Shown: positions 1 through 64,000 of the stretch, piece by piece
Position numbering within the stretch: the first letter of the stretch is position 1
Layout: each line of letters opens with the position of its first letter
Assembly (NCBI GenBank): GCA_016720565.1
Contig: JADKKJ010000001.1
Span: 744,929-808,928, forward strand
From: Chitinophagaceae bacterium
GTDB lineage: Bacteria; Bacteroidota; Bacteroidia; Chitinophagales; Chitinophagaceae
Length of the DNA: 64,000 bases
Direction of reading: 5' to 3'
The notes under the pieces: generated by a model
What the model was told of the DNA's origin: nothing
The model's database searches: none
What the model saw: only the letters and a program-made list of their open reading frames with translations
Translations under genes and position numbers: made by a program

Positions 1-3000
1 TTCCGCAAGTATCACTCCGGTCACCTTTAATTCGAATTCATCCTTATTATACCGTTGTTTGAAATAGCCGGTAACCATCACCGTGCTACCCGGCAGAAGA
101 ACCGGGCTTAACCTCAGGTAATCTTCACTGAACAATACAAACTCCGTTTTACCGGAATAGTCTTCCAGCGTGAAATTTCCATACTTGTTTCCGCTTTTCA
201 TGGCCACGCGGTGGTTTGCTTCCGCTACCAATCCCAGCAGCCGGAATGGCCGGCCCATATTGGGTTGAAGCCGGATGGATTCCTTGAATTCATTGAATTC
301 TGCCAGCGAGGTGATACCATAATGCTTCATCTCAAATCGGTAGTGATCCAGTGGATGGCCACTCAGGAACATGCCCGTCACTTCTTTTTCTTTATCCAGC
401 TGAATGATCAGGGGCCAGGGCTCGCAGGGCAGCAGCCGGGGAGGAGGGATCTCCATGCTCATGGGAAGATCGCCAAACAGGGTATTGCTGGAATTGCTGT
501 TCTCATTGGCCATCATCTGGCCATATTTTATGATACGTTCCAATCCATTCACAGATTCACCTTCCGGCACATTAAAATACTGGGCCCGGTGAAATTCATG
601 GAAAAGATCGAAAGCCCCTGCATAGGCCAGGCTTTCCAGTGTTTTCTTATTGACCGTACGTTGGTTGATCCTACGTATAAAATCGAATATGCTGGCATAT
701 GCGCCTTTCTTTGTTCGTTCCGCGATAATGCTTTCCACCGCCGCCTCACCCACACCTTTCAAACCTCCTAATCCAAACCTTATTTCGCCTTTACTATTTA
801 CAGCAAATCCTTTCAGTGATTCATTAATATCCGGCCCGAGTACTACCAGTCCCATGCGCTTGCACTCCTCCATGAAAAAGGTGATCTTATCTATACTACC
901 TGCGTTATTCAAAACAGACGACATATACTCTGCGGGATAATGGGCCTTGAGATAAGCGGTTTGGTAGGCCACATAGGCATAACAGGTGGAATGAGATTTA
1001 TTGAAGGCATATTGCGCAAAGGCCTCCCAGTCGGTCCAGATCTTTTCCAGTTTATCTGCAGGATATGATTTTGCCGTTGCACCCGCAATGAACTGCGCCT
1101 TCATTTTATCCAGTACTGCCTTCTGCTTTTTACCCATCGCCTTCCGCAGCACATCCGCATCGCCTTTGCTGAATCCTCCTAATTGCTGGGCAAGTAACAT
1201 CACCTGTTCCTGGTATACAGTAATACCATAGGTCTCTTTCAGGTACAATTCCATTTCCGGAAGATCATAGGTGATGGCCTCGCGACCATGTTTACGATCG
1301 ATGAAGTTGGGAATATAGGCCAGTGGTCCGGGACGATAGAGTGCGTTCATCGCAATCAGGTCAGCGAATTTATCCGGCTTCAGGTCGCGCAGATATTTTT
1401 GCATGCCTACACTCTCAAACTGGAAAGTGCCAATGGTAGAACCATGCTGGTATAATTCAAAGGTCTTCTTATCATCCAGCGGGACCTTATCTATATCGAT
1501 CTCTATGCCATGGATCTGTCTGATCAGTGCAAGGGCATTCTTGATAATGGTAAGGGTCTTCAACCCCAGGAAGTCCATCTTGATAACTCCTGCTTCCTCT
1601 ATCAGGTTTCCTTCTATCTGTGTAACCCAAAGATTTGAATCCTTGGCAGTGGCTACCGGTATAAGATCTGTCAGGTCCTGTGGTGCAATGATGATGCCTG
1701 CTGCATGTATACCTGTACTGCGCACCGAACCTTCCAGCCTTTCTGCTTCATGAAGTATCCTGGAGGAAATACTATCTTTTTGGTCATATAGCTCCCTCAA
1801 TTTCTTTACACTTTCCAGTTCTTCTCCTCCCAATTGCTCTTTTTCCTCCAGTGATTTTTCCAACGGATTGCCATCCGGATCTTTTTTGGCATCCTTTGTT
1901 TTCATCGGTGCATGTAACAACCTTCTTAATTCAACACCTGGTTTCTCCGGCACCAGTTTGGCCAGCGCATTCGACTCCGGAAGGGGAAGGTCCATTACCC
2001 TAGCCACATCTTTAATGCTGCTGCGGGCTGCCATGGTACCATAAGTAATGATTTGCGCCACCTGGTTCTTTCCATATTTTTCCACCACATAATCGATCAC
2101 CTTCTGCCTTCCTTCATCATCAAAGTCTGTATCAATATCGGGCATTGATTTTCGATCGGGATTCAGGAATCTTTCAAAAAGCAGGTTGTATTTTATGGGA
2201 TCGATATTGGTGATGCCTATGCAATATGCAACCACGCTGCCGGCGGCTGATCCTCTACCGGGACCGATGAAAACGCCTTTGTCCCTGCCGGCCCTGATAA
2301 AATCACTAACAATAAGGAAATAACCTGCAAAGCCCATGGTCTTGATCGTGAACAGTTCAAATTCGATCCTTTCTTTAATTTCTTCATTGAGATCTGAATA
2401 CCTTCTTTCAGCGCCTTCATAGGTAAGGTGCTTCAGGTATTCCCACTGGTTCAATGCCTCGGCGGTTATTTTATTCTTGCCAATGGTCTCTTCTTTGGTA
2501 TGTATCTGGAATCTTTTTTCGATCGGGAAATTTGGTAGCAGGATATCACGGGTAAGTTTCAGCAGCTCCACTTTATCCACGATCTCATTGGTATTATCGA
2601 TCGCCTCCGGAAGGTCCTGGAATACCCTGCTCATTTCCTCCTGTGTTTTAAAATAAAACTGGTCATTGGGAAATGCGAAGCGTTTATTCTTTACCTGTAT
2701 ATCGTCATCCGAGAATTCACGAAGGGCGGGGGTGGCCACCTTTTCCCCGGTATTGATGCAAAGCAGGATGTCATGGGCATTGAAATCATCCTGCTCCACG
2801 TAATGGGAATCGTTACTGGCGATGATCTTCACATTGTATTTCCGGGCAAGTTTTACCAGCACTTCATTCACGCGGTCCTGCTCAGCCATACCATGGCGCT
2901 GCAGTTCCACATAATAATCTTCCTGGAAAATATTTAACCACCACTTGAATTCATTCTCTCCTTCCTCTTCTCCTTTTTTCAGGATAGCCTGTGGTACCAG

Positions 3001-3447
3001 CGCACCAAGGCAGCAGGTAGTGGCTATAAGACCTTTATGGTAACGAAGGATCAGTTCTTTATCGATCCGTGGATATTTGCTGTACATACCCTCGATAAAT
3101 CCGGCCGAGGTCAGTTTCATCAGGTTTCGGTATCCTTCCTCATTTTTTGCCAGCAGGATCTGGTGATGCCTGGGGTCTTTCTGTTCTTTGGTAAAGGTTT
3201 TCTGGGTACGATCTGCAGTAATATAGAATTCGCAGCCTACAATAGGCTTCACTTTTACTTTGCCATTCTCGTCCTTGTGTTTATAGGCCTCTGCAACAAA
3301 TTCAAAAACACCGAACATATTTCCATGATCGCTGATGGCCAGCCCGGGCATACCATCCTTAATGGCTTTTTTATAAAGATTCTGAATATTGGCGGCTCCG
3401 TCCAACAGGGAAAATTGGGTATGGACGTGCAAATGGGAAAATTTCAT
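1..3447 (-). CDS. dnaE: DNA polymerase III alpha subunit (3' end runs off the window)
   Basis: Translated by hand from ATG at 3447: MKFSHLHVHTQFSLLDGAA (PHP domain), GPGRGSAAGS, FERFLNPDRKSMPDIDTDF, AFNKSHSTCY. The frame stays open to base 1. It is absent from the ORF track because the stop lies outside the window. Confidence 0.97.
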   Translation of the reverse strand, partial: MKFSHLHVHTQFSLLDGAANIQNLYKKAIKDGMPGLAISDHGNMFGVFEFVAEAYKHKDENGKVKVKPIVGCEFYITADRTQKTFTKEQKDPRHHQILLAKNEEGYRNLMKLTSAGFIEGMYSKYPRIDKELILRYHKGLIATTCCLGALVPQAILKKGEEEGENEFKWWLNIFQEDYYVELQRHGMAEQDRVNEVLVKLARKYNVKIIASNDSHYVEQDDFNAHDILLCINTGEKVATPALREFSDDDIQVKNKRFAFPNDQFYFKTQEEMSRVFQDLPEAIDNTNEIVDKVELLKLTRDILLPNFPIEKRFQIHTKEETIGKNKITAEALNQWEYLKHLTYEGAERRYSDLNEEIKERIEFELFTIKTMGFAGYFLIVSDFIRAGRDKGVFIGPGRGSAAGSVVAYCIGITNIDPIKYNLLFERFLNPDRKSMPDIDTDFDDEGRQKVIDYVVEKYGKNQVAQIITYGTMAARSSIKDVARVMDLPLPESNALAKLVPEKPGVELRRLLHAPMKTKDAKKDPDGNPLEKSLEEKEQLGGEELESVKKLRELYDQKDSISSRILHEAERLEGSVRSTGIHAAGIIIAPQDLTDLIPVATAKDSNLWVTQIEGNLIEEAGVIKMDFLGLKTLTIIKNALALIRQIHGIEIDIDKVPLDDKKTFELYQHGSTIGTFQFESVGMQKYLRDLKPDKFADLIAMNALYRPGPLAYIPNFIDRKHGREAITYDLPEMELYLKETYGITVYQEQVMLLAQQLGGFSKGDADVLRKAMGKKQKAVLDKMKAQFIAGATAKSYPADKLEKIWTDWEAFAQYAFNKSHSTCYAYVAYQTAYLKAHYPAEYMSSVLNNAGSIDKITFFMEECKRMGLVVLGPDINESLKGFAVNSKGEIRFGLGGLKGVGEAAVESIIAERTKKGAYASIFDFIRRINQRTVNKKTLESLAYAGAFDLFHEFHRAQYFNVPEGESVNGLERIIKYGQMMANENSNSSNTLFGDLPMSMEIPPPRLLPCEPWPLIIQLDKEKEVTGMFLSGHPLDHYRFEMKHYGITSLAEFNEFKESIRLQPNMGRPFRLLGLVAEANHRVAMKSGNKYGNFTLEDYSGKTEFVLFSEDYLRLSPVLLPGSTVMVTGYFKQRYNKDEFELKVTGVILAE

Positions 3448-3452
3448 CTCTG

Positions 3453-4652
3453 CTAAAACTTTTTAAAACTGAACACACTGATCGATCCCGTACTATAACT
3501 GCAAACCCAGGCTTCCAGTTTGTTATCATCCTCATAAATATCTACGCCTACAGGGTGACCTTTGCAGGGCAAAGATGCAATTTTGGAAAAACTATCTGAA
3601 TTGATCTTATACACATCTACCATATCTCCTGAATAACAGGTCACAAAAATGAACTGGTGATTCTTTGAAAGCACGATGGTCCTGGGCTGGGAATGTGTAG
3701 GGGCAGTGAAAAGGGCCTTTCCTGTTTCCGCATCCAGGCATGCGATCGTAGCCAGGCTGTTATACGAGACAAATAAATGGCCTTTTTTGTCCATCACCAG
3801 GTGTCGGGGATTACTGCTCACATTGAGCGTAGTGTCGATTTGCCAGGTTTTATTGTTCACTACCGCTATGCTGGCTCCCCCCATGATCGCCACATAAGAT
3901 CGTTGAGTTGAATCATCCACCACAATCCCCCTTGGGATGTCTGTTACCGGAATGGTCTGCACTATGCTGCCATAGGGCGCCTTTTCCTTATCTAATGCAA
4001 GCACACTTACCGTATGGGAATGCCAGTTGCTGACCAGGAGATATTTATCATCACTGGTCCTTGAAATGACCTTTGGGGTCTTTCCAGTCTTTATCAGCGG
4101 AACAAAAAATGAATCTTTTTTAGCTGATCCGGGGTAGATCACAGTCACGGGTTTTACCGAACCTTCGCTTTTTATATTTTTTGCCAGCGAATCCACCCAG
4201 ATCGGTACGATCCCGTCCGCATTGTGCAGCGAAACCCAGAGTAATTTATCATCAAAGCTCAGGCAGGCCTCCACAGGCTTTTCCTGGAAGGAGGGAATGG
4301 GTTTGCTCTTTGCATAATCCCAGCCTGTTCCTTTAGTGGGATGAAAACGGAATTCTTTTTCAATTTTTTTGGAGACCTGGTCAAATTCATACACACTCAT
4401 TCCTTCCAGGTTCATTGCATATAATTTGGTGCCCCTGGAATTGAATAACACCGATTTGGTGCCGGGTGCCGATGAAAGCAGGGTGGTAGCCTCATAGGTT
4501 AAACTATCGTAAGGTCTGGGAAGTGCCGGAAGGCTATCTTTTTCCGTTGTTATTTGTATGATCGTATCTAATGAAGCGGCCCTTTCACTGGCCGCATTCT
4601 GGCAGGAACTGGCCACTACCAGCAGGATAACATACAGGGGGATGAAGGTCAT
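3453..4652 (-). CDS. YncE/YVTN-type beta-propeller lipoprotein
   Basis: Signal ending VASSC. Repeated blade motifs such as IKTGKTPKVI..DDKYLLVSNWHSHTVSVL, IPVTDIPRGIVV and PTHSQPRTIVLS. Confidence 0.75.
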   Translation of the reverse strand: MTFIPLYVILLVVASSCQNAASERAASLDTIIQITTEKDSLPALPRPYDSLTYEATTLLSSAPGTKSVLFNSRGTKLYAMNLEGMSVYEFDQVSKKIEKEFRFHPTKGTGWDYAKSKPIPSFQEKPVEACLSFDDKLLWVSLHNADGIVPIWVDSLAKNIKSEGSVKPVTVIYPGSAKKDSFFVPLIKTGKTPKVISRTSDDKYLLVSNWHSHTVSVLALDKEKAPYGSIVQTIPVTDIPRGIVVDDSTQRSYVAIMGGASIAVVNNKTWQIDTTLNVSSNPRHLVMDKKGHLFVSYNSLATIACLDAETGKALFTAPTHSQPRTIVLSKNHQFIFVTCYSGDMVDVYKINSDSFSKIASLPCKGHPVGVDIYEDDNKLEAWVCSYSTGSISVFSFKKF

Positions 4653-4835
4653 AACTTAAAAGAATGTAATGATATTAAAAAAATGAAACGCAATCTAATT
4701 TGTTTATGCATTGAAAATCAACCATTTGAGAAGGGGCAATTTTGTCGGCTATCCCTCGTTCTTATGAGGGCAAATTGACCAGAAAATAGTAACTTTACCG
4801 AGTCCCAAAATTTATTTCCTATTTGAATACAAGTA

Positions 4836-5588
4836 ATGGTTAAGCAGATCCTGACAGTAATTGGCATCACCACGGTTTTCAGTAGTTGTACTGTATTCAA
4901 ATCGCTGGTACCACAAAACAGCAACCAGCTGCCTGTCTCTGCGGCCACCACTACCACTGTTGTTCCCAATAAATTTATAGAGAATATTTCTGTTACGGCC
5001 GACCTTCCCCCTAAACAAGGCAATATAAAGCAGGATATACCGGTTCCACCGGCCAGGAAAGGCCCTTCTCCAACTATTAAGGAAGAAGTAGTTCCTGTTC
5101 AAACCATGCTCGAACGTTTTAATCCCTCCAGCATTGAAGCGGCAAATTCTTTACAGTTTAAGTACGCAATATTGATGAATACAGAAGTGGAAACGCTTCC
5201 CAATAAAGCATTACTGGAAGGGGTTGACAATTGGTACGGTGTGCGCTACCGTTCCGGTGGCAACGACCACAAAGGCATTGATTGTTCCGGATTCACTGTT
5301 GCTGTGTATGCAGCCGTTTACAGTATAACACTTCCACGGGTTTCAAGAGATCAATATCAGACTGCCCGAAAAATATCCACTACTGAACTTCAGGAAGGAG
5401 ACCTGGTTTTCTTCAATACAAGAGGAAGGGGCGTAAGCCATGTAGGTATCTACCTGGGAAATAATTATTTCATACATGCATCTGTATCGAAAGGCGTAAT
5501 GGTCAGCAGCCTTTTTGAGCCTTATTATCTTCAGCGTTTTGTAGGAGCAGGTCGTATTGAGAAAAAAGAACTGGCCTCCGCTAATTAG
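4836..5588 (+). CDS. NlpC/P60 (C40) cell-wall peptidase lipoprotein
   Basis: Lipobox FSSC; catalytic motifs GIDCSGF, HVGIYLG and FIHAS (Cys-His-His). Confidence 0.92.
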   Translation: MVKQILTVIGITTVFSSCTVFKSLVPQNSNQLPVSAATTTTVVPNKFIENISVTADLPPKQGNIKQDIPVPPARKGPSPTIKEEVVPVQTMLERFNPSSIEAANSLQFKYAILMNTEVETLPNKALLEGVDNWYGVRYRSGGNDHKGIDCSGFTVAVYAAVYSITLPRVSRDQYQTARKISTTELQEGDLVFFNTRGRGVSHVGIYLGNNYFIHASVSKGVMVSSLFEPYYLQRFVGAGRIEKKELASAN

Positions 5589-7080
5589 ATCTCCATTTAT
5601 TCCGGATCGTTTGCCATACCGGAGCTATATCCGGCGTCAGTTTCAGATAGATCACTCCTATTCCAAATAATAGCATAAATCCAAGGCTACGTAATACTAT
5701 ACCGGAAAAACCATGTATTTCTTTGAAGGCAAAATAGCAAACTATATACACTGCTGCGGCCAGGATCAGGGTATAAAGCGATTGCCAGCTCAGGGGGAAT
5801 AACCGGAATTTTTTCCAGAGAAATGCAGTGCGTAAAATATTATAGATCGTAATAGAAACAATACTGCCGATCGCCGGACCAATCAATCCATAGTTCTTTG
5901 TAAGTATATAGGTGAGCGGAAGCATGATCGAGATCAGCACCACTCCGCTGATCAGCTCAAATTTCCAGAAAGTGGAAGTAGCGATGATCTGCGCATTTAC
6001 CCCGGTACCCATATCGATGATCTTTGTCAATCCCAGTAAAAAGAATATATCCGCCGCTTCCAGATAGGCCGGTTTGATATTGAAACTAAGGATCCCATCC
6101 CTGAAATTCATCCAGATCAACAGGAAGATGGCGCAGGCAAAGATCAGCTGGTTAATAGAAGACCGCTGGTAGATCTTTTGTATCAAAGGAATATTCTTGT
6201 CTTTCCAGGCTTTTGATAAATGGGCAATGGATGAAGCGATGATGCCTCTTTGCGGCGCCTGTATAATAGCGGTCATGATGGTAGCCAGGCCATAGATACC
6301 CGCCTTGGCCGATCCATCTTTCAGCATGGAAGCGATCACGATGGTATCAAATACCTGTGAAATGGTAAACACCAGCGAACCTGTATATACAAAACTGCAG
6401 AGAGCCAGGATCTTTCCGAAATACCGGCGGGTGACCTTACTTATAGAAAAATGAAAATGAAGGTCTTTTTTCCACCAGAGATAGACCAGTAACCCTATGG
6501 CAATGCCGGGATAGGTAAAAGCGAAAAGTTTTATGAACAGGTCAAAATCTTTTACTACGCCAGACAGGTAGAGTACAATGAGTATGGTAGTGAATAATCG
6601 CCACTGTACTTCCCTGAAGAAATTAGTGATCACTGATCGGTGCAGGCTCCAGGCAAACGCTTCCAGGATCGTGTAGGTAGTAAGGCCCAGCCCTAATGGA
6701 AAGATCCAATAATAATAGGTGACCAGCTGCGGACTGTTCGTGCCAAATTTTTTGATCACCAGGTGTTTCATAGCCATTCCTGCACCCATTACCAGCAGGA
6801 AACCGATAAAACTGACCAGCAGGGCCCAGCTGATCATGTCATTTTTCTTTGGAGGAAGGTGCTCATTATAATAAGGATGGAATTTAAAAATATAAGAGGG
6901 CATGGCCATGGCCGCAACTGCCGACATCATGGTGGCTATGGCAATGAAAATAGTTACCAGGCCGTATTCTTCCTCACTGAAATAACCCTGCCTGGTAAAA
7001 ATATAGGTATTGAGCAGGCCCACTGCAAATCCTGAATAGATCACCAGGGACGAAATAATACTTTGCCTTCTTATATTCAT
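5581..7080 (-). CDS. Oligosaccharide flippase family (MOP/Wzx-like) membrane protein
   Basis: 499 aa, about 12-14 hydrophobic segments; N-terminus IRRQSIISSLVIYSGFAVG..EEYGL resembles polysaccharide biosynthesis exporters. Confidence 0.8.
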   Translation of the reverse strand: MNIRRQSIISSLVIYSGFAVGLLNTYIFTRQGYFSEEEYGLVTIFIAIATMMSAVAAMAMPSYIFKFHPYYNEHLPPKKNDMISWALLVSFIGFLLVMGAGMAMKHLVIKKFGTNSPQLVTYYYWIFPLGLGLTTYTILEAFAWSLHRSVITNFFREVQWRLFTTILIVLYLSGVVKDFDLFIKLFAFTYPGIAIGLLVYLWWKKDLHFHFSISKVTRRYFGKILALCSFVYTGSLVFTISQVFDTIVIASMLKDGSAKAGIYGLATIMTAIIQAPQRGIIASSIAHLSKAWKDKNIPLIQKIYQRSSINQLIFACAIFLLIWMNFRDGILSFNIKPAYLEAADIFFLLGLTKIIDMGTGVNAQIIATSTFWKFELISGVVLISIMLPLTYILTKNYGLIGPAIGSIVSITIYNILRTAFLWKKFRLFPLSWQSLYTLILAAAVYIVCYFAFKEIHGFSGIVLRSLGFMLLFGIGVIYLKLTPDIAPVWQTIRNKWRSN

Positions 7081-7112
7081 TGGTGGGTTGCAGTTAGTGA
7101 TCCTTCCATTGA

Positions 7113-8810
7113 TCAGGATTTCTTCAGGTAAACATAAAAATTCCTGTCGGCCACAATTCCTTTTTCTTTCTGGTCAGCGCCCAGTTTTTCTTCTTTCCAG
7201 GTTTCGGTAGGATAGATCCAGTTGCCATTACTGAGTTTCAGCGGCATATTGAATCCCGGCACTACATTGATCCATCGGTAAGAATACATATCCCCATTCA
7301 GTTTGAATTCAAGGGTAGGGATCTTAACTGTGCGCAGGTATTGGTCAAATATCTTTGAAAGATCATTGCCCGATTGTTTGCTCACATATTCCTCCAGGTC
7401 GGCGGAACTGATGGTTTTATGATAAAATTCTTTGTTCAGTCCTCGGTAGATAGCCCGGAACAATGAATCATTGTTGATCACCTGGCGGATCGTATGCACC
7501 ATATTCGCCCCTTTGTTATACATATCACCGCTGCCTTCTTTATTTACGCCATAAGGACCTATTAGCGGGATATCATTGGAGATATTATTTCGAATGCCCT
7601 TTACATAGTCATCCGCCGCTTTTTTGCCATAATAATATTCAATGAACAATGCCTCCGAATACATGGTATTGCCTTCATGTACCCACATATCGGCAATATC
7701 TTTGGTAGTAATATTATTCCCGAACCATTCATGCCCGCTCTCATGTATAATGATATAATCCCATTTCAAACCCCAGCCGGTTCCTGAAAGGTCCATACCC
7801 AGGTATCCATCTTTATAATGGTTGCCATAGGCCGTAGCGCTCTGGTGTTCCATACCGAGGTGGGAAGACTCCACCAGTTTATAATCATCCTCATAAAAAG
7901 GGTAAGGGCCAAACCAGTATTCAAAGGCCCTTAGCATGGGTTTTACATCTCTTCCGAATTGTTTTTTGGCTTTTTCAAGATTATAATCCAGCACCCAGTA
8001 ATTAAGATCCAGTTTACCTTTTTCTCCCATCAGGGTATCGCTGAAGTTTACGTATTTACCTATATAAGGGATGATATCATAATTATTGATAGGGTTCTTT
8101 ACCTCCCAGGTATAATCAATTGTTCCATCTTTGTTCTGCACCTTTGATTTCAATCTGCCATTGCCTACTGCAACCAGGGTATCAGGTACCTTGATCTTAA
8201 GGGTAGCACCCAGGTCCGGCTCATCGCTCTGGTGGTCTTTACAAGGATACCATACGCTGGCGCCTAATCCCTGGCAGGCGGCCGTCATCCATGGCCTTCC
8301 TTTATCATCTTTTTTCCAGATCCATCCGCCATCCCAGGGCGGGTTAATGGCTTCACGAGGTTTGCCTTTAAAATAAATGGTAATACTATACAGTGGTAAG
8401 GCTTTCTCTTTTTTGGCGAATGTCTTTGCCGCATTGAATTTGAAATTTCCAAAATCAATATGATACACATTCCCTTCCCGGATATAACTGGTGAGTTTCT
8501 TATTATTGAAAATAATATGATCGATCTCCATGGGCTGCTGCAGGTCGATCTGCATTTTCTTATTGGCGCCATCCTGGTTTATGTCAAATTCTATGCGATC
8601 ATACCCTTTGATGGTCTTTGATGTAAAATCGGGTTCTACATAGATATTATAACTGGCCACATCCCACCAGGCTCTTTCAGCATTAATGCTTCCCCGCAGG
8701 GTATCCTGCCGGTCCATGCCTTTCTTCTTATTTAAAGGCTGCCCTTCACAGTGGGTATAAAATAAGCCAGCGACTGCCAGAAACAGGGTTGAATAAAGGA
8801 TCCTTGCCAT
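7113..8810 (-). CDS. M1 family zinc aminopeptidase, secreted
   Basis: Signal peptide; GMEHQ (GAMEN-like), HESGHEWFGN (HExxH) and downstream WVHEG glutamate. Confidence 0.92.
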   Translation of the reverse strand: MARILYSTLFLAVAGLFYTHCEGQPLNKKKGMDRQDTLRGSINAERAWWDVASYNIYVEPDFTSKTIKGYDRIEFDINQDGANKKMQIDLQQPMEIDHIIFNNKKLTSYIREGNVYHIDFGNFKFNAAKTFAKKEKALPLYSITIYFKGKPREAINPPWDGGWIWKKDDKGRPWMTAACQGLGASVWYPCKDHQSDEPDLGATLKIKVPDTLVAVGNGRLKSKVQNKDGTIDYTWEVKNPINNYDIIPYIGKYVNFSDTLMGEKGKLDLNYWVLDYNLEKAKKQFGRDVKPMLRAFEYWFGPYPFYEDDYKLVESSHLGMEHQSATAYGNHYKDGYLGMDLSGTGWGLKWDYIIIHESGHEWFGNNITTKDIADMWVHEGNTMYSEALFIEYYYGKKAADDYVKGIRNNISNDIPLIGPYGVNKEGSGDMYNKGANMVHTIRQVINNDSLFRAIYRGLNKEFYHKTISSADLEEYVSKQSGNDLSKIFDQYLRTVKIPTLEFKLNGDMYSYRWINVVPGFNMPLKLSNGNWIYPTETWKEEKLGADQKEKGIVADRNFYVYLKKS

Positions 8811-8839
8811 ACTTAGAATTGATAATGTAAATTTAAGGC

Positions 8840-10486
8840 TTGATAGATAAGATGAGCTATAAATCTGCCTTCATAAACCGCCTCGTTATTTTATTGCTAA
8901 TTCCGGTGTTGTTTTCCTGTTATAACCGGAAGGGCCGGGAGAAAAATATATTTCATTACAATGAATACAATGGCATTTCCTCGCTGGACCCGGCCTTTGC
9001 CAAAAGCCTGTCAGTGATGTGGTCGGCCCACCAGTTGTTCAATACCCTGGTGGAGACCGACGACAGCCTTCATATTGTGCCTTCTCTGGCCAAAACCTGG
9101 GATATATCTGAAGATCGGAGCCTCTTCATTTTCCATCTTCGTAACGATGTATATTTTCACGATGACCCCTGTTTCCCCAATGGAAAGGGTCGTAAAATGA
9201 TTGCCTCCGACCTGGTCTATAGTTTTGCAAGGATACTTGATAAAGTACTGGCCAGTCCCGGTGCATGGATATTCAACCATAAGGTGGATAGCCTGCTTCC
9301 TTTCCTGGCCATTGACGACAGCACTTTCCAACTAAGACTGCAAAGACCTTATCATCCTATTTTGGGTATACTTTCCATGCAATATTGCTCGGTGGTTCCC
9401 CGGGAGGCTGTTGAAAAATACGGGAAGGATTTCAGGCGACACCCTGTAGGCACAGGACCTTTTGCCTTTGTAGATTGGGAAGAAGGCCAGGCCCTCATCC
9501 TTAAAAAAAACCCGAATTATTTTGAATTTGATGAAAAGGGAAAACGCTTGCCTTATCTGGAGGGGATCAATGTTTCCTTTTATGACAGCAAAGCCACCGA
9601 GTTCCTGCTTTTCCGCCAGAAACAACTGGAATTCATCAATGATATTGAAGCTTCTTTTAAGGATAAGATACTGACCAAGGCAGGAGCCCTTCGCAAAGAA
9701 TGGGAGACTAAGATCGTTTTACAAACAAGCCCTTACCTGAACATTGAGTACCTGGGAATACTGGTAGATGAAAACAATGAACTTGTACGCGATTCCCCCA
9801 TGCGCATCAAAAAGATCAGGCAGGCTATCAATTATGGGTTCGATCGCCGGAAAATGGTACTGTACCTTAGAAATTCTATGGGCACTCCTGCAGAATCGGG
9901 GTTTGTACCACTGGGGCTTCCCAGCTTTGATACAACCAGGGTAAAGGGTTACCATTATGATCCTTTTCGCACCCGGCAATTGCTGGAAGAAGCGGGATAT
10001 CCGGGAGGAAAAGGTCTTCCTGTGATCAAATTGCTGACCATTGCGATCTATGCTGATATGGCGAATTTCATTGCAAAACAGCTGGAAGAATCAGGCATAC
10101 CCGTTCAGGTGGAAGTAGTGCAGAAATCATTATTGCTTACCATGACATCTTCTTCAACAGCCGCATTTTTCAGAGGTTCATGGATCGCAGATTATCCGGA
10201 TGCAGAGAATTATCTATCTGTTTTTTATTCCAAAAACCCGGCCCCGCCCAATTATACCCGGTATAAAAACCCGGCATTCGATGAGGTATTTGAAAAAGCG
10301 TTGAGGGAGACCAATGATAGTCTTCGCTATGAATTATACAGGAAGGCAGACCAGATCATGATAGACGATGCGCCGGTGGTACCGCTGTGGTATGATAAAG
10401 TGGTTAGACTGTTACAACCTAATGTGATCAATTTTCCACCCAATGCGGTTAACCTGCTGGAACTGCGACGTACTATTATTCAATAA
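8840..10486 (+). CDS. ABC transporter substrate-binding lipoprotein, family 5 (peptide/nickel type)
   Basis: Lipobox LFSC; SSLDPAFA, PSLAKTWDIS, FHLRNDVYFHDD, PVGTGPF. The start may be ATG at 8852. Confidence 0.88.
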   Translation: MIDKMSYKSAFINRLVILLLIPVLFSCYNRKGREKNIFHYNEYNGISSLDPAFAKSLSVMWSAHQLFNTLVETDDSLHIVPSLAKTWDISEDRSLFIFHLRNDVYFHDDPCFPNGKGRKMIASDLVYSFARILDKVLASPGAWIFNHKVDSLLPFLAIDDSTFQLRLQRPYHPILGILSMQYCSVVPREAVEKYGKDFRRHPVGTGPFAFVDWEEGQALILKKNPNYFEFDEKGKRLPYLEGINVSFYDSKATEFLLFRQKQLEFINDIEASFKDKILTKAGALRKEWETKIVLQTSPYLNIEYLGILVDENNELVRDSPMRIKKIRQAINYGFDRRKMVLYLRNSMGTPAESGFVPLGLPSFDTTRVKGYHYDPFRTRQLLEEAGYPGGKGLPVIKLLTIAIYADMANFIAKQLEESGIPVQVEVVQKSLLLTMTSSSTAAFFRGSWIADYPDAENYLSVFYSKNPAPPNYTRYKNPAFDEVFEKALRETNDSLRYELYRKADQIMIDDAPVVPLWYDKVVRLLQPNVINFPPNAVNLLELRRTIIQ

Positions 10487-10498
10487 TGCATTGAAGCC

Positions 10499-11167
10499 TT
10501 AGTGCTTCAGCTTGTCTTTAAATACTTTTCTGAATTTATCCAGTTTAGGCCTGATCACGATCCGGCAGTAAGGGTTGTTATTCTCATTGAGTTCAAAATA
10601 CTGCTGGTGATAATCTTCTGCAGGGTAAAACACGGTGAAGGGGGTGATCTCCGTCACGATAGGTTTTTCAAAAGCACCTGATTTATCCAGCTGCTCCTTA
10701 TACTTCTCTGCTTTTTCTTTTTGTTCTTTGTTATGGTAGAATATACCACTGCGATACTGGGTTCCAACATCCGCACCCTGCCTGTTCAATGTGGTAGGAT
10801 CATGCGTTTCCCAGAATACCGCAAGCAATTCATCAAAACTGATCTTGGAAGGATCATATACGATCTGCAGGCATTCTGCATGACCTGTTTCACCCGTACA
10901 CACTTCTTTATAAGTAGGATTCCTGGTCTGACCACCGGTATAACCTGAGGTAGCGCTGATCACTCCATCCAGCTCTTCAAAAATGGCTTCCGTGCACCAG
11001 AAGCATCCATTCGCAAATGTGGCGGTATCGGTATTCGCAGGTATTTCCTTGCTGGTTTGATTCAATTGGTCGGTCATGTTTATATTATTATTATAGGATT
11101 GGCCACAGGAAAATAATCCGGTGACGGCGCTTAAAAGGAGGGAATACAGAGGTATCATATTTTTCAT
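10499..11167 (-). CDS. msrA: Peptide-methionine (S)-S-oxide reductase MsrA with lipoprotein signal
   Basis: GCFWCTEA active site, [35 protein letters not shown]; N-terminal LFSC lipobox. Confidence 0.95.
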
Positions 11168-11245
11168 GATTTGCGAAGGTCAGCGATTTTTTTGGTGCTT
11201 TCTGCTTTTGAACTGCTAAAATCCGGCCTCCGCGGATAATTCAGT

Positions 11246-11259
11246 ATTTGTTAACAAAT
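11246..11259. promoter_or_regulatory. Perfect 14-bp palindrome ATTTGTTAACAAAT, candidate operator
   Basis: Reads identically on both strands and sits mid-way in the divergent msrA/mutS2 intergenic region. Confidence 0.4.
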
Positions 11260-11312
11260 GCGGAACAGAATAGTTTACTCTGTTAGTTACGTGAAAACAG
11301 GTGAATTGGTTT

Positions 11313-11320
11313 TAATTTTG
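11313..11320 (+). promoter_or_regulatory. Bacteroidota -7 promoter box (TAATTTTG) for mutS2
   Basis: Matches TAnnTTTG, 7 nt before the ATG. Confidence 0.6.
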
Positions 11321-11327
11321 CCGCCTG

Positions 11328-13442
11328 ATGAAGGTATACCCCGCTTCGGCCCCCGTACAATTGGAATTTGATAAAGTGAAAGAGCTGCTATTCGGCTATT
11401 GCCGTTCGGAATATGCCCGGGAGAGGTCCCGCGCCCTGCAGGCATTTATTCAATTGGAGGAGATACAATGGGCCCTGAGGCAATCCTATGAATACAAGAC
11501 CCTGCTTTCCTCCGGCCTCTATTTTCCAAATGATGAGCCCCTGAACCTTTCCCGTGAATTACAACTGCTGGCCATACCCGGCGCCGTTTTAAGCGGGGAA
11601 GAATTGTTGCACCTGAGAAGACTGGCTTCCTCCACCGACACGATTTTCCATTGGTTCAATGAAGAAAAAAAACAGGCATGGCCCGGTCTATATCTTGCGA
11701 TCTCCCATTCACGCTATGAAAAAAAGATCATTGCACTGATCGATGAAGTGATCGATGAACTTGGACAGGTTAAGGATACCGCCTCGGATGATCTCAGGAG
11801 TATCCGTCAAACCTTGTATCGCCGCAGAAATGAATTACGCAGGCTATTTGAAAAAGTAGTGGCCCGCCTGAACAAGCAGGGCTACCTGGCGGAGATAGAA
11901 GAGAGTTTTATGAATGGCCGTAAAGTGGTGGCCATTTTCGCGGAGCAAAAAAGAACGGTGAAGGGCATCCTGCATGGCGAAAGCGATAGCCGTAAGACCG
12001 CATTTATTGAACCGGAAGAAACCATTGACCTGAATAACCAGGTAGCTGAACTGGAAAATGAGGAGAGAAGGGAGGTCTACCGCATACTCAAACAACTTAC
12101 CGCCCGGCTTTCAGCATTTGCAGGACTGCTCAAAGAATGGCAGCAGATCTCCGGCGAATTCGACTTTATCAGGGCCAAGGCATTATTCGCTTTAGAGGTG
12201 AATGGGGAATTCCCTTTGGTATCTGACAAATCGTTTATACACCTGGTAAATGCCTGCCATCCTTTATTATACCTGTATAATAAAAAACAAGACAAACCCA
12301 CCATACCTGTCACTGTCTCACTGAGTGAAAAACAACGCATACTGATCATTAGTGGCCCCAATGCGGGGGGTAAGACGGTTACCATGAAAACGGTGGGACT
12401 TTTACAAATGATGGTGCAGAGTGGTTTGCTGGTTCCCGTGCATGCCTCTTCTGAATTCGGGATATTTAAACAGCTAATGATCCATATCGGTGATACCCAG
12501 AGCATAGAATTTGAATTAAGCACCTATAGCAGTCACCTGCTGCACATGAAATATTTCATGGAAAATGCCAGTGGCAGGACCCTGTTCTTTATAGATGAAT
12601 TGGGAAGCGGATCAGATCCCAGCCTGGGTGGCGCATTCGCGGAAGTGATCTTACAGGAGTTGGTGAAAAAACATGCGATAGGAATTGTGACCACCCATTA
12701 CCTGAATCTTAAATTAATGGCGGGGAAAACCTCGGGCATCCTGAATGGCGCTATGGGTTTTGATGAAAAGAACCTGCAGCCCCAGTATAAATTACTGCTG
12801 GGAAAACCAGGCAGTTCATACACCTTCTCAATAGCAGAACGGATTGGCCTTAAAAAAGAGCTGATAGACAGGGCCCGTTCCCTGGTGGATGCTGACCAGT
12901 TTCGCCTGGATAAATTATTGAACAGGACGGAGCAGGACCTCCAGGCCATCGATAAACGGAATGCAGAACTGCAGAAACAACTAAAGGAAAATGAAAAGCT
13001 GAAAAAAGAATTGCAGCAGGTACTTGAAAAAGAAAAACACCGGCAACAGGTAGAATTACTAAAAGAGCAGAACCGTGTGGCGGAGAATAAATGGGAATAC
13101 CTCAAGGATATGGAGCGAAAGCTTAAGCAGTTGCTGATTGAGTGGAAACGCGCAGAGAATGATCAGAAGAACAAACTGGTCAAACAAATGGAAGCGATGT
13201 TATTTAAAAAAGATGAGAAGAAGGTGGCCGGCAAAATGCAGAAAAAAATAGACGCCAGGTTCAAAGAGGTGGGAGGGGAGGTAAAATTGGGAGATACGGT
13301 GAAAATGAAAAAGAACCACCAGGTGGGAACGGTAATTGAACTAAGGTCAAAAAAAGCAGTAGTAAAAATAGGGCTGCTTCCCATGCAGGTGGATCTGAAA
13401 GATCTTATAGTTGTAAAAGAAAAGCCGGCGGAAAAAGGTTAA
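11328..13442 (+). CDS. mutS2: MutS2 family ATPase lacking the C-terminal Smr domain
   Basis: GPNAGGKT Walker A, IGDTQSIE..LSTYSSHL, IDELGSGSDP, TTHY, G.PGSSY; coiled coil, then ends at a KOW/SH3-like GDTVKMKK..VGTVIE module. Confidence 0.9.
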   Translation: MKVYPASAPVQLEFDKVKELLFGYCRSEYARERSRALQAFIQLEEIQWALRQSYEYKTLLSSGLYFPNDEPLNLSRELQLLAIPGAVLSGEELLHLRRLASSTDTIFHWFNEEKKQAWPGLYLAISHSRYEKKIIALIDEVIDELGQVKDTASDDLRSIRQTLYRRRNELRRLFEKVVARLNKQGYLAEIEESFMNGRKVVAIFAEQKRTVKGILHGESDSRKTAFIEPEETIDLNNQVAELENEERREVYRILKQLTARLSAFAGLLKEWQQISGEFDFIRAKALFALEVNGEFPLVSDKSFIHLVNACHPLLYLYNKKQDKPTIPVTVSLSEKQRILIISGPNAGGKTVTMKTVGLLQMMVQSGLLVPVHASSEFGIFKQLMIHIGDTQSIEFELSTYSSHLLHMKYFMENASGRTLFFIDELGSGSDPSLGGAFAEVILQELVKKHAIGIVTTHYLNLKLMAGKTSGILNGAMGFDEKNLQPQYKLLLGKPGSSYTFSIAERIGLKKELIDRARSLVDADQFRLDKLLNRTEQDLQAIDKRNAELQKQLKENEKLKKELQQVLEKEKHRQQVELLKEQNRVAENKWEYLKDMERKLKQLLIEWKRAENDQKNKLVKQMEAMLFKKDEKKVAGKMQKKIDARFKEVGGEVKLGDTVKMKKNHQVGTVIELRSKKAVVKIGLLPMQVDLKDLIVVKEKPAEKG

Positions 13443-13867
13443 CTGCTGATATAGGTTTGTAATTGCTGGATCGTATCGCGCTGGGTACTGATCATGCCTT
13501 TTACCACATCACTCATAGAGATCAGTCCAACAAGCTCATTATTCTCAAACACGGGCATATAGCGGATATGTTTATCAGACATCAGTTCCATGCAATGTTC
13601 GGTGCTATCCGAAGGAGCGAGGCGCGGAAGTTGGGTGGTCATTATCTCTTCAACAGGGGTAGTAGTGGAATTCTTTCCTTTCAGCACCACCTTCCGTGAA
13701 TAATCCCTTTCAGTGATGATACCCATGTAACGGTTTCCTTCCATCACTACCAGCGCGCCGATATTTTTTTCCGCCATAGATTCCAGCGCATTTATAACCG
13801 GTGCTTTTGGATCAATGGTCACAAGAAATAATGATTTTCGGGCAAGCAATTGGGCAACCGTATTCAT
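13439..13867 (-). CDS. Tandem CBS domain protein
   Basis: ALESMAEKNIGALVV..GIITERDY and HIRYMPV..LVGLISMSDVV; one CBS pair, 142 aa. Confidence 0.92.
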   Translation of the reverse strand: MNTVAQLLARKSLFLVTIDPKAPVINALESMAEKNIGALVVMEGNRYMGIITERDYSRKVVLKGKNSTTTPVEEIMTTQLPRLAPSDSTEHCMELMSDKHIRYMPVFENNELVGLISMSDVVKGMISTQRDTIQQLQTYISS

Positions 13868-14081
13868 AGTTAAAATTTGTATTTCAATTTAGGTAAAAAA
13901 TCCCGGTTTTCACAAACGGATTTTTCGCTTAATAGGGACATCCGGGTGTCATATTTGAAGAAATGCTTACCTGTATTGTACTGATCCCGCTCACCAGGCT
14001 GTGATAGGGCAGTTCTGAACTATGAGGGAAAGGGTTTAATCATTAATTTTAAATGCTCCCTGACCTTAAACCAGCAATTGT

Positions 14082-14384
14082 ATGAGTTCCTATGTTACCC
14101 TTTCAGAAACCATGAATGACCTGCGAAAGCAGGGATATAACGAAGATTTCAACCTGCGCCAAAGTTGCCTTGAATGCGGGGAAAAAATGCTGAGTTTATC
14201 AGCCGATGATTTTAAGGTAGACCAGTTTTTCCGGTTCGAAGGAGAAACTGACCCATCCGATGAATCCATACTATATGCGATTTCCTCCGAGCGATTCGGG
14301 ATCAAAGGTTTACTGGTAAATGGTTATGGGATATATAGTGAATCGCTTACCGATGATATGGTTGCCCGGTTGAAAACGCATTGA
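14082..14384 (+). CDS. Small conserved Bacteroidota protein of unknown function (often mislabelled phosphoribosylpyrophosphate synthetase)
   Basis: YVTLSETMNDLRKQGYNEDF..FFRFEGETDPSDESILYAISS..KGLLVNGYG is a recognisable family signature; only 100 aa. Confidence 0.75.
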   Translation: MSSYVTLSETMNDLRKQGYNEDFNLRQSCLECGEKMLSLSADDFKVDQFFRFEGETDPSDESILYAISSERFGIKGLLVNGYGIYSESLTDDMVARLKTH

Positions 14385-14442
14385 TCTGGGTTCAGGCTCC
14401 TATCGAAAAAAGCCTGGAAGGAAAACCGGTAGAACTGCATTC

Positions 14443-14487
14443 AAAAAAAATAAAAAGGCCAAACAGGTATTACCCGGTTTGGCCTTT
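14443..14487 (-). terminator. Rho-independent terminator after tRNA-Ser
   Basis: Stem AAAGGCCAAAC/GTTTGGCCTTT followed on the minus strand by a long T tract. Confidence 0.8.
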
Positions 14488-14490
14488 AGG

Positions 14491-14575
14491 CGGAGAGAGA
14501 GGGATTCGAACCCCCGGACCTGTGACAGTCAACGGTTTTCAAGACCGCCGCATTAGACCGCTCTGCCATCTCTCC
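14491..14575 (-). tRNA. tRNA-Ser(TGA)
   Basis: Reverse complement GGAGAGATGGCAGAGCGGTCTAATGCGGCGGTCTTGAAAACCGTT..GGGGGTTCGAATCCCTCTCTCTCCG; long variable arm, G73 discriminator, CCA not encoded. Confidence 0.97.
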
Positions 14576-14579
14576 GCGG

Positions 14580-14587
14580 CAAATTTA
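14580..14587 (-). promoter_or_regulatory. -7 promoter box (TAAATTTG) for tRNA-Ser
   Basis: Consensus match ending 4 nt upstream of the mature tRNA 5' end. Confidence 0.6.
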
Positions 14588-14724
14588 ACCTTCGGCTTGC
14601 TTGCGAAAAAATTTTTATAACATTTTATCACAGAAATAAGTAGGTTTTTTTTCGAAGCGGGCTTATTGGTTTTTTTTCATGCCCGAATCCTTGGTCAACG
14701 GTTAACTTTGCCACAATTTTTTAC

Positions 14725-16560
14725 ATGAACCAGCTGGGCGCTCTAAATAAATATTTCTGGAAATACAGAAGCAGGCTGGGCTTAGGTATTCTCTTTGTTA
14801 CGTTATCCAACTATTTCAACGTTCTTTCCCCCCAGGTCACCGGTTTTGTGATCGATTTTGTACAACGATCCCTGCATTTACCCGGTTATAAACCGGCTTC
14901 CCATCCCCCCGATTACGATGGACTGGTGAATAAATTCATCCAGAAAGTGGAAGGGCAATCATACAGTCTTGGAAAAGTGGTGGCTATTTGCGGGGTGTCT
15001 ATTCTGATACTGGCACTTTTAAGGGGTTTTTTTCTGTTCCTGATGAGGCAAACTATTATTGTGATGAGCCGCTTCATTGAGTATGACCAGAAGAACGAGA
15101 TCTACCTGCATTACCAGAAACTCGATACGGCTTTTTATAAAAGGAACAGTACGGGCGATCTGATGAACCGGATCGCTGAAGATGTAAGCAGGGTAAGGAT
15201 GTTCACCGGGCCGGCAATCATGTACCTGGTCAACCTGGTGGCCATTATTTCCCTCAGCGTTTACTTCATGCTGAAGCGGGAAGCGGAACTTACCTTATAT
15301 GTGCTGGCACCGTTACCGATCTTAGCCATTACCATTTATTTTGTCAATAATACCATCAACCGCAAAAGTGAGCGGATACAGCGCTCCCTCAGCGATCTTA
15401 CTACCAATGCCCAGGAGACCTATTCCGGTATACGCGTCATTAAATCCTTTGTGCAGGAAAAGGCCATGCTTGGTTTTTTTACCCGCAACAGCGAAGAATA
15501 TAAAGCAAATGCCATTGGTCTGGCCAGGGTGGAGGCCATCTATTTTCCTTCCATCACTTTCCTTATCGGACTGAGCACGCTGCTTACCATTATGATAGGT
15601 GGGCTATATTATATTAAAGGGGGCCACGACATCAATGTGAATACCATCGTTGAGTTTGTGATGTACATTAATATGCTCACATTTCCGGTCTCGGCAATCG
15701 GACTTACTGCCAGTATGATACAAAGGGCCGCCGCTTCCCAGAAAAGGATCAACGAATTCCTGCGAACAGCGCCTGCAATTAAGCAGGATGATAAGGCAGA
15801 AAATATCCAGTTGAAGGGAAACATAAAATTCAATGCGGTCGATTTTATTTATCCGCATACGGGTATACAGGCTTTAAAGGATTTTGACCTGGAGATTAAG
15901 GCAGGCCAGAAGATCGCGATTGTGGGCCGAACAGGAAGCGGAAAATCGACCATCGCTCAGCTGCTCTTAAGAATGTATGATGTTACCTCCGGAAACATTA
16001 CAATCGAAGGAAAAGATATCCGGGAGATCGGTGTTGATACATTAAGGGAACAGATCGGTTATGTTCCGCAGGATGTTTTCCTTTTCAGTGATACGGTGGC
16101 GGGCAATATAGCCTTTGGTAAGGACCAGGTATTGGAGGAGGAGATTCGAAGGGCTGCAGGGCAGGCCAGTGTGGCTGAAGAGATAATCGGGTTTTCACAT
16201 CAGTATGATACCATGATAGGGGAGAGAGGGGTAACCCTGAGCGGAGGGCAGAAACAACGGATCTCCATTGCAAGGGCTTTATTGAAAAATTCTTCGCTGG
16301 TCATTTTTGATGATTGTCTCAGCGCCGTTGATTCCAGGACAGAGAAAAAAATACTCGGGCAGCTGAATGATTTTTTAAAGGATCGGACTGCCATCATCAT
16401 TACACACCGCATATTTTCATTGCTGGATTTTGATAAAATTGTGGTGCTGGAGGATGGACTGATCACTGAGCAGGGAACCCACCAGGAACTGATGAAAAAG
16501 CAGGGTTATTATGCTTCGCTTTATGCAAGGCAACAGCAGCAGGATCAGCCGGAAGGGTAG
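14725..16560 (+). CDS. ABC exporter half-transporter (TMD+NBD), MdlA/BmrC-like
   Basis: N-terminal TM domain; GRTGSGKST, LSGGQKQR, Walker B VIFDDCLSAVD. A TAACTTTG promoter box lies at 14703-14710. Confidence 0.92.
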   Translation: MNQLGALNKYFWKYRSRLGLGILFVTLSNYFNVLSPQVTGFVIDFVQRSLHLPGYKPASHPPDYDGLVNKFIQKVEGQSYSLGKVVAICGVSILILALLRGFFLFLMRQTIIVMSRFIEYDQKNEIYLHYQKLDTAFYKRNSTGDLMNRIAEDVSRVRMFTGPAIMYLVNLVAIISLSVYFMLKREAELTLYVLAPLPILAITIYFVNNTINRKSERIQRSLSDLTTNAQETYSGIRVIKSFVQEKAMLGFFTRNSEEYKANAIGLARVEAIYFPSITFLIGLSTLLTIMIGGLYYIKGGHDINVNTIVEFVMYINMLTFPVSAIGLTASMIQRAAASQKRINEFLRTAPAIKQDDKAENIQLKGNIKFNAVDFIYPHTGIQALKDFDLEIKAGQKIAIVGRTGSGKSTIAQLLLRMYDVTSGNITIEGKDIREIGVDTLREQIGYVPQDVFLFSDTVAGNIAFGKDQVLEEEIRRAAGQASVAEEIIGFSHQYDTMIGERGVTLSGGQKQRISIARALLKNSSLVIFDDCLSAVDSRTEKKILGQLNDFLKDRTAIIITHRIFSLLDFDKIVVLEDGLITEQGTHQELMKKQGYYASLYARQQQQDQPEG

Positions 16561-16666
16561 GCCTTCCGGATTATGTTCAAAGCCGATTTGGCTGATTCAA
16601 AAACATCTCTATATTTGTGAAATACTGATACCAAACTAATTCCTTAACTGCTAAAATCTTATAAAA

Positions 16667-17110
16667 GTGGCGTACGAGAATAATGAAAAGAAGGCGGAGA
16701 GTATTTACAGCAAACGGATTCGCGCCGGGAAAAGAAGGACCTATTTTTTTGATGTAAGGGCAACCAGGGGTAATGATTATTATCTTACGATCACTGAAAG
16801 CAGGAAGCGATTTGATGATAATGGGTATGATCGCCATAAAGTATTTCTTTATAAAGAGGATTTCAACAAATTTATCCGCGCCCTGGGTGAGGCCGTTGAT
16901 TACGTAAAGACGGAATTAATGCCAGATTTTGATTTCGATGCCTTCAATCATGATGAGTATAACGAGGAAAATGGGGCCGAAGGGGTACGAGAGGTCGATC
17001 AACCGGTAATGGAGACTAAATCAGAGGACCAGCCAGAACCTCAGGCAGAGATTGAAGTACTGCCTGCCAGTACGACGAACGAAACCCATGAAGATGTTGA
17101 TAAGTGGTGA
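16667..17110 (+). CDS. DUF3276 / PUR-family nucleic-acid-binding protein
   Basis: IYSKRIRAGKRRTYFFDVRATRGNDYYLTITESRK; GTG start; acidic tail. TATATTTG box at 16610-16617. Confidence 0.9.
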   Translation: MAYENNEKKAESIYSKRIRAGKRRTYFFDVRATRGNDYYLTITESRKRFDDNGYDRHKVFLYKEDFNKFIRALGEAVDYVKTELMPDFDFDAFNHDEYNEENGAEGVREVDQPVMETKSEDQPEPQAEIEVLPASTTNETHEDVDKW

Positions 17111-17154
17111 TTTTCAGCGTAGTATATTAAATAATTGTTAAAATATGGAATCTG

Positions 17155-17189
17155 CTCCGGCCAGCTTTTGCTGGCCGGAGTCTTTTATT
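17155..17189 (+). terminator. Rho-independent terminator
   Basis: 11-bp stem CTCCGGCCAGC-TTTT-GCTGGCCGGAG followed by TCTTTTATT. Confidence 0.8.
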
Positions 17190-17352
17190 TTAGTTGACTT
17201 ATAAGCCAAAAAAACAAATCCACACCCTGTGTAAAGATTTAAAAGTCTATGCCTTAATGTTTTTTTTGGGAATTTCTAACAAACATTTATCTTTCGGGCT
17301 GATTTCGGTTTAGCCGGAATTCGGTTAACTCAATTCATCAAAATTATTATTT

Positions 17353-19995
17353 ATGCAACCAAAATTTACTCAGAAAAACTTATGGGTTTCCTTGGTTTTT
17401 GCTCTTGGCTTTTTCGGTAGCTCCCTCATTGTCAATTCTCAGGAAGCTCCAAAAATTACCCCAGAGATCAAGGCTCAAATCAAAAATGCTCCTGCTGTTG
17501 TCAGCGATGTGATGACGAACCAGGTGGTTGGTTTTCACCGTCCCAACGGTGTTCAGGCTGTTTGCCAAACAATTACAGGATCATTCGCTGCTGGAGACCC
17601 AACCTTTAATACAGGTAGGTTGTTCAGGGATGGTATAGCTTCAACCTGCGCCGCTCCTAAAGCAGCTTGTCCTGGAGTAACTGCAGTAGGTACTGTATTC
17701 AGGTATAGGACCTATACTTTCACTAACCCGGTAGCTTCTGCACAATGTTTGACTATCACACATACAAATACAGGTGCTGCTGGTGCCCCTCACCTTTCCG
17801 TTCATAGCGGAGCTTTTAACCCGGCAAATATTTGTACTAACTATATCTCTGATGAAGGTGGTAGCCCGAATCCAACTTTTAACGTAGTACATTCTCTTAC
17901 TATTGGCGCTGGTGCTACAGTAACTCTAGTACTGACTGAAACTGCAAATGCAGCTGGTGGTACCTGGCAGATAGATCTTGATATGCCGCTTTGTGCTCCA
18001 TGTATCGCAGTAACTTCTCTTACTGCTCCTGCAGCTGTAAGTGCTCAGTGTTCAGGTAGCGTAACAATTCCAGCTACCCTTACTCCTGGTGGTGCTTCTA
18101 TCAGCAGCTGGGCATGGGAATATCGCGTTAACGCATCTTCACCATGGTTGAACCTTATTAACGGTGCATTAGGTGGCAGCGTAAGCGGTGCAACTACTTC
18201 AGCTATTACCATTTCTCCTGTTAGCTCTGCATATTCCGGCTACCAGTTCAGGGCTGTACTTACGCCTTCAGCTGCCTGCGGATTTGGTGTTGATTTCAGT
18301 AATGCCTCTACCCTTACTGTAACTCAATTACAAACTGCGGTTACTCCAACTTCCGCAACAATTTGTAAAGGATCTGTTATTCCACTTACTATTACCAATC
18401 CTTCTTCACCACAAACAGCCGTATTCAATGCCAGCGCAGGTCTGCCTTTACCTATTCCTGATGCGAACCTTGCTGGTGTAAGTAATACCATCGTTGCTTC
18501 TGGTCTGCCAACTTCCAGCTATGTTGTTTCTAACATTACTGTTACGGTTAGCATCCCTGCGCATACATGGGTGGGTGACCTTTTCTATGTATTAAAAGCA
18601 CCGAACGGTCAGATCATCAACCTGGATTACTCTGTATCTAATACAGGTGTATCCGGAACTGGATTCGTAAATACCAAATTCAGCTCAACCGCATCTAACC
18701 TCTTAAGCACAGGTGCAGCTCCTTATACCGGAACTTTCCGTGCTGACCTGGTTACTTCAAATATTGGTTCTGGTCCTGCAGGTCCTACTGCATTCCTGCC
18801 TACCACTAACTCATGGGCTAATATGACCTCTGTATTGAATGGTAACTGGACCCTGGCCCTTTATGATGGTTTTGGTGGTGATACGGGATCCCTGACCGCC
18901 TGGTCGATCTCTATTACTTATGGTGCTCCATCTGCAGGTACATGGGTTGCAAGCCCCGCTGCACCAAACACCATGTGGCTGGATGCTGGTGCTACTATTC
19001 CTTACCCAGGCGCTCCTGCTACTGCAAACACGATCTATGTTAACCCTACTACCAATACTAGTTATACTGCTACTTACAGCACCGCTTCACCAAGCTGTCC
19101 TGGTCTGCCAGTAACTGTTCCTGTTAGCGTTACTCAACCGCTTGCTTCTATCGGTACAGTAGCTAACCAAACTGTTTGCGTAGGTTCAAACGCTTCCTTC
19201 AGTGTAAGCCCAACTTCTCCTGCTGGTTCTCCTTATAATGGACCTTTCACTTACCAATGGCAGGAATCAAGAGATAATGGCCTTACATGGGCGAACGTAA
19301 CAAACGGTGGAGTTTATTCTGGTGCTACCACGAATACACTTACCCTTACCGGTGTTACCCGTTCTGCTGCCTCAGACATGAACCTTTACAAATACCGTGT
19401 AAATGTTTCTGCTCCTCCTTGCGCTGGTACAACCACATCGAATGTGGCTACCCTGAATGTAAATGCCCTGCCTGCGGTGTCTATCACTGCAACAGACCTG
19501 GCATTGACTCCTGGTTCTACTTCTGTACTTACTGCTACAAGCAGCCCTGCAGCTCAAACAGCAACTAGCTGGTCATGGACTTTAAATGGTTCAACTATCG
19601 CTGGTGCCAACACAAACTCTGTAACTGCTAATGTTGATAAACTGGGTGTTTATCGCGCTACAGTAACGGATGTGAATGGTTGCCGTAATTCTTCTAACAG
19701 CCTGCTGATCGAATCTGAAGTTTCAGACAGATTGTGGATATATCCTAACCCAACCACCGGTAAATTCCAGATTCGCTGGTACTACAATGGTGTTTATACT
19801 GAGATCAGAAGGGTAAGGATCTATAATGCTCATGGACAAGAGATCAAGAGCCGCGATTGGCCAGTTTCAAATATCACTCCTCGCTACCTGCAAATGGACA
19901 TGGATCTTACAGGTCTGTCAGGTGGAGTTTATGTGATCAAAGTTTCTGACCTCTACGACAAAAAACATGTTCAGGGTCTGCTGATCAAACAATAA
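17353..19995 (+). CDS. T9SS type-A-sorted secreted protein with Ig-like and proprotein-convertase P domains
   Basis: Signal peptide; P-domain ITVTVSIPAHTWVGDLFYVLKAPNG..NGNWTLALYD..GSLTAWSISI; Ig-like YQWQES..YSGATTNTLTL..YRVNV; CTD LWIYPNPTTG..LSGGVYVIKV. Confidence 0.88.
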   Translation: MQPKFTQKNLWVSLVFALGFFGSSLIVNSQEAPKITPEIKAQIKNAPAVVSDVMTNQVVGFHRPNGVQAVCQTITGSFAAGDPTFNTGRLFRDGIASTCAAPKAACPGVTAVGTVFRYRTYTFTNPVASAQCLTITHTNTGAAGAPHLSVHSGAFNPANICTNYISDEGGSPNPTFNVVHSLTIGAGATVTLVLTETANAAGGTWQIDLDMPLCAPCIAVTSLTAPAAVSAQCSGSVTIPATLTPGGASISSWAWEYRVNASSPWLNLINGALGGSVSGATTSAITISPVSSAYSGYQFRAVLTPSAACGFGVDFSNASTLTVTQLQTAVTPTSATICKGSVIPLTITNPSSPQTAVFNASAGLPLPIPDANLAGVSNTIVASGLPTSSYVVSNITVTVSIPAHTWVGDLFYVLKAPNGQIINLDYSVSNTGVSGTGFVNTKFSSTASNLLSTGAAPYTGTFRADLVTSNIGSGPAGPTAFLPTTNSWANMTSVLNGNWTLALYDGFGGDTGSLTAWSISITYGAPSAGTWVASPAAPNTMWLDAGATIPYPGAPATANTIYVNPTTNTSYTATYSTASPSCPGLPVTVPVSVTQPLASIGTVANQTVCVGSNASFSVSPTSPAGSPYNGPFTYQWQESRDNGLTWANVTNGGVYSGATTNTLTLTGVTRSAASDMNLYKYRVNVSAPPCAGTTTSNVATLNVNALPAVSITATDLALTPGSTSVLTATSSPAAQTATSWSWTLNGSTIAGANTNSVTANVDKLGVYRATVTDVNGCRNSSNSLLIESEVSDRLWIYPNPTTGKFQIRWYYNGVYTEIRRVRIYNAHGQEIKSRDWPVSNITPRYLQMDMDLTGLSGGVYVIKVSDLYDKKHVQGLLIKQ

Positions 19996-20013
19996 TCAGT
20001 ATCTCCTTTAGAT

Positions 20014-20046
20014 AAAAAAAGCCCCGGTTCTCCGGGGCTTTTTTTT
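20014..20046 (+). terminator. Rho-independent terminator after the T9SS gene
   Basis: AAGCCCCGG-TTCT-CCGGGGCTT followed by a T tract. Confidence 0.85.
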
Positions 20047-20057
20047 GTGCCTGCCAA

Positions 20058-20083
20058 ATAAAAAAGACCCTCCAGGGGGTCTT
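20058..20083 (-). terminator. Rho-independent terminator after pgi
   Basis: AAGACCC/GGGTCTT stem with a T-rich tail on the minus strand. Confidence 0.65.
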
Positions 20084-20107
20084 CCAAATTTACTAAGAGG
20101 TCAATGT

Positions 20108-21760
20108 TCAGGAGCGGAATCGTTTATAAACATTGATCAAGCCATTGGTCGAAGAGTCATGGCAATTGACGGGGTCACCGTTAAATAGTTCAGGCAGGAT
20201 CTGGTTGGCTAATTGCTTGCCCAGTTCCACTCCCCATTGGTCAAAGCTGAAAATGTTCCAGATAATACCCTGCACGAAGATCTTATGTTCATATAGAGCG
20301 ATCATTTCCCCCAGCGTATAAGGGGTGAGCTGTTTCAATAAAAATGAATTGGTTGGCCTGTTACCTTCAAATACCTTGAATGGCAATAAACGGCTTAGCT
20401 GTTCATCATTCAATCCCTGTTTTTCCAGCTCAACCCTTGCCTCTGATTCAGTTTTTCCATTCATCAGGGCTTCTGTCTGCGCAAAGAAATTACTCAGTAA
20501 TTTTTCATGATGATCGCTGATGGGGTTGTGGGGCAGGGCAGAGGCAATGAAATCACAGGGTATCAAAACTGTACCCTGGTGAATAAGCTGGTAAAAGGCA
20601 TGTTGTCCATTGGTTCCAGGTTCACCCCAGATCACCGGACCAGTGCTGTATTCAACTGCTTCTCCATTCCTGTCGGTGCTTTTCCCGTTACTTTCCATAT
20701 TTCCCTGCTGAAAATAGGCAGGAAAGCGGTGGAGGTATTGATCATAGGGAAGAATGGCTTCCGTTTGTGTTCCAAAAAAATTGGTATACCAAATGCCCAG
20801 TAAAGCCATGATCACAGGGATGTTCTTTTCAAATGGCGTATGGCGAAAATGGTTATCCGTATTCCAGGCTCCTTTCAGCAATTCCTCAAAACGGTGATAA
20901 CCTACAGTCAGGGCAATAGAAAGCCCGATGGCTGACCAAAGGGAATAACGGCCACCTACCCAATCCCAGAAAGGGAACATATTGTTCCTGTCAATACCAA
21001 AACGCTCCACCTCTTTTTCATTCGTGCTGAGGGCTACAAAATGGCTGGCAATATCTTTTTCTGTTGCACCTGTTTGCAGGAACCAGGCTCTGGCTGTATG
21101 CGCATTGGTCATGGTCTCCTGCGTGGTAAATGTTTTTGAAGCGATCAGGAATAAACTGGTCTCCGGATCAAGTTGTTTCAATACCTCCGCGATATGCGAG
21201 CCATCTACATTGGACACGAAATAGGCCTTCATCCCATCGATCCAATAAGGCTTGAGTGCCTCTGTTACCATCAAAGGACCAAGGTCGCTGCCGCCAATAC
21301 CAATATTGACAATGTTCTTTATTGGTTTCCCGGTATAGCCGGTCTTTGTATGATCATGTACCTGCTGGCAAAAATCTTTCATCTGTGCCCGCACTTTCTT
21401 CACGGCAGGCATTACATCTTCCCCTTTGGTGAAAAACGGTTCATCACCCAGGTTGCGAAGCGCCATATGCAGCACGGCCCTTTTTTCTGTTTCATTGATC
21501 AGTTCGCCATTAAATAAGGAAGCGATAGCCTCTTTTAACTGGCATTGTTCGGCCAACTGAAATAATAATTCCATGCCCTTCGCATCGATCCTGTTCTTGG
21601 AAAAATCAAAAACGAGTTCATCCATGCATAATGAATAGTGCAGGAAGCGATCCGGTTCCCCGGTGAAAAGGTCACGAAGATGAATTTGCTTCAGCGCGCT
21701 GGCATGCCTGGTAAGCGATTTCCAGGCATCGGTGTTCAGCGGATTTATCTTTGGTAACAT
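20108..21760 (-). CDS. pgi: Glucose-6-phosphate isomerase
   Basis: [58 protein letters not shown]. Confidence 0.98.
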
Positions 21761-21797
21761 ATGATGTGATTAAAGATACTTGGTTTTCAGGTCACCC

Positions 21798-22814
21798 CTA
21801 AAGTGTATCGATCAGTTCGGTGGTCCTTGCTACCATGGCCGGGGTAATATCAAGATGAACCACCAGCCTTACCCTGTCGGGGGCAATGGCATAAGCAAGT
21901 ATGTCTGTTGCTTTCATTTTTTCTACCAACTCTTTTGCCGACATTCCTGGCTTAAGTTCAAAAATGATGATATTGGTTTCAATTGGTAGTACCTGATTGA
22001 TAAATCCTTTTTGCTGAAGCGCCTCGCCGATCATTTTAGCATGCCGGTGGTCTTCCTCCAGCCTTTCTATATTATGTTTTAAGGCATAGATACCAGCAGC
22101 GGCCATGAACCCGGCCTGCCGCATACCTCCACCAAATACCTTCCTTACTCTTCTTGCTTTTTTGATAAAAGCAGTATCACCCAATAAAAGGCTACCAACA
22201 GGACAACCCAGGCTTTTACTGAGGCAAACAGAGATACTGTCAAATAATTCACCGTATTGTCTGGCTGTTTGTCCCTTAGCTACCAGCGCATTCCATAAGC
22301 GAGCACCATCAAGATGGAAACTCAGCCCGTACTTTTTGCAGATGGCTTTGATCTCTTCCAGGTCCTTTATTTCATAACAAGACCCACCACCCCGGTTGCT
22401 GGTGTTTTCAAGGGATACCAGTCGGCTGATGGGACGATGTACATCATCCGGTTGTATGGCCTTTTCTACCTGTTCTGCCTTCACACGACCCCGGTCGCCT
22501 GCCAATAATTTTACAGAGGCCCCTGAATTAAAAGCGATCCCGCCACCCTCATATTGATATATATGAGATGATTCATCACAGATCAGCTCGTCGCCGGGCT
22601 GCGTATGGCATTTTATAGCGATCTGGTTGGTCATGGTTCCCGAAGGACAAAAAATGGCCGCCTCCATTCCAAACATGTTGGCGCAAAGGTTTTCCAGCTC
22701 ATTTATGGAGGGATCCTCCCCAAATACATCATCGCCCAGTTTTGCGCTGAACATGGCTTCCCGCATGGCGGGAGTAGGGCGGGTTACAGTGTCTGACCTG
22801 AAATCAACGATCAT
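21798..22814 (-). CDS. ltaE: Low-specificity L-threonine aldolase
   Basis: DFRSDTVTRPT, GDDVFGEDP, SGTMTNQ, HLDGARLWNA, CLSKSLG (PLP lysine). Start trimmed to MIVDFRSD. Confidence 0.93.
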   Translation of the reverse strand: MIVDFRSDTVTRPTPAMREAMFSAKLGDDVFGEDPSINELENLCANMFGMEAAIFCPSGTMTNQIAIKCHTQPGDELICDESSHIYQYEGGGIAFNSGASVKLLAGDRGRVKAEQVEKAIQPDDVHRPISRLVSLENTSNRGGGSCYEIKDLEEIKAICKKYGLSFHLDGARLWNALVAKGQTARQYGELFDSISVCLSKSLGCPVGSLLLGDTAFIKKARRVRKVFGGGMRQAGFMAAAGIYALKHNIERLEEDHRHAKMIGEALQQKGFINQVLPIETNIIIFELKPGMSAKELVEKMKATDILAYAIAPDRVRLVVHLDITPAMVARTTELIDTL

Positions 22815-22938
22815 TTTGGATATTTTGATGCAATATAACGGGGTTCTGACCCATTTCAAACAGAATAACAGTCAATTCATTACCATGCCTATTGCCAATT
22901 TTTCCAACCTGGTTTAGGTTTGCCCCGCAAAATGAGAC

Positions 22939-22967
22939 TGTAACCTGTTTTTAAGCAGTGCGTCTTA
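22939..22967 (+). promoter_or_regulatory. Candidate ECF-sigma promoter TGTAAC-N16-CGTC upstream of the TonB-dependent receptor
   Basis: The AAC and CGT cores are 16 nt apart, as in generic ECF promoter consensus. Confidence 0.35.
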
Positions 22968-23100
22968 TTGATGTTGTCCGGAACGGCCACTTATCCCTAA
23001 AATCGGCCGTTTATTTTAAAACAATGTACTTTGCAATGCCAAGTACCTATTTTTGACCTGTAATAAACGAAACTCAGTACTAATACAAACAAAAACGATC

Positions 23101-25551
23101 ATGAAAAAGACCTTAACCTTAACCTTATCCTTTTTATTTTTCCTGGTTTGCCTGGCACAGGGCCAAGGCGGAAAGATAACTGGTACCGTGACAGACGGCA
23201 ATGCCAAAACCATTGAATCTGCCACGATCACCTTATTAAAAGCCTCCGATTCTTCGGTTGCAAAAATGGCTATGGCCTCCAAAACCGGGCTATTCCAGTT
23301 TGATGGCGTGCCAGAGGGCCGTTACCTGGTAGCTATTTCTGCAGTAGGGCATCAAAAAGCCTATTCAGAACTGGTGACCATCAATTCAACTAATTCGATT
23401 GTTTCCTTAAAAACGATCGAATTAGTGGCTGCACCCAAAGACCTGGCCGCGGTAACAATTGTAGCAAAGAAACCCCTGATCGAACAGAAAGTGGACAGGA
23501 CCATTGTGAATGTGGAAGCGTCTATTACCAATGTAGGTAATTCAGCGCTTGAAGTATTGGAGAAATCTCCTGGTATTTCTGTGGACAAGGATGGCAATAT
23601 CAGCCTGAAAGGCAAACAGGGCGTAGTGGTAATGATCGATGGACGTCCAAGTTATCTCAGCGGGCAGGATCTTGCCAACCTTCTTCGCGGCATGAATGCA
23701 AATCAACTGGACAAGATCGAGATCATGACCAACCCACCTGCCAAATATGATGCAGCTGGTAATAGTGGTATCATTAATATCACCACAAAAAAGAATAAGC
23801 AATACGGTTATAATGGTAGTGTGACTTCTGGTTATACGCAGGGCCATTTTGCCCGTTTCAATGAAAGCATGAATTTCAATTACCGCAGTGGAAAATGGAA
23901 TTTGTTCACCAGCGCTGGTTATAACCGCAATCACCGTGATGAACAACTGATCATCGATCGTAATTTCCGTGAAACCTCTACGAAGGACCTGCTTTCTATA
24001 TTCAAGCAGCGTTCTATCATGGGTAATGAATCTGAATTTTTCAACGCCAAACTGGGCGCAGATTATTATGCCAGCAAAAAAACCACCCTGGGGGTAGTGT
24101 TCAGCGGATTTAATAATCCATCTGTTTGGAACAGTCGTACCAGCACCTGGATCTATTCACCAGATAATACGCTGCTTAGCCAGACCAAAGCCATAACAGA
24201 AAATGATTCCAAATGGAAGAATTTCAGTGGCAATTTTAACCTTCGCAGCCAGTTGGATTCAGCAGGGCAGGAGATAACTGCTGACCTTGATTATGTGAAT
24301 TATAGCAGCAGCAGCAAGCAACCATTCTACAGTTATTATTATGATAACCAGGGTGTGCTGCTTCGCAATCCCGATACCCTGATGGGAGATCTTCCCCAGG
24401 ATATCACTATCTATAGCGGTAAAGTGGATTATACCCTGCCACTGAAGAATAACGCCAGGTTTGAAGCCGGTTTCAAATCCAGCTATGTGAAGACCGACAA
24501 CAATGCCAACTATGATTCCATCCGTAACGGGGAGATCCACCATGATTATAACCGCAGTAATCATTTTCTCTATGAAGAAAATATCAACGCCGCCTATGTG
24601 AATTATAATCGCGCTTTGGGTAAGAAATGGAATGGACAGTTTGGCCTTCGCATGGAAAATACCAATGCAAAAGGTAACCAGCTCAGTACTAGTATCCGTT
24701 TCAAAAGGAATTATACCCAGCTGTTCCCGACTGTTTACCTCCAGTATTCGGCCAACAAGAATAACCAGTTTGTGATCAATTATGGACGTCGTATCAACCG
24801 CCCGGATTATGAAGATCTCAATCCCTTCATACATTTCCTGGACAGATATACATTTGAAAAAGGCAATCCTGACCTGCGTCCTCAGTTCTCGCACAATATT
24901 GAATTAAGCCATACCTATAAAGGGTTCCTTACTTCCACACTGAATTATAGCCGGACCACAGATATCATTCAGCAGGTGATTGAACAAAATGAACTCAGTA
25001 ATGAGACCTTTATCAAAAAAGCCAATATTGCCAGCCGCGACCAGTTTGGATTGACCCTAACTGCCTACAAGCAGTTCAATAAATGGTGGAATGGAAATAT
25101 ATATCTGAATGCGGCCAATAATAAATTCAAGGGTATTGTAAATAATGAAATGATCTCCCTTTCAATTTTTGGTTTCATGGGTCAGTTGCAACAGCAATTT
25201 AAATGGGGCAAGGGATGGGGAGCAGAAGTAAGCGGTTTCTATAGGAGCAAGGGCCTGGAAGGAGTGATCTTCATCAAACCTATTGCACAGGTGAATGCAG
25301 GTTTCAGCAAACAGATCATGAAGAATAAAGCAAGTGTCAAATTAAATATTCGTGACCTGTTCCAGGGGAACAAATTCAAAGGCTATAGCCGCTACGGTAC
25401 CGTGGATGCCCAGTTCGTGAATATAAATGATAGCCGTGCAGTGAGCGTTGGTTTCACCTATCGTTTCAACAAGGGTAAACTGAAAGCAAACGCGGGAAGG
25501 AAGGAGGGAAGCGCTTCCGACGAGCAGGGCCGTGTGAAGGCCGGAAATTGA
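23101..25551 (+). CDS. TonB-dependent receptor / outer-membrane beta-barrel family 3 protein
   Basis: Signal peptide, carboxypeptidase-regulatory-like N domain, plug (LEVLEKSPGISVDKDGNISLKGK..IEIMTNPPAKYDAAG), barrel with GNPDLRP. Start trimmed to MKKTLTL. Confidence 0.88.
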   Translation: MKKTLTLTLSFLFFLVCLAQGQGGKITGTVTDGNAKTIESATITLLKASDSSVAKMAMASKTGLFQFDGVPEGRYLVAISAVGHQKAYSELVTINSTNSIVSLKTIELVAAPKDLAAVTIVAKKPLIEQKVDRTIVNVEASITNVGNSALEVLEKSPGISVDKDGNISLKGKQGVVVMIDGRPSYLSGQDLANLLRGMNANQLDKIEIMTNPPAKYDAAGNSGIINITTKKNKQYGYNGSVTSGYTQGHFARFNESMNFNYRSGKWNLFTSAGYNRNHRDEQLIIDRNFRETSTKDLLSIFKQRSIMGNESEFFNAKLGADYYASKKTTLGVVFSGFNNPSVWNSRTSTWIYSPDNTLLSQTKAITENDSKWKNFSGNFNLRSQLDSAGQEITADLDYVNYSSSSKQPFYSYYYDNQGVLLRNPDTLMGDLPQDITIYSGKVDYTLPLKNNARFEAGFKSSYVKTDNNANYDSIRNGEIHHDYNRSNHFLYEENINAAYVNYNRALGKKWNGQFGLRMENTNAKGNQLSTSIRFKRNYTQLFPTVYLQYSANKNNQFVINYGRRINRPDYEDLNPFIHFLDRYTFEKGNPDLRPQFSHNIELSHTYKGFLTSTLNYSRTTDIIQQVIEQNELSNETFIKKANIASRDQFGLTLTAYKQFNKWWNGNIYLNAANNKFKGIVNNEMISLSIFGFMGQLQQQFKWGKGWGAEVSGFYRSKGLEGVIFIKPIAQVNAGFSKQIMKNKASVKLNIRDLFQGNKFKGYSRYGTVDAQFVNINDSRAVSVGFTYRFNKGKLKANAGRKEGSASDEQGRVKAGN

Positions 25552-25570
25552 TCACACAAATAAGTCTAGA

Positions 25571-25600
25571 AAGGTTTCCTCTAAAGGGGAACCTTTTTTT
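25571..25600 (+). terminator. Rho-independent terminator
   Basis: AAGGTTTCC/GGGAACCTT stem followed by T7. Confidence 0.7.
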
Positions 25601-25680
25601 TGCCTATACTGTATCCAGCTGAATCTGCAGGGCAGTAAGGCGGAATTGTGTTAGTTTTGGTGACCTTCAAAACTAATGTT

Positions 25681-26172
25681 ATGGCATCATTTGACATCGT
25701 AAGTAAAGTGGACGCGCAGGCACTGGATAATGCAGTAAACGTCACTTCCAAAGAGATCAGCAATCGTTTTGATTTTAAAGGAAGTCATGTACAGATAGAC
25801 CTGGATAAAAAAGACTTTAAGATCAGGATCGAAACGGAAGATGATATGAAAATGAGGCAGCTGGTGGATGTATTGATCAACCGTGCCCATAAACAGGGCA
25901 TTGCTCCGGAAGCATTTGATATTTCCGCAGATGGAGCGCAGAGCGGAAAACTCTGGAAAAAAGAAGTGAAGGTAAAGAATGGCCTGGCCCAGGATGATGC
26001 CAAAAAGATCGTGAAGCTGATCAAGGATGCAGGATTAAAAGTGCAGGCTGCCATTCAGGAAGACCTGGTAAGGGTGACTGGCAAGAAGATCGATGACCTG
26101 CAGGAAGTGATACAGCTTTGCAAAACGGCCGACCTTCGGCTACCCCTGCAATTCATAAATATGAGGAGTTAA
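25681..26172 (+). CDS. yajQ: YajQ family nucleotide-binding protein
   Basis: MASFDIVSKVD..LDNAVN..RFDFKGS, KVQAAIQEDLVRVTGKKIDDLQEV, LQFINMR. Confidence 0.95.
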   Translation: MASFDIVSKVDAQALDNAVNVTSKEISNRFDFKGSHVQIDLDKKDFKIRIETEDDMKMRQLVDVLINRAHKQGIAPEAFDISADGAQSGKLWKKEVKVKNGLAQDDAKKIVKLIKDAGLKVQAAIQEDLVRVTGKKIDDLQEVIQLCKTADLRLPLQFINMRS

Positions 26173-26211
26173 CCGGGATTGGGAAGATTTGGATAAACCG
26201 GTTCCCACACC

Positions 26212-26219
26212 TATCTTTG
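26212..26219 (+). promoter_or_regulatory. -7 promoter box (TATCTTTG) for rpmE2
   Basis: Consensus match about 63 nt upstream of the ATG. Confidence 0.65.
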
Positions 26220-26282
26220 CAACCCAAATTTATCTATTCACTCCTACGGCAAATTCCGTGGGACCTTTAAAATCATCTAGTT

Positions 26283-26534
26283 ATGAAAAAAGGAATCCAT
26301 CCCGATAAGTATCGGTTAGTTGTTTTCAAAGACATGAGTAATGGTACAACCTTCCTGAGCAGGTCTGCCACAGACTCCAAAGAGACCCTGAAATGGGAAG
26401 ACGGTAATGAATATCCCCTGGTAAAACTGGAGATATCCAATACTTCTCATCCATTCTTCACAGGTAAGAACATGCTGGTGGATACGGCTGGTCGTATCGA
26501 CAAATTCAATAAGAAATACGCTAAGAAAAGCTAA
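26283..26534 (+). CDS. rpmE2: 50S ribosomal protein L31, type B (no Zn ribbon)
   Basis: [45 protein letters not shown]; no cysteines. Confidence 0.97.
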
Positions 26535-26551
26535 TAATATTATCTTGTAAA

Positions 26552-26584
26552 CGGTCTTTTGACCTCGGTTGGAAGACCGCTTTT
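26552..26584 (+). terminator. Terminator after rpmE2
   Basis: CGGTCTTT/GAAGACCG stem followed by CTTTT. Confidence 0.55.
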
Positions 26585-26684
26585 CATGGCTATACTTTAG
26601 ACCCCCCGGTTTCCCGGGGGGTTATTTTTTGCAGGAGGCCAGCGGCCTTTCGTAATTTTGTAACTCCACTGAACAACCAATATC

Positions 26685-27869
26685 ATGGACAAGATCATAT
26701 TCACCGAAGAATTTTGCCAGCCCGAAAACCTATTTCCTTTTACACTTACCCGGCAGATACAGGATATCCGAATAGGAATTCTCACGATTCGTGAGAAATG
26801 GGAAAGAATGTTGAAACTGATCTCCTACGATAAAAAGGAGGATGATTATAAAGACCTGGGCAGGTCGGTCAATATTGATGAGGCCATTGACCCCAAAGGA
26901 TCCTGTTATATCATACATGGCAATCTTCTTCCTACCAGGGCCCTGGTAAAAGCCATCAAAGGGCTGAAGAATGGAGAATTCATCTCATCTGGTTCCGGCA
27001 CAGGGATCGTTTATAAAACAGGCAGTGCTGAGATCATAGACCGGTTCAGGATCAAAGTGGGCAAGTCTGTGCTGTTTAATGAACCTGTCACGAGTATACA
27101 ATACCCCTGGGATATATTCCAGCAAAATGCCTGGGCCATAGAAGAGGATTTCTCCCTGCTGGTTAAAGGAAGGGTCACCCAGAAGCCATCCCGTACAAAT
27201 AAATTAAAGGGATCGGCAAAGATCTTTTTGGAGAAGGGAGTAAAAATGGAACATTGCATCATTAATGCAACGGAAGGCCCTGTTTATATTGGTAAGAACG
27301 CGAATATCATGGAAGGGTGTTTGATCCGCGGACCTGTGGCCATTGGTGAGGGAGCCATTTTAAAAATGGGTACCAGGGTTTATGGGGCCACTACGATCGG
27401 GCCTTTTTCAGTGGCAGGCGGCGAAATAAAGAACAGTGTGCTCTTTGGATATTCCAATAAGGCACATGATGGTTACCTGGGAGATTCGGTGATTGGTGAA
27501 TGGTGCAATATGGGTGCAGGCAGCAGTAATTCCAATATTAAGAATAATGCCAGTGAGGTAAGGGTCTGGACGACTTCCGGAGAGAAGAATGCAGGGATGA
27601 AATGCGGCGTGATGATGGGTGATTATTCCCGCACTGCGATCAATACTTCCATTAATACAGGAACCATCATTGGTGTTTGCTGTAATGTATTTGGTAATGG
27701 GCTTACCCCTAAATACATTCCTAACTTCAGCTGGGGCAGCGAAGGGCTTCGAAGTTATGAATGGGAAAAAGTGCTGGAAGATATTGAAGGCTGGAAAAAA
27801 ATGAAAGGAAGATCGCTGAGTGAAGAAGAGAAAGGAATACTGCAGTACATTTACCGGAAATACGAATAA
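26685..27869 (+). CDS. GlmU-like putative sugar nucleotidyltransferase/acetyltransferase (Bacteroidota type)
   Basis: N-terminal LFPFTLTRQIQDIRIGILTIREKW; C-terminal hexapeptide (LbH) repeats with NKAHDGYLGDSVIGEWCNMGAG. Confidence 0.85.
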   Translation: MDKIIFTEEFCQPENLFPFTLTRQIQDIRIGILTIREKWERMLKLISYDKKEDDYKDLGRSVNIDEAIDPKGSCYIIHGNLLPTRALVKAIKGLKNGEFISSGSGTGIVYKTGSAEIIDRFRIKVGKSVLFNEPVTSIQYPWDIFQQNAWAIEEDFSLLVKGRVTQKPSRTNKLKGSAKIFLEKGVKMEHCIINATEGPVYIGKNANIMEGCLIRGPVAIGEGAILKMGTRVYGATTIGPFSVAGGEIKNSVLFGYSNKAHDGYLGDSVIGEWCNMGAGSSNSNIKNNASEVRVWTTSGEKNAGMKCGVMMGDYSRTAINTSINTGTIIGVCCNVFGNGLTPKYIPNFSWGSEGLRSYEWEKVLEDIEGWKKMKGRSLSEEEKGILQYIYRKYE

Positions 27870-27887
27870 AACTACGGGAAGGAAAAT

Positions 27888-28649
27888 ATGAGAAAACAAA
27901 TAGCGGCCGCTAACTGGAAGATGAACCTGACCTATCAGCAGGCGGAAAAATTATTAGATGAGATACTGTCGGAAGGAATCGTTTTAGAGGAACAACAGGA
28001 AGTGATATTTGCTGTTCCTTTTCCTTACCTTATCATGACCAAAAGCGAAACTTCCGATGAAAGGCATTTTGAAGTGGCCGCCCAAAACTGCCATCATCGA
28101 TCCAACGGGGCTTATACCGGGGAGATATCTGTTGAGATGCTGCAGTCACTGAATATCCCATACTGTATTGTTGGGCATAGCGAAAGAAGGGAATATAATG
28201 CAGAAACCCATGAAATGCTGGCGGATAAAGTGGATCTACTTTTAGAAGCAGGGATCAGACCGATCTTTTGCTGCGGAGAACCGCTGGACATCCGGGAAGC
28301 CGGTACCCAAAACGAATATGTTGCAAAGCAATTGAATGAATCTGTTTTTCACCTCGATGCATCTTCATTTAATAAACTGGTGATCGCCTATGAACCTATA
28401 TGGGCCATTGGTACCGGTAAGACCGCCAGTACTGCGCAGGCCCAGGAAATGCATCAGTTCATCCGTACTGAGATCGCAAAAAAATATGGAGGCGAACTTG
28501 CAGCAGAGATATCCATATTATATGGTGGTAGTGTGAAGGCCGGGAATGCGGTGGAATTGTTTTCCTGCCCGGATGTGGATGGGGGACTGGTAGGTGGTGC
28601 CTCACTGTTGGCCAATGATTTTATTGCTATTATCAGGGCGTTGAAATAA
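27888..28649 (+). CDS. tpiA: Triosephosphate isomerase
   Basis: AANWKM, GAYTGE, GHSERR, AYEPIWAIGTG, YGGSV, LVGGASL. Confidence 0.98.
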   Translation: MRKQIAAANWKMNLTYQQAEKLLDEILSEGIVLEEQQEVIFAVPFPYLIMTKSETSDERHFEVAAQNCHHRSNGAYTGEISVEMLQSLNIPYCIVGHSERREYNAETHEMLADKVDLLLEAGIRPIFCCGEPLDIREAGTQNEYVAKQLNESVFHLDASSFNKLVIAYEPIWAIGTGKTASTAQAQEMHQFIRTEIAKKYGGELAAEISILYGGSVKAGNAVELFSCPDVDGGLVGGASLLANDFIAIIRALK

Positions 28650-28671
28650 GGACATAAACCGGAATATTTTC

Positions 28672-29652
28672 TCAGGCAGTGGCAGGTACCGCATTAGACG
28701 CTGGCATAGTTACCGTGTCGATATCATTCAGTTTGCCCAGGTCGAGTATGGTCTTGGATTTATCTTCATTTGGCTCATACATCATTTTGAATTTTGCTCC
28801 CCATACGATCTCTGATGAAATATAAGAAGTGCGGGTGATCACGTTATTGGAGAATACCTGGTCGAATGCCTTTACATAAACCATCAACTCAATATCAGTG
28901 GCGGCGATATCGCTGGATGTCCACCCGAAGAAAGGGCTTTTCTCATCAATAGGGTGGACAATTGTCCAGCTTAGGGCTAACCCGGAAATATGGCCATATT
29001 CAAGGTCAAGGTCATAGAATTTATCAGTAAGTTTTCCATTCTCTTCGGTGGTCACAGCCATGGTCAGCTTAACTTCCACATCTGAGAGATTATTATTTTT
29101 ATAGGGCGCAACCCGGAACATCAGTGCAGTACCACCCCGGTATGGAGAGATCAGCGCTTTATCTGAAAACTTCAGGAATATCCTCGGCCTGGAGAACCTT
29201 CCATAAAATAAGCCGGTGGCAATAGCGAAACTCAGCAACCCAAGGAAAGCTTCAAAAGTAGAAACAGCGCTGGTAAGAAAGCCTGAAGGACTGATCCTTC
29301 CATATCCTACCGTAGTGAAAGTCTGGGTGCTGAAAAAAAAGATCTCTGTAAACTCTTTTACGGGGTCAGTATGATCAATGCCCGCCAGGTGCTGCGACCC
29401 AATGAGGTAATAAACACCTGCAAATAAAATATTGACCAGTATATAGACCACAAAAAGCAGGGATAAAAATTTTCCTCTTCGCATACCCAGCATGGTGTGG
29501 TACCAGCTGTAACGATTCAGCAGTCCAACGCCTTTTTTGATCACATTAGGCTTCCCATCGCGGTTAATGAACCTGCCCCCCGTGCTGCTGCTATTAGTAC
29601 CAAAACCGGTGTTCAGGTCCTGCTGAAGATTGTTTTTCCTGAAAATGGCCAT
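28672..29652 (-). CDS. Inward-rectifier-type potassium channel (KirBac family)
   Basis: NRDGKPNV, FFSTQTFTTVGYG selectivity filter, ATGLFYGRFSRP, cytoplasmic domain LSWTIVHPIDEKSPF. Start trimmed to ATG at 29652. Confidence 0.92.
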   Translation of the reverse strand: MAIFRKNNLQQDLNTGFGTNSSSTGGRFINRDGKPNVIKKGVGLLNRYSWYHTMLGMRRGKFLSLLFVVYILVNILFAGVYYLIGSQHLAGIDHTDPVKEFTEIFFFSTQTFTTVGYGRISPSGFLTSAVSTFEAFLGLLSFAIATGLFYGRFSRPRIFLKFSDKALISPYRGGTALMFRVAPYKNNNLSDVEVKLTMAVTTEENGKLTDKFYDLDLEYGHISGLALSWTIVHPIDEKSPFFGWTSSDIAATDIELMVYVKAFDQVFSNNVITRTSYISSEIVWGAKFKMMYEPNEDKSKTILDLGKLNDIDTVTMPASNAVPATA

Positions 29653-29693
29653 TATCAAATTTAGAATTATTTGAATTACCTTTTCAGCCTATC

Positions 29694-30839
29694 ATGGGAA
29701 GGAAAAAAATTCTTTGGCTTTGCAGCTGGTATCCCGGCAGGGCTGAACCATTCAATGGAGATTTCGTGCAAAGGCATGCTTTTGCTGCTGCTCATTATCA
29801 TGATATCCATGTAATCCATGTATATGCCGATCCTTCAGGCAAGATCCTTAAACGGGAGGAAAATTTTTATAACAGGGAAGGAGTTACAGAACACATCATT
29901 GAATTTCCCAAAAGGAATGGGTTCATTTCCAGGTCGCTGGCTCATTTCCGTTTATTGCAGTCCTATCACCAGGCCATTCGCAGGTATATTAAAATGAATG
30001 GACTGCCAGACCTGGTTCATGTGCATGTTCCGATCTGGGCAGGGAAGGCGGCCCTTTGGATAAAAAAGAATTACGGGATACCCTTTGTCACTACTGAACA
30101 CTGGGCGATCTATAACGACCAGGTAGCGAATAACTATTTCAGCAAATCGAAGCGATTTAAATATTTCACTCGTAAGATATTTACCGGGTCATCTATGTTC
30201 TTTCCGGTTTGTGATTACCTGGCAGAGGGGGTATACAAGCTGGTGGCGCCTGTAAAATATGTCACCATTGAGAATACCGTAGATACCCGTTATTTCAAAC
30301 CGGGTGATTTTCGCGGGAATAGTTTTCAATTTATACATATATCCAACATGGAAGATCGGAAGAATGTGCCAGGGATCATCAGGGCTTTTTCCAGGCTGGC
30401 CTCGGGCAGAAATGATATAAGCCTGGTGATCGTTGGACCCGCTGATGAACAACTAAAACAGTATGCCCGGGACCATCATTCCGCTATTCAATTTACCGGT
30501 GAGATATCCTATTTAAAGGTGGCCGATAATTTGAAAAAGGCCAATGCCCTGGTACTTTTCAGCGAAGTGGAAAATTCACCCTGTGTAATAGGAGAAGCTC
30601 TATGTTGCGGAGTTCCGGTGATATCTTCCCGGGTAGGTGGTATCCCTGAATTGGTAGATGAGTCAAATGGGCTGTTGGTTAATGCAGCTGATGAGGAAGC
30701 TCTGCTGAATGCCATGGCAACCATGGTTGACAAAAAAAGGCAGTTTGGCCAACAGGACATTTCAGTCCGGGCGGCCAGTCGCTTTTCCTATGAAATCGTT
30801 GGGAAAAAGATCAGCGATCAATATGAAGCGCTGGTATAA
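29694..30839 (+). CDS. Glycosyltransferase family 4
   Basis: WYP..G.FV..HA N-terminus, DLVHVH, ENSPCVIGEALCCGVPVISSRVGGIPELV. Confidence 0.9.
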   Translation: MGRKKILWLCSWYPGRAEPFNGDFVQRHAFAAAHYHDIHVIHVYADPSGKILKREENFYNREGVTEHIIEFPKRNGFISRSLAHFRLLQSYHQAIRRYIKMNGLPDLVHVHVPIWAGKAALWIKKNYGIPFVTTEHWAIYNDQVANNYFSKSKRFKYFTRKIFTGSSMFFPVCDYLAEGVYKLVAPVKYVTIENTVDTRYFKPGDFRGNSFQFIHISNMEDRKNVPGIIRAFSRLASGRNDISLVIVGPADEQLKQYARDHHSAIQFTGEISYLKVADNLKKANALVLFSEVENSPCVIGEALCCGVPVISSRVGGIPELVDESNGLLVNAADEEALLNAMATMVDKKRQFGQQDISVRAASRFSYEIVGKKISDQYEALV

Positions 30840-30843
30840 AAAA

Positions 30844-31101
30844 TCAGTTTTTGAGTTTTTCTACAAGGGCCACATATTCTTTCATGGCCTCTTCTTTTGA
30901 TCTTCCTTTCAGTGCCGACCAGGCCTCGTGTTTGGCCTTGTTCACAAAATCAAAAGGATTGGAGGGCGGATCCGTATTTACATCTCCTGCCGTTGCCTGC
31001 TTGAAGAGGGAATATAATTGCAATAAAACCTCATTGGAAGGTTTATCGCGCAGTTCTTTGCTGTCGGTAACAGCCTTTTCAAAAAGTTGTTGAATTTCCA
31101 T
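30844..31101 (-). CDS. Acyl-CoA-binding protein (ACBP)
   Basis: FEKAV..KPSNEVLLQLYSLFKQATAGD..KAKHEAW..SKEEAMKEYVALVEKL. Confidence 0.93.
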   Translation of the reverse strand: MEIQQLFEKAVTDSKELRDKPSNEVLLQLYSLFKQATAGDVNTDPPSNPFDFVNKAKHEAWSALKGRSKEEAMKEYVALVEKLKN

Positions 31102-31109
31102 GAAGTGGT

Positions 31110-32132
31110 TTATTTGGTTCTCGCGTTATCAATAAAAATATCCTGTACCTGTTTGCGGCTTTCGATGGTGCTGAAGAATTCTTCCAGGTACTCGACCATA
31201 CTTTTCCTTGTTCTGGCAGAGATAAGGCTGAATTCATTTACGTATTTAAGCATCTCTTCTTTTTTTGCCCTGAATTTATCAAGGCATAATTGAAGTTCTT
31301 CCATGGTACGTGGAAAACCACGGTAAACCCTTTCTGTAACTTTTTCCGTACCAATGATCTCACTGGGTACCGCATAGCCCGCATCCACCAGGCCACTAAA
31401 GTCGAAATCATAGGCAACGGCATAGGGCAGGGCAGCGTCATTCTTTTTTGGCCAGATCAGAGCGATATTATGATTATTAGGCACGGCCCAGTCTGTATTG
31501 CCGATCATATATTGAAACAGGGTGACCAGGGTCATCATATTACGGTCGGTTGCCTCCTGGTTATAGGCTGGGAACAATGTTTTTTTGCGGCAATCATTTC
31601 TTTTGGCCATATCCGCATCGTCCTCGATCAAAAATGAATACTGCGTATAGTTTTTAAACTTTCCGTTGATATCGGAATAATTCACTTTTAACAACCGCAC
31701 ACGGAAAGAACGATCATCCAGCATATTATAAAGCTTATAACACACAAATTCTTTCAGCAGCAATTCTTCATCCGCGCTGCTGGTGCCGCAACCATGTACC
31801 AGTTTAAGTTTGCCTAAGGAAGAAAGCGGGGAAGAAGCATTGACCCGGAAGTCAAGTTTCATGGGAGGGATCTTGCAGTTCTGCCTCCTGTTAACACCGC
31901 GGGGCGATACTTTGATATCTTCTTCGTATACCTCACCACCCGGCATGGTGATCTTTACTGAACCGGGTATGAATACCGGTTTGCCTTTTTGCGATTGCAG
32001 TCCTTTGAGATCTGTTGTCAGATCCATATTGACCAATCCTTCGTCAAGGAAGAATTTAATAGAATCAATGCGCTGTGCAGATAAGGTGAGGCCCAGGCAG
32101 AGAATGGCTAATAAGCAGTAGAATCTTTTCAT
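31110..32132 (-). CDS. Secreted protein with CotH-kinase-like motifs
   Basis: Signal MKRFYCLLAILCLGLTLSAQ; PRGVNRR..PPMKLDF, KLKLV, E..CYKLYN, IGNTDW..HNIAL..YDFDFSG. Confidence 0.55.
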   Translation of the reverse strand: MKRFYCLLAILCLGLTLSAQRIDSIKFFLDEGLVNMDLTTDLKGLQSQKGKPVFIPGSVKITMPGGEVYEEDIKVSPRGVNRRQNCKIPPMKLDFRVNASSPLSSLGKLKLVHGCGTSSADEELLLKEFVCYKLYNMLDDRSFRVRLLKVNYSDINGKFKNYTQYSFLIEDDADMAKRNDCRKKTLFPAYNQEATDRNMMTLVTLFQYMIGNTDWAVPNNHNIALIWPKKNDAALPYAVAYDFDFSGLVDAGYAVPSEIIGTEKVTERVYRGFPRTMEELQLCLDKFRAKKEEMLKYVNEFSLISARTRKSMVEYLEEFFSTIESRKQVQDIFIDNARTK

Positions 32133-32178
32133 ATCAGGTTTGTTATTCTGAATATACAAAAAAATCTATTTCAAGCCC

Positions 32179-33798
32179 TTATTTGAGAATATCCTGCAGG
32201 GGCTCACCTATGCATCCGCTGGGCATTTGAATATGAAGAAGGGCAGCCAGGGTAGGAGCGATATCGGTCATATACACTTCCTTATTCGACTTGCCTGCCC
32301 TGATACCCCAGCCATACCATAGCAGGGGGATATGGGCATCATAAGGATTCCATAGCCCGTGAGTGGTGCCTGTGGAGGAATAGGCGTCTATATAACCCGG
32401 TTTTAAGATCATTTGAAGGTCTCCTGATCTCCTTGGATAATAACCGTTGTTGATCATTTTTCGAATAGTGGCAGGAAGAGGAACTGTATTTAATTTTTCC
32501 AAAGGGAAGGCCCGGTCGATGCCGGGTTCCTGGTATAATCTTTTTTCCAGCCAGCTCAATAATTCAGATTCGTTGATACCGGCAGAATCGATCTTATTAT
32601 GATCCAGGGCCAGCTGGTAATTATCACTGGAAAGGATCATCGGACCCATCTTATATTTTGTGGCCAGTTCTGCATTCAGCGTTTTTACCAGGTTTCCAAT
32701 ATAAAATCTTCCACCCGGAAGTTTATGCTCATTTGAAAATTCAGGGGCCTGTACCACTCCATGATCTGCGGAGAGAAAAACAGTGTATTGCCCTTTGCCC
32801 ACCTTTGTATCCAGGTAATCCAGTAAAGCGCCCAGGTCTTTATCCAGACGCAGCATACCATCTTCCGCTTCAATGGAATTGGGACCGAAAGAATGGCCAA
32901 TATAATCGGTAGATGAAAAACTGATAGTAAGCAGATCGGTGAAATTATCCATTCCCAATTGTTCAGCGGTGATGGCCATTTTCGCGAATTCGGCCGTCAT
33001 ACTATTCCCCATAGGGGTTGTGGCGATCCTGCCATAGTCTTTACCCACCAGGTCTTTCATATCATAGGGAAATGCCTTTCCAAATATCCTTGCCTCATAG
33101 GTCATTGAATCTGCTGTACTCTGTACGTATGTATTGGCAGGATATAGCAGGCTCCACCCTTTCTCATAATATTTATCTACGATTCTCTGATCATTGAATG
33201 CGTTCACCCATGCTGGCAGTTCATTCATGTAATAGCTGGAACTGATCCACTTTCCTGTCGTGTTATCATACCAGTAGGCTGCATTGGCGCTATGGCCGGC
33301 TGGTATAATACTGCCACGGTCTTTGAGTGCAACGCCCACTACCTTGCTCCTGAAATTAGTGGCCATCCTTAACTCATCGCCAATGGTGGTCACGAGCAGG
33401 TTGCGCGGACTCATTTGCCCTATTTTGTTATCAGCCCCGATCGTGTTCACTGTTTTATCTTCCGAACAATAAACAACACGTTTTTTTTCTTTATCCCACC
33501 ATTGATTTCCTGTAATACCATTTATAGCGGGGGCGGAGCCAGTGTAGATGCAGGCGTGACCGCAACCAGTTACGGTGGGTGCATAGGGGATCATGGTATT
33601 CTCATAACTGAACCCCTGGCCCAGCATTCTTTTAAATCCTCCTTTTGCTTCATAGCGGTCATAATACCTGTATAAATAATCCCAGCGCATTTGGTCAACT
33701 ACGATGCCCACTACCAGTTTAGGCCTGGAAATTACGTTTTGGGAATATGTTTGTGTAAGCAGAACAAAGGATATCAGCAATGCGAAGAAACGGTGCAT
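32179..33798 (-). CDS. pafA: Alkaline phosphatase, PafA family
   Basis: PKLVVGIVVDQMRWDYL, PTVTGCGHACIYTG, ALKDRGSI, SSTDYIGHSFGP, LSADHG, GTTHG. Confidence 0.93.
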   Translation of the reverse strand: MHRFFALLISFVLLTQTYSQNVISRPKLVVGIVVDQMRWDYLYRYYDRYEAKGGFKRMLGQGFSYENTMIPYAPTVTGCGHACIYTGSAPAINGITGNQWWDKEKKRVVYCSEDKTVNTIGADNKIGQMSPRNLLVTTIGDELRMATNFRSKVVGVALKDRGSIIPAGHSANAAYWYDNTTGKWISSSYYMNELPAWVNAFNDQRIVDKYYEKGWSLLYPANTYVQSTADSMTYEARIFGKAFPYDMKDLVGKDYGRIATTPMGNSMTAEFAKMAITAEQLGMDNFTDLLTISFSSTDYIGHSFGPNSIEAEDGMLRLDKDLGALLDYLDTKVGKGQYTVFLSADHGVVQAPEFSNEHKLPGGRFYIGNLVKTLNAELATKYKMGPMILSSDNYQLALDHNKIDSAGINESELLSWLEKRLYQEPGIDRAFPLEKLNTVPLPATIRKMINNGYYPRRSGDLQMILKPGYIDAYSSTGTTHGLWNPYDAHIPLLWYGWGIRAGKSNKEVYMTDIAPTLAALLHIQMPSGCIGEPLQDILK

Positions 33799-33854
33799 GG
33801 AAATAATTTTAGCAAATGTAGGATATTGACCGGGTTGGGAATATCAATCAAATG

Positions 33855-35048
33855 TTATTGAAGCCGACGGAACAAAAATGCGCAAAAAATACAACAGCCG
33901 CCCACGATCCACCAGAGAAAATGGAAACCCTTTACATCCGCCAATGCGGCTGCCCCCATGGGACCCAGGGTTTGTGCTGCAGACCAGGCCATGGTATACA
34001 TGGCGGCATATTGGCCCCGGTTATTGTCTTTGGTACGGGCAATCCAATAGGTATTCATAAATGGCATGGCGAATATTTCACCGATGGTCACGATGCAGAT
34101 CATTAAGAGAAGATAAAGCCCGGTAATGCCGGGAAGATTCAGTGATAAAAATGATAATCCCACAAAAAACACCCCCAGGGAGATCAGGGAGATATTCCTT
34201 CGTTTTCCTTCCATCTTGTATACAAATACCATTTCCAGAATGGCGATCATTACTCCGTTTATCGACATGATAAATCCAATAAATCCTTCTGATAAATGAA
34301 GGTCCTTTCGGAAATAAACAGGAAGATTCGTGAATATTTGGAAAAAACAGGCAGCAAACAGGGTAGTGAACAGAATAAAATACATGAATTGCCTGTCGAG
34401 ATAGGCTGGCAACTGTTTTATTGTTTCTTTGATCCTGTCCCTATGCGGCACAATGGCTTTCACTGGTTTCAGGAACATCCAGATCAGCAGGGCGGCGGAA
34501 ATATTGGTGATACCATCTACCCAGAAAAGATATTCATAATTCAGTTCCGCCAGAACACCACCTACAGCTACTCCAACGGCCCAGCCCAGGTTGATGGCCA
34601 GCCGGTTCAATGCATAGGAGCGGGTTCGATTTGATTCTTTACTGTAAAAAGCAATAGCGGTAGAATTGGCAGGGCGAAAAGATTCATTGACAAAACTGAG
34701 CAGGAAGGTGAAGACACAGATCAGTGGATAGGTCTTCATCTGGCCCAGTACAATAAAAAGTATCCCTCCTCCAAGTAGGGTGACCCATTGAACAGGGTAA
34801 AACCCGATCTTATCGGTGAGCCTGCCACCAAACCAGGCCCCTGAAAAAGCGCCGGCTCCGAAAAGTCCAAATACGATACCTGCCTTTGAGATGCTGTAAC
34901 CCATTTCAGGACTGGTAAGGTAAAGGGTCATGAAAGGTATCACCATGGTACCGCTGCGATTGATCAGCATGATCAGGGAAAGCAGCCAGGTTTCACGGGA
35001 TAAACCGGAATAGGCGTTCTTGTAGGTCCTTATTGTTGCCTGGAACAT
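33855..35048 (-). CDS. MFS transporter (MdtH-like)
   Basis: About 12 TM segments; motif A GGRLTDKIGFY; RTRSYALNRLAINLGWAVG. Confidence 0.9.
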   Translation of the reverse strand: MFQATIRTYKNAYSGLSRETWLLSLIMLINRSGTMVIPFMTLYLTSPEMGYSISKAGIVFGLFGAGAFSGAWFGGRLTDKIGFYPVQWVTLLGGGILFIVLGQMKTYPLICVFTFLLSFVNESFRPANSTAIAFYSKESNRTRSYALNRLAINLGWAVGVAVGGVLAELNYEYLFWVDGITNISAALLIWMFLKPVKAIVPHRDRIKETIKQLPAYLDRQFMYFILFTTLFAACFFQIFTNLPVYFRKDLHLSEGFIGFIMSINGVMIAILEMVFVYKMEGKRRNISLISLGVFFVGLSFLSLNLPGITGLYLLLMICIVTIGEIFAMPFMNTYWIARTKDNNRGQYAAMYTMAWSAAQTLGPMGAAALADVKGFHFLWWIVGGCCIFCAFLFRRLQ

Positions 35049-35174
35049 TTGATCAAATTTATCGAAATAGGGGCTACGCTGGCAACAGATCGCTGTTTTT
35101 AAACGATTTGATGATCGGTCATTTGCAGATCATATCTTTTATTAAATTCACGCATTATTAAATTAAAAACTACC

Positions 35175-35519
35175 ATGAAGAAATTTCTTGTCCTCACCAT
35201 GCTGGCAAGCACCGTATTTTTCCTGAGCAATTGCGGATCGGCTAAAAAAGCTGCCGCCCCCAGGAAATTGACCTATAAAACGGATATAAGTGTATTGATA
35301 GATCAGAATTGTTCACCTTGTCATATCCCTTCTAAGGGAGGTAAGAAAAAAGCCTTTGATAATTATGCATCCGTGAAGATGGATATTGATGATATGATCA
35401 AAAGGATCGATTTGCAACCTACTGACCGTGGATTTATGCCTTTCAGAGGTAAAAAACTCAGCGATAGTACCATCAATGCATTTAAACAATGGAGAACAGA
35501 CGGAGTTCTGGAGAATTAA
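35175..35519 (+). CDS. Small mono-haem c-type cytochrome lipoprotein
   Basis: Lipobox LSNC, CSPCH haem motif, distal MP methionine. Confidence 0.75.
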   Translation: MKKFLVLTMLASTVFFLSNCGSAKKAAAPRKLTYKTDISVLIDQNCSPCHIPSKGGKKKAFDNYASVKMDIDDMIKRIDLQPTDRGFMPFRGKKLSDSTINAFKQWRTDGVLEN

Positions 35520-35521
35520 TT

Positions 35522-35550
35522 AAAAAGACCCGCCTTGGCGGGTCTTTTTT
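35522..35550. terminator. Bidirectional terminator between convergent genes
   Basis: AAAAAGACCCGC-CTTG-GCGGGTCTTTTT. Confidence 0.85.
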
Positions 35551-35555
35551 TATAG

Positions 35556-36017
35556 CTATTTTTTCAGGAGCAGGTCATAAATATCTTTTGTCCACTCCGC
35601 CCTGTAAACGGTCACAGAATAGTTCTTCGGATCTCCGGGAATTTCGATCATAAGTTTATCCTCAAACCTGGATATATATTGATTGCCGTTCAATTTGATC
35701 CATTCATACTCTTTTTTCTCTAAAATAGCATGCAGGTAAATATTTCGGATGGAATCACTCATGGTCACTGTCTTTTCGCTGATGCAGGTCCTGCGTTTAT
35801 CAAAACTGCAAACGATCTTTACCTGGCCCTGACCGGGATCTTTAAAAGAAAGGGTCGTGGTTGTGCCCAGTTCTGTGATGACCGGCCTAAGGCCGGCATT
35901 GGTATTTTTCCAGGTCTCCAGTTCTTTTTTCACCTCTGTTTTCGACTTGCCAATATAGGTTTGACCCAAGACCAGCAGGGGAGAGAAACCGATCAGCATC
36001 AGGAAAATTTTTAACAT
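35556..36017 (-). CDS. Hypothetical exported protein
   Basis: Signal-like MLKIFLMLIGFSPLLVLGQ. A TAAATTTG box lies between the track start and this ATG, so the start was trimmed. Confidence 0.65.
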   Translation of the reverse strand: MLKIFLMLIGFSPLLVLGQTYIGKSKTEVKKELETWKNTNAGLRPVITELGTTTTLSFKDPGQGQVKIVCSFDKRRTCISEKTVTMSDSIRNIYLHAILEKKEYEWIKLNGNQYISRFEDKLMIEIPGDPKNYSVTVYRAEWTKDIYDLLLKK

Positions 36018-36086
36018 AGTATTTTTTGTAGATCTGGACGCAAATTTAGGCCTTCCCGTTGTACTCACCAATCCAGCTGGAAAGGA

Positions 36087-36113
36087 TAAAAAAAGGACCG
36101 CCGAAGCGGTCCT
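36087..36113 (-). terminator. Terminator with UUCG tetraloop
   Basis: Minus strand AGGACCGC-TTCG-GCGGTCCT followed by T7. Confidence 0.85.
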
Positions 36114-36133
36114 GATCAGGATCTATTAGATCA

Positions 36134-36550
36134 TTAAAATCTGTTTCCTTTTTGATCACGGCCATCACGGTCATTACGACGATCATCATCTCCATCCCAA
36201 CGGTCGCGTCCACGGTCCTTTGATTCCTGGATCCTAACGTTACCAAAACGGTCAACATTGATCACCATATCGCGTTTGCCAAGGTAGAAGGTAGTGGCAT
36301 CAACCAGTTTTTCTCTCTGGAAATAGCCTCTGCGCATTTCGTAGACCTTAATCGTGTGGACCTTATTGCTGTTATAACCGTAGTAATTGTCAAGGTCGAT
36401 CCGTACGTTATCTCCGAAATAGCTGCGGCCATCGATCACCACCTTGAACTGGCGGGAGTTGTTGTTCAGCATCACGGAAGGCTTTCGGTCTGCGGCGAAA
36501 AGAGCTATGGTCATGAACAGGCCCGCAACTAGTGTAAACATCTTTTTCAT
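36134..36550 (-). CDS. Hypothetical secreted protein with Asp/Arg-rich tail
   Basis: Signal MKKMFTLVAGLFMTIALFA; beta-rich core; tail DRGRDRWDGDDDRRNDRDGRD; has its own terminator. Confidence 0.8.
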   Translation of the reverse strand: MKKMFTLVAGLFMTIALFAADRKPSVMLNNNSRQFKVVIDGRSYFGDNVRIDLDNYYGYNSNKVHTIKVYEMRRGYFQREKLVDATTFYLGKRDMVINVDRFGNVRIQESKDRGRDRWDGDDDRRNDRDGRDQKGNRF

Positions 36551-36634
36551 AATTGTAAATTTTAATTGTTTGGAACTGCAATCACCGGGTGTTTTGCAGC
36601 GCCTTTTATTTTATTGCCCGGTTATACCCTATAT

Positions 36635-36650
36635 TTCAAACCAGATGCCA
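36635..36650 (-). promoter_or_regulatory. Possible sigma54-type -24/-12 promoter (TGGCATCTGGTTTGAA)
   Basis: TGGCA with GG-N10-GA spacing; the -12 GC is replaced by GA, so the match is imperfect. Confidence 0.25.
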
Positions 36651-36751
36651 TCAATATCAAAGAATATGTTAATAGAACCAGCCCCCTTATTTAGCCTCTT
36701 CCCCGGCTGAATTCCCTTACCTTTGCAGCCTTGAAAACGAGGCAATACGAC

Positions 36752-38542
36752 ATGAAGCATATCCGCAATTTTTGCATAATTGCACATATTGACCATGGTA
36801 AATCCACCCTGGCTGACAGGCTTTTACAGCAGACGAATACCATTACCGAAAGGGATATGATGGACCAGGTGCTGGATGACATGGACCTGGAGAGGGAAAA
36901 AGGCATTACCATTAAAAGCCATGCTATCCAGATCAACCACAAGCACAAAGGCGAGAATTATGTGCTGAACCTTATCGATACGCCCGGTCACGTAGATTTC
37001 AGCTATGAAGTGAGCCGCGCACTTGCAGCCTGTGAAGGAGCCCTGCTTTTAGTAGATGCCACCCAGGGTATCCAGGCACAGACCATCAGCAATTTATACC
37101 TGGCTATTGAAAATGACCTTGAGATCATTCCGGTGATCAATAAGATCGATATGGACGGTGCCATGATAGAAGAGGTAAAGGACCAGATCATTGACCTGAT
37201 AGGTTGCAAACCCGAAGATATCCTGCTGGCCAGTGGTCGTACAGGTTTGGGAGTGGATATAATTCTTGAGGCCATCATTGACAAGATACCTTCTCCTTCA
37301 GGAGATCCTGAGGCGCCTTTACAGGCATTGATCTTCGATTCAGTTTTCAATTCATTCAGGGGTATCATAGTTTATTACCGCATCATGAACGGCTCCCTGA
37401 AAAAAGGGGATAAGGTAAAATTTGTATCTACCGGGCAGGAATATGAGGCAGCTGAGGTGGGTATCCTCAAACTGAAAATGACGGAAAAGAGTGAAGTTGG
37501 ATGTGGAGACGTAGGGTATATCATCACCGGCATTAAAAATGCCAAAGAGGTGCATGTGGGCGATACGATCACCGTGGCTTCTAATCCTGATCCCCGGCAG
37601 ATCCAGGGATTTGAAGAAGTGAAACCCATGGTATTCGCCGGTATCTTCCCCGTGAATACAGAGGATTTTGAGGAGTTGCGCGATTGCATGGATAAACTGC
37701 AATTGAATGATGCTTCCCTTACCTATGAGTTGGAAACATCACAGGCGCTGGGTTTTGGATTTCGCTGCGGATTCCTTGGTATGCTTCACATGGAGATCAT
37801 ACAGGAGAGGCTGGAGCGGGAGTTCAATCAAATGGTGATCACAACAGTGCCCAACGTGAGCTTTATCGCTTATACTACGGCAGGTAATAAGATCATTGTA
37901 AACAACCCTACCGAATTTCCGGAGCCGGTTAAAACCGAAAGGATAGAAGAGCCCTTCATTAAGGCACAGATCATTTCCAAGCCTGATTATATCGGCAATA
38001 TCATGACCCTTTGCCTGGGCAAGAGGGGTATACTGGTGAACCAGAGTTATCTTACCCAGACCAGGGTAGAGCTGATATTTGAAATGCCACTTACCGAGAT
38101 CGTATTTGATTTTTATGATAAACTGAAATCACAGACCCGTGGTTATGCTTCCTTCGATTATCATCCCATCGGATACCGGGAAAGTGATATCGCAAAAATG
38201 GATATCCTGCTGAATGGCGAAAAAGTGGATGCGTTGTCTGCGCTTATTCACCGAAGCAGGGCCCATGATTTCGGAAAGAAATTATGTGAGAAATTAAAAG
38301 AGCTGCTTCCACGCCAGCAGTTCCAGATCGCTATACAGGCCGCTATTGGCGCCAAGATCATCGCCCGGGAAACGATCTCCGCTCTTCGGAAGGATGTAAC
38401 CGCAAAATGTTATGGTGGTGACATCTCCCGTAAACGAAAACTTCTGGAGAAACAAAAAGAAGGTAAGAAGAGAATGAGGCAAATAGGATCAGTTGAAATT
38501 CCACAGGAGGCTTTCCTGGCGGTATTAAAACTGGATGAATGA
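36752..38542 (+). CDS. lepA: Translation elongation factor 4
   Basis: [57 protein letters not shown]. Promoter TACCTTTG at 36718-36725 favours ATG 36752 over TTG 36731. Confidence 0.98.
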
Positions 38543-39955
38543 TCAGCCGCGAAGGAAACGGATGATAGACATAACCGTTTCATTTTTCCACAACCATTGA
38601 CCAAGGGCATAGACCAATCCCGCAGCCACTAAAGAACTTATTAAACTGGCCAGTGCACCCCATTCAAATGTTCTCACCAACAGCACCACTGGAATGAAAA
38701 GGGAGGATACCAGCGTGGCCTGTATAAATGGCTTCCATTCCATTTTGATCTTCAGCATTACAAAAAACACTCCCATGATAAATGTTTCCGTACATAAAGA
38801 GGCTATGGCTGCTCCCTGTTCACTAAGTATTGGGATGAGCAGGAAATTAAGTGAAAGGTTGAGTAACAGGGCCAGGCTTACCATCCACCATATCCAGCGG
38901 GCCTTTGAGAACTTCGAGAGGTAATACATCAGGAAAAGATTGCTTAAGGTGATCAGCAGCGGCAGGGGTGATAACCATTGTATTACTGCAATGGATGGGC
39001 TGAAAGCTTTTCCGGCAAAGACTTCTATCAGTTCAGGCGCCAGCAGGATGAACAATGCCATGGCAGGAACAGCGATCGTGAAAATAAAATTCAATGACCT
39101 GCCCAACAGGTGCAGCGCTTCCTGTTTTTTTTCCTCCGCTTCAAACCAGGAAAAACGTGGGAATAAAATTGTATTGATCACTATCACCAGCGAAAGGGAC
39201 AGTCGCACCAGCTTCATGGCTGTAGTATAATAACCCACCTGTTCATCATTGGCGAGCCAACCCAGCATCACTGTATCTGTAAAATCATAAATACTGATAA
39301 AAGTGGAAGCGATGAAAAAATAGAACAGTACCGGGAACTGTATGCTGAATTTTTCAGGAGGGCCTGACCTCCGAAGGGAAGGTGAGATGTAAAATATATT
39401 GATGAATAAAGTTGCCAGTTGCGTGAGTGCGATGATGGCATAATAGATCCTGTAATGTTCGGCCCCATGCAATAAAAGGAAAATAGCAGCCAGTCCGGCC
39501 ACCCTTAAAATGATATTCCTGACCGCCATAAAACGAAAGGCTTCCATGCCCTGCAGGTACCAATCGGCAGCCAAAACATTGGAAAGGATATAGGTAATTC
39601 CCAATGCTATTAAGAATGGTTCCTGGTGATAGCGCGGATGCATATATAGAAATCCTGCGAAGAAAAGGCAACCGATCGCTGCCAGCAGGCTATGCCAGCG
39701 TAACAATGAAAAAAGAAGTTGCTGACGTAAGGCAGGTTCATTCTTTGCACGTGCGATCTGCCTGGTTCCATATAAGGGGATTCCGAGGCAGGTTAGACTG
39801 ATCACGAGGTTAGCCAGGAAATCAACATAATTCACTTTGCCGATCATGGCAGGCCCCAGGGTGGAGGTTATATATGGAAAAGTAACCAGTGGAAAGACCA
39901 GGCTGGTTATAGCTGAAAAAAGCTGGTAACTGAAATTATGTTTGAGGTCTTTCAA
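38543..39955 (-). CDS. Wzx/RfbX-type flippase
   Basis: LKHNFSYQL..FPLVTFPYITSTLGP..GIPLYG, WYLQGMEAF, VGYYTTAMKL, GAAIASLCTE. Confidence 0.9.
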   Translation of the reverse strand: MKDLKHNFSYQLFSAITSLVFPLVTFPYITSTLGPAMIGKVNYVDFLANLVISLTCLGIPLYGTRQIARAKNEPALRQQLLFSLLRWHSLLAAIGCLFFAGFLYMHPRYHQEPFLIALGITYILSNVLAADWYLQGMEAFRFMAVRNIILRVAGLAAIFLLLHGAEHYRIYYAIIALTQLATLFINIFYISPSLRRSGPPEKFSIQFPVLFYFFIASTFISIYDFTDTVMLGWLANDEQVGYYTTAMKLVRLSLSLVIVINTILFPRFSWFEAEEKKQEALHLLGRSLNFIFTIAVPAMALFILLAPELIEVFAGKAFSPSIAVIQWLSPLPLLITLSNLFLMYYLSKFSKARWIWWMVSLALLLNLSLNFLLIPILSEQGAAIASLCTETFIMGVFFVMLKIKMEWKPFIQATLVSSLFIPVVLLVRTFEWGALASLISSLVAAGLVYALGQWLWKNETVMSIIRFLRG

Positions 39956-39979
39956 CGGGAGTAAATATACTGCTACTGG

Positions 39980-40969
39980 TCAATTCTCCCTACCATCATT
40001 CACCTTGTCTTTTTCTTTTCCGCGATTCTTATCGCTTTTTTCCTGGAGTTTTTGTTCGTTCCTGTTTCCTTTAGGATCCAGCAATGGGTCGCCCACAGGA
40101 ACTTCTCCATCTTTTAGTTTCAGGGTAAATACTTTGTCAACATGTATCCATTTACCGTTTTCCCATTTAAAACCTTCCTGGTCACCATCAGGGATCAGCG
40201 TTTGGGGAAGGTCGGGCTGATCTGTTTCCGACACCAGGTGATCAACCAGTATTATACCCAGGTCGGGGATATAATTTACCAATACGCGGGTATCTTTCTT
40301 GAACTCTATGCCAAAGCGATATTTTGTTGGGCCAGGCAGGCTATCCTGCTCATAACTGAAAAAAGGCCCGCCAAACAGAGGTTCATTTTTATCGTTGAAA
40401 GTCAATACTTCCATCCATTTCATGGAACTCTGTACGCCATTCGGATCGAATCCGAAAAGTGTATAATAATTTTTATTGCGGAATTGGGTCTTCACCATAT
40501 TGTAATAAACAGCGCCGATCCAGTTCCCTCTTGTCCTTACAGAATCCTCCGGTTTCGTAGTGAACTCAGAATAATCGCGCAGGGGTAAAAGTTTAAGGGA
40601 ACCATCGGTTGTTTTCATTTGAATGGCACCACGCTGGCGATGGTAATAATCATCATACGTGATGTTCCAGGTAAATATGCGGAAGCTGCTATCAGGGGAA
40701 TATAAATGGGAAATACCGATCACTGAATCGAAAGGATAATAAAATGAGTTCCTGATCTGAAGGGCCCTTACCAGGGTCTTGGTGAATATGCTGTCGGATA
40801 CCATCCGATCCGCCTGCAAACTATCTGTATTAAGGTATATGGAATATTCCTTCAGGGTATCCTCTTTAGCTTTTAGAGCCCTTACATCGGCCGCACTGAT
40901 CTTCACTCCCTGTGCCTGCAGGGTATGAACGTAACAGAAAGCAATAAGAAAGAAAAAGATGGATTTCAC
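39980..40969 (-). CDS. Conserved hypothetical exported protein
   Basis: 329-aa ORF with signal peptide; SPDSSFRIFTW and WIGAVYY motifs; no function recognised. Confidence 0.8.
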   Translation of the reverse strand: MKSIFFFLIAFCYVHTLQAQGVKISAADVRALKAKEDTLKEYSIYLNTDSLQADRMVSDSIFTKTLVRALQIRNSFYYPFDSVIGISHLYSPDSSFRIFTWNITYDDYYHRQRGAIQMKTTDGSLKLLPLRDYSEFTTKPEDSVRTRGNWIGAVYYNMVKTQFRNKNYYTLFGFDPNGVQSSMKWMEVLTFNDKNEPLFGGPFFSYEQDSLPGPTKYRFGIEFKKDTRVLVNYIPDLGIILVDHLVSETDQPDLPQTLIPDGDQEGFKWENGKWIHVDKVFTLKLKDGEVPVGDPLLDPKGNRNEQKLQEKSDKNRGKEKDKVNDGREN

Positions 40970-41084
40970 TGGTTTGTTTTAACAGGACAAAAATACATAG
41001 ATAAGAGATGTTCAGGCCGGGGCTGCGGGTTGCATACCTGGTCACGCTGGCTTAGGTCGGGTATTTAACGGAAAGGCCGCTGAA

Positions 41085-42347
41085 TTAGTATGATAAATTT
41101 CCTAAATGCCTGGCAACCTCTGGAAGGCCGGGGAACTGCCAGTCGATATCCGCATGGGGAAATGGCATTTCAGGGTTGGTGGTGGTCACAAATACGCTGA
41201 AAATACCCGCATTCCGGGCAAATCGCATGTCGCTGGGCTTATTACCGATCATAATGGTCTTTTCCGGATCTATACCGGGATCTTCTTCAAAGGCCTGGAA
41301 AGCCATACCGGGGTTGGGTTTACGCCGTTCGTCTTTATCGTCCATGGAGGTGCAGAAATATATTTCATCGATCCTTCCTCCAGCCTCTTTTATCTTTTTT
41401 CGCATTTGGAGATGGATAGATTCCAGGTCATTAAGACTCATCAGTCCTTTACCGATCCCCCGCTGGTTAGTGATCACAATTATCTTTCCCAGTTTCCGGG
41501 ATAATAAAGCAAGGGCTTCAGGCACTCCCTCATAAAAAATGAATTCTTCCCAGTTCAACACATATTCATTCTTTTTTTCGTGATTGATCACTCCATCACG
41601 ATCGATCAGGATCGTCCATTGCTTATCCAGTTCACGCAGAGAGGGTAGTTTCCTTGCCAGGTCTTCCTGCGCCTTTTGAAAATCTTCAGGTATGCCAATA
41701 TCTATAAAATAGCCGTCATCTCTGATCCCCTGGAAATGTCCCTGGTCATAATGCGCTTCCAGGTATTCTTTTTCAAAGGAAAATTTTTGCGGGTATCCTC
41801 TTTGTAAAAACCGGACAGGATCCAGCACATATAATCCACCATTGATATTTCCTTCCGTAAAAAATTGTTTTTCGCGAAAAATGCTGACGATGTCCTTTTG
41901 ATCTGTTTCCACCACACCATACCGGTCGAAATCGCGCATTGGCTTTAAAAGAAGAGAACATTCCGCTCCGGATCGTTCATGCCTGTCCCAGGCTTTTTTA
42001 AGGTTTGCTTTATATAAAGTATCTCCATTGGCTACTACCACGGTTATTCCCTGGCAAAATCTGGCTGCAAGTTGTATGGCCCCGCCCGTACCCAGTGGTT
42101 CATCTTCCAGGCAGTGAACATAATTGAGCGTGGGGAATTCCTGTTCGAGGTAATTTAAAATGATATCTGACCTATAACCCAGGGAAAAAATAAAACGGTT
42201 GATGCCCTGGCTGCGAAGCTGGTTGATCACATAAAAAAGGAAGGGCCTGCCTGCCACAGGGGCCATGCATTTAGGAAGATCCGGAACGGCGGACCTGAGC
42301 CTGGTTCCCAATCCACCCGCTAATATGATGGCTTCTTTTATAAACAT
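41085..42347 (-). CDS. Fused heptose-1-phosphate guanylyltransferase (HddC-like) and heptose-1,7-bisphosphate phosphatase (GmhB-like, HAD IIIA)
   Basis: N-terminal AIILAGGLGTRL..LPKCMAPVAGRPFL, EPLGTGGA, FIDIGIPED; C-terminal LIDRDGVIN, ITNQRG, RKPNPGM, MIGNK. Confidence 0.88.
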   Translation of the reverse strand: MFIKEAIILAGGLGTRLRSAVPDLPKCMAPVAGRPFLFYVINQLRSQGINRFIFSLGYRSDIILNYLEQEFPTLNYVHCLEDEPLGTGGAIQLAARFCQGITVVVANGDTLYKANLKKAWDRHERSGAECSLLLKPMRDFDRYGVVETDQKDIVSIFREKQFFTEGNINGGLYVLDPVRFLQRGYPQKFSFEKEYLEAHYDQGHFQGIRDDGYFIDIGIPEDFQKAQEDLARKLPSLRELDKQWTILIDRDGVINHEKKNEYVLNWEEFIFYEGVPEALALLSRKLGKIIVITNQRGIGKGLMSLNDLESIHLQMRKKIKEAGGRIDEIYFCTSMDDKDERRKPNPGMAFQAFEEDPGIDPEKTIMIGNKPSDMRFARNAGIFSVFVTTTNPEMPFPHADIDWQFPGLPEVARHLGNLSY

Positions 42348-42938
42348 TCAGGAACCAGGTTTTTCCGAAGGAAAAATAGCTTCTTCCACCAGCTGGCAAA
42401 CGATATGTCCAATGGTGATATGGCTTTCCTGTATTCGCGGAGTATCACTGGAAGGAACATTTACGAGGAGATCGGAGATGGATCTCATTTTTCCTCCCGA
42501 CTCACCGGTGAATCCAATGGTGATCATGTTTTTTTCTTTCGCCACTTCAAATGCCTTCAGGATATTAGGAGAATTTCCCGAAGTGGATAACCCGATCAGT
42601 ACATCGCCTTCTCTGCCTATACCATCAATCAGCCTGGCAAAGACCATGTCATACCCATAATCATTTCCTACCGCGGTGAGGTAAGAGCTATTACAATGCA
42701 GGGCTTCCGCAGGAAGTGCTTTCCTGTCAGTATAAAACCTCCCTGAAAATTCGGCCGCCAGGTGCTGCGCATCAGCTGCGCTACCTCCATTTCCGCAGAA
42801 ATATACCCTGTTGCCTTTTTGAAAGGCTGTCGTAACTGTCTTTACGATCTTATCAATGGTCTCCAATAAAACTGGATCATTGATGATCTTTGCTTTCGTA
42901 TCAATGGAGGCGGCTATTATCTGTTGAATCCTATTCAT
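42348..42938 (-). CDS. gmhA: Sedoheptulose-7-phosphate isomerase
   Basis: FCGNGGSAADAQHLAAEF, GNDYGY, LSTSGNS, PRIQESH. The start could be 42959 instead. Confidence 0.96.
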   Translation of the reverse strand: MNRIQQIIAASIDTKAKIINDPVLLETIDKIVKTVTTAFQKGNRVYFCGNGGSAADAQHLAAEFSGRFYTDRKALPAEALHCNSSYLTAVGNDYGYDMVFARLIDGIGREGDVLIGLSTSGNSPNILKAFEVAKEKNMITIGFTGESGGKMRSISDLLVNVPSSDTPRIQESHITIGHIVCQLVEEAIFPSEKPGS

Positions 42939-42992
42939 AAAATAAACTTTAGCACTCACTTATTATCTCAAACCTGTAATTTGAACTCTAAA

Positions 42993-43012
42993 CCTGCTTA
43001 CCTGCAGGCAGG
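42993..43012. repeat. 20-bp imperfect palindrome CCTGCTTACCTGCAGGCAGG (REP-like)
   Basis: CCTGC/GCAGG termini with an internal CCTGCAGG palindrome; intergenic. Confidence 0.65.
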
Positions 43013-43050
43013 CTCCTAACTCCTAACTCCTAACTGGTAACTCCTAACTA
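43013..43050. repeat. Heptamer tandem array (CTCCTAA)3-CTGGTAA-CTCCTAA-CTA
   Basis: Read directly; 5.4 units ending 2 nt from the hddA stop codon. Confidence 0.95.
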
Positions 43051-43052
43051 TT

Positions 43053-44075
43053 TTACACGCTCCAGGTCTTCACCCCATGTTCCACAAACTGGAAATTGCG
43101 GCTTTGACCGCCGAATTTTTCCAGCTCTTCTCTAACAGCGTATTTGGTATTGCCGGGACAATAAAATATCATGAAGCCTCCACCACCGGCACCGGATATT
43201 TTTCCTCCGGTAGCACCTGCTGATTTTGCGGCGGTATAAATATCTTCCATCAGTTCATTGCTGATCCCTTCGGCCATTTTCCTTTTTTGCTGGAAACCAA
43301 AATCAAGGATCTCGCCGATCTGGTTCAATTTGCCTTTCAATAAAGCCTCTTTCATCATCTGGGCCTGTTCTTTCAAAAGATGCATGGCCTCTATGGAGCT
43401 TTCTTTTTTATCAGTCACATTCCGGCTTTGCTTTTTGATCAACTCTGCGGATTCACGACTGGTTGCCGTATAATATAAAAGCAGGTTGTTCTCTAATTCA
43501 AATAAATGCTGTTGCCTTACGCGGAGGGGGTTCACGATCACTTTATCATCGCCAAAAAATTCCATAAAATTCACACCCCCGAAAGTGGCGGCATACTGGT
43601 CCTGTTTTCCCCCGGCAAGCCCAAGGTCCTTTCTTTCAATTTCGTAGGCATAATGGGCCATATCATATTCCCCGAAGGCGAGCCGGTGCATTTCCGCGAA
43701 GGCCCCAATAATGGCTACCACAAGGGTAGAGGACGTGCCTAAACCAGAGCCTGCGGGCGCATCAACATAGGTGCTTAACTTAAACCCCTGAGGCTTTAAT
43801 TGATAATCTTGCTGGATCCGGTTATATACTCCCTTCAGCAGATCGAGTTTACCGTTAACAGGTAATTTGGTTGCCCACTCATAGCTTTCTTTCTCATTAC
43901 GGTCAATGGTATGCAGGACGATCTTGTTTTCTTCAATAGGCTCAATAGTGGCATGGGCATATAACGAGAGGGTGGCATTCAAAATGGCTCCGCCGTAGAG
44001 GTCGCTGTAAGGACTTACATCCGTACCTCCTCCTGCCAATCCTATCCTTAAGGGAGCTTTACTACGATATAACAT
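43053..44075 (-). CDS. hddA: D-glycero-D-manno-heptose-7-phosphate kinase (GHMP family)
   Basis: RSKAPLRIGLAGGGTDV, PAGSGLGTSS, GGKQDQYAATFGG, GGKISGAGGGGF. Confidence 0.9.
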   Translation of the reverse strand: MLYRSKAPLRIGLAGGGTDVSPYSDLYGGAILNATLSLYAHATIEPIEENKIVLHTIDRNEKESYEWATKLPVNGKLDLLKGVYNRIQQDYQLKPQGFKLSTYVDAPAGSGLGTSSTLVVAIIGAFAEMHRLAFGEYDMAHYAYEIERKDLGLAGGKQDQYAATFGGVNFMEFFGDDKVIVNPLRVRQQHLFELENNLLLYYTATSRESAELIKKQSRNVTDKKESSIEAMHLLKEQAQMMKEALLKGKLNQIGEILDFGFQQKRKMAEGISNELMEDIYTAAKSAGATGGKISGAGGGGFMIFYCPGNTKYAVREELEKFGGQSRNFQFVEHGVKTWSV

Positions 44076-44083
44076 GAATGGGA

Positions 44084-45190
44084 TCAGATTTGGGTGATCG
44101 CTGTCACCAGATTTGACCAGCTATAGCGCTGTTTTTCACTGCGAAGATGAGGAATAAAATAATCTTCACCTAATTGGTAGAACCTCCTGATCCCCTCTGC
44201 GATCGCGGCAGGATTTGGTTCCACTACCAGGCCTACTTTTCCATCAGGAACCAGGTCTGGCAGGCCTCCCACATTCGTAACGACCATTGGCTTTTCAAAA
44301 TGATAGGCGAGGGGCGTGACGCCACTTTGTGTGGCATTTCGGTATGGCTGTATCACGGCATCTGCTGCGCTCAGGTAATATTTTACTTCACTGTCGGGAA
44401 TAAAATCAGTTCTTAATATGAGTTTATCCTTTAGTCCCAGGATTTGGATCTTTTCCAGGTATGGTTTTGCATCCTCATAAAACTCTCCAGCCACCAGTAG
44501 TTTAATATCATCCAATTCTTTCATGGCTTCCAGCAGGAGGTCGAGTCCTTTGTAATGACGTATGAATCCAAAGAATAAAATGATATTCTGTTCCGCAGAT
44601 AGTCCTAAATGTTTCCTGGCTTCTGCTTTATTAACTGCCGGACCAAAATTGTCATACAAGGGGTGTGTGACCAGTTTTGCAGGTTTATCTTTTTCAAACT
44701 GGCGAAGGTCCATCATCACTTTTTCACTCATGGTAATAAATCCATCGCAGGCCTTTAAAAAATAGCTGGTGAATGGCCGATCTCCCGGCCTTTTCTCATG
44801 GGGGATCACATTGTCTGCAATGCATACGATCCTTGTATGTTTATTTTTTCGTACCCTTCTGAGAATAGTTCCCAGCGCAGGCCCCATGAAGGGGAGCCAG
44901 AAGCGTACTACGATAAGATCAGCCATTTCTTTTTTCAATCTGTTGCCAATGCTTATCCAATTCAAAGGGTTCACTGAATTGATCACAGAATGGATGCGTA
45001 TGCCCTCTGGCGCAGGTTCATCAGTGTATTGGGTTTTACCGGGAAATAAAAAAGAAGGGTATTGCAGGGAAAATGAATAAATGGAACAGTCATGCCCCTG
45101 GTCGATGAATTCTTTGGCCAGCCGTTGATCAAAACTTGCCAGTCCGCCCCGAAGCGGATGTGCAGGTCCGATAATAATGACCTTTGCCAT
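44084..45190 (-). CDS. Glycosyltransferase family 4
   Basis: IIGPAHPLRGG, FFGFIRHYKGLDLL, YRNATQSGV..VTNVGGLPDLV. Confidence 0.92.
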   Translation of the reverse strand: MAKVIIIGPAHPLRGGLASFDQRLAKEFIDQGHDCSIYSFSLQYPSFLFPGKTQYTDEPAPEGIRIHSVINSVNPLNWISIGNRLKKEMADLIVVRFWLPFMGPALGTILRRVRKNKHTRIVCIADNVIPHEKRPGDRPFTSYFLKACDGFITMSEKVMMDLRQFEKDKPAKLVTHPLYDNFGPAVNKAEARKHLGLSAEQNIILFFGFIRHYKGLDLLLEAMKELDDIKLLVAGEFYEDAKPYLEKIQILGLKDKLILRTDFIPDSEVKYYLSAADAVIQPYRNATQSGVTPLAYHFEKPMVVTNVGGLPDLVPDGKVGLVVEPNPAAIAEGIRRFYQLGEDYFIPHLRSEKQRYSWSNLVTAITQI

Positions 45191-46131
45191 TAAAGTCCTG
45201 TTTTGGTTTCAACCAGGTAGCTGTTTCGTGAAGGTGAATTTCTTGCGATCAGTTCACCAATAAAACCTGCCAGGAATAATTGCATACCTATAATGAGGGA
45301 AGTCAGCGCCAGGAAAAAGCCGGGCTTGTTCGTTAGTGAAAAATCAGCATGTATGATCTTTGAAACAACCAGGTAAATGGATATCCCTAATCCAAGCATA
45401 AAGAATAGCATACCCCAGAGGCCGAAAAAATGCATGGGGCGTTTGGAGAATTTACCAACGAAGGTGATGGACATGATATCCAGAAAACCATTGACAAATC
45501 TTCTCCATCCAAATTTTGACCGGCCATATTTCCGGGCACGATGCTCCACTACTTTTTCGCCGATCTTTTTAAAGCCGGCCCATTTTGCCAGTACGGGGAT
45601 ATAACGATGCATCTCTCCATAGACCTCCACACCTTTTACGGTGCGGTTGCGATAGGCCTTGAGTCCGCAATTGAAATCATGTAAATGAATACCGCTGACC
45701 ATGCGCGTAACGGCGTTAAAGAATTTAGAAGGAATATTCTTGGTAAGGGTATTATCGTAGCGTTTCTTTTTCCATCCGCTGACAAGGTCAAATTTATCTT
45801 CTATGATCATCCTGCGCAGTTCAGGTATCTCATCCGGACTATCCTGCAGGTCGGCATCCATGGTAATGACCACATCGCCACTTGCCGCACGAAATCCTTC
45901 ATTAAGTCCGGCGGATTTTCCATAATTACGCTGGAATTTGATCCCTTTTATGCATGGATTGGAAGCTCTGAGTTGTTCGATCACTTCCCAGGAATTATCA
46001 CTGCTGCCATCATCTACGAATATGATCTCGTAGGTGAAATTATTTTCTTTCATCACCTTTTCGATCCATGCGGAAAGTTCGGGCAATGATTCAGCTTCGT
46101 CTATCAGTGGTATTACTAAACTTAGATCCAT
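45190..46131 (-). CDS. Glycosyltransferase family 2, polyprenol-phosphate (GtrB/ArnC/DPM1-like) type
   Basis: FVDDGSSD, FQRNYGKSA, TMDADLQD, HDFNCGLKAY; two C-terminal TM helices. Confidence 0.92.
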   Translation of the reverse strand: MDLSLVIPLIDEAESLPELSAWIEKVMKENNFTYEIIFVDDGSSDNSWEVIEQLRASNPCIKGIKFQRNYGKSAGLNEGFRAASGDVVITMDADLQDSPDEIPELRRMIIEDKFDLVSGWKKKRYDNTLTKNIPSKFFNAVTRMVSGIHLHDFNCGLKAYRNRTVKGVEVYGEMHRYIPVLAKWAGFKKIGEKVVEHRARKYGRSKFGWRRFVNGFLDIMSITFVGKFSKRPMHFFGLWGMLFFMLGLGISIYLVVSKIIHADFSLTNKPGFFLALTSLIIGMQLFLAGFIGELIARNSPSRNSYLVETKTGL

Positions 46132-46132
46132 G

Positions 46133-46600
46133 TTATTTTCTTCTGCTTAAAAAGGCCGCTGCGCCTGCTGAAAAAGCGGCTCCTATTATCAAATATCTGA
46201 AAATTGAAATGGAAACCATGGCCAAAGCGTATTGTTTTTTCGCTTTCCTGGCAATATCCTCGATCTCCAAAGGTGTTTTATCTCCTTTTTCCTGGTAGTA
46301 CCGGATAGTGGCTGCTTTTTCCTGCTCCGCCAGTTCCGGATGAAACTGAATAAAAATGAACGTAAAGCTTACCATGAATATGGTAACCACAATGAAATGC
46401 CGGAAGGCGGTGGCAAATAGCTGGCCGAAACTACCTGAAATGCCAATAAGTGTCCAGACAATACCCACCAGGTAGATCAGGTAAATAAAATATTGCAGGT
46501 TGGGGTTTAGCTGTTCGTGCCATTTGTCGTAAAGAAGACTCGCAGCGATCATTATAATTGCCGTGATCACTGCTTTTATGGCGGGTGAAAGATTCTTCAT
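46133..46600 (-). CDS. DUF4199-like 4-TM membrane protein
   Basis: Four hydrophobic helices with a soluble loop before the last; its ATG overlaps the upstream TGA (ATGA). Confidence 0.7.
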   Translation of the reverse strand: MKNLSPAIKAVITAIIMIAASLLYDKWHEQLNPNLQYFIYLIYLVGIVWTLIGISGSFGQLFATAFRHFIVVTIFMVSFTFIFIQFHPELAEQEKAATIRYYQEKGDKTPLEIEDIARKAKKQYALAMVSISIFRYLIIGAAFSAGAAAFLSRRK

Positions 46601-47865
46601 GATGCTATAAAATGGCAATGGCCATTATTGATGATGCCCAGGGGTTTTCCTTTAAATGCCTTTCCGATGAATGGCGTATTGCGCGACAGGCTTTTTATAT
46701 CATTACCGGTAAATGTCCAGTTTCTGTTTGGATCGAACAAACTGATACAGGCGGTATTCCCTTCGCGTATGGTTGCCGGGTCCATTTTAAATATCCTTCT
46801 CGGATTGATTGCGAGCATATCCACCAGTTTTGCAACCGGTATTCCATCCACAGCAGTTGCCAGTACGGCGAAGGCTGTTTCCAGTGCTATCATTCCTGGT
46901 TTGGCGTATTCAAATTCAAGGACCTTGCTGTCATTCTCATGTGGCAGGTGATGGGAGGCGAGGCAATCTATTTCCCCGTTCAGGATAGCCTGTTTTAAAT
47001 TCTCTCTTTCCTGGCTGCTTCGAAGGGGAGGGTTTAGTTTGAAAATACTGTCATAGCCCGATACATCCTCATCGCAGAAATAGAGGTGGGCAGGTGTTAC
47101 TGAGCAGCTCACACGTATGCCTTCTTTTTTTGCCTTGGTTATATAGTCGAGGGAACGGCGGGTACTGATACCTGTAAGATGTATAGAAGAATTGGTATAC
47201 TGGGCCAGGTTGATATCTCTTTCCACCATCAATTCCTCTGCCATCGATGGCTTGCCGGCAAGTCCCAGCCGGGTGGAAGCGATCCCCTCATTCATCAATC
47301 CATGGGCGCCGATGGTCTTATCTTCAGGAACCTGTATGATCACGCCTTCAAATGCTTTTACATACTGAAGCGCTTTAAGCAGTAAACCGGATGATTGAAT
47401 ACAATGAAGCCCGTCGCTGAATGCGATGGAGCCACTATTCTGCATATCATACATCTCTGCCAGCTCTTTGCCTTCCGTATTATTGGTAACCGCGCCGAGC
47501 GGATGGATGTTTACTGCAAGATCCCTGCTTTTTTGCTTGATATATTCAACCGATGATTTATTATGGATAACTGGCTTGGTATTCGGTATCACAAATACAT
47601 CGGTGAAACCTCCGGCTGCTGCGGCGGCGGCACCCGACAAAAGCGATTCTTTATGTTCAAATCCCGGATCGGCGAAATCAGAAAATATATCCACCCATCC
47701 TGGTGATATATGCAGACCCTCTGCCTTTATGATCTGATCAGCATCAGCATCAATATTTTTATTTATACGGGTGATCTGGCCATTTTCAATGAGCAGGTCG
47801 ATGGTTTGGCCGTTGTGTGGGGATAGTGGGTCTATGACCCTTGCTTGCTTAATGAGTAGCTTCAT
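46597..47865 (-). CDS. Dihydroorotase-fold protein, predicted catalytically inactive
   Basis: Overall type-I DHOase pattern (AAAGGFTDV..PNTKP, KLNPPLR), but the motifs read DIFSDFADPG, QVPED, TGIST and ASHHLPH instead of DxHxHxREPG, HCED, CHIST and TDHAPH. Confidence 0.85.
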   Translation of the reverse strand: MKLLIKQARVIDPLSPHNGQTIDLLIENGQITRINKNIDADADQIIKAEGLHISPGWVDIFSDFADPGFEHKESLLSGAAAAAAGGFTDVFVIPNTKPVIHNKSSVEYIKQKSRDLAVNIHPLGAVTNNTEGKELAEMYDMQNSGSIAFSDGLHCIQSSGLLLKALQYVKAFEGVIIQVPEDKTIGAHGLMNEGIASTRLGLAGKPSMAEELMVERDINLAQYTNSSIHLTGISTRRSLDYITKAKKEGIRVSCSVTPAHLYFCDEDVSGYDSIFKLNPPLRSSQERENLKQAILNGEIDCLASHHLPHENDSKVLEFEYAKPGMIALETAFAVLATAVDGIPVAKLVDMLAINPRRIFKMDPATIREGNTACISLFDPNRNWTFTGNDIKSLSRNTPFIGKAFKGKPLGIINNGHCHFIAS

Positions 47866-47943
47866 TAAGGATCGAAGTTACTTGTTTTTTTGATTTTAAT
47901 ATTGGCATTTTTGGTGCTACATTTGCCCCCCTTACCGGTAGTT

Positions 47944-48017
47944 CGGGTGGTGGCGCAGCCCGGTAGCGCACTTGCATGGGGTGCAAGGGGTCGCTGGTTC
48001 GAATCCAGTCCACCCGA
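47944..48017 (+). tRNA. tRNA-Pro(GGG)
   Basis: CGGGTGGTGGCGCAGCCCGGTAGCGCA-CTTGC-ATGGGGT-GCAAG-GGGTCGCTGGTTCGAATCCAGTCCACCCGA; TACATTTG promoter at 47918-47925. Confidence 0.97.
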
Positions 48018-48028
48018 CATTGTAAAGG

Positions 48029-48055
48029 AGCACTTCAAAATTGAGGTGCTTTTTT
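48029..48055 (+). terminator. Terminator after tRNA-Pro
   Basis: AGCACTTCA/TGAGGTGCT stem followed by a T tract. Confidence 0.8.
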
Positions 48056-48062
48056 ATTTTTA

Positions 48063-48611
48063 TTACTGAGCCCGCTCCATACAGGCAGTACGCAGCCTTA
48101 GCATATAAGCAAGGCCTTTTTGCCTGGCATAAGCAGCGTTTTTTTCCGGGATCTGACTGGTATCCGGGTAACTGTCGATAGCACGACTCAGGCTTTCCTC
48201 CCTTAAAATATGAAGCATTGGGTAGGGAGAACGATTGGTATAGTTTGCTGCATCATTTTCGTTGCTGTCTGCAAATATATAGGCGGGATGAAAAGAAGCT
48301 ACCTGGTAAATGCCTTCATATCCGGCTTTCTTTATCAGTAACTCTGCGCCATGTACCAGTTTTAAATATTCTGAAAAACTTTCAAAGTTCTGAGGTAACA
48401 ATAAAAACATGGTTTCAATTTCTTCCTCTGTATCCATTTTTACCAGCGCTGCAGACAAGGCTTTCAGGGCGATCACATTAGTTCCTGCAATCACCTCAAA
48501 ATAAATACTTTCCTTTTTCACCTCCCGAATTGCAAAAGGACAAAAGTTACAGCCTACCACCACATCGAGAATCCATTTTTTTGTTTGTGATATTATGAGA
48601 GTATTGTTCAT
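48063..48611 (-). CDS. DUF1415 family protein
   Basis: TKKWILDVVVGCNFCPFA, YQVASFHP.Y.F, YTNRSPYPMLHILRE.S. Confidence 0.9.
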   Translation of the reverse strand: MNNTLIISQTKKWILDVVVGCNFCPFAIREVKKESIYFEVIAGTNVIALKALSAALVKMDTEEEIETMFLLLPQNFESFSEYLKLVHGAELLIKKAGYEGIYQVASFHPAYIFADSNENDAANYTNRSPYPMLHILREESLSRAIDSYPDTSQIPEKNAAYARQKGLAYMLRLRTACMERAQ

Positions 48612-48652
48612 GCTTGTTCAGACTGCAATTTAAAGCAATGGTCGTTTTTTAT

Positions 48653-49921
48653 TTAATGATCATTCAGGGGCAATCCTTTTTTCTGCCAATCGATCCAGTT
48701 CACATACTCATCAGATTTCCGGTGAACTTCCATGCTGATACATTTATCTACGGGACAAACCAGCTGGCATAGATTGCAACCAACACATTCTCCTTCGATC
48801 ACTGTGTATTTGTTATAGGGGTCGCCATACTCTTTATGGATTGATTGATGAGAAGTGTCCTCGCAGGCGATATAACATAAGCCGCAATGAATGCATTTAT
48901 CCTGGTCGATCTTTGCAATATGATGGTAATTGATATCGAGGTCTTCCCAATGCGTTATCTTCTCTACTGACTTCCCGATGAAATCTTCTGTTCGGGTAAA
49001 TCCCTTTTCGTCCATCCAGTTGCTCATGCCTTCGCAAAGATCTTCAATGATCCTGAATCCATGTTTCATGGCGGCTGTGCAGATCTGCACATTGGAGGCA
49101 CCCAGCAACATGAATTCCACCGCGTCTTTCCAGGTACTGATACCACCGATCCCTGATACAGGAACTTTTGAGGTCAGTTCATCCTGGGCTATCGTGGTCA
49201 GCATTTTTAATGCGATCGGTTTTACCGCAGGTCCGCAATAACCACCAAAAACTGATTTGCCTGCTACAAAAGGATTCGGTACTAAGGTATCCAGGTCGAT
49301 GCCCGTTATTGATTGTATGGTATTGATAAGTGAAAGGCCATTTGATCCTGCCTTGACAACGGACCTTCCTGTAGGAACTACAGAATGTACATTGGGGGTA
49401 AGCTTGGTGATCACTGGAATAGTGGCCACCTCCATTACCCATTCTACCACCATACAGGCGATCTCAGGGTCCTGGCCCACAGCTGCACCCATTCCTCGTT
49501 CAGTCATTCCATGCGGACATCCGAAATTAAGTTCCAATCCATGCGCGCCGGTATCTTCCACTTTTTTGATCAGTTCGTGCCAGCTCTTCTTACGGTTGTC
49601 GGCCATTAATGAAACCACCATGGCCCGGTCCGGGAATAATCGGATACATTCTTTGATCTCTCTTAAATTCAGGTCCAGCGGACGATCCGAGATCAGTTCA
49701 ATATTGTTGAAACCCATTACCCGGTGACCTCCAAAATCTACTGCAGAATAACGGGAAGAAACATTTTTTACCTGTGAGCCAAGGGTCTTCCAGACTACAC
49801 CACCCCAACCGGCTTCAAATGCACGAAGTACATTGTATTTTTTATCCGTGGGTGGGGCAGAGGCCAGCCAGAACGGATTTGGGGATTTTATGCCCAGGAA
49901 ATTTGAATGCAGATCAGCCAT
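48653..49921 (-). CDS. preA: NAD-dependent dihydropyrimidine dehydrogenase subunit PreA
   Basis: NPFWLASAPPT, WGGVVWKT, ELNFGCPHGM, KLTPN; two C-terminal 4Fe-4S motifs CIHCGLCYIAC and CVGCNLCQLVCP. Confidence 0.96.
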   Translation of the reverse strand: MADLHSNFLGIKSPNPFWLASAPPTDKKYNVLRAFEAGWGGVVWKTLGSQVKNVSSRYSAVDFGGHRVMGFNNIELISDRPLDLNLREIKECIRLFPDRAMVVSLMADNRKKSWHELIKKVEDTGAHGLELNFGCPHGMTERGMGAAVGQDPEIACMVVEWVMEVATIPVITKLTPNVHSVVPTGRSVVKAGSNGLSLINTIQSITGIDLDTLVPNPFVAGKSVFGGYCGPAVKPIALKMLTTIAQDELTSKVPVSGIGGISTWKDAVEFMLLGASNVQICTAAMKHGFRIIEDLCEGMSNWMDEKGFTRTEDFIGKSVEKITHWEDLDINYHHIAKIDQDKCIHCGLCYIACEDTSHQSIHKEYGDPYNKYTVIEGECVGCNLCQLVCPVDKCISMEVHRKSDEYVNWIDWQKKGLPLNDH

Positions 49922-49947
49922 AATTATTTTTTTATCGACCTGATTAG

Positions 49948-51282
49948 TTAAGAAATAAAATCAAGGATCGCCATAGCGCCTTTTTTCCCGGCTTCCACAG
50001 CGTCTACTACCTCTTTACCACCATTCACTGCATCTCCACCGGCAAATACACTTCTGATGTTCGTTGAATGATCCTTGTTTATCACCAGTTTTCCATGTTC
50101 GTGGTCCAATCTATTCGCACCAACCAGTGATTCAAAAGGCACTTGACCGGCGGCTTTTATTACCATGTCCGTATCAAGTTCCATGGTCTCACCGGTATCA
50201 ATAATTGATCTTCTTCCTGAATGATCCGGCTCTCCTGGTTTCATAACAGAACAGATGAGCTTTTCCACTTTACCATTTCCAACGATCTGTTTTGGTGCTG
50301 CCAGCCAAACTATCTCACAACCATCTTTTTTAGCCAGGTCGAGTTCTACTTCTGTGCAGGGCATTTCATTTTGTGTACGACGATAAACGATGGTCACTTG
50401 TTTTGCACCTAATCTTTTTGCCTGTGTGGCCGCATCAATAGCGGTCATTCCTAAACCGATCACCACTACATTGTCACCAACCGGTACAGGGGAAAACCCC
50501 TCATTTCTTATCTGGTAAATAAAATGGATCGCATCTACCACGCCATTCAATTCTTCGCCGGGTATATTTAATTGGCGGGCCAGTCCTACACCAAATGCAA
50601 GGAATACGGCATCATAATTTCGTTGCAGGTCGGCCAGGGAAAGATTCCTGCCAAGTTCCTGTTCATAATTGATCTGGATTCCCCCAATTGAAAGAATATA
50701 ATTCACTTCTTCTTCGCAGAATCGAGGAGTGACCTTATAAGCGGCAATGCCATAGGTCATTAAACCACCTCCTTTTTTTTCTTTTTCATAAATGCTTACT
50801 TCAATGCCTTCCCTGCTTAATGTATGTGCGCAACTTAATCCTGCAGGGCCAGCGCCGATAACGGCCACTTTTTTCCCGGTGTCCGGTTTACGCTGGAACA
50901 ATGGCCATTTTTTTTCGAGGGCCATTTCTGTAGAATATCGTTGCAGCCTGGCAATAGGGATAGGTTCCTCTTCCAATAGATTATATACACAGGAGCCTTC
51001 GCATAGTTTTTCTACCGGGCATACACGACTGCAACCTGCGCCCAGAATATTTGAACTGAAAATAGTATGCGCCGAACCTTTGATGTTATTTGTAGCGATC
51101 TGTTTGATGAATTTTGGAACATCAATATGCGTAGGGCAGCGCTTCATGCATGGTGCATCATAACAGAACAGGCACCTGTTCGCATCTACCTGCGCAGCAG
51201 TTATAGAATCATAGGGAGGATGCAGGTCCGAAAAATTCTCGGCATATTGTTCCTCACTCAGTCTGTTATTTAAGATCGCCAT
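49948..51282 (-). CDS. preT: Dihydropyrimidine dehydrogenase subunit PreT (GltD-like)
   Basis: CLFCYDAPCMKRCP, CSRVCPVEKLCEGSC, GAGPAG; adjacent to preA. Confidence 0.93.
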   Translation of the reverse strand: MAILNNRLSEEQYAENFSDLHPPYDSITAAQVDANRCLFCYDAPCMKRCPTHIDVPKFIKQIATNNIKGSAHTIFSSNILGAGCSRVCPVEKLCEGSCVYNLLEEEPIPIARLQRYSTEMALEKKWPLFQRKPDTGKKVAVIGAGPAGLSCAHTLSREGIEVSIYEKEKKGGGLMTYGIAAYKVTPRFCEEEVNYILSIGGIQINYEQELGRNLSLADLQRNYDAVFLAFGVGLARQLNIPGEELNGVVDAIHFIYQIRNEGFSPVPVGDNVVVIGLGMTAIDAATQAKRLGAKQVTIVYRRTQNEMPCTEVELDLAKKDGCEIVWLAAPKQIVGNGKVEKLICSVMKPGEPDHSGRRSIIDTGETMELDTDMVIKAAGQVPFESLVGANRLDHEHGKLVINKDHSTNIRSVFAGGDAVNGGKEVVDAVEAGKKGAMAILDFIS

Positions 51283-51291
51283 GTTTTATTT

Positions 51292-52158
51292 TTAAAGTTC
51301 AACCAGTTTGCCATAGGTCTCCGGCCTGCGGTCGCGGAAAAACTGCCAGGTAGCCCTCACTTCTTCAATCATATCCAGGTCAAAATCAGCTACCAGTAAT
51401 TCATCTTTGTCTTCGCTGGCCTGCGCGAATATCTGTCCGCGCGGATCAACGAAATAAGAACTGCCATAGAATTTACCCAGGTTCCAGGGTTTTTCTGTTC
51501 CCACCCGATTAATGCAGCCCATGAAATAACCATTGGCCGCCGCATGGGCAGGTTGTTCCAGTTTCCATAAATACTGAGAAAGACCGGCTACCGTAGCAGA
51601 AGGGTTATATACGATCTCGGCGCCATTCAATCCTAATATACGCGCGCCATCAGGGAAGTGCCGGTCGTAACAAATATAAACCCCCACCTTAGCGTATTTG
51701 GTTTGAAAAACAGGATAGCCCAGGTTACCGGGTTTAAAAAAGAATTTCTCCCAGAATCCCGAGGTATGAGGAATATGGTTCTTACGGTATTTTCCAAGAT
51801 AAGTTCCATCCGCATCGATCACTGCTGCTGTATTGTATAAAACGCCGGCCTGTTCTTTTTCAAAAATGGGAACGATCATTACCATGCTGTATTTTTTCGC
51901 ATACTCCTGCATCCTTTCTACGGTAGGGCCAGGAATGGGTTCTGCCGAATCATACCAGGCCTTATCCTGTCCCGGGCAGAAATAAGGAGTATTGAATATT
52001 TCCTGCAGGCATAAGATCTGAACACCTTTTTTGCCCGCTTCTTCGATCAGTGGAATGTGTTTTTGCAACATGGCTTCTTTGATCTCGGCAATACTTCCTT
52101 CACCTTCTGTTAATGGAAGACTCATTTGAATCAGGCCTGAGCGAATGATCCTTGACAT
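51292..52158 (-). CDS. Nitrilase-family beta-ureidopropionase (beta-alanine synthase)
   Basis: Glu-Lys-Cys triad LQEIF, YRKNHIP, ICYDRHF; operon context. Confidence 0.9.
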   Translation of the reverse strand: MSRIIRSGLIQMSLPLTEGEGSIAEIKEAMLQKHIPLIEEAGKKGVQILCLQEIFNTPYFCPGQDKAWYDSAEPIPGPTVERMQEYAKKYSMVMIVPIFEKEQAGVLYNTAAVIDADGTYLGKYRKNHIPHTSGFWEKFFFKPGNLGYPVFQTKYAKVGVYICYDRHFPDGARILGLNGAEIVYNPSATVAGLSQYLWKLEQPAHAAANGYFMGCINRVGTEKPWNLGKFYGSSYFVDPRGQIFAQASEDKDELLVADFDLDMIEEVRATWQFFRDRRPETYGKLVEL

Positions 52159-52169
52159 AGTTTTAATTT

Positions 52170-53549
52170 TTATCCGTTAGTATGTTTGCTTCTTTTAATG
52201 AACTGGCCATATCCTTTTTCCAGTTTACATTCATTATGGTCTATAGCTATTTTTCCCCTGAGTAAAACCGTTTTTATTTTTCCCTGCAGTTCCCATCCTT
52301 CATACCCGGAATAATCCACATTCATATGATGGGTGGCAGCAGCTATACGATGCTTTTCAGTTGGATCCATAATGATGATATCGGCATCACTGTCTACAGC
52401 AATGGTTCCTTTGCGGGGAAACATGCCAAATATTTTTGCCGCATTGGTGGATGACACCTCAACATATTTATTCAACCCGATCCTGCCCTTATTCACTCCT
52501 TCTGAAAAAAGCAGTTCCATCCGGTTCTCAATGGCAGGATGCCCGTTGGGTATTTTAGAAAAATCTTCTTTGCCCATTAATTTCTGTTCCCATTTAAACG
52601 GGCAATGGTCGGTGGCCACTACATTCACGATGCCCTGGTTGATACCTGCCCATAATGTTTCCTGGTCTTTTTTCTGGCGAAGGGGAGGGCTCATTACCCA
52701 TTTGGCGCCTTCAAAATCCATTTCATACAAAGAGGCATCCAGCAAAAGATATTGTATGCAGGTCTCCACATGAACCTTCTGGTTTCTGAGTAAGGCCTGG
52801 CGTATCGCATTCAATGCTCCTTCGCAGGTAAGGTGAACAATATAGCCCGGGCATCCGGTGTAATGCGCCATATCCGCAAAACGCTCTGTGGCTTCTGCCT
52901 CTGTGATCTCTGGCTGCGATAAGTAATGATAAAGGGGGGATAGTTTTCCTTCTGCCCGGTGTTTAGCTACCAGGTAATCGATCATATCGCCATTGGTGGC
53001 ATGTACATTAATGAAACCGCCCCATTTTTTAACTTCCTCCATCAGGCCGATCATCTGTCGGTCGTCAATCATTAGTGCCCCTTTATAGGCCATAAATGTT
53101 TTGAAGGAAGTAATGCCTTCTTCCTCGATCAATCCCCTGATCTCTTTTTGGGTTTCTTCATTAAAATCGGTGACGGCCATATGGAAACTATAATCGCCCA
53201 CACAATTATTATCTGAACGGCTTCTCCATTCATTCAGTGCTTCGGCCAGGGAATGGCCCTGCTTTTGCAAAATGAAATCGATCACCATAGTAGTGCCGCC
53301 AAATAACGCGGCCCTGGTTCCTGTCTCATAATTATCGCTGCTGTAGGTACCCATAAATGGCATATCCAGGTGCACATGCGGATCTATTCCCCCGGGCATC
53401 ACCAGTTTTCCAGTGGCATCGATCACGGTGTCTGCGTTGGCCGGCAGGTCTTTTCCAATGGCAATGATCTTTTCTCCATCAATAAAAATATCTGCCACAT
53501 AATCATCGGTAGCGGTGATGATCCTCCCGTTTCTGATCAGTGTTGTCAT
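52170..53549 (-). CDS. hydA: Dihydropyrimidinase
   Basis: PGGIDPHVH, SFKTFMAYKG, HATNG, IVHLTC, VATDHCPF; all metal ligands intact. Confidence 0.96.
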   Translation of the reverse strand: MTTLIRNGRIITATDDYVADIFIDGEKIIAIGKDLPANADTVIDATGKLVMPGGIDPHVHLDMPFMGTYSSDNYETGTRAALFGGTTMVIDFILQKQGHSLAEALNEWRSRSDNNCVGDYSFHMAVTDFNEETQKEIRGLIEEEGITSFKTFMAYKGALMIDDRQMIGLMEEVKKWGGFINVHATNGDMIDYLVAKHRAEGKLSPLYHYLSQPEITEAEATERFADMAHYTGCPGYIVHLTCEGALNAIRQALLRNQKVHVETCIQYLLLDASLYEMDFEGAKWVMSPPLRQKKDQETLWAGINQGIVNVVATDHCPFKWEQKLMGKEDFSKIPNGHPAIENRMELLFSEGVNKGRIGLNKYVEVSSTNAAKIFGMFPRKGTIAVDSDADIIIMDPTEKHRIAAATHHMNVDYSGYEGWELQGKIKTVLLRGKIAIDHNECKLEKGYGQFIKRSKHTNG

Positions 53550-54985
53550 GGCAAAACGGTATTAGTTCTTTTTTCTGTCATTATCCAATATACAAAGGCG
53601 CTCACAATAAAGCCAACAAACCAGGCATAATGATATATGCCATTCACCCAGCCGGGGAAAAGGTACTCAGGGATCAGGTGTACATTGACCAGGAAGCCCG
53701 GAATATTTGGAATGATCCCTGCTAATAACGCGAGAATAGCAATAGGATTATATCCCTGTTTATAGCCATACCTGCCCTGGTGCTGGTAAAGTTCTTCCAG
53801 TATTAATTGCTTTTTCCGAATAAGAAAATAATCGCAAATAAGAATGCCGCCGATAGGACCCAGTAAACTGGAATAGGCGATCAGCCAGGTGAAAATATAT
53901 CCATTGGGATCGGCCATTAATTTCCATGGGAAGATCAGCACGCCAATGATCCCTGTGATATATCCACCCATTCTGAAGTTGATGCGACGGGGTGAAAGAT
54001 TAGAGAAATCATTTGCTGGACTAACAATATTCGCAGCGATATTGGTTGCAAGGGTTGAAATAATGATACCGATCATCGCAAAACTTACCATCCATTTACT
54101 TTCAAATTTTCCCGCAAGTTTCACTGGATCCCATTCGGGACTGCCATAGATAATAGCGGAAGCGGAAGTGACCACAACACCAATAAAAGCAAATAAGGTC
54201 ATGGAAGGAGGAAGGCCGATGGCCTGGCCGCGTAAGTGGGCCGATTGCGATTTGGAATAACGGGTGAAATCAGGAATGTTCAGGGATAATGTGGCCCAGA
54301 ACCCAACCACGGCGGTCAGCGCGGGGAAAAAGAAAGCAAAAAAATCCTGGCTGTTCGAAAATTTGGAGGGCTCGCGAAGAATGGGTCCCAGCCCTTTTGC
54401 AGCCATAATAGCCCAGCAAAAAAGCGCGATTGCTGCAAATGGAAGGAAGATCGCTTTGAACTGCAGTAATTTCCGGATGCTATCCACCCCTTTATAAATA
54501 ATGAACATATTCAATAGCCAGAATAGACCAAAGCATAACAGCGGAAGTGGAGGAGGTATAAGACCGCTGCCATCGATCAAAGGCAATTCAGGGTTCCATG
54601 CTCTTAATAAATGGTAAAGTGATTCGCCGCCGATCCAGGTTTGGATACCGAACCATCCGCAGGCTACAATGGCTCTCAACATGGCTGGGATATTGGCACC
54701 TTTGGTTCCAAAGCTGGCCCTTGCAAATACAGGAAAGGGAATACCATATTTCGCGCCTGCATGGCCATTCAGTAACATGGGGACCAGTACGATCGCATTA
54801 CCCAGGAATATGGTCAGCACGGCCTGCCACCAGCTCATTCCATTATTGATCATAGAACTGGCCATGGTATAAGTAGGGATGCAAAGACTCATACTTATCC
54901 AAAGCGCTGCATAATTCCAGGTGCCCCATCTTCTTTTCTCAGGTGGAACCGGTGCCAGGTCTTCGTTGATGAGAGATGGATCCAT
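53546..54985 (-). CDS. NCS1 nucleobase:cation symporter
   Basis: 12 TM; NEDLAP..WGTWNY, GIPFPVFARASFG, WATLSLNIPDFTRY, NIAANIVSPAND. Confidence 0.95.
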   Translation of the reverse strand: MDPSLINEDLAPVPPEKRRWGTWNYAALWISMSLCIPTYTMASSMINNGMSWWQAVLTIFLGNAIVLVPMLLNGHAGAKYGIPFPVFARASFGTKGANIPAMLRAIVACGWFGIQTWIGGESLYHLLRAWNPELPLIDGSGLIPPPLPLLCFGLFWLLNMFIIYKGVDSIRKLLQFKAIFLPFAAIALFCWAIMAAKGLGPILREPSKFSNSQDFFAFFFPALTAVVGFWATLSLNIPDFTRYSKSQSAHLRGQAIGLPPSMTLFAFIGVVVTSASAIIYGSPEWDPVKLAGKFESKWMVSFAMIGIIISTLATNIAANIVSPANDFSNLSPRRINFRMGGYITGIIGVLIFPWKLMADPNGYIFTWLIAYSSLLGPIGGILICDYFLIRKKQLILEELYQHQGRYGYKQGYNPIAILALLAGIIPNIPGFLVNVHLIPEYLFPGWVNGIYHYAWFVGFIVSAFVYWIMTEKRTNTVLP

Positions 54986-55002
54986 TAAATTTTTATTTCT
55001 GT

Positions 55003-56346
55003 TTAGCTTGCTACAGCATCAGCGATCTTCAACGCTTCGCTGATAATTGCCAGGCCTTCGTCGATCTGTTCTTTTGTTATGATCATAGGCGGTGCTATAA
55101 AAACAAAACCCCAGCGAACGAATGTGTACATGCCGGCTTCCCTGATCTTCGCAGCCACCTTATTCATGATCAGCATTTCATCTGGCTTTGCGTTGAAAGG
55201 AGCCATAGGTTCTTTGGTGCCGCGGTTCTTTACCAGTTCAATACAACCTAATAGTCCTGTATTTCTCCAGTCGCCAATGCTGGGATGCTTGGCCTTCATT
55301 TTTTCGATCTGCTGGTCCAGGTAGATCCCCATGACCCTGGCGTTTTCGATCAGGCCATCATCTTCGTAAATATGCAATGTTTCCAGGGCAGCCGCACAGC
55401 TAACAGGATGGGCAGAGTAGGTGAGGCCCAGGGGAAGCACCACATCATCAAATTTTGAAGCAATGCGATCGGTCACCATAAGGCAACCAAATGGCAGGTA
55501 CCCACAGGTTAGCCCTTTGGCCATGCAGATCATATCCGGAATGATATCATGATGCATGAAGCCAAACCATTTCCCGGTTCTGCCAAATCCGCTCATTACT
55601 TCATCAATGATCAGTAAAATGCCATGCTTATCGCAGAGTTCCCTCACTGCTTTCAGATATCCATCGGGATAAAGAAAACAACCGGAGGATCCGGATTGCC
55701 CTTCCAGTAAAATAGCGGCAATTGTACCGGGACCTTCATAAGCAATCTGTTTTTCCATTGATCGAACAGAAAAATCCAACAGGTTTTCTTCTCCGTATTC
55801 AAAACGATACGCATAGGGAAGATCGAAGTGAATGAAATTGGGCGCCTGCTGGGAATCAACCGGGATCCTCCGGGGATCTCCGCTGGCGCTCATGGCACCA
55901 ATAGAGGCGCCATGATAGGATTGGTAGCGCGCGAGGATCTTATGTCGGCCGGTATATAGCCTTGCCAGCTTGATCGCATTTTCAATGGAGGTGGCTCCAC
56001 ATAAAGTAAAAAAAGCTTTGTTCAGGTCACCCGGACAGATCTCCGCCAGTTTCTTTCCCAGTTCACCTCTTACTCTGGTCACACAGCTTGGTGTGACATA
56101 GGCCACTTCTCTCATTTGTTTTATCACCGCTTCTGTTACACGCTGGTTGCCATGACCAATATTTACATTCATGAGCCCTGAAGAAAAATCAATATGGCGG
56201 TTCCCCTCATAATCATACAGGTAAATACCTTCTGCATGTTTTATTGCCAATGGCGTAATGCCTTTTTGCCTGCTCCAGGAGAATAATGTATGGTCCAGGT
56301 TATCCTGTATTATTTCCTGCGATTCAGTAATTGTTTTCGCTTCCAT
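55003..56346 (-). CDS. Class III PLP aminotransferase, probable beta-alanine transaminase
   Basis: DFSSGLMNVNIGH, SYHGAS, LIIDEVMSGFGRTG, MAKGL; function inferred from operon context. Start trimmed to MEAKT. Confidence 0.85.
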   Translation of the reverse strand: MEAKTITESQEIIQDNLDHTLFSWSRQKGITPLAIKHAEGIYLYDYEGNRHIDFSSGLMNVNIGHGNQRVTEAVIKQMREVAYVTPSCVTRVRGELGKKLAEICPGDLNKAFFTLCGATSIENAIKLARLYTGRHKILARYQSYHGASIGAMSASGDPRRIPVDSQQAPNFIHFDLPYAYRFEYGEENLLDFSVRSMEKQIAYEGPGTIAAILLEGQSGSSGCFLYPDGYLKAVRELCDKHGILLIIDEVMSGFGRTGKWFGFMHHDIIPDMICMAKGLTCGYLPFGCLMVTDRIASKFDDVVLPLGLTYSAHPVSCAAALETLHIYEDDGLIENARVMGIYLDQQIEKMKAKHPSIGDWRNTGLLGCIELVKNRGTKEPMAPFNAKPDEMLIMNKVAAKIREAGMYTFVRWGFVFIAPPMIITKEQIDEGLAIISEALKIADAVAS

Positions 56347-56388
56347 GATCCTTTTTTGAATTATTAGCAATTTATTCGGTACTGTCTT

Positions 56389-56430
56389 CAGGCAGGCCCT
56401 AATCTCTAATCCCTAATCTTGTATTCTAAT
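56389..56430. repeat. CAGGCAGG followed by a degenerate heptamer array CCCTAAT-CTCTAAT-CCCTAAT-CTTGTAT-TCTAAT
   Basis: Read directly; the array abuts the mmsA stop codon. Confidence 0.8.
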
Positions 56431-57887
56431 CAGCTCATCCAATTCACCCCCGCTTCAGGGTTCCATTTGGTAGTTGATTTTTTTATTTTGGTCCAGAAAC
56501 CGATCGAACTTTTTCCGGTTATATCGCCTACTCCGAACTTACTTTCATTCCATCCTCCAAAAGAGAAAGGTTCCCTTGGCACCGGCACACCCACATTCAC
56601 TCCTATCATTCCGGCACTGGCATGGTCGATGATATAGCGCGCTATTCCGCCATTCTGAGTGAATACAGAGGCGGCATTTCCATAGGGATTTGCGTTTTCT
56701 ATGGCCAGGGCCTCATCCACTGTTTTTGTACGTAGTATTGAGATCACCGGACCGAAGATCTCTTCTTTTGCTACCGACATATCCGGCGTTACATGATCGA
56801 TCACGGTTGGTCCTACATAGGTTCCTTTTTCTTTCCCCTTTACAACAGTATTCCTTCCGTCTACGAGAATGCGGGCTCCATCTTTCTCTGCCTGGGTGAT
56901 ATAGGATTCTATTCTTTGCTGCGATTCTTTATTGATCACGGCGCCAAGATTCTCACCCGGAATGATCTTTTTGACCTCCTCGCAGATCTTTGCGATGATA
57001 TGATCCACATCGCCAACGGCTACCATGGCGCTGGCTGCCATACAACGTTGCCCGGCGCAACCACTCATGCTGGCAGCCACATTTTGTGCGGTCATATCCG
57101 TTTTTGCATCGGGTAATACCATTAAATGGTTTTTTGCCCCACCAAGGGCCAATGCTCTTTTTAAATGCTGGGTAGCCCTTTGGTAAACGATCTTAGCCAC
57201 TTTGGTGGATCCAACGAACGATACGGCCTCTATGCCCGGATGATCACAGATGGCATTTACGATCTCGCTATCGCCATTTACAATATTGAAGACACCATCC
57301 GGCAAACCGGCTTCTTTTAAAAGCAGGGCCAGTCTTGCGCAACTTAGGGGAACCTTTTCAGAAGGTTTCAGGATCATACAATTTCCCAGGGCCAGGGCAT
57401 TGGGTATGGTCCAGTTGGGGACCATAGCCGGAAAATTAAATGGCACAATGGAGGCCACCACACCCAGGGGTACTTGTTCTGTCCGGCATTCAACCCCTTT
57501 ACTAACTTCTAATACTTCACCTGTTATCAACTGGGGCAGGGAGGTAGCGAACTCAGTTAGCTCGATGCATTTTTCAATTTCAGCCACTGATTCATTATAG
57601 GTCTTGCCATTTTCTTCACTGCATAAAAGCGCCAGTTCTTTCATGTCTCTTTCAAGAAGTGTCTTATACCGAAAAAAGACCTGCACCCTTTCCTTGATGG
57701 GCATACGACTCCAGGAAGGGAATGCAGCTTTAGCAGCCTTTACTGCTGTATCCAGATCGCCAGCAGGGGAAAGAGGAACAGTGGAAAGCAAGTTGCCATC
57801 AAGAGGGGAGATCAGATCTATTTTTCTGGAACCGGAGGGATCCACGAATTTCCCGTTTATATAATTCTGAACAGGGGTGTATTTCAT
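56430..57887 (-). CDS. mmsA: CoA-acylating (methyl)malonate-semialdehyde dehydrogenase
   Basis: PFNFPAMVP, KPSEKVP, SFVGST, LGGAKNH, GCAGQRCMA, EEIFGPV, PREPFSFGGW. Confidence 0.95.
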   Translation of the reverse strand: MKYTPVQNYINGKFVDPSGSRKIDLISPLDGNLLSTVPLSPAGDLDTAVKAAKAAFPSWSRMPIKERVQVFFRYKTLLERDMKELALLCSEENGKTYNESVAEIEKCIELTEFATSLPQLITGEVLEVSKGVECRTEQVPLGVVASIVPFNFPAMVPNWTIPNALALGNCMILKPSEKVPLSCARLALLLKEAGLPDGVFNIVNGDSEIVNAICDHPGIEAVSFVGSTKVAKIVYQRATQHLKRALALGGAKNHLMVLPDAKTDMTAQNVAASMSGCAGQRCMAASAMVAVGDVDHIIAKICEEVKKIIPGENLGAVINKESQQRIESYITQAEKDGARILVDGRNTVVKGKEKGTYVGPTVIDHVTPDMSVAKEEIFGPVISILRTKTVDEALAIENANPYGNAASVFTQNGGIARYIIDHASAGMIGVNVGVPVPREPFSFGGWNESKFGVGDITGKSSIGFWTKIKKSTTKWNPEAGVNWMS

Positions 57888-57968
57888 ATGCAGGCATTAT
57901 TTCAGGCTGAATAGCCATTTCTAAATATACTTAATTTACCGAAGTTTGCAAGCTAAACGGCCACCTGC

Positions 57969-58577
57969 ATGACACCGGAAAGAAGGGAAAAACTGACCAA
58001 TGTTTTGGATAAAAGACAACCTGATCTAACGGTGGTACTGGAGAATGTTTTTGATCCGCATAATGTTTCCGCCGTAATGCGCACCTGCGATGCAGTTGGC
58101 ATTCAGGAAATATATATTTTGAACAATCGTATTCCGCCCCATAAGAAATGGGGAGCCCGCAGTTCATCGAGCGCAGCAAAATGGCTGACCATTCACCAGT
58201 TCACCGATGCGCAGGCTTGTTTCACGGAGCTGCGGAAAAAATATGAGAAGATACTTACCACTCATCTCAGCAGTGATGCGGTCGGGCTGTATGATATCAA
58301 TATGACCCAACCGATCGCCCTGGTATTTGGAAATGAACATCATGGCGTTAGCGAAGAGATCCGCGGATTAGCAGATGGGAATTTCATTATTCCCCAGGTG
58401 GGGATCATTCGTTCGCTGAATATCTCTGTAGCCTGCGCAGTCACATTATATGAGGCTTACCGGCAGAAAAATTCAGCCGGGCATTATAACCGGCATAATA
58501 TGGGCCATGAAATGAAGCAACGCTTACTGCAGGAATGGAGTCTGGATAAAGGATATGATTCCTGTGACGATATCTGA
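57969..58577 (+). CDS. trmH: TrmH/SpoU family 2'-O-methyltransferase
   Basis: RQPDLTVVLENVFDPHNVSAVMRTCDAVG, LVFGNEHHG, SLNISVA. Confidence 0.9.
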   Translation: MTPERREKLTNVLDKRQPDLTVVLENVFDPHNVSAVMRTCDAVGIQEIYILNNRIPPHKKWGARSSSSAAKWLTIHQFTDAQACFTELRKKYEKILTTHLSSDAVGLYDINMTQPIALVFGNEHHGVSEEIRGLADGNFIIPQVGIIRSLNISVACAVTLYEAYRQKNSAGHYNRHNMGHEMKQRLLQEWSLDKGYDSCDDI

Positions 58578-58582
58578 AAAAA

Positions 58583-59065
58583 ATGAATATGAGATCAAGC
58601 CTTCTCTGCCTTTTGCTTTTTTCCGGTCTTGCCGGCATGTGCCAGAATATAAAAGCGGTGAAGGTCACCGAACTTGAAAAACTGATCAGCGAAAGCAAAA
58701 AGCCATTGATCGTTAATTTCTGGGCAACCTGGTGTATTCCCTGTATAGAAGAGATCCCTTATTTTGAAAAGCAGGTGGCAGCTCATAAAGACAGTATCCA
58801 GCTTATATTGGTGAGCCTAGATTTTAAAGAAGCCTTTCCTGATGGAATAGTGTCAATGGCCTTAAAAAGAAAATTCAGTTCCACTATATATTGGCTGAAT
58901 GAGACCAGGGCCGATTATTTCTGTCCCCGTATCGATTCCTCCTGGAGTGGTTCAATTCCTTCCAGCCTGTTTATCAATAATGCCACCCGTTTCCGCCTTT
59001 TCAGGGAAGAGCAATTAAAAGAGACTGAATTGAATGACCTGATCCACCGCACTATTCATCAATAG
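58583..59065 (+). CDS. TlpA-like thioredoxin-fold protein, exported
   Basis: Signal peptide; VNFWATWCIPC; WSGSIP cis-Pro loop. Confidence 0.88.
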   Translation: MNMRSSLLCLLLFSGLAGMCQNIKAVKVTELEKLISESKKPLIVNFWATWCIPCIEEIPYFEKQVAAHKDSIQLILVSLDFKEAFPDGIVSMALKRKFSSTIYWLNETRADYFCPRIDSSWSGSIPSSLFINNATRFRLFREEQLKETELNDLIHRTIHQ

Positions 59066-59256
59066 GCACGGTTCTTTTCCATTTCTTTGTGGAGGCTGTT
59101 CAGTGTAAAAAAGAAATACAGGATGGCACCCAGACTTACGAGTGCCAGAACGATTCCCATAAAACTTCCAATATAAAATGCTTTAGCAAGGGCATATCCT
59201 ATCAGTACTATGAAAACGATACTCAGGAGCCGCAGGAGGTTTTGGTTTTTAAGCAT
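59059..59256 (-). CDS. Small 2-TM hypothetical protein
   Basis: 65 aa, two hydrophobic helices; fills the gap between convergent genes. Confidence 0.65.
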   Translation of the reverse strand: MLKNQNLLRLLSIVFIVLIGYALAKAFYIGSFMGIVLALVSLGAILYFFFTLNSLHKEMEKNRAY

Positions 59257-59331
59257 AATGAGCGGTTTCGGTTTAGATGCCGCTTCTTAAAAATTCCATA
59301 AAATAATTTTCCTGATCAAATTACAGCAGTA

Positions 59332-59934
59332 TCAGCTTTTCCTTTTAATGGTACACCCCACTGATCTTGTCTCCTTAGTGCTGATATCTTTTCCTCCAAC
59401 CAGTTCATCAATAGCTATCTGCGCGTGGCGTCTGGTCACCCCATCTTCGCTGTCGGAATTATCATCAATAGCGCCATGGTACACCAGTTTGCCATCGCTG
59501 TTGAATAAAAAGATCTCCGGTGTTCGGTTGGCACCGAAAGCATCCGCCATTTTCGACTGCTCATCCATCACATAATGCCAGGTATATTTATTCTGCTGGC
59601 CGTATGCTTTGCTGTCTTCGTAAGAATCTCCATTATCCCGGTAAGCTTCATTTGAATTAAGCAGGATCACACCCACCTGTTTTTGCGTGGCGTATTTGCA
59701 GAGTTCATTGCTGCGGGTCTGGTACCTTTTCACTATCGGGCATGTATTGCAGCTGAACATCACCAGCAACCCATTTTTTTGCATGGCATCCTTAAAGGAA
59801 ATATCCTTTCCGGAAATATCTTTCATTTTCACTTCCGGATTTGGAATCGGCGCGCCAATAGGAAGGATGCCGCTATGACCCGAAAGGAAAAGACCAAGTA
59901 TCGCAAGAGGTAAAATGCCGAATATCTTTTTCAT
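59332..59934 (-). CDS. Exported thioredoxin/peroxiredoxin-like redoxin (AhpC/TSA superfamily)
   Basis: LVMFSCNTCP, ADAFGANRTPE, VYHGAIDD, GCTIK. Confidence 0.88.
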   Translation of the reverse strand: MKKIFGILPLAILGLFLSGHSGILPIGAPIPNPEVKMKDISGKDISFKDAMQKNGLLVMFSCNTCPIVKRYQTRSNELCKYATQKQVGVILLNSNEAYRDNGDSYEDSKAYGQQNKYTWHYVMDEQSKMADAFGANRTPEIFLFNSDGKLVYHGAIDDNSDSEDGVTRRHAQIAIDELVGGKDISTKETRSVGCTIKRKS

Positions 59935-59994
59935 GTCTGATTATTTTTATTTATGTACTTAATTCAATAATGAATTTACAAAATCCCTTTTATA

Positions 59995-60018
59995 AACCCC
60001 TCAACCTCTCAACCTTCT
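59995..60018. repeat. Octamer tandem array AACCCCTC-AACCTCTC-AACCTTCT
   Basis: Read directly; ends 1 nt from the YihY stop codon. Confidence 0.6.
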
Positions 60019-60019
60019 T

Positions 60020-60988
60020 TCATGCCATTATCCCCTGTTCACCTTCCTCCCCGTGAATCCGCTCATCTGCGATCTTTTTAAGGGAGGAGATACTAACATT
60101 GAGCTCAAAGCCGATCAGCAGTACCAGGGAATTGAAAAAAATGAGGATCATAAGGATAAGCACGGTGCCAATGGACCCATATAGCTGGTTAAACTGCCCG
60201 AAATGATTAACATACCAGGTAAAACCCAGGGTGCAAATAATCATTAGGAAAGTGGCCAGAATGGAACCCGGATTGATCAGCCTCCATTTTTTATGTACAG
60301 CCGGGGCATGGCGGTAGATGTAGGAAATAGAAGCGAAGAAAAGCAGCATTATCACGACCCAGCGCACATTAGAAATGATGTTTCGCACTGTAGCGCTGCG
60401 AATACCTATCCAGCTTAACACCTGGCCCTGTGCGATCAGCAGCAGGATCGAGGAGAGGAAAAGAATGAACAGAACCAGGGTGATCTTAAGTGCAGCACCC
60501 CGCTTCTGGTATTCTTTTCTTTTGCGGAAACCGATATAATTCTTATCGAATGAACGCATGATGCCCATTACTGCATTGGAAGAAAAAAACATGGATAGTA
60601 AAAAACCGAGTGATAATAAACCGGTTCTTGGTTTGTTGATAAAATCTTTAAGGAACTGTATCAGGTAGGAATTGTTTTTTTCTCCGGGTATCACATCCCT
60701 GATCAGGCTATATAATTCCTGTTCAAACTGGCGCGAGATAGGCAACAGGGGTACCAGGGTAAACAAAAAGATCAGGAAAGCGGGAATGGCCATAAAAAAA
60801 TTATAGGCAATGGCCGATGCCCTTTCGGTCATTCCCACGGTCTTTACCTGGCCAAAGAAGAATTGAACTACATCATAAATAGGGATGCCCCTGAAACCAG
60901 GCAGGGAAGTGATCTTGCTTTTATGAATAAGCAATCTAACAGGCCAGAATCGAAGGACCGCAACACCTATTTTTGGGATCGGGCTCAT
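60020..60988 (-). CDS. YihY/virulence factor BrkB family membrane protein
   Basis: ASAIAYNFFMAIP, YRHAP..PGSILAT, NQLYGSIG..LIGFELN. Confidence 0.92.
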   Translation of the reverse strand: MSPIPKIGVAVLRFWPVRLLIHKSKITSLPGFRGIPIYDVVQFFFGQVKTVGMTERASAIAYNFFMAIPAFLIFLFTLVPLLPISRQFEQELYSLIRDVIPGEKNNSYLIQFLKDFINKPRTGLLSLGFLLSMFFSSNAVMGIMRSFDKNYIGFRKRKEYQKRGAALKITLVLFILFLSSILLLIAQGQVLSWIGIRSATVRNIISNVRWVVIMLLFFASISYIYRHAPAVHKKWRLINPGSILATFLMIICTLGFTWYVNHFGQFNQLYGSIGTVLILMILIFFNSLVLLIGFELNVSISSLKKIADERIHGEEGEQGIMA

Positions 60989-62031
60989 TTTATGGATCTG
61001 GCTTTATTAATGGAATCGAACCGAACATCCAGGGCCTTTTGATATTGACGGGCAAGTTTCTGGTGATCGTCGAGATTGCTGCTGAATACACTACTGCCAT
61101 CAAACCGGTCGCTGGCCACAAAATACAGGTAATCGGTAGCCGGGGCATCCAATACAGCATCTATTGACTCAGGGGATGGGGTACAGATCGGACCGGGTGG
61201 AAGGCCGCTATTCAGGTAAGTATTATAGGGGGAATTGACCTCAAGATGTTTATGAAGTATCCTTCTTAAACCAAAGTCTTTCAATGCGTATTTAACGGTT
61301 GGATCTGCCTGTAATTTCATTCCGATACGAAGTCGGTTAAGGTAAGTACTTGCGATCTTGTACTTATCTTCCTTCAGGTTGGTTTCCTCATCAACAATAG
61401 AGGCGATAGTGGTCACCTGTATGGGGTCATAGCCTATCTCTGTGCATTTCCTCATCCTTTCTTTGTTCCAGAAGTTCTTATAGGCGGTATGAAATTGTTT
61501 GAATACCCTTGAAGGGCTGCTGTTCCAATTGGTCTCATAGGTGAGTGGCATAATTACGGCCATCACTGTATTGGTATCGAGGTCATATTTCAGAAGTGAA
61601 TCGGGGTTATTCAGGAAACGGATCATTTGAAGGGAGTCGAATTCGGTATCAAATTTTTTCCCCTTCCCAAATTTACCAGCGAAAGTTTCTCTGGTCCTTT
61701 CCCTTATTATCACCATTCGGACCGGTGACTGCGCTCCATTCCTGAGCATGCGCACCAGCCTGAAAATGCTCATGCCATTGGTTATTTTATATCTTCCGGG
61801 ACGGGGCTTTTTAAAACCGAGGATATTTGATACGAGGTTGAACCCTCCTCCATGGATATAATGCTGGTCGTCCAGGTTCTTCCTTAAACTGGCCATATCA
61901 TCTCCTGTACGGATGTAGAGGTATTGCCCGTCAGTATCTCCCTTATAAACAGCGGGCCTGAAAAAATTATAGGCAAAATAACCTGCCAGCAATACGATAA
62001 GAAGGAAACTGATCAGAAGGAATTTTCGCAT
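60985..62031 (-). CDS. mltG: Endolytic transglycosylase MltG
   Basis: Single N-terminal TM; ASIVDEET, YLNRLRIGMKLQADPTV, SPYNTY..GLPPGPI, YLYFV. Confidence 0.95.
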   Translation of the reverse strand: MRKFLLISFLLIVLLAGYFAYNFFRPAVYKGDTDGQYLYIRTGDDMASLRKNLDDQHYIHGGGFNLVSNILGFKKPRPGRYKITNGMSIFRLVRMLRNGAQSPVRMVIIRERTRETFAGKFGKGKKFDTEFDSLQMIRFLNNPDSLLKYDLDTNTVMAVIMPLTYETNWNSSPSRVFKQFHTAYKNFWNKERMRKCTEIGYDPIQVTTIASIVDEETNLKEDKYKIASTYLNRLRIGMKLQADPTVKYALKDFGLRRILHKHLEVNSPYNTYLNSGLPPGPICTPSPESIDAVLDAPATDYLYFVASDRFDGSSVFSSNLDDHQKLARQYQKALDVRFDSINKARSIK

Positions 62032-62084
62032 GGAGTGGATCTGTTATTGCAATTTACACAAAGAATTCAGGGAATGGCCTAAAC

Positions 62085-62110
62085 AAAAAAAGCCCCGGAT
62101 ACCGGGGCTT
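62085..62110 (-). terminator. Terminator after secG
   Basis: AAGCCCCGG-TAT-CCGGGGCTT followed by a T tract on the minus strand. Confidence 0.8.
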
Positions 62111-62127
62111 AAAATTATTTTTTGCTA

Positions 62128-62478
62128 TTACTTACCTGCAGGCGTAACGGGAACAGTAGGGGCAGGTGCTGTATTATTAGGAACTGTTGGGATCGGCGCA
62201 TTACGTGTCTCATTTGTCCTGTCTGGAACACCGGATCCAGCGCTTGGGCCGGTCTTTGAAATAAATACCACGGAAAAAAGGCTCAAAGCGGCAATAAGGC
62301 CGGCAAAGATCCAGGTTCCTTTTTCCAGTACATCAGTGGTTTGTTTTACACCCATGAACTGGTTGCTGAAACCGGCAATATTTCCGGCCAATCCGCCACC
62401 TTTAGGGTTCTGAACCAATACGATAAGTCCAAGTGCCACAGAGCAGATAACGATCAGTATGATGAAAATGGTAGTCAT
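62128..62478 (-). CDS. secG: Preprotein translocase subunit SecG
   Basis: VLVQNPKGGGL..MGVKQTTDVLEKGTW. Confidence 0.95.
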   Translation of the reverse strand: MTTIFIILIVICSVALGLIVLVQNPKGGGLAGNIAGFSNQFMGVKQTTDVLEKGTWIFAGLIAALSLFSVVFISKTGPSAGSGVPDRTNETRNAPIPTVPNNTAPAPTVPVTPAGK

Positions 62479-62482
62479 GTTC

Positions 62483-63220
62483 TTATTTCTTTAATGCGTC
62501 GATTTTGGCTGCAAAATAAGCGCTTTTAGCGGGTTCGAGCAAACTTAATTTCTGGTATATATCAATGGCTTTGGAGTGATTTCCCTGTTTTTCCCAAACC
62601 TCCGCCATAGCCTCTGTTACCACCTGTTTCTCGCTCAGTGAGGTTTCCGCCAGTTCTTCCACTTTTTTTTCTGCCAGCGCGGGAACCTGGGTGCCGGCCT
62701 CAGAAGGGGGCGTTTTTCGAAGAGTTTTCAACCATTCGGTAAAACTCAGCAATTGCTGGCCAAACTTATCCTGTGGCTTCTCCTCTTCTTTGAGTTTGAT
62801 ACCCTGGGAAGCGAAATAATCCACCGTATGAAAGGGTTCAAATAAAAGCTCTTCCTTGGATGAAGACAGGGGCATGGGTTCCAGTCCAATGGTCTTTACT
62901 TCCAGCGCGGGAATTGTTTCAATAGGCTCAGGTTCATTTTCCTGGTTGGTAACGATCTCAGCCATTTCAATCGCTGCATTCCCTTTATCTTCCAAAATTG
63001 TCTCCACCCATAAAGGATTATGGAAAAAACTATAGGTCCGTTTCAGGTGCTCGGTATATTCCTCACTGTTCTCGGATTGCAATTTTTTTGTCAGTAATAA
63101 TTGGGCCGCGCCAAAATAGGGGAAACGGCTGGCATAGTCACGCAGTTCACCGAGGCTGCACTGCTCAAGCGTATCTTTTTGCAATAATGTTCTTACTAAT
63201 TGGTCGATCCTCGCATTCAT
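62483..63220 (-). CDS. Conserved hypothetical protein with C-terminal TPR-like motif
   Basis: FPYFGAAQLL N-terminus; VTEAMAEVWEKQGNHSKAIDIYQKLSLLEPAKSAYFA C-terminus. Confidence 0.8.
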   Translation of the reverse strand: MNARIDQLVRTLLQKDTLEQCSLGELRDYASRFPYFGAAQLLLTKKLQSENSEEYTEHLKRTYSFFHNPLWVETILEDKGNAAIEMAEIVTNQENEPEPIETIPALEVKTIGLEPMPLSSSKEELLFEPFHTVDYFASQGIKLKEEEKPQDKFGQQLLSFTEWLKTLRKTPPSEAGTQVPALAEKKVEELAETSLSEKQVVTEAMAEVWEKQGNHSKAIDIYQKLSLLEPAKSAYFAAKIDALKK

Positions 63221-63240
63221 AATTACAATATAGTCGGATA

Positions 63241-63816
63241 TTACCAGTTGGAGAATAACCGGTTGAAAATTTCATCCGTTAGTGTCCTGATCATCTCATC
63301 GCCTAACTGGTTCTCGGCCTGCTGAAATGAAAGATCCCCCTTAAATTCAAAGTTCCTCGTCACATCGTATTCTGTGGTCTTGTCAGCCTTGTGGTCATTA
63401 AGAATGATATGTACACTCACCGTAAGACGGTTATTTACCACCTGCTGGTTGGAGATCGCCGAAGTGGAGAAACTATAATCAGTGATCGTGCCGGAGATCT
63501 CCCAATCTACATTGTCATTATTGGTCTGTGTTAGCCGGGTCTGCGATATGATCTTCTGTCTTAATTTATCAGATAACCTTGGACTTAACTGGGGATTGAT
63601 ATAACGAGCCTTGTTCTCTATGTAAAGCACTTTTACCGTCTTAATGCTGTCGGGAACAGTTGCTTCATTAAATTTATATACACCGCAACCACTGGTACCT
63701 GTCCATACAAAAACGAGCACAATCATACCCAGCAGCAGGGAAAAAACGACCTGTTTCCCGCTGAATACGGTATTTTTTTTTATACGTAGATCCTTAAGAT
63801 TATTCTTCAATATCAT
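63241..63816 (-). CDS. lptE: LptE family LPS-assembly lipoprotein
   Basis: Lipobox TSGC followed by GVYKF; LSPRLSDKL, ISGTITDY, IFNRLFSNW. The true start is uncertain. Confidence 0.82.
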   Translation of the reverse strand: MILKNNLKDLRIKKNTVFSGKQVVFSLLLGMIVLVFVWTGTSGCGVYKFNEATVPDSIKTVKVLYIENKARYINPQLSPRLSDKLRQKIISQTRLTQTNNDNVDWEISGTITDYSFSTSAISNQQVVNNRLTVSVHIILNDHKADKTTEYDVTRNFEFKGDLSFQQAENQLGDEMIRTLTDEIFNRLFSNW

Positions 63817-64000
63817 ATTCCTTTAGCTTGCGGTATAACGTTCTTTCGCTGATGCCCAGGTCCATAGCGGCATCTTTTCTTTTGCTTTTGTGTTTTTTAA
63901 GCGCCTTAATGATCAGTTCTTTTTCCTTATCCATGATGTTAAGGCTTTCTTCCACTTCTACATGATCGTGAATTTCGTTATTCATGATCACCGGCTGGCC
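63800..64000 (-). CDS. C-terminus of a sigma54-dependent Fis-family transcriptional activator (partial)
   Basis: Fis-type HTH KELIIKALKKH..RKDAAMDLGISERTLYRKLKEY; position upstream of lptE; the 5' part is outside the window. Confidence 0.85.
   Translation of the reverse strand, partial: GQPVIMNNEIHDHVEVEESLNIMDKEKELIIKALKKHKSKRKDAAMDLGISERTLYRKLKEYDIEE

Follow-up and report, generated by a model that had tools for sequence, protein, structure and literature searches.

Layout and transcription signals of the block

The window (the whole 64-kb stretch of DNA that was analyzed) carries a block of minus-strand genes that begins with a dihydroorotase-like gene (pDHO, 47865-46597, 422 aa) and continues with a DUF4199 gene (46600-46133, 155 aa), a GT2 gene (46131-45190, 313 aa), a GT4 gene (45190-44084, 368 aa) and hddA (44075-43053). 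From pDHO to hddA, all junctions are overlaps or gaps of at most 8 nt: pDHO and DUF4199 share an ATGA overlap (46600-46597), a single nucleotide (46132) separates DUF4199 from GT2, the TAATG at 45190 overlaps the GT4 start with the GT2 stop by 1 nt, and 8 nt (44076-44083) lie between GT4 and hddA. Judged from the sequence, these overlaps and short gaps count as translational coupling. A 114-nt spacer (43052-42939) is followed by gmhA (42938-42348, 196 aa from the ATG at 42938) and, directly abutting it (TGA/ATG, 42348/42347), a gene for an HddC-GmhB fusion (42347-41085, 420 aa). The original prediction had placed these seven genes, their junctions and the upstream box described below at the coordinates where we find them, and its picture of a tightly coupled same-strand glycosylation cluster is borne out by the gene order, overlaps and short gaps. 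The identities it gave (pseudo-dihydroorotase, DUF4199, ArnC/GtrB-type GT2, GT4 and four GDP-heptose activities) match our family assignments, which were made from Pfam, NCBIfam and PDB matches. The RNA evidence consists of a handful of metatranscriptome contigs at low depth, one of which crosses the GT2/GT4 junction (45117-45271).

The promoter-like -7 box TAACTTCG lies 7 nt 5' of the pDHO ATG (47880-47873, minus strand). As had been proposed for this genome, the box is a real element, and it is conserved: an equivalent TAnnTT[CT]G box occurs 4-20 nt before the pDHO ATG in 108 of 159 related loci, most often as TATCTTCG (n=76) and less often as TAACTTCG (n=12), with a spacing of exactly 7 nt in 72 cases and of 15 nt in 19. 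Since the box stands so close to the start codon, we infer that the pDHO mRNA is leaderless or has a very short leader. Upstream, the block is bounded by a divergent tRNA-Pro(GGG) gene (47944-48018, plus strand; ARAGORN and Rfam), which has its own -7 box, TACATTTG (47918-47925). Many relatives likewise have this divergent tRNA upstream of pDHO.

The claim that all genes form one operon needs correction. No -7 box was found within the core, in 81 pDHO-DUF4199 junctions or in 73 DUF4199-GT2 junctions. However, a candidate internal promoter, the Bacteroidota -7 box TATTTTTG (40995-40988, minus strand), is an exact match to TAnnTTTG and lies 18 nt upstream of an eighth conserved gene, unk329 (40969-39980, minus strand, 329 aa). 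Because of this perfect box, the whole block is probably not a single transcript. Among relatives, 21 of 52 have a -7 box in the spacer before unk329, and in some gmhA and hddA are also preceded by candidate internal promoters.

By its sequence, unk329, which the original prediction overlooked, is a predicted secreted protein of a large unannotated family. It has a signal-peptide-like N-terminus, no match in Pfam or NCBIfam, and 4551 homologues that fall into 1855 clusters at 50% identity. Fifty-two diverse members yielded no family domain and no PDB match, with two isolated single-member Pfam matches only. Five D-S-[LIV] sequons are invariant among close homologues, and the structure prediction has a pLDDT of 47. 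The gene ends the block in 50 of 56 genome loci and in 8 of 10 metagenome loci. In this genome it is followed after 24 nt, on the same strand, by a gene for a Wzx-like MOP-family flippase (39955-38543; PF01943, 3e-26, with weak NCBIfam matches to Wzx_EPS, MurJ and O-glycosylation Wzx). The statement that the operon has no wzx gene is thus correct for the seven genes that it covered but not for the DNA just past the eighth. Among relatives, a Wzx-like gene follows unk329 only in L005, L049, L083 and L124, which makes it a lineage-specific addition in a variable slot before the convergent lepA; other lineages have Wzm/Wzt, GT-C PMT_2 or sulfatase-family genes there.

Conservation of the block and its inactive dihydroorotase

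The survey covered 80 species genomes and 120 metagenome contigs, about 200 related loci in all and most of them from Chitinophagaceae. The invariant core consists of pDHO, a small four-TM protein (DUF4199) and an ArnC/GtrB-type GT2. A DUF4199 gene or an unassigned four-TM ORF comes after pDHO in 83 of 83 genome loci and 84 of 86 metagenome loci, GT2 is next in order in 75 of 75 and 45 of 47, and GT4 comes after GT2 in 66 of 68 and 30 of 34 (about 95%). Because the same gene order recurs in about 200 loci, the arrangement is far beyond chance, and the linkage in related genomes on which the original prediction had been staked is present. In one genome (L069) the whole block, with pDHO, DUF4199 and unk329, is present twice, as diverged head-to-head copies that are 46-73% identical to each other; the block therefore behaves as a unit. 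On a Flavobacteriia-like contig (L196), pDHO abuts GT2 and DUF4199 is absent. In Porphyromonas gingivalis, PG0311 (GT2) and PG0312 (DUF4199) are adjacent and were reported together (PMC10434189).

pDHO matches TIGR00857 (pyrC_multi, 361 bits), and its closest solved homologue is the Aquifex dihydroorotase (DHOase) 3d6n (43% identity, E 5e-90). The proposal of a dead amidohydrolase is confirmed by this alignment, in which all six metal/catalytic positions of 3d6n are replaced (H61, H63, D153, H180, H232 and D305 correspond to F61, D63, G152, V179, G232 and H305 of pDHO). Across 86 orthologues, F61, G152, P180 and H305 are each present in all 86 and G232 in 77, and the predicted loss of metal and catalytic function is stable. 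The former active-site region is nevertheless strongly conserved, with D59, F61, N95, G152, P180, H305 and H306 invariant or nearly so.

Inactive DHOases are established partners of ATCase (PMC4581275; PMC7053772). The Aquifex enzyme also functions in a complex with ATCase, and PyrC' of the Pseudomonas class A ATCase resembles pDHO: both are type I DHOase homologues of about 420 aa whose zinc ligands have been lost and which have been stably kept. pDHO could thus be a PyrC'-type structural partner of ATCase within a mosaic of units with separate functions that have no more than their location, and perhaps a promoter, in common. DUF4199 and GT2 would then form one pathway, GT4 and the heptose genes would serve an O-antigen, capsule or core that is assembled elsewhere, and unk329 would be unrelated. 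The variability of the heptose cassette (see below), the candidate internal promoters before unk329 and sometimes gmhA or hddA, and a pyrimidine catabolism operon just upstream of the block, here and in several relatives, all fit such a mosaic. We nonetheless consider it rather unlikely. The closest relative, L005, lacks the upstream pyrimidine genes, as do most loci. In Pseudomonas, pyrB and pyrC' overlap, whereas pDHO is unlinked to pyrB in the roughly 200 loci, and no ORF with the ATCase/OTCase signature motif was found in these loci or in the 64-kb window. Instead, essentially every locus has pDHO followed by the four-TM gene and GT2, the genes overlapping or lying a few nucleotides apart, and in L069 pDHO was duplicated along with the glycosylation genes. 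This co-duplication with DUF4199 and GT2 favors a role of pDHO in the glycosylation module over an ATCase partnership.

The lipid-sugar glycosyltransferase, its putative small partner and the heptose genes

Full-length homology shows GT2 to be an ArnC/GtrB/GacI-type polyprenyl-phosphate glycosyltransferase. It matches PF00535 (1e-30), has full-length PDB matches to ArnC (9hwj, 2e-41), Synechocystis GtrB (5ekp, 2e-29) and dolichyl-phosphate-mannose synthase (5mlz), aligns over its full length with P22 GtrB (26% identity, E 1e-30), and has a DADLQD motif and, at its C-terminus, two TM helices. ArnC/GtrB/GacI-type enzymes act at the cytoplasmic face of the membrane, where they move a single sugar from its nucleotide-sugar donor onto polyprenyl phosphate. 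The best 120 matches listed are 86-100% identical to GT2, and the named ones among them come from Chitinophagaceae, Chitinophagales or Bacteroidota.

DUF4199, whose start at ATG 46600 agrees with homologues that begin MKNLSP or MRNISP, matches PF13858 (E 8e-10) and is a small inner-membrane protein with four TM helices, an HPE motif and an amphipathic helix. Its AF2 model (pLDDT 90) has helices at residues 6-27, 33-51, 58-86, 89-105 and 110-154. The suggestion that it is GtrA-like was not upheld: Pfam gave no GtrA similarity at E<=10, hhalign against P22 GtrA returned a probability of 0.2%, and the model had no fold match in the PDB. In the GtrA-GtrB-GtrC systems of phage P22 and Shigella phages (O-antigen glucosylation), a small four-TM gene likewise lies directly 5' of an undecaprenyl-phosphate-sugar GT2 gene, with a 4-nt overlap between gtrA and gtrB of P22. 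DUF4199, however, is not homologous to GtrA and has two additions, the conserved HPE motif and an insert of about 40 residues that is helical; the block has no GtrC-type GT-C gene, and only in the block are a pseudo-DHOase, GT4, heptose genes and a secreted protein attached. The GtrA analogy would thus extend to size, four TM helices and position 5' of GT2 only and, since there is no likeness in sequence or fold, the flippase idea comes from position alone.

An activator role for DUF4199 is equally possible by analogy with GacJ. The streptococcal group A carbohydrate side-chain system includes a Wzx-family protein, GacK. In this system, the undecaprenyl-phosphate-sugar synthase GacI, a GT2 enzyme, is bound and stimulated by GacJ and is accompanied by the GT-C enzyme GacL (bioRxiv 10.1101/180810). 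The window likewise has a GT2, a small membrane protein and a Wzx-like gene. No GT-C gene lies within the 64-kb window, and a GT-C (PMT_2) gene, comparable to GacL, adjoins the block in three loci only. The Gac system is Gram-positive, the likeness of DUF4199 to GacJ is one of description, and pseudo-DHOase, GT4, the heptose cassette and unk329 have no counterparts in it.

ArnC is the closest characterized and solved homologue of GT2 and its best NCBIfam match (167 bits), and the Arn pathway likewise pairs a GT2 with a hydrolase-type protein and small four-TM flippase subunits. By this analogy GT2 might make an undecaprenyl-phosphate N-acyl-aminosugar, with pDHO as a repurposed de-N-acylase (an ArnD analogue) and DUF4199 as an ArnE/F-like flippase, and the product would decorate lipid A or the core of LPS. 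In favor of this reading, sugar deacetylases are found in the amidohydrolase superfamily, pDHO keeps a strongly conserved former active-site region, and the trio is conserved at a housekeeping level. Even so, such a pathway is very unlikely. The GT2 score is far below the ArnC equivalog cut-off of 529; the metal/catalytic positions of pDHO hold non-metal-binding F, G, V/L/I and G or a variable N/H/D; ArnD belongs to a fold family other than the amidohydrolases; and there is no ArnT-type GT-C gene in the window and no ArnT, ArnA or ArnB gene in the block.

GT4 (GT-B fold, retaining) matches PF00534 and PF13692 but resembles characterized enzymes only weakly (MshA-like 3c4q, 2e-8; WaaG, 3e-6). 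The heptose genes that follow encode all four activities of the GDP-heptose pathway. HddA has NF049969 as its best family (404 bits, below the equivalog cut-off of 600 bits) and strong PDB matches (3k85, 7e-109; WcbL 4usk, 1e-97; 4n3o, 4e-96). GmhA, a predicted sedoheptulose-7-phosphate isomerase, just exceeds the TIGR00441 cut-off (209.7 against 209.45 bits) and matches PF13580 (8e-27); its start at ATG 42938 agrees with the call in L005, and the ORF has an alternative opening at GTG 42959. The fusion protein combines a predicted heptose-1-phosphate guanylyltransferase (HddC, NF049965, 205 bits, residues 4-226; Yersinia pseudotuberculosis HddC 5xhw, 4e-40) with a predicted heptose-1,7-bisphosphate phosphatase (GmhB/HAD-IIIA families, residues 245-397; GmhB 4pnh, 2e-21). 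In close relatives, too, HddC and GmhB form a single protein; in more distant ones they are separate. HddA, HddC and GmhB all score under their NCBIfam equivalog cut-offs, and GDP specificity is a prediction. The spacer between hddA and gmhA contains a 7-nt tandem repeat (CTCCTAA, 5.3 copies, 43013-43049; TRF, period 7) that is unique within the window, and a small hairpin followed by UUUAGAGUU; with a fold z-score of -2.2, it is weakly terminator-like.

The four activities are encoded as originally predicted, but across relatives the cassette is variable and so not integral to the block. Its position between GT4 and unk329 is constant, in a conserved non-capsule setting, and its content is evolutionarily labile: four activities, GmhA-GmhB only, or none. 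Because GT4 persists, together with unk329, in many lineages in which the cassette is reduced to GmhA-GmhB or missing, GT4 need not be a heptosyltransferase.

GDP-heptose is a manno-configured donor like GDP-mannose, the substrate of the GT2 homologue dolichyl-phosphate-mannose synthase (5mlz), and the GDP-heptose genes share the block in most Chitinophagaceae. GT2 itself might therefore use GDP-heptose to form undecaprenyl-phosphate-heptose, which would deliver heptose to the periplasm; of the readings considered, this one takes the 'coupled' module of the original prediction most strictly. This idea has little chance of being right: no heptose gene accompanies the trio in Terrimonas rubra (L053) or in eight other loci (L022, L013, L030, L113, L124, L205, L207 and L196), GT2 is 62-88% identical across relatives regardless of cassette content, and GT4 stands between GT2 and the cassette.

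A proposed envelope-glycoconjugate pathway

We give about an even chance to the explanation that the locus is a conserved Chitinophagaceae block for envelope-glycoconjugate biosynthesis, built around an undecaprenyl-phosphate-sugar branch. GT2 would load one sugar onto polyprenyl phosphate at the cytoplasmic face, and the lipid-linked sugar would be flipped to the periplasm, where a GT-C enzyme whose gene lies elsewhere would use it. DUF4199 would be the obligate small membrane partner of GT2, either as a GacJ-like activator or as a carrier-lipid flippase similar to GtrA or ArnE/F, and pDHO may be a non-catalytic cytoplasmic subunit or a ligand-binding regulator of the membrane complex. On the cytoplasmic side, GT4 would add an alpha-linked sugar to the same glycoconjugate, most likely heptose in cassette-bearing lineages. 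The secreted unk329 may act on, or receive, the product in the periplasm, and in this genome the Wzx-like protein may export a lipid-linked intermediate. Candidate final acceptors are the LPS/LOS core, an O-glycoprotein or a glycolipid. From its predicted gene content, the block is a real unit and a putative envelope-sugar pathway of mostly known enzyme types, and comparison of related loci indicates that it is conserved family-wide in Chitinophagaceae, with parts that extend to the wider Bacteroidota.

Layout of the block and its surroundings

Re-reading the sequence confirmed seven minus-strand ORFs running from 47865 to 41085, as described in the original prediction of a coupled envelope-glycosylation operon: a pseudo-dihydroorotase (pDHO), a DUF4199 protein, the glycosyltransferases GT2 and GT4, HddA, GmhA and an HddC-GmhB fusion. 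The junctions claimed for them are present: pDHO and DUF4199 overlap by ATGA (46600-46597), 1 nt lies between DUF4199 and GT2, GT2 and GT4 overlap by TAATG at 45190, 8 nt separate GT4 from hddA, a spacer precedes gmhA, and the gmhA stop abuts the start of the fusion gene (42348/42347). The promoter-like box TAACTTCG 7 nt upstream of the first ATG is present too. Two start codons were refined, those of DUF4199 and GmhA. The former was placed at ATG 46600 because DUF4199 homologues open with MKNLSP or MRNISP. GmhA most likely starts at ATG 42938 (196 aa, matching the closest relative), which makes the hddA-gmhA spacer 114 nt long. This spacer contains a 7-nt tandem repeat (GTTAGGA, 43013-43049, 5.3 copies) that occurs nowhere else in the window and a small hairpin followed by UUUAGAGUU; the hairpin is weak, with a modest fold z-score of -2.2. 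Heptamer or purine/pyrimidine-rich short tandem repeats are found in intergenic parts of the block in several relatives, such as the CTCCCGA or CTTCC-type runs 5' of pDHO in the related loci L014, L017 and L022.

A 115-nt spacer separates the fusion gene from an eighth minus-strand gene (39980-40969), whose 329-aa product (unk329) starts with a signal-peptide-like sequence and could be assigned to no family. The next gene, 24 nt further downstream, encodes a Wzx-like MOP flippase (38543-39955, minus). It converges with lepA (plus strand), and the two stops stand back to back at 38542/38543 with zero intergenic bases, leaving no space for a terminator between them. On the upstream side lies a divergent tRNA-Pro. 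A perfect -7 box of its own (the Bacteroidota promoter-like motif TAnnTTTG) stands 18 nt 5' of this tRNA, at 47918-47925(+); an Rfam scan of the window returned two tRNAs and nothing else. Only this tRNA and DUF1415 (48063-48611) separate pDHO from a complete reductive pyrimidine degradation operon (48653-57887, minus) encoding PreT, PreA, a beta-ureidopropionase-type CN-hydrolase, dihydropyrimidinase, a cytosine/uracil-type permease, a class III aminotransferase and an aldehyde dehydrogenase. PreT and PreA also lie upstream of pDHO in L001, L009, L010, L019 and L049, and PreA alone in L051 and L166; both are absent from the closest relative, L005. Elsewhere in the window, 28672-29658 (minus) encodes a homologue of bacterial inward-rectifier-type potassium channels with Ion_trans_2 and an IRK_C cytoplasmic domain. 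The source organism, a member of the Chitinophagaceae, is uncultured and is found in wastewater and activated-sludge metagenomes.

Conservation and transcription of the block

Species-representative genomes were scanned with pDHO as the anchor, and the best 80 of 529 relatives were taken, all of them Chitinophagaceae or metagenome-assembled genomes (MAGs) without a finer label. Metagenomes were scanned with a pseudo-active-site-specific motif in back-translation, which added 120 loci at 34-66% identity. ORFs in all loci were classified with the window proteins and a DUF4199 HMM. Linkage of these genes, implied by the original prediction, was borne out by this neighbourhood survey, in which the order of the trio (pDHO, DUF4199, GT2) is kept. 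DUF4199 follows pDHO by HMM in 79/83 genome and 69/86 metagenome loci (83/83 and 84/86 if an unassigned four-TM ORF in the same slot is counted), and GT2 lies downstream of pDHO in 75/75 and 45/47. The corresponding figures are 66/68 and 30/34 for GT4, 50/56 and 8/10 for the 329-aa gene, 51/56 and 7/10 for GmhA, and 41/56 and 3/10 for HddA.

Four kinds of heptose cassette content are seen between GT4 and unk329: HddA-GmhA-HddC-GmhB (its last two parts either fused or split), GmhA-HddC-GmhB, GmhA-GmhB only, or none. Reduced cassettes are scattered on the pDHO tree, which points to repeated loss; Terrimonas rubra has the trio only, and locus L022 the trio plus GT4 only. The block is inherited, and has been duplicated, as a unit. 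A Chitinophagaceae MAG (L069) carries two complete, diverged copies head to head (3435-9423, minus; 10001-18095, plus) that are 46-73% identical gene by gene, one with the full cassette and the other with GmhA-GmhB only.

Between unk329 and lepA the gene content varies by lineage: some have a Wzx-like gene, others a pair of Wzm/Wzt ABC exporter genes, a PMT_2-type GT-C or a sulfatase-family membrane protein. The PMT_2-type GT-C is found there in L016, L028 and L069, where it adjoins the second copy of the block; no GT-C gene is present across the 64-kb window. A GT-C adjoining the block in three relatives fits a lipid-linked sugar being used in the periplasm.

Parts of the trio are also found further afield. 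An AT-rich, Flavobacteriia-like metagenome contig (L196, 320-3868) has purA, pDHO and GT2 in a row, with relA/spoT and fur as other context; here pDHO abuts an ArnC-like GT2 without DUF4199, a second GT2 comes next, and pDHO retains the pseudo-active-site motifs GWxDF..F.DPG and SSHHQP. In Porphyromonas gingivalis, PG0311 (GT2) and PG0312 (DUF4199) are adjacent and have been reported as one regulated unit (PMC10434189). Our literature searches on PG0311-0313, and on pseudo-DHOases and GDP-heptose in Bacteroidota, found no functional study, and DUF4199 appeared in one paper of the literature searched, as a table entry only, again with no functional study found.

The box before pDHO is conserved as well: TAnnTT[CT]G, mostly TATCTTCG, lies just 5' of the ATG in 108 of 159 loci. 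In 72 of these the spacing is exactly 7 nt, and in 19 it is 15 nt. Such -7 boxes were found in none of the 81 pDHO-DUF4199 or 73 DUF4199-GT2 junctions and in 3 of 68 GT2-GT4 junctions; they are common before unk329 (21/52), gmhA (13/58) and hddA (9/49). The perfect box TATTTTTG in the spacer 18 nt upstream of the unk329 start is a candidate internal promoter. Several other window genes have exact TAnnTTTG boxes 5-25 nt 5' of their starts. Examples of exact boxes are at 11313-11320(+), 14703-14710(+), 33813-33820(-), 35054-35061(-), 36718-36725(+) and, before the tRNA-Pro, 47918-47925(+). Since the boxes sit so close to start codons, very short or absent 5' leaders seem to be common in this organism. 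The motif occurs 43 times in the window against 55 expected, which is not above chance, so that its positions and not its number are informative. A sigma-70 type promoter scan, being uninformative for Bacteroidota, was left out.

Only two metatranscriptome runs contained 6-10% of the sequence words. Their contigs are small and fall within GT2 and unk329, apart from one that crosses the GT2/GT4 junction. GT2 and unk329 are therefore expressed, and the RNA data are too sparse to set transcript limits. Genes are closely spaced from pDHO to hddA, and beyond them come the weak hairpin in the hddA-gmhA spacer and the -7 box before unk329. A core of four to five genes is probably transcribed as one tight unit, to which the later genes are more loosely attached.

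Assignment of the encoded proteins

GT2 has a GT-A catalytic domain (PF00535 at 1e-30) with the DxD motif DADLQD, seen in translation as VVITMDADLQDSPDE. Its residues 3-297 align with residues 10-297 of ArnC (9hwj, 2e-41) and residues 2-298 with Synechocystis GtrB (5ekp, 2e-29); dolichyl-phosphate-mannose synthase also aligns, and P22 GtrB does so end to end (26% identity, 1e-30). Two C-terminal TM helices complete the full-length polyprenyl-phosphate glycosyltransferase architecture. On the strength of the full-length alignments, the DADLQD motif and the two helices, GT2 is classified from its sequence as a polyprenyl-phosphate glycosyltransferase of the ArnC/GtrB/DPMS/GacI type, and so among enzymes that load one sugar onto polyprenyl phosphate. 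It is ArnC-like only, as a score of 167 bits against a cut-off of 529 for the ArnC equivalog NF007986 rules out orthology. P. gingivalis GtfF (PGN_1668) was considered as a GT2 orthologue and set aside because its neighbours (purL and smf, near porK-N) do not fit PG0311/PG0312.

The second protein matches PF13858 (DUF4199). AF2 models it confidently (pLDDT 90) as a protein of four long hydrophobic helices; the stretch that joins helices 3 and 4 holds an amphipathic helix and a conserved HPE motif. No likeness to GtrA was found in sequence or fold: scanning Pfam at E<=10 gave no match to the GtrA family (PF04138), the DUF4199 profile and P22 GtrA aligned in hhalign with a probability of 0.2%, and a Foldseek search of the PDB with the AF2 model found no structural relative (best E 0.49). 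In the model and in gene order, DUF4199 is nonetheless what GtrA is, a small four-TM inner-membrane protein encoded directly 5' of a GtrB-type GT2; the gap to GT2 is 1 nt here (median 3 nt in relatives), and P22 has the same order, with gtrA upstream and overlapping gtrB by 4 nt. A second precedent is the small membrane protein GacJ, which binds GacI, a GT2, and stimulates it (10.1101/180810). Because its size and position fit both precedents, we infer that DUF4199 is a membrane partner of GT2. It may be either an activator or a flippase. The flippase in the window genome could instead be the Wzx-like gene product. One metagenome locus (L117, 6160-7222) has two tandem DUF4199 genes between pDHO and GT2.

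A TIGR00857 match (361 bits) makes pDHO a homologue of type I dihydroorotases; it is 43% identical to the Aquifex enzyme (E 5e-90). All six metal-binding or catalytic residues of the latter (H61, H63, D153, H180, H232 and D305) are replaced, by F, D, G, V, G and H, leaving pDHO without the metal ligands and catalytic Asp of a catalytic type I dihydroorotase. The replacements are fixed among 86 orthologues (F61, G152, P180 and H305 each in 86/86, G232 in 77/86). By these comparisons pDHO is not a gene in decay; it is a pseudoenzyme, old and stable, whose pocket is conserved. The loss of its ligands also makes it unlikely that the block is an Arn-like pathway with a repurposed amidohydrolase, a reading that the ArnC-like GT2 might otherwise suggest.

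The main alternative to a role of pDHO in the block is that the genes are a mosaic of unrelated units and that pDHO is an ATCase partner of the PyrC' type. In Pseudomonas class A ATCase, pyrB and pyrC' overlap, and pDHO shares with PyrC' the character of a DHOase homologue without zinc ligands. A pyrB linkage was not seen for pDHO: no ORF with the ATCase/OTCase signatures (S[TS]RTR plus HP[TSC]Q) was found in ~200 loci or the window by a motif test, not an HMM. The co-duplication in L069 and the invariant coupling of the trio also make a mosaic less likely. Given its translational coupling to DUF4199, its invariant position, its co-duplication with the module and the lack of any ATCase-like gene near it in these loci, pDHO most likely serves a membrane complex as a non-catalytic subunit or as a regulator that binds a ligand.

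All four activities of the GDP-heptose pathway are encoded, as originally proposed: isomerase, GHMP-type 7-phosphate kinase, 1,7-bisphosphate phosphatase and 1-phosphate nucleotidyltransferase (NCBIfam, PDB). GmhA scores at the cut-off of TIGR00441; HddA matches solved heptose-7-phosphate kinases (3k85, 4usk; E 1e-96 to 1e-109); and the fusion joins an HddC-type nucleotidyltransferase (Yersinia pseudotuberculosis HddC 5xhw, 4e-40) to a GmhB/HAD-IIIA phosphatase (4pnh). HddA and HddC are the best NCBIfam families for their respective proteins, and equivalog cut-offs were missed by HddA (404 vs 600 bits), HddC (205 vs 300) and GmhB (121 vs 178). The family assignments thus appear sound, with exact specificity only putative; GDP specificity of the nucleotidyltransferase is suggested by its family membership. 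That GT2 itself makes Und-P-heptose, as its place in one block with these genes could suggest, is unlikely because the trio occurs without heptose genes. GT4, whose matches to characterised enzymes are all weak, is the obvious candidate for using heptose, and this is a weak assignment because GT4 persists where the cassette is missing.

unk329 belongs to a family of 4551 homologues (1855 clusters at 50% identity) of ~300 aa. It has no Pfam domain and no solved relative, as judged from A3 and A4 (two unk329 alignments) profiles against PDB sequences and from Pfam scans of 52 diverse members, in which the sole matches (Trypsin_2 and COX_ARM) were each isolated in a single member. Structure prediction gave no usable fold (pLDDT 47), since the 41-sequence alignment was too shallow. 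Five D-S-[LIV] motifs (D49, D59, D81, D142, D209) are invariant in close homologues. They match the Bacteroidota O-glycosylation sequon, and unk329 may itself be a periplasmic glycoprotein. A 313-aa protein downstream in the distant locus L003 was tried as a relative and is unrelated.

A possible role in envelope glycosylation

A joint reading, which we offer tentatively and hold to be rather doubtful as a whole, is that pDHO, DUF4199 and GT2 form a three-part membrane machine that is widespread in Bacteroidota. The dead pyrimidine-pathway enzyme would have joined an undecaprenyl-phosphate-sugar synthase as a subunit that senses a ligand or acts as a scaffold, DUF4199 would represent a new family of synthase partners (activator or flippase), and unk329 would be the periplasmic end of the pathway. 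Such a machine would make envelope glycosylation responsive to the status of nucleotides or nucleotide sugars. The block, known here from its genes, would work like the three-component Und-P-sugar systems Gtr, Arn and Gac/Csb, but its partners pDHO, DUF4199 and unk329 are unrelated to theirs, and the attached GT4 and GDP-heptose branch is a feature of its own. Enzymologically the named parts are ordinary; the interest lies in their conserved tie to a pseudoenzyme and two families of no known function.

Envelope glycans of Bacteroidota (LPS/LOS, general O-glycosylation, glycolipids) influence type IX secretion, sensitivity to phage and interaction with hosts, and to our knowledge many steps in their synthesis have no assigned genes. 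The block offers several handles on them: a near-invariant, translationally coupled trio with two partners of no known role (DUF4199 and the stable pseudoenzyme pDHO), the large secreted family of unk329, which lacks annotation, and, in the repeated gain or loss of the GDP-heptose cassette, a natural experiment. With PG0311 and PG0312 in P. gingivalis, a tractable pathogen, the idea is open to ordinary knockouts. Should the trio prove to be a functional complex, it would add a new case of a pseudoenzyme recruited to membrane glycosylation and would provide the first function for DUF4199.

Follow-up and report, generated by a model that had tools for sequence, protein, structure and literature searches.

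Within the window, the stretch of 64,000 nucleotides from a Chitinophagaceae bacterium that was analyzed as a whole, we examined an open reading frame (ORF) for a full-length homologue of type-I dihydroorotase (DHOase), here named pyrC', together with its neighbors and the motifs of its former active site (Table 1). The pairing of pyrC' with a DUF4199 gene was the same in the relatives L087-L090, and in other families the interval between pyrC' and the GT2 gene held one or two small ORFs for similar membrane proteins (not Pfam-scanned). Upstream, the tRNA-Pro gene and the hairpin separate the pyrC' operon from DUF1415 and from a pyrimidine-catabolism operon (preT, preA, hydA). A link between pyrC' and this catabolic operon was rejected because of these intervening elements, the tRNA gene being on the opposite strand, and it was also countered by the absence of the adjacency in L087, an 85%-identical relative. 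A scan for sigma-70 promoters gave 9 matches, compared with 9.8 expected. As an earlier note on this DNA had stated, the window contains no pyrB; a tblastn search found neither a pyrB nor a pyrR homologue in it.

Table 1. Features of the pyrC' locus and the former active-site motifs (window positions)
Feature	Position	Strand	Details
GT2 polyprenyl-phosphate glycosyltransferase	45190..46131	-	PF00535; ArnC/PgfS-like NCBIfam matches
DUF4199 membrane protein	46133..46600	-	155 aa; Pfam PF13858; ATG overlaps pyrC' stop (ATGA)
pyrC', pseudo-dihydroorotase with predicted type-I DHOase fold and dead active site	46597..47865	-	ATG start, 422 aa
SHHLPH, former TDHAPH motif	46939..46956	-	catalytic D305 -> H; alignments
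TGIS, former xHxS beta-site motif	47164..47175	-	H232 -> G; alignments
Loop 5 ("loop A") segment	47230..47325	-	residues 181-212, ..NEGIASTRLGLAGKP..; holds the best-conserved stretch of the pseudo-clade
VPED, former HCED beta-site motif	47320..47331	-	H180 equivalent lost; alignments
AFSDG with D151	47410..47424	-	equivalent of Aquifex metal ligand Asp153; alignment
DIFSDF, former DxHxH alpha-site motif	47674..47691	-	H61 -> F, H63 -> D; alignments
tRNA-Pro(GGG)	47944..48018	+	opposite pyrC'; ARAGORN
Terminator-like hairpin	48022-48057
hydA	52170-53549		DPHVH, HATNG, VHLT and TDHCP all present

Residue equivalences were taken from a HMMER alignment to the Aquifex aeolicus DHOase (3d6n/4bjh; E about 1e-90) and from MAFFT alignments. 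The four degenerate motifs read from the sequence in the earlier note were borne out by the alignment to the Aquifex enzyme, and its comparison with hydA, which keeps all four motifs, was correct. Both alpha-site histidines of the Aquifex DIHVH motif, H61 and H63, are replaced by F61 and D63, and the substrate-binding R65 by A65. At the beta site, H180/C181 (DHCED) correspond to V179/P180 and H232 (IQHVST) to G232, and the catalytic D305 (TDHAPH) corresponds to H305. The claim that all metal and catalytic residues were substituted thus held for the four histidines, the catalytic aspartate and the substrate arginine, but not for D151, the counterpart of the bridging ligand D153 and the sole metal ligand that is kept; N95 and H309 are retained as well. 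Among the attributes of an active DHOase (EC 3.5.2.3), pyrC' therefore keeps D151 alone of the alpha-site zinc ligands and neither Asp305 nor Arg65. In 121 sequences (the query and its closest homologues, at least 63% identical), F61, P180 and H305 were invariant and position 232 was G or A, so the substitutions are no accident of one strain, and position 63 was N, S, D or H. Across the class Bacteroidia, positions 61 and 63 vary freely, position 305 is H in Chitinophagaceae-level homologues and Q, D, N, G, Y or S in other families, and the replaced residues differ from family to family (F/D, S/S, R/L, G/W and others). Such free variation would be expected of an abandoned site. Judged from its sequence, the ORF is a catalytically dead DHOase copy.

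The protein nevertheless belongs to the DHOase family. It scored 361.1 bits against TIGR00857, the "multifunctional complex type" DHOase model (cut-off 279.05), and fell far below the cut-off of every species-level equivalog model (for example, 353 versus 701). The AF2 model (pLDDT 76, pTM 0.83), in which the loops of the active-site pocket are of low confidence, predicts a TIM barrel with an adjacent beta-sandwich, and Foldseek aligned it to 3d6n_A and 4bjh_A with TM-scores of 0.87 and 0.86, respectively. The earlier note had argued that the gene is maintained rather than decaying, and three results agree: the predicted fold, the membership of a single conserved clade spanning the class, and a dN/dS of 0.056-0.064 (about 0.06) at a dS of 1.1-1.8, which is similar to the values for GT4 (0.066) and PreA (0.035). 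pyrC' is under purifying selection. Its reading frame was intact in nearly all of the listed matches across more than 200 genomes, two of them having in-frame stops.

In our tree, the 47 Bacteroidia pseudo-copies formed one clade (support 99/96), whose nearest relatives were intact type-I enzymes of other Bacteroidota classes. In many cases (for example, G148, G176, G096, G112 and G144) the intact gene immediately follows pyrB, often within a pyrR-pyrB-pyrC operon, and the PyrB of the window genome is about 61% identical to the PyrBs that adjoin these intact genes. The Bacteroidia pseudo-copies share a single vertical origin from intact type-I enzymes. The search that the earlier note had proposed, for a second DHOase and for pyrB elsewhere in the genome, recovered both. 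The second DHOase is an intact class III (P. gingivalis-type) protein (G000 C1:105252-106589; 2gwn, E 2.5e-140) that keeps DDQVHFREPG, HCED, HILHIST and ATDHAPH; it is presumed to be the active DHOase, which would make the type-I copy redundant. The P. gingivalis enzyme (PDB 2GWN) belongs to the same superfamily as pyrC' at an identity of only about 23%, and, unlike pyrC', has retained its ligands (QxH, a KCX-type Lys, His and Asp). Class III DHOases occurred in 46 of about 50 members of the class in the phylum sample, compared with 2 of about 150 genomes of other classes, and the type-I copy was intact where class III was absent (G154, G074 and the other classes). G143 is an independent case that combines class III with a degenerate type-I copy. 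However, G137 keeps an intact type-I copy alongside class III, which counts against the explanation favored below.

The window genome carries a single pyrB (307 aa; C1:971960-972880) next to pyrR and about 180 kb from pyrC' (C1:791528-792793). No PyrI was found, the PF01948 profile being unmatched in this 100%-complete genome. The PyrB is most similar to the Aquifex aspartate transcarbamoylase (ATCase) chain (E 2e-55) and to the trimeric ATCase of B. subtilis, and it lacks an N-terminal extension of the kind seen in the Pseudomonas class A chains. This PyrB might therefore be active alone, a point against the explanation favored below.

To relate the two genes, we cross-tabulated PyrB and pyrC' over 251 genomes of the class and followed up discordant genomes where they could be identified. 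After follow-up, a pseudo-copy was always present where PyrB was at least 59% identical to that of the window genome. No pseudo-copy was found where PyrB was at most 42% identical (G030, G126, G074, G118, G414, G026, G460, G483 and G380) or absent (G166, G307, G341 and G288); congeners of G380 keep both genes. The foreign-type PyrB of genomes lacking the pseudo-gene comes with or without PyrI. In the order containing G030 (probably Bacteroidales), PyrI occurred in 76 of 81 genomes and no pyrC' orthologue was found. Four genomes that apparently had PyrB without pyrC', and also G289, first scored as lacking both, carry copies of 25-29% identity beside a BatA-like gene, and in four genomes that apparently had pyrC' without PyrB, PyrB was split by contig ends or a stop. 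In G357, whose assembly is 95% complete and in 300 contigs, PyrB is 50% identical and a pseudo-copy was undetected. Across the 251 genomes the pseudo-gene tracks the native, PyrI-less PyrB, although related genomes are not independent and clearly separate losses are few (G380, G166, the order of G030 and the PyrB-less lineages). Covariation of evolutionary rates between PyrB and pyrC' was dropped as a line of argument, G174 having a very diverged pyrC' (2.7e-70) and a typical PyrB (5.2e-144).

Conservation of the protein surface was also analyzed. Among 39 distinct pseudo-copies, the most conserved 15-residue window was 192-206, within loop 5 (0.71); the same residues scored 0.72 in intact enzymes, with the same consensus. 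The ancestral residue was kept at 57 of 61 highly conserved positions of the pseudo-clade, and this comparison with intact enzymes revealed no new motif. For Aquifex, contact between loop 5 and ATCase has been reported (PMC9771888), and loop A becomes ordered upon ATCase binding (PMC3880350); our argument from loop 5 is based on these published statements.

Overall, we favor, with some reserve, the explanation that pyrC' encodes an independently evolved, non-enzymatic ATCase subunit of the PyrC'/pDHO type that binds PyrB. The ancestral type-I DHOase would have functioned alongside PyrB, both being encoded in a pyrR-pyrB-pyrC operon. Once catalysis in the class Bacteroidia had passed to a class III DHOase, the type-I copy could have lost its zinc site and catalytic aspartate and been kept for its ancestral non-catalytic job. 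PyrC' most likely forms dimers that link PyrB trimers in a DHOase-like/ATCase assembly, the role played by active DHOase in Aquifex and by inactive pDHO in Pseudomonas, and this would stabilize or activate the PyrI-less ATCase encoded at the distant pyrB locus. A dodecamer with PyrB, in which PyrC' would be needed for ATCase assembly or activity, is suggested indirectly by the co-distribution with native PyrB and the conservation of loop 5; physical binding of PyrC' to PyrB and any effect on ATCase activity are inferred.

Three known systems provide the comparison. In Pseudomonas aeruginosa and P. putida, PyrC'/pDHO (the pyrX product) is an inactive DHOase-like subunit of a class A ATCase (Schurr et al. 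1995; PMC7053772). The earlier note had likened the gene to this kind of pseudoenzyme, and the comparison stands: a DHOase homologue that has lost its metal and catalytic residues is under selection, a separate intact DHOase of class III is present in the genome, and the ATCase catalytic chain has no PyrI regulatory chain. Both proteins are full-length DHOase homologues of about 45 kDa without the zinc ligands, both coexist with a separate DHOase elsewhere (presumably active here) and a PyrI-less PyrB, and both are annotated as "dihydroorotase" and covered by TIGR00857. However, pyrC' adjoined pyrB in no sampled Bacteroidia genome, unlike in Pseudomonas; the presumed active DHOase is of class III here and of class II there; the PyrB of the window genome has no long N-terminal extension; and the complex that has been shown in Pseudomonas is inferred here. 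The nearest relatives of pyrC' in the tree being intact Bacteroidota type-I enzymes, its origin was probably independent of the Pseudomonas lineage. The Aquifex DHOase-ATCase dodecamer (3D6N, 4BJH) provides the best match in sequence (38% identity) and structure, with the type-I fold, the conserved loop 5 and a short loop 4 in common, but its DHOase subunit is active once bound to ATCase, whereas pyrC' lacks the alpha-site histidines and the catalytic aspartate. In fungi, a domain that has the DHOase fold but no active site serves as a structural dimerizing element beside ATCase, and catalysis falls to an independent DHOase elsewhere (PMC8442968); the fungal domain is part of a multifunctional polypeptide, whereas pyrC' is a free-standing bacterial protein.

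The earlier note had instead proposed, from the coupling to glycosylation genes, a different partner or a regulatory role. A fuller version of this idea would have the dead DHOase recruited, independently of ATCase, to an envelope module with the BatA_N-like membrane protein, DUF4199 and the polyprenyl-phosphate GT2; as a subunit or regulator there it might, for example, adjust the synthesis of lipid-linked sugars to the state of the pyrimidine or UDP-sugar pool. The synteny behind this idea is tight and ancient. The pyrC' stop overlaps the DUF4199 start with GT2 next, a BatA-like gene usually precedes pyrC', and the cluster of BatA-like gene, pyrC', one or two DUF4199 copies and GT2 recurs in families f2, f3, f6 and f12, with the BatA-like/pyrC' pair found also in f5 and f10; even very diverged pyrC' copies retain this context. 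GT2 adjoins pyrC' in f1, f2 (in part), f3, f6 and f12 but not in f5 and f10. The phyletic patterns, however, are uncoupled. A GT2 orthologue (55-63% identity) was kept in all five tested genomes without pyrC', and the BatA-like gene was kept without it in G166 and G154; in the G154 cluster, no pyrC' homologue was found between the BatA-like gene (C22:348-2351) and GT2 (C22:3625-4557). Conversely, no BatA-like homologue was found in the window genome, which has pyrC', and the sequences show no newly conserved motif that would point to a new function. The synteny with DUF4199 and GT2 is thus real and old yet dispensable in both directions, and GT2 is a conserved downstream neighbor of pyrC' rather than a dependent partner. 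The pseudo-gene follows the native PyrI-less PyrB instead, and we consider the envelope role unlikely. It is also rather improbable that PyrC' plays a dual role, binding PyrB while being wired into the envelope module and so tethering or tuning the first committed step of pyrimidine synthesis to UDP-sugar demand. To our knowledge, no such physical coupling of nucleotide supply to glycosylation has been described in bacteria.

No more probable is a scaffold for a pyrimidine-pathway partner other than PyrB, for example carbamoyl-phosphate synthetase or the class III DHOase. Within the class, pyrC' co-occurs almost perfectly with the class III DHOase and is lost where the whole pathway is lost (G166 and G307), but genomes of the order containing G030, and likewise G026, G380, G460 and G483, keep class III without the pseudo-gene, and what differs in them is the type of PyrB. 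Moreover, the type III DHOase has been described as monomeric, with a loop 5 that differs (PMC9771888).

We give a still smaller chance to ligand binding or weak catalysis through alternative residues, whether D63, D151, H305 and H306 rebuilt a metal site or the pocket senses carbamoyl-aspartate or dihydroorotate. D151, N95, H306 and H309 are retained; H305, H306 and H309 hardly vary among Chitinophagaceae, where D59 and D182 are conserved too. However, position 63 changes even within the family and position 305 changes across families, the substrate arginine is lost, and the modeled pocket loops are of low confidence. The only zinc in the active site of the Aquifex enzyme is bound at the alpha site (H61, H63, D153), and without metal that enzyme is inactive (PMC3880350). 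A rebuilt metal site was rejected because conservation of the candidate ligands does not extend across the clade. Finally, a decaying pseudogene or functionless relic, for which the lost catalytic residues speak, can practically be dismissed given the largely intact frames, a dN/dS that contradicts decay, vertical inheritance across the whole class and a confidently predicted fold.

The Bacteroidia pyrC' is a further member of a kind of pseudoenzyme that is already known but that databases still label as active. A literature search found no paper on a Bacteroidota pseudo-DHOase. Of 8000 candidates, 7113 were scored as homologues, and the source names of the listed matches were all "dihydroorotase". 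Thousands of Bacteroidia proteins carry this label and cannot be that enzyme, the real one being the class III protein; therefore, any metabolic model or essentiality screen that counts two DHOases is wrong. pyrC' also provides a clean natural case of non-orthologous displacement in which the old enzyme was retained as a pseudoenzyme, with natural "knock-outs" in the lineages that swapped or lost PyrB and are also without the pseudo-gene. If the PyrB partnership that we favor is true, a major class of environmental and host-associated bacteria would have an ATCase of class A-like architecture rather than the Bacillus-like trimer that its sequence would suggest.

In the reading that we consider most likely, with moderate confidence, the dihydroorotase (DHOase) homologue pyrC' serves the PyrI-less ATCase as a non-catalytic partner of the PyrC'/pDHO type, and this partner evolved independently in Bacteroidia after a class III enzyme had displaced the ancestral catalyst. 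In this model, class III DHOase would have displaced the ancestral type-I catalyst in the class, and a non-catalytic type-I copy would then have been kept as a partner of the PyrI-less ATCase. Binding of pyrC' to PyrB is suggested by homology, ancestry and co-distribution.

pyrC' scored 361 bits against TIGR00857, the type-I "multifunctional complex type" DHOase family (cut-off 279), which is designed to cover ATCase-scaffolding pseudo-DHOases; every species-level equivalog cut-off lay far above its score. The closest solved structures were Aquifex aeolicus DHOase chains (E ~1e-90, 38% identity). An AlphaFold2 model made with 36 homologues as input (pLDDT 76, pTM 0.83) superposed on the Aquifex DHOase from the ATCase complex with a TM of 0.87, and its low-confidence parts were the active-site loops (65-71, 96-101, 153-157, 182-204 and 308-324). 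In the Aquifex enzyme, His61, His63 and Asp153 form the alpha site, His180 and His232 form the beta site, and Asp305 is catalytic; the single active-site zinc sits in the alpha site, the metal-free enzyme is inactive, and the beta-site histidines are dispensable (PMC3880350). At these positions pyrC' has F61, D63, D151, V179/P180, G232 and H305, with an Ala at the substrate Arg65 position. The loss of both alpha-site histidines together with Asp305 is enough to call the protein inactive, and on its residues pyrC' is predicted to have no catalytic activity. F61, P180 and H305 were invariant across 121 sequences (the query and its closest homologues), and the active-site substitutions are fixed. 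By source name, most of the closest homologues belong to Chitinophagaceae, which is probably also the family of the window organism. Alignment with Aquifex DHOase reproduced exactly the four motif readings of the earlier note, whose comparison with the intact neighbouring hydA was also correct. Its statement that all metal and catalytic residues are substituted holds for F61, D63, V179/P180, G232 and H305 but is slightly too strong, since pyrC' still has the bridging Asp (D151) as well as Asn95 and His309.

Features at the pyrC' locus
Feature	Position	Strand	Remark
pyrC' ORF	46597-47865	-	ATG start, 422 aa
tRNA-Pro(GGG)	47944-48018	+	opposite strand to pyrC'; in the 197-bp DUF1415-pyrC' gap
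Hairpin, 16-bp stem	48022-48057		follows tRNA-Pro(GGG) in the DUF1415-pyrC' gap

The dN/dS of pyrC' against relatives at 82-89% amino-acid identity was 0.056-0.064 (dS 1.1-1.8), similar to that of the neighbouring GT4 (0.066) and PreA (0.035), and nearly every sampled genome of the class has a degenerate-site homologue; both results bear out the proposal that the gene is maintained. Among 39 distinct pseudo-copies, the ancestral residue was kept at 57 of the 61 positions with at least 85% conservation, and no new motif was seen. The most conserved 15-residue window was 192-206 (NEGxxSxxLGLxGxP, loop 5), with the same conservation and consensus as in intact enzymes. Loop 5 of the Aquifex enzyme was reported to contact ATCase, all type-I enzymes were proposed to be poised for this contact, and type III DHOase was described as monomeric and as differing in loop 5 (PMC9771888). 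The ex-ligand positions of the pseudo-copies drift freely from family to family, which argues against a rebuilt metal site in pyrC'.

In a maximum-likelihood tree, 47 pseudo-copies of the class formed one clade (support 99/96) whose branching follows family labels, and the sequences closest to it were type-I DHOases of the phylum's other classes, with their sites intact. Many of these intact genes lie directly 3' of pyrB (e.g., in genomes G148, G176, G096, G112, G084 and G144), with the order pyrR, pyrB, pyrC at loci L026 and L036. pyrR and pyrB are still together in the window genome (locus L001), and its PyrB is ~61% identical to the PyrBs of those operons. Taken together, the tree, the operons and this identity indicate that pyrC' is the relocated former operon partner of the native PyrB. 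As judged from this ancestry, its origin is probably separate from that of Pseudomonas PyrC'. Adjacency to pyrB is classical for the Pseudomonas protein, whereas the Bacteroidia pyrC' lacks it; the earlier note correctly saw no pyrB in the window. Complex formation defines Pseudomonas PyrC' biochemically, whereas the complex of Bacteroidia pyrC' with PyrB is a putative one.

The window genome (3.49 Mb, 100% complete) encodes a second DHOase homologue at C1:105252-106589, which has the full set of class III ligands and matches the P. gingivalis enzyme 2GWN at E 2.5e-140. Across the phylum sample, class III DHOase occurred in 46 of ~50 genomes of the class compared with 2 of ~150 from other classes. 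Where it was missing (G154, G074 and other classes), the type-I homologue was always intact; in the class member G154 it lies directly 3' of pyrB (C23:494527-496836; L073/L076). Two genomes of other classes have class III DHOase and a type-I copy: that of G143 (L069) is degenerate (HxH to YxR), apparently an independent repeat of the same inactivation history, and that of G137 (L071) is fully intact, perhaps an intermediate state. The class III frame is split in G058 (C21:162588-163988), which may be a sequencing error or a real lesion.

PyrI was not found in the window genome. Of the 81 genomes from the order of G030 (probably Bacteroidales), 76 have PyrI, and an orthologue of the window pyrC' was found in none, the best matches being class III-like (24-30% identity). 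Raw counts for 251 class genomes gave the homologue in 224 and the native-type PyrB in 223, and we re-examined the discordant genomes identifiable by handle. Site-less copies (25-29% identity) were found in G298, G363, G327 and G481, seemingly without the pseudo-gene, and in G289, at first seemingly without both genes; a BatA-like gene lies directly upstream of all five copies, and GT2 was seen downstream of one (L094). PyrB, seemingly missing from G310, G395, G435 and G437, proved to be present there but split by contig ends or a stop. In the fast-evolving family f156, the pseudo-copy is very diverged and PyrB, itself unusually diverged, is 46-52% identical. The f156 pseudo-DHOases (L105, L107 and L109, from G470, G424 and G348; genome size ~2 Mb) are 25-28% identical, with uninterrupted frames of 381-413 aa and motifs such as WVDIGTWTWQPQ and LASWDMNPP; KLHPPLR and a segment resembling loop 5 are preserved in them. 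Genomes whose sole PyrB was at most 42% identical yielded no pseudo-copy, namely G030 and G126 (both with PyrI), G074, G118, G414, G026, G460, G483 and G380, six sampled congeners of which keep both genes. Nor was one found in the PyrB-less G166, G307, G341 and G288 (0.5 Mb). G166, from the window genome's own order (one contig), gave no match to a carbamoyltransferase (ATCase/OTCase N-domain), class III DHOase or pyrC'; although its genome is as large as 6 Mb, it is apparently a pyrimidine and arginine auxotroph. The sole unexplained genome was G357 (PyrB 50% identity, no copy detected; 95% complete, 300 contigs). In-frame stops in G397 pyrC' (TAG; C3:109120-110373) and in PyrB of G435 (TAA; C2:287295-288202) and G352 (TAA; C1:118707-119621) could be either genuine lesions or mistakes in the sequencing.

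pyrC' belongs to an old, tightly packed cluster of a BatA_N-like protein (640-690 aa), pyrC', DUF4199 (one or two copies) and GT2. The BatA_N-like membrane protein (N-terminus PxIIHLFxxRRFKK) abuts or overlaps the pyrC' start in most Bacteroidia families, directly upstream at L051-L068 (e.g., L053:8261-10276, minus strand). In view of this persistent synteny with envelope genes, pyrC' may have a dual or different role, which we regard as unlikely; from the coupling to glycosylation genes the earlier note had suggested a different partner or a regulatory role. Five genomes that lack pyrC' still have the GT2 orthologue (55-63% identity), and the BatA-like gene persists in G166 and G154, likewise in the absence of pyrC'; on G154 C22 (L083/L092, 348-4557), BatA-like (348-2351) lies just upstream of GT2 (3625-4557) with no pyrC' homologue between. 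Conversely, no BatA-like homologue was detected in the window genome (tblastn, E<1e-3), which has pyrC', and in families f5 and f10 pyrC' lies away from GT2. The envelope neighbours are independent of pyrC' and dispensable. That pyrC' adjoins the pyrimidine-catabolism operon in this genus is incidental: tRNA-Pro(GGG) and the hairpin part that operon from the pyrC'-DUF4199-GT2 unit, leaving only 78 bp for a pyrC' promoter, and an 85%-identical relative does not share the arrangement. In two f10 genomes, a few genes separate pyrC' from a upp (uracil phosphoribosyltransferase) homologue (L066:10506-11150, minus strand; L067:4851-5498, plus strand), which connects it weakly and locally with pyrimidine metabolism.

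ATCase-scaffolding pseudo-DHOases are textbook knowledge for Pseudomonas (PMC7053772; Schurr 1995), and our literature search found no paper on the Bacteroidia clade. New here are the connection of pyrC' with the type of PyrB, the pattern of displacement by class III DHOase, and evidence that the envelope neighbours are dispensable. pyrC' matters chiefly as an annotation issue and as a neat example of evolution.
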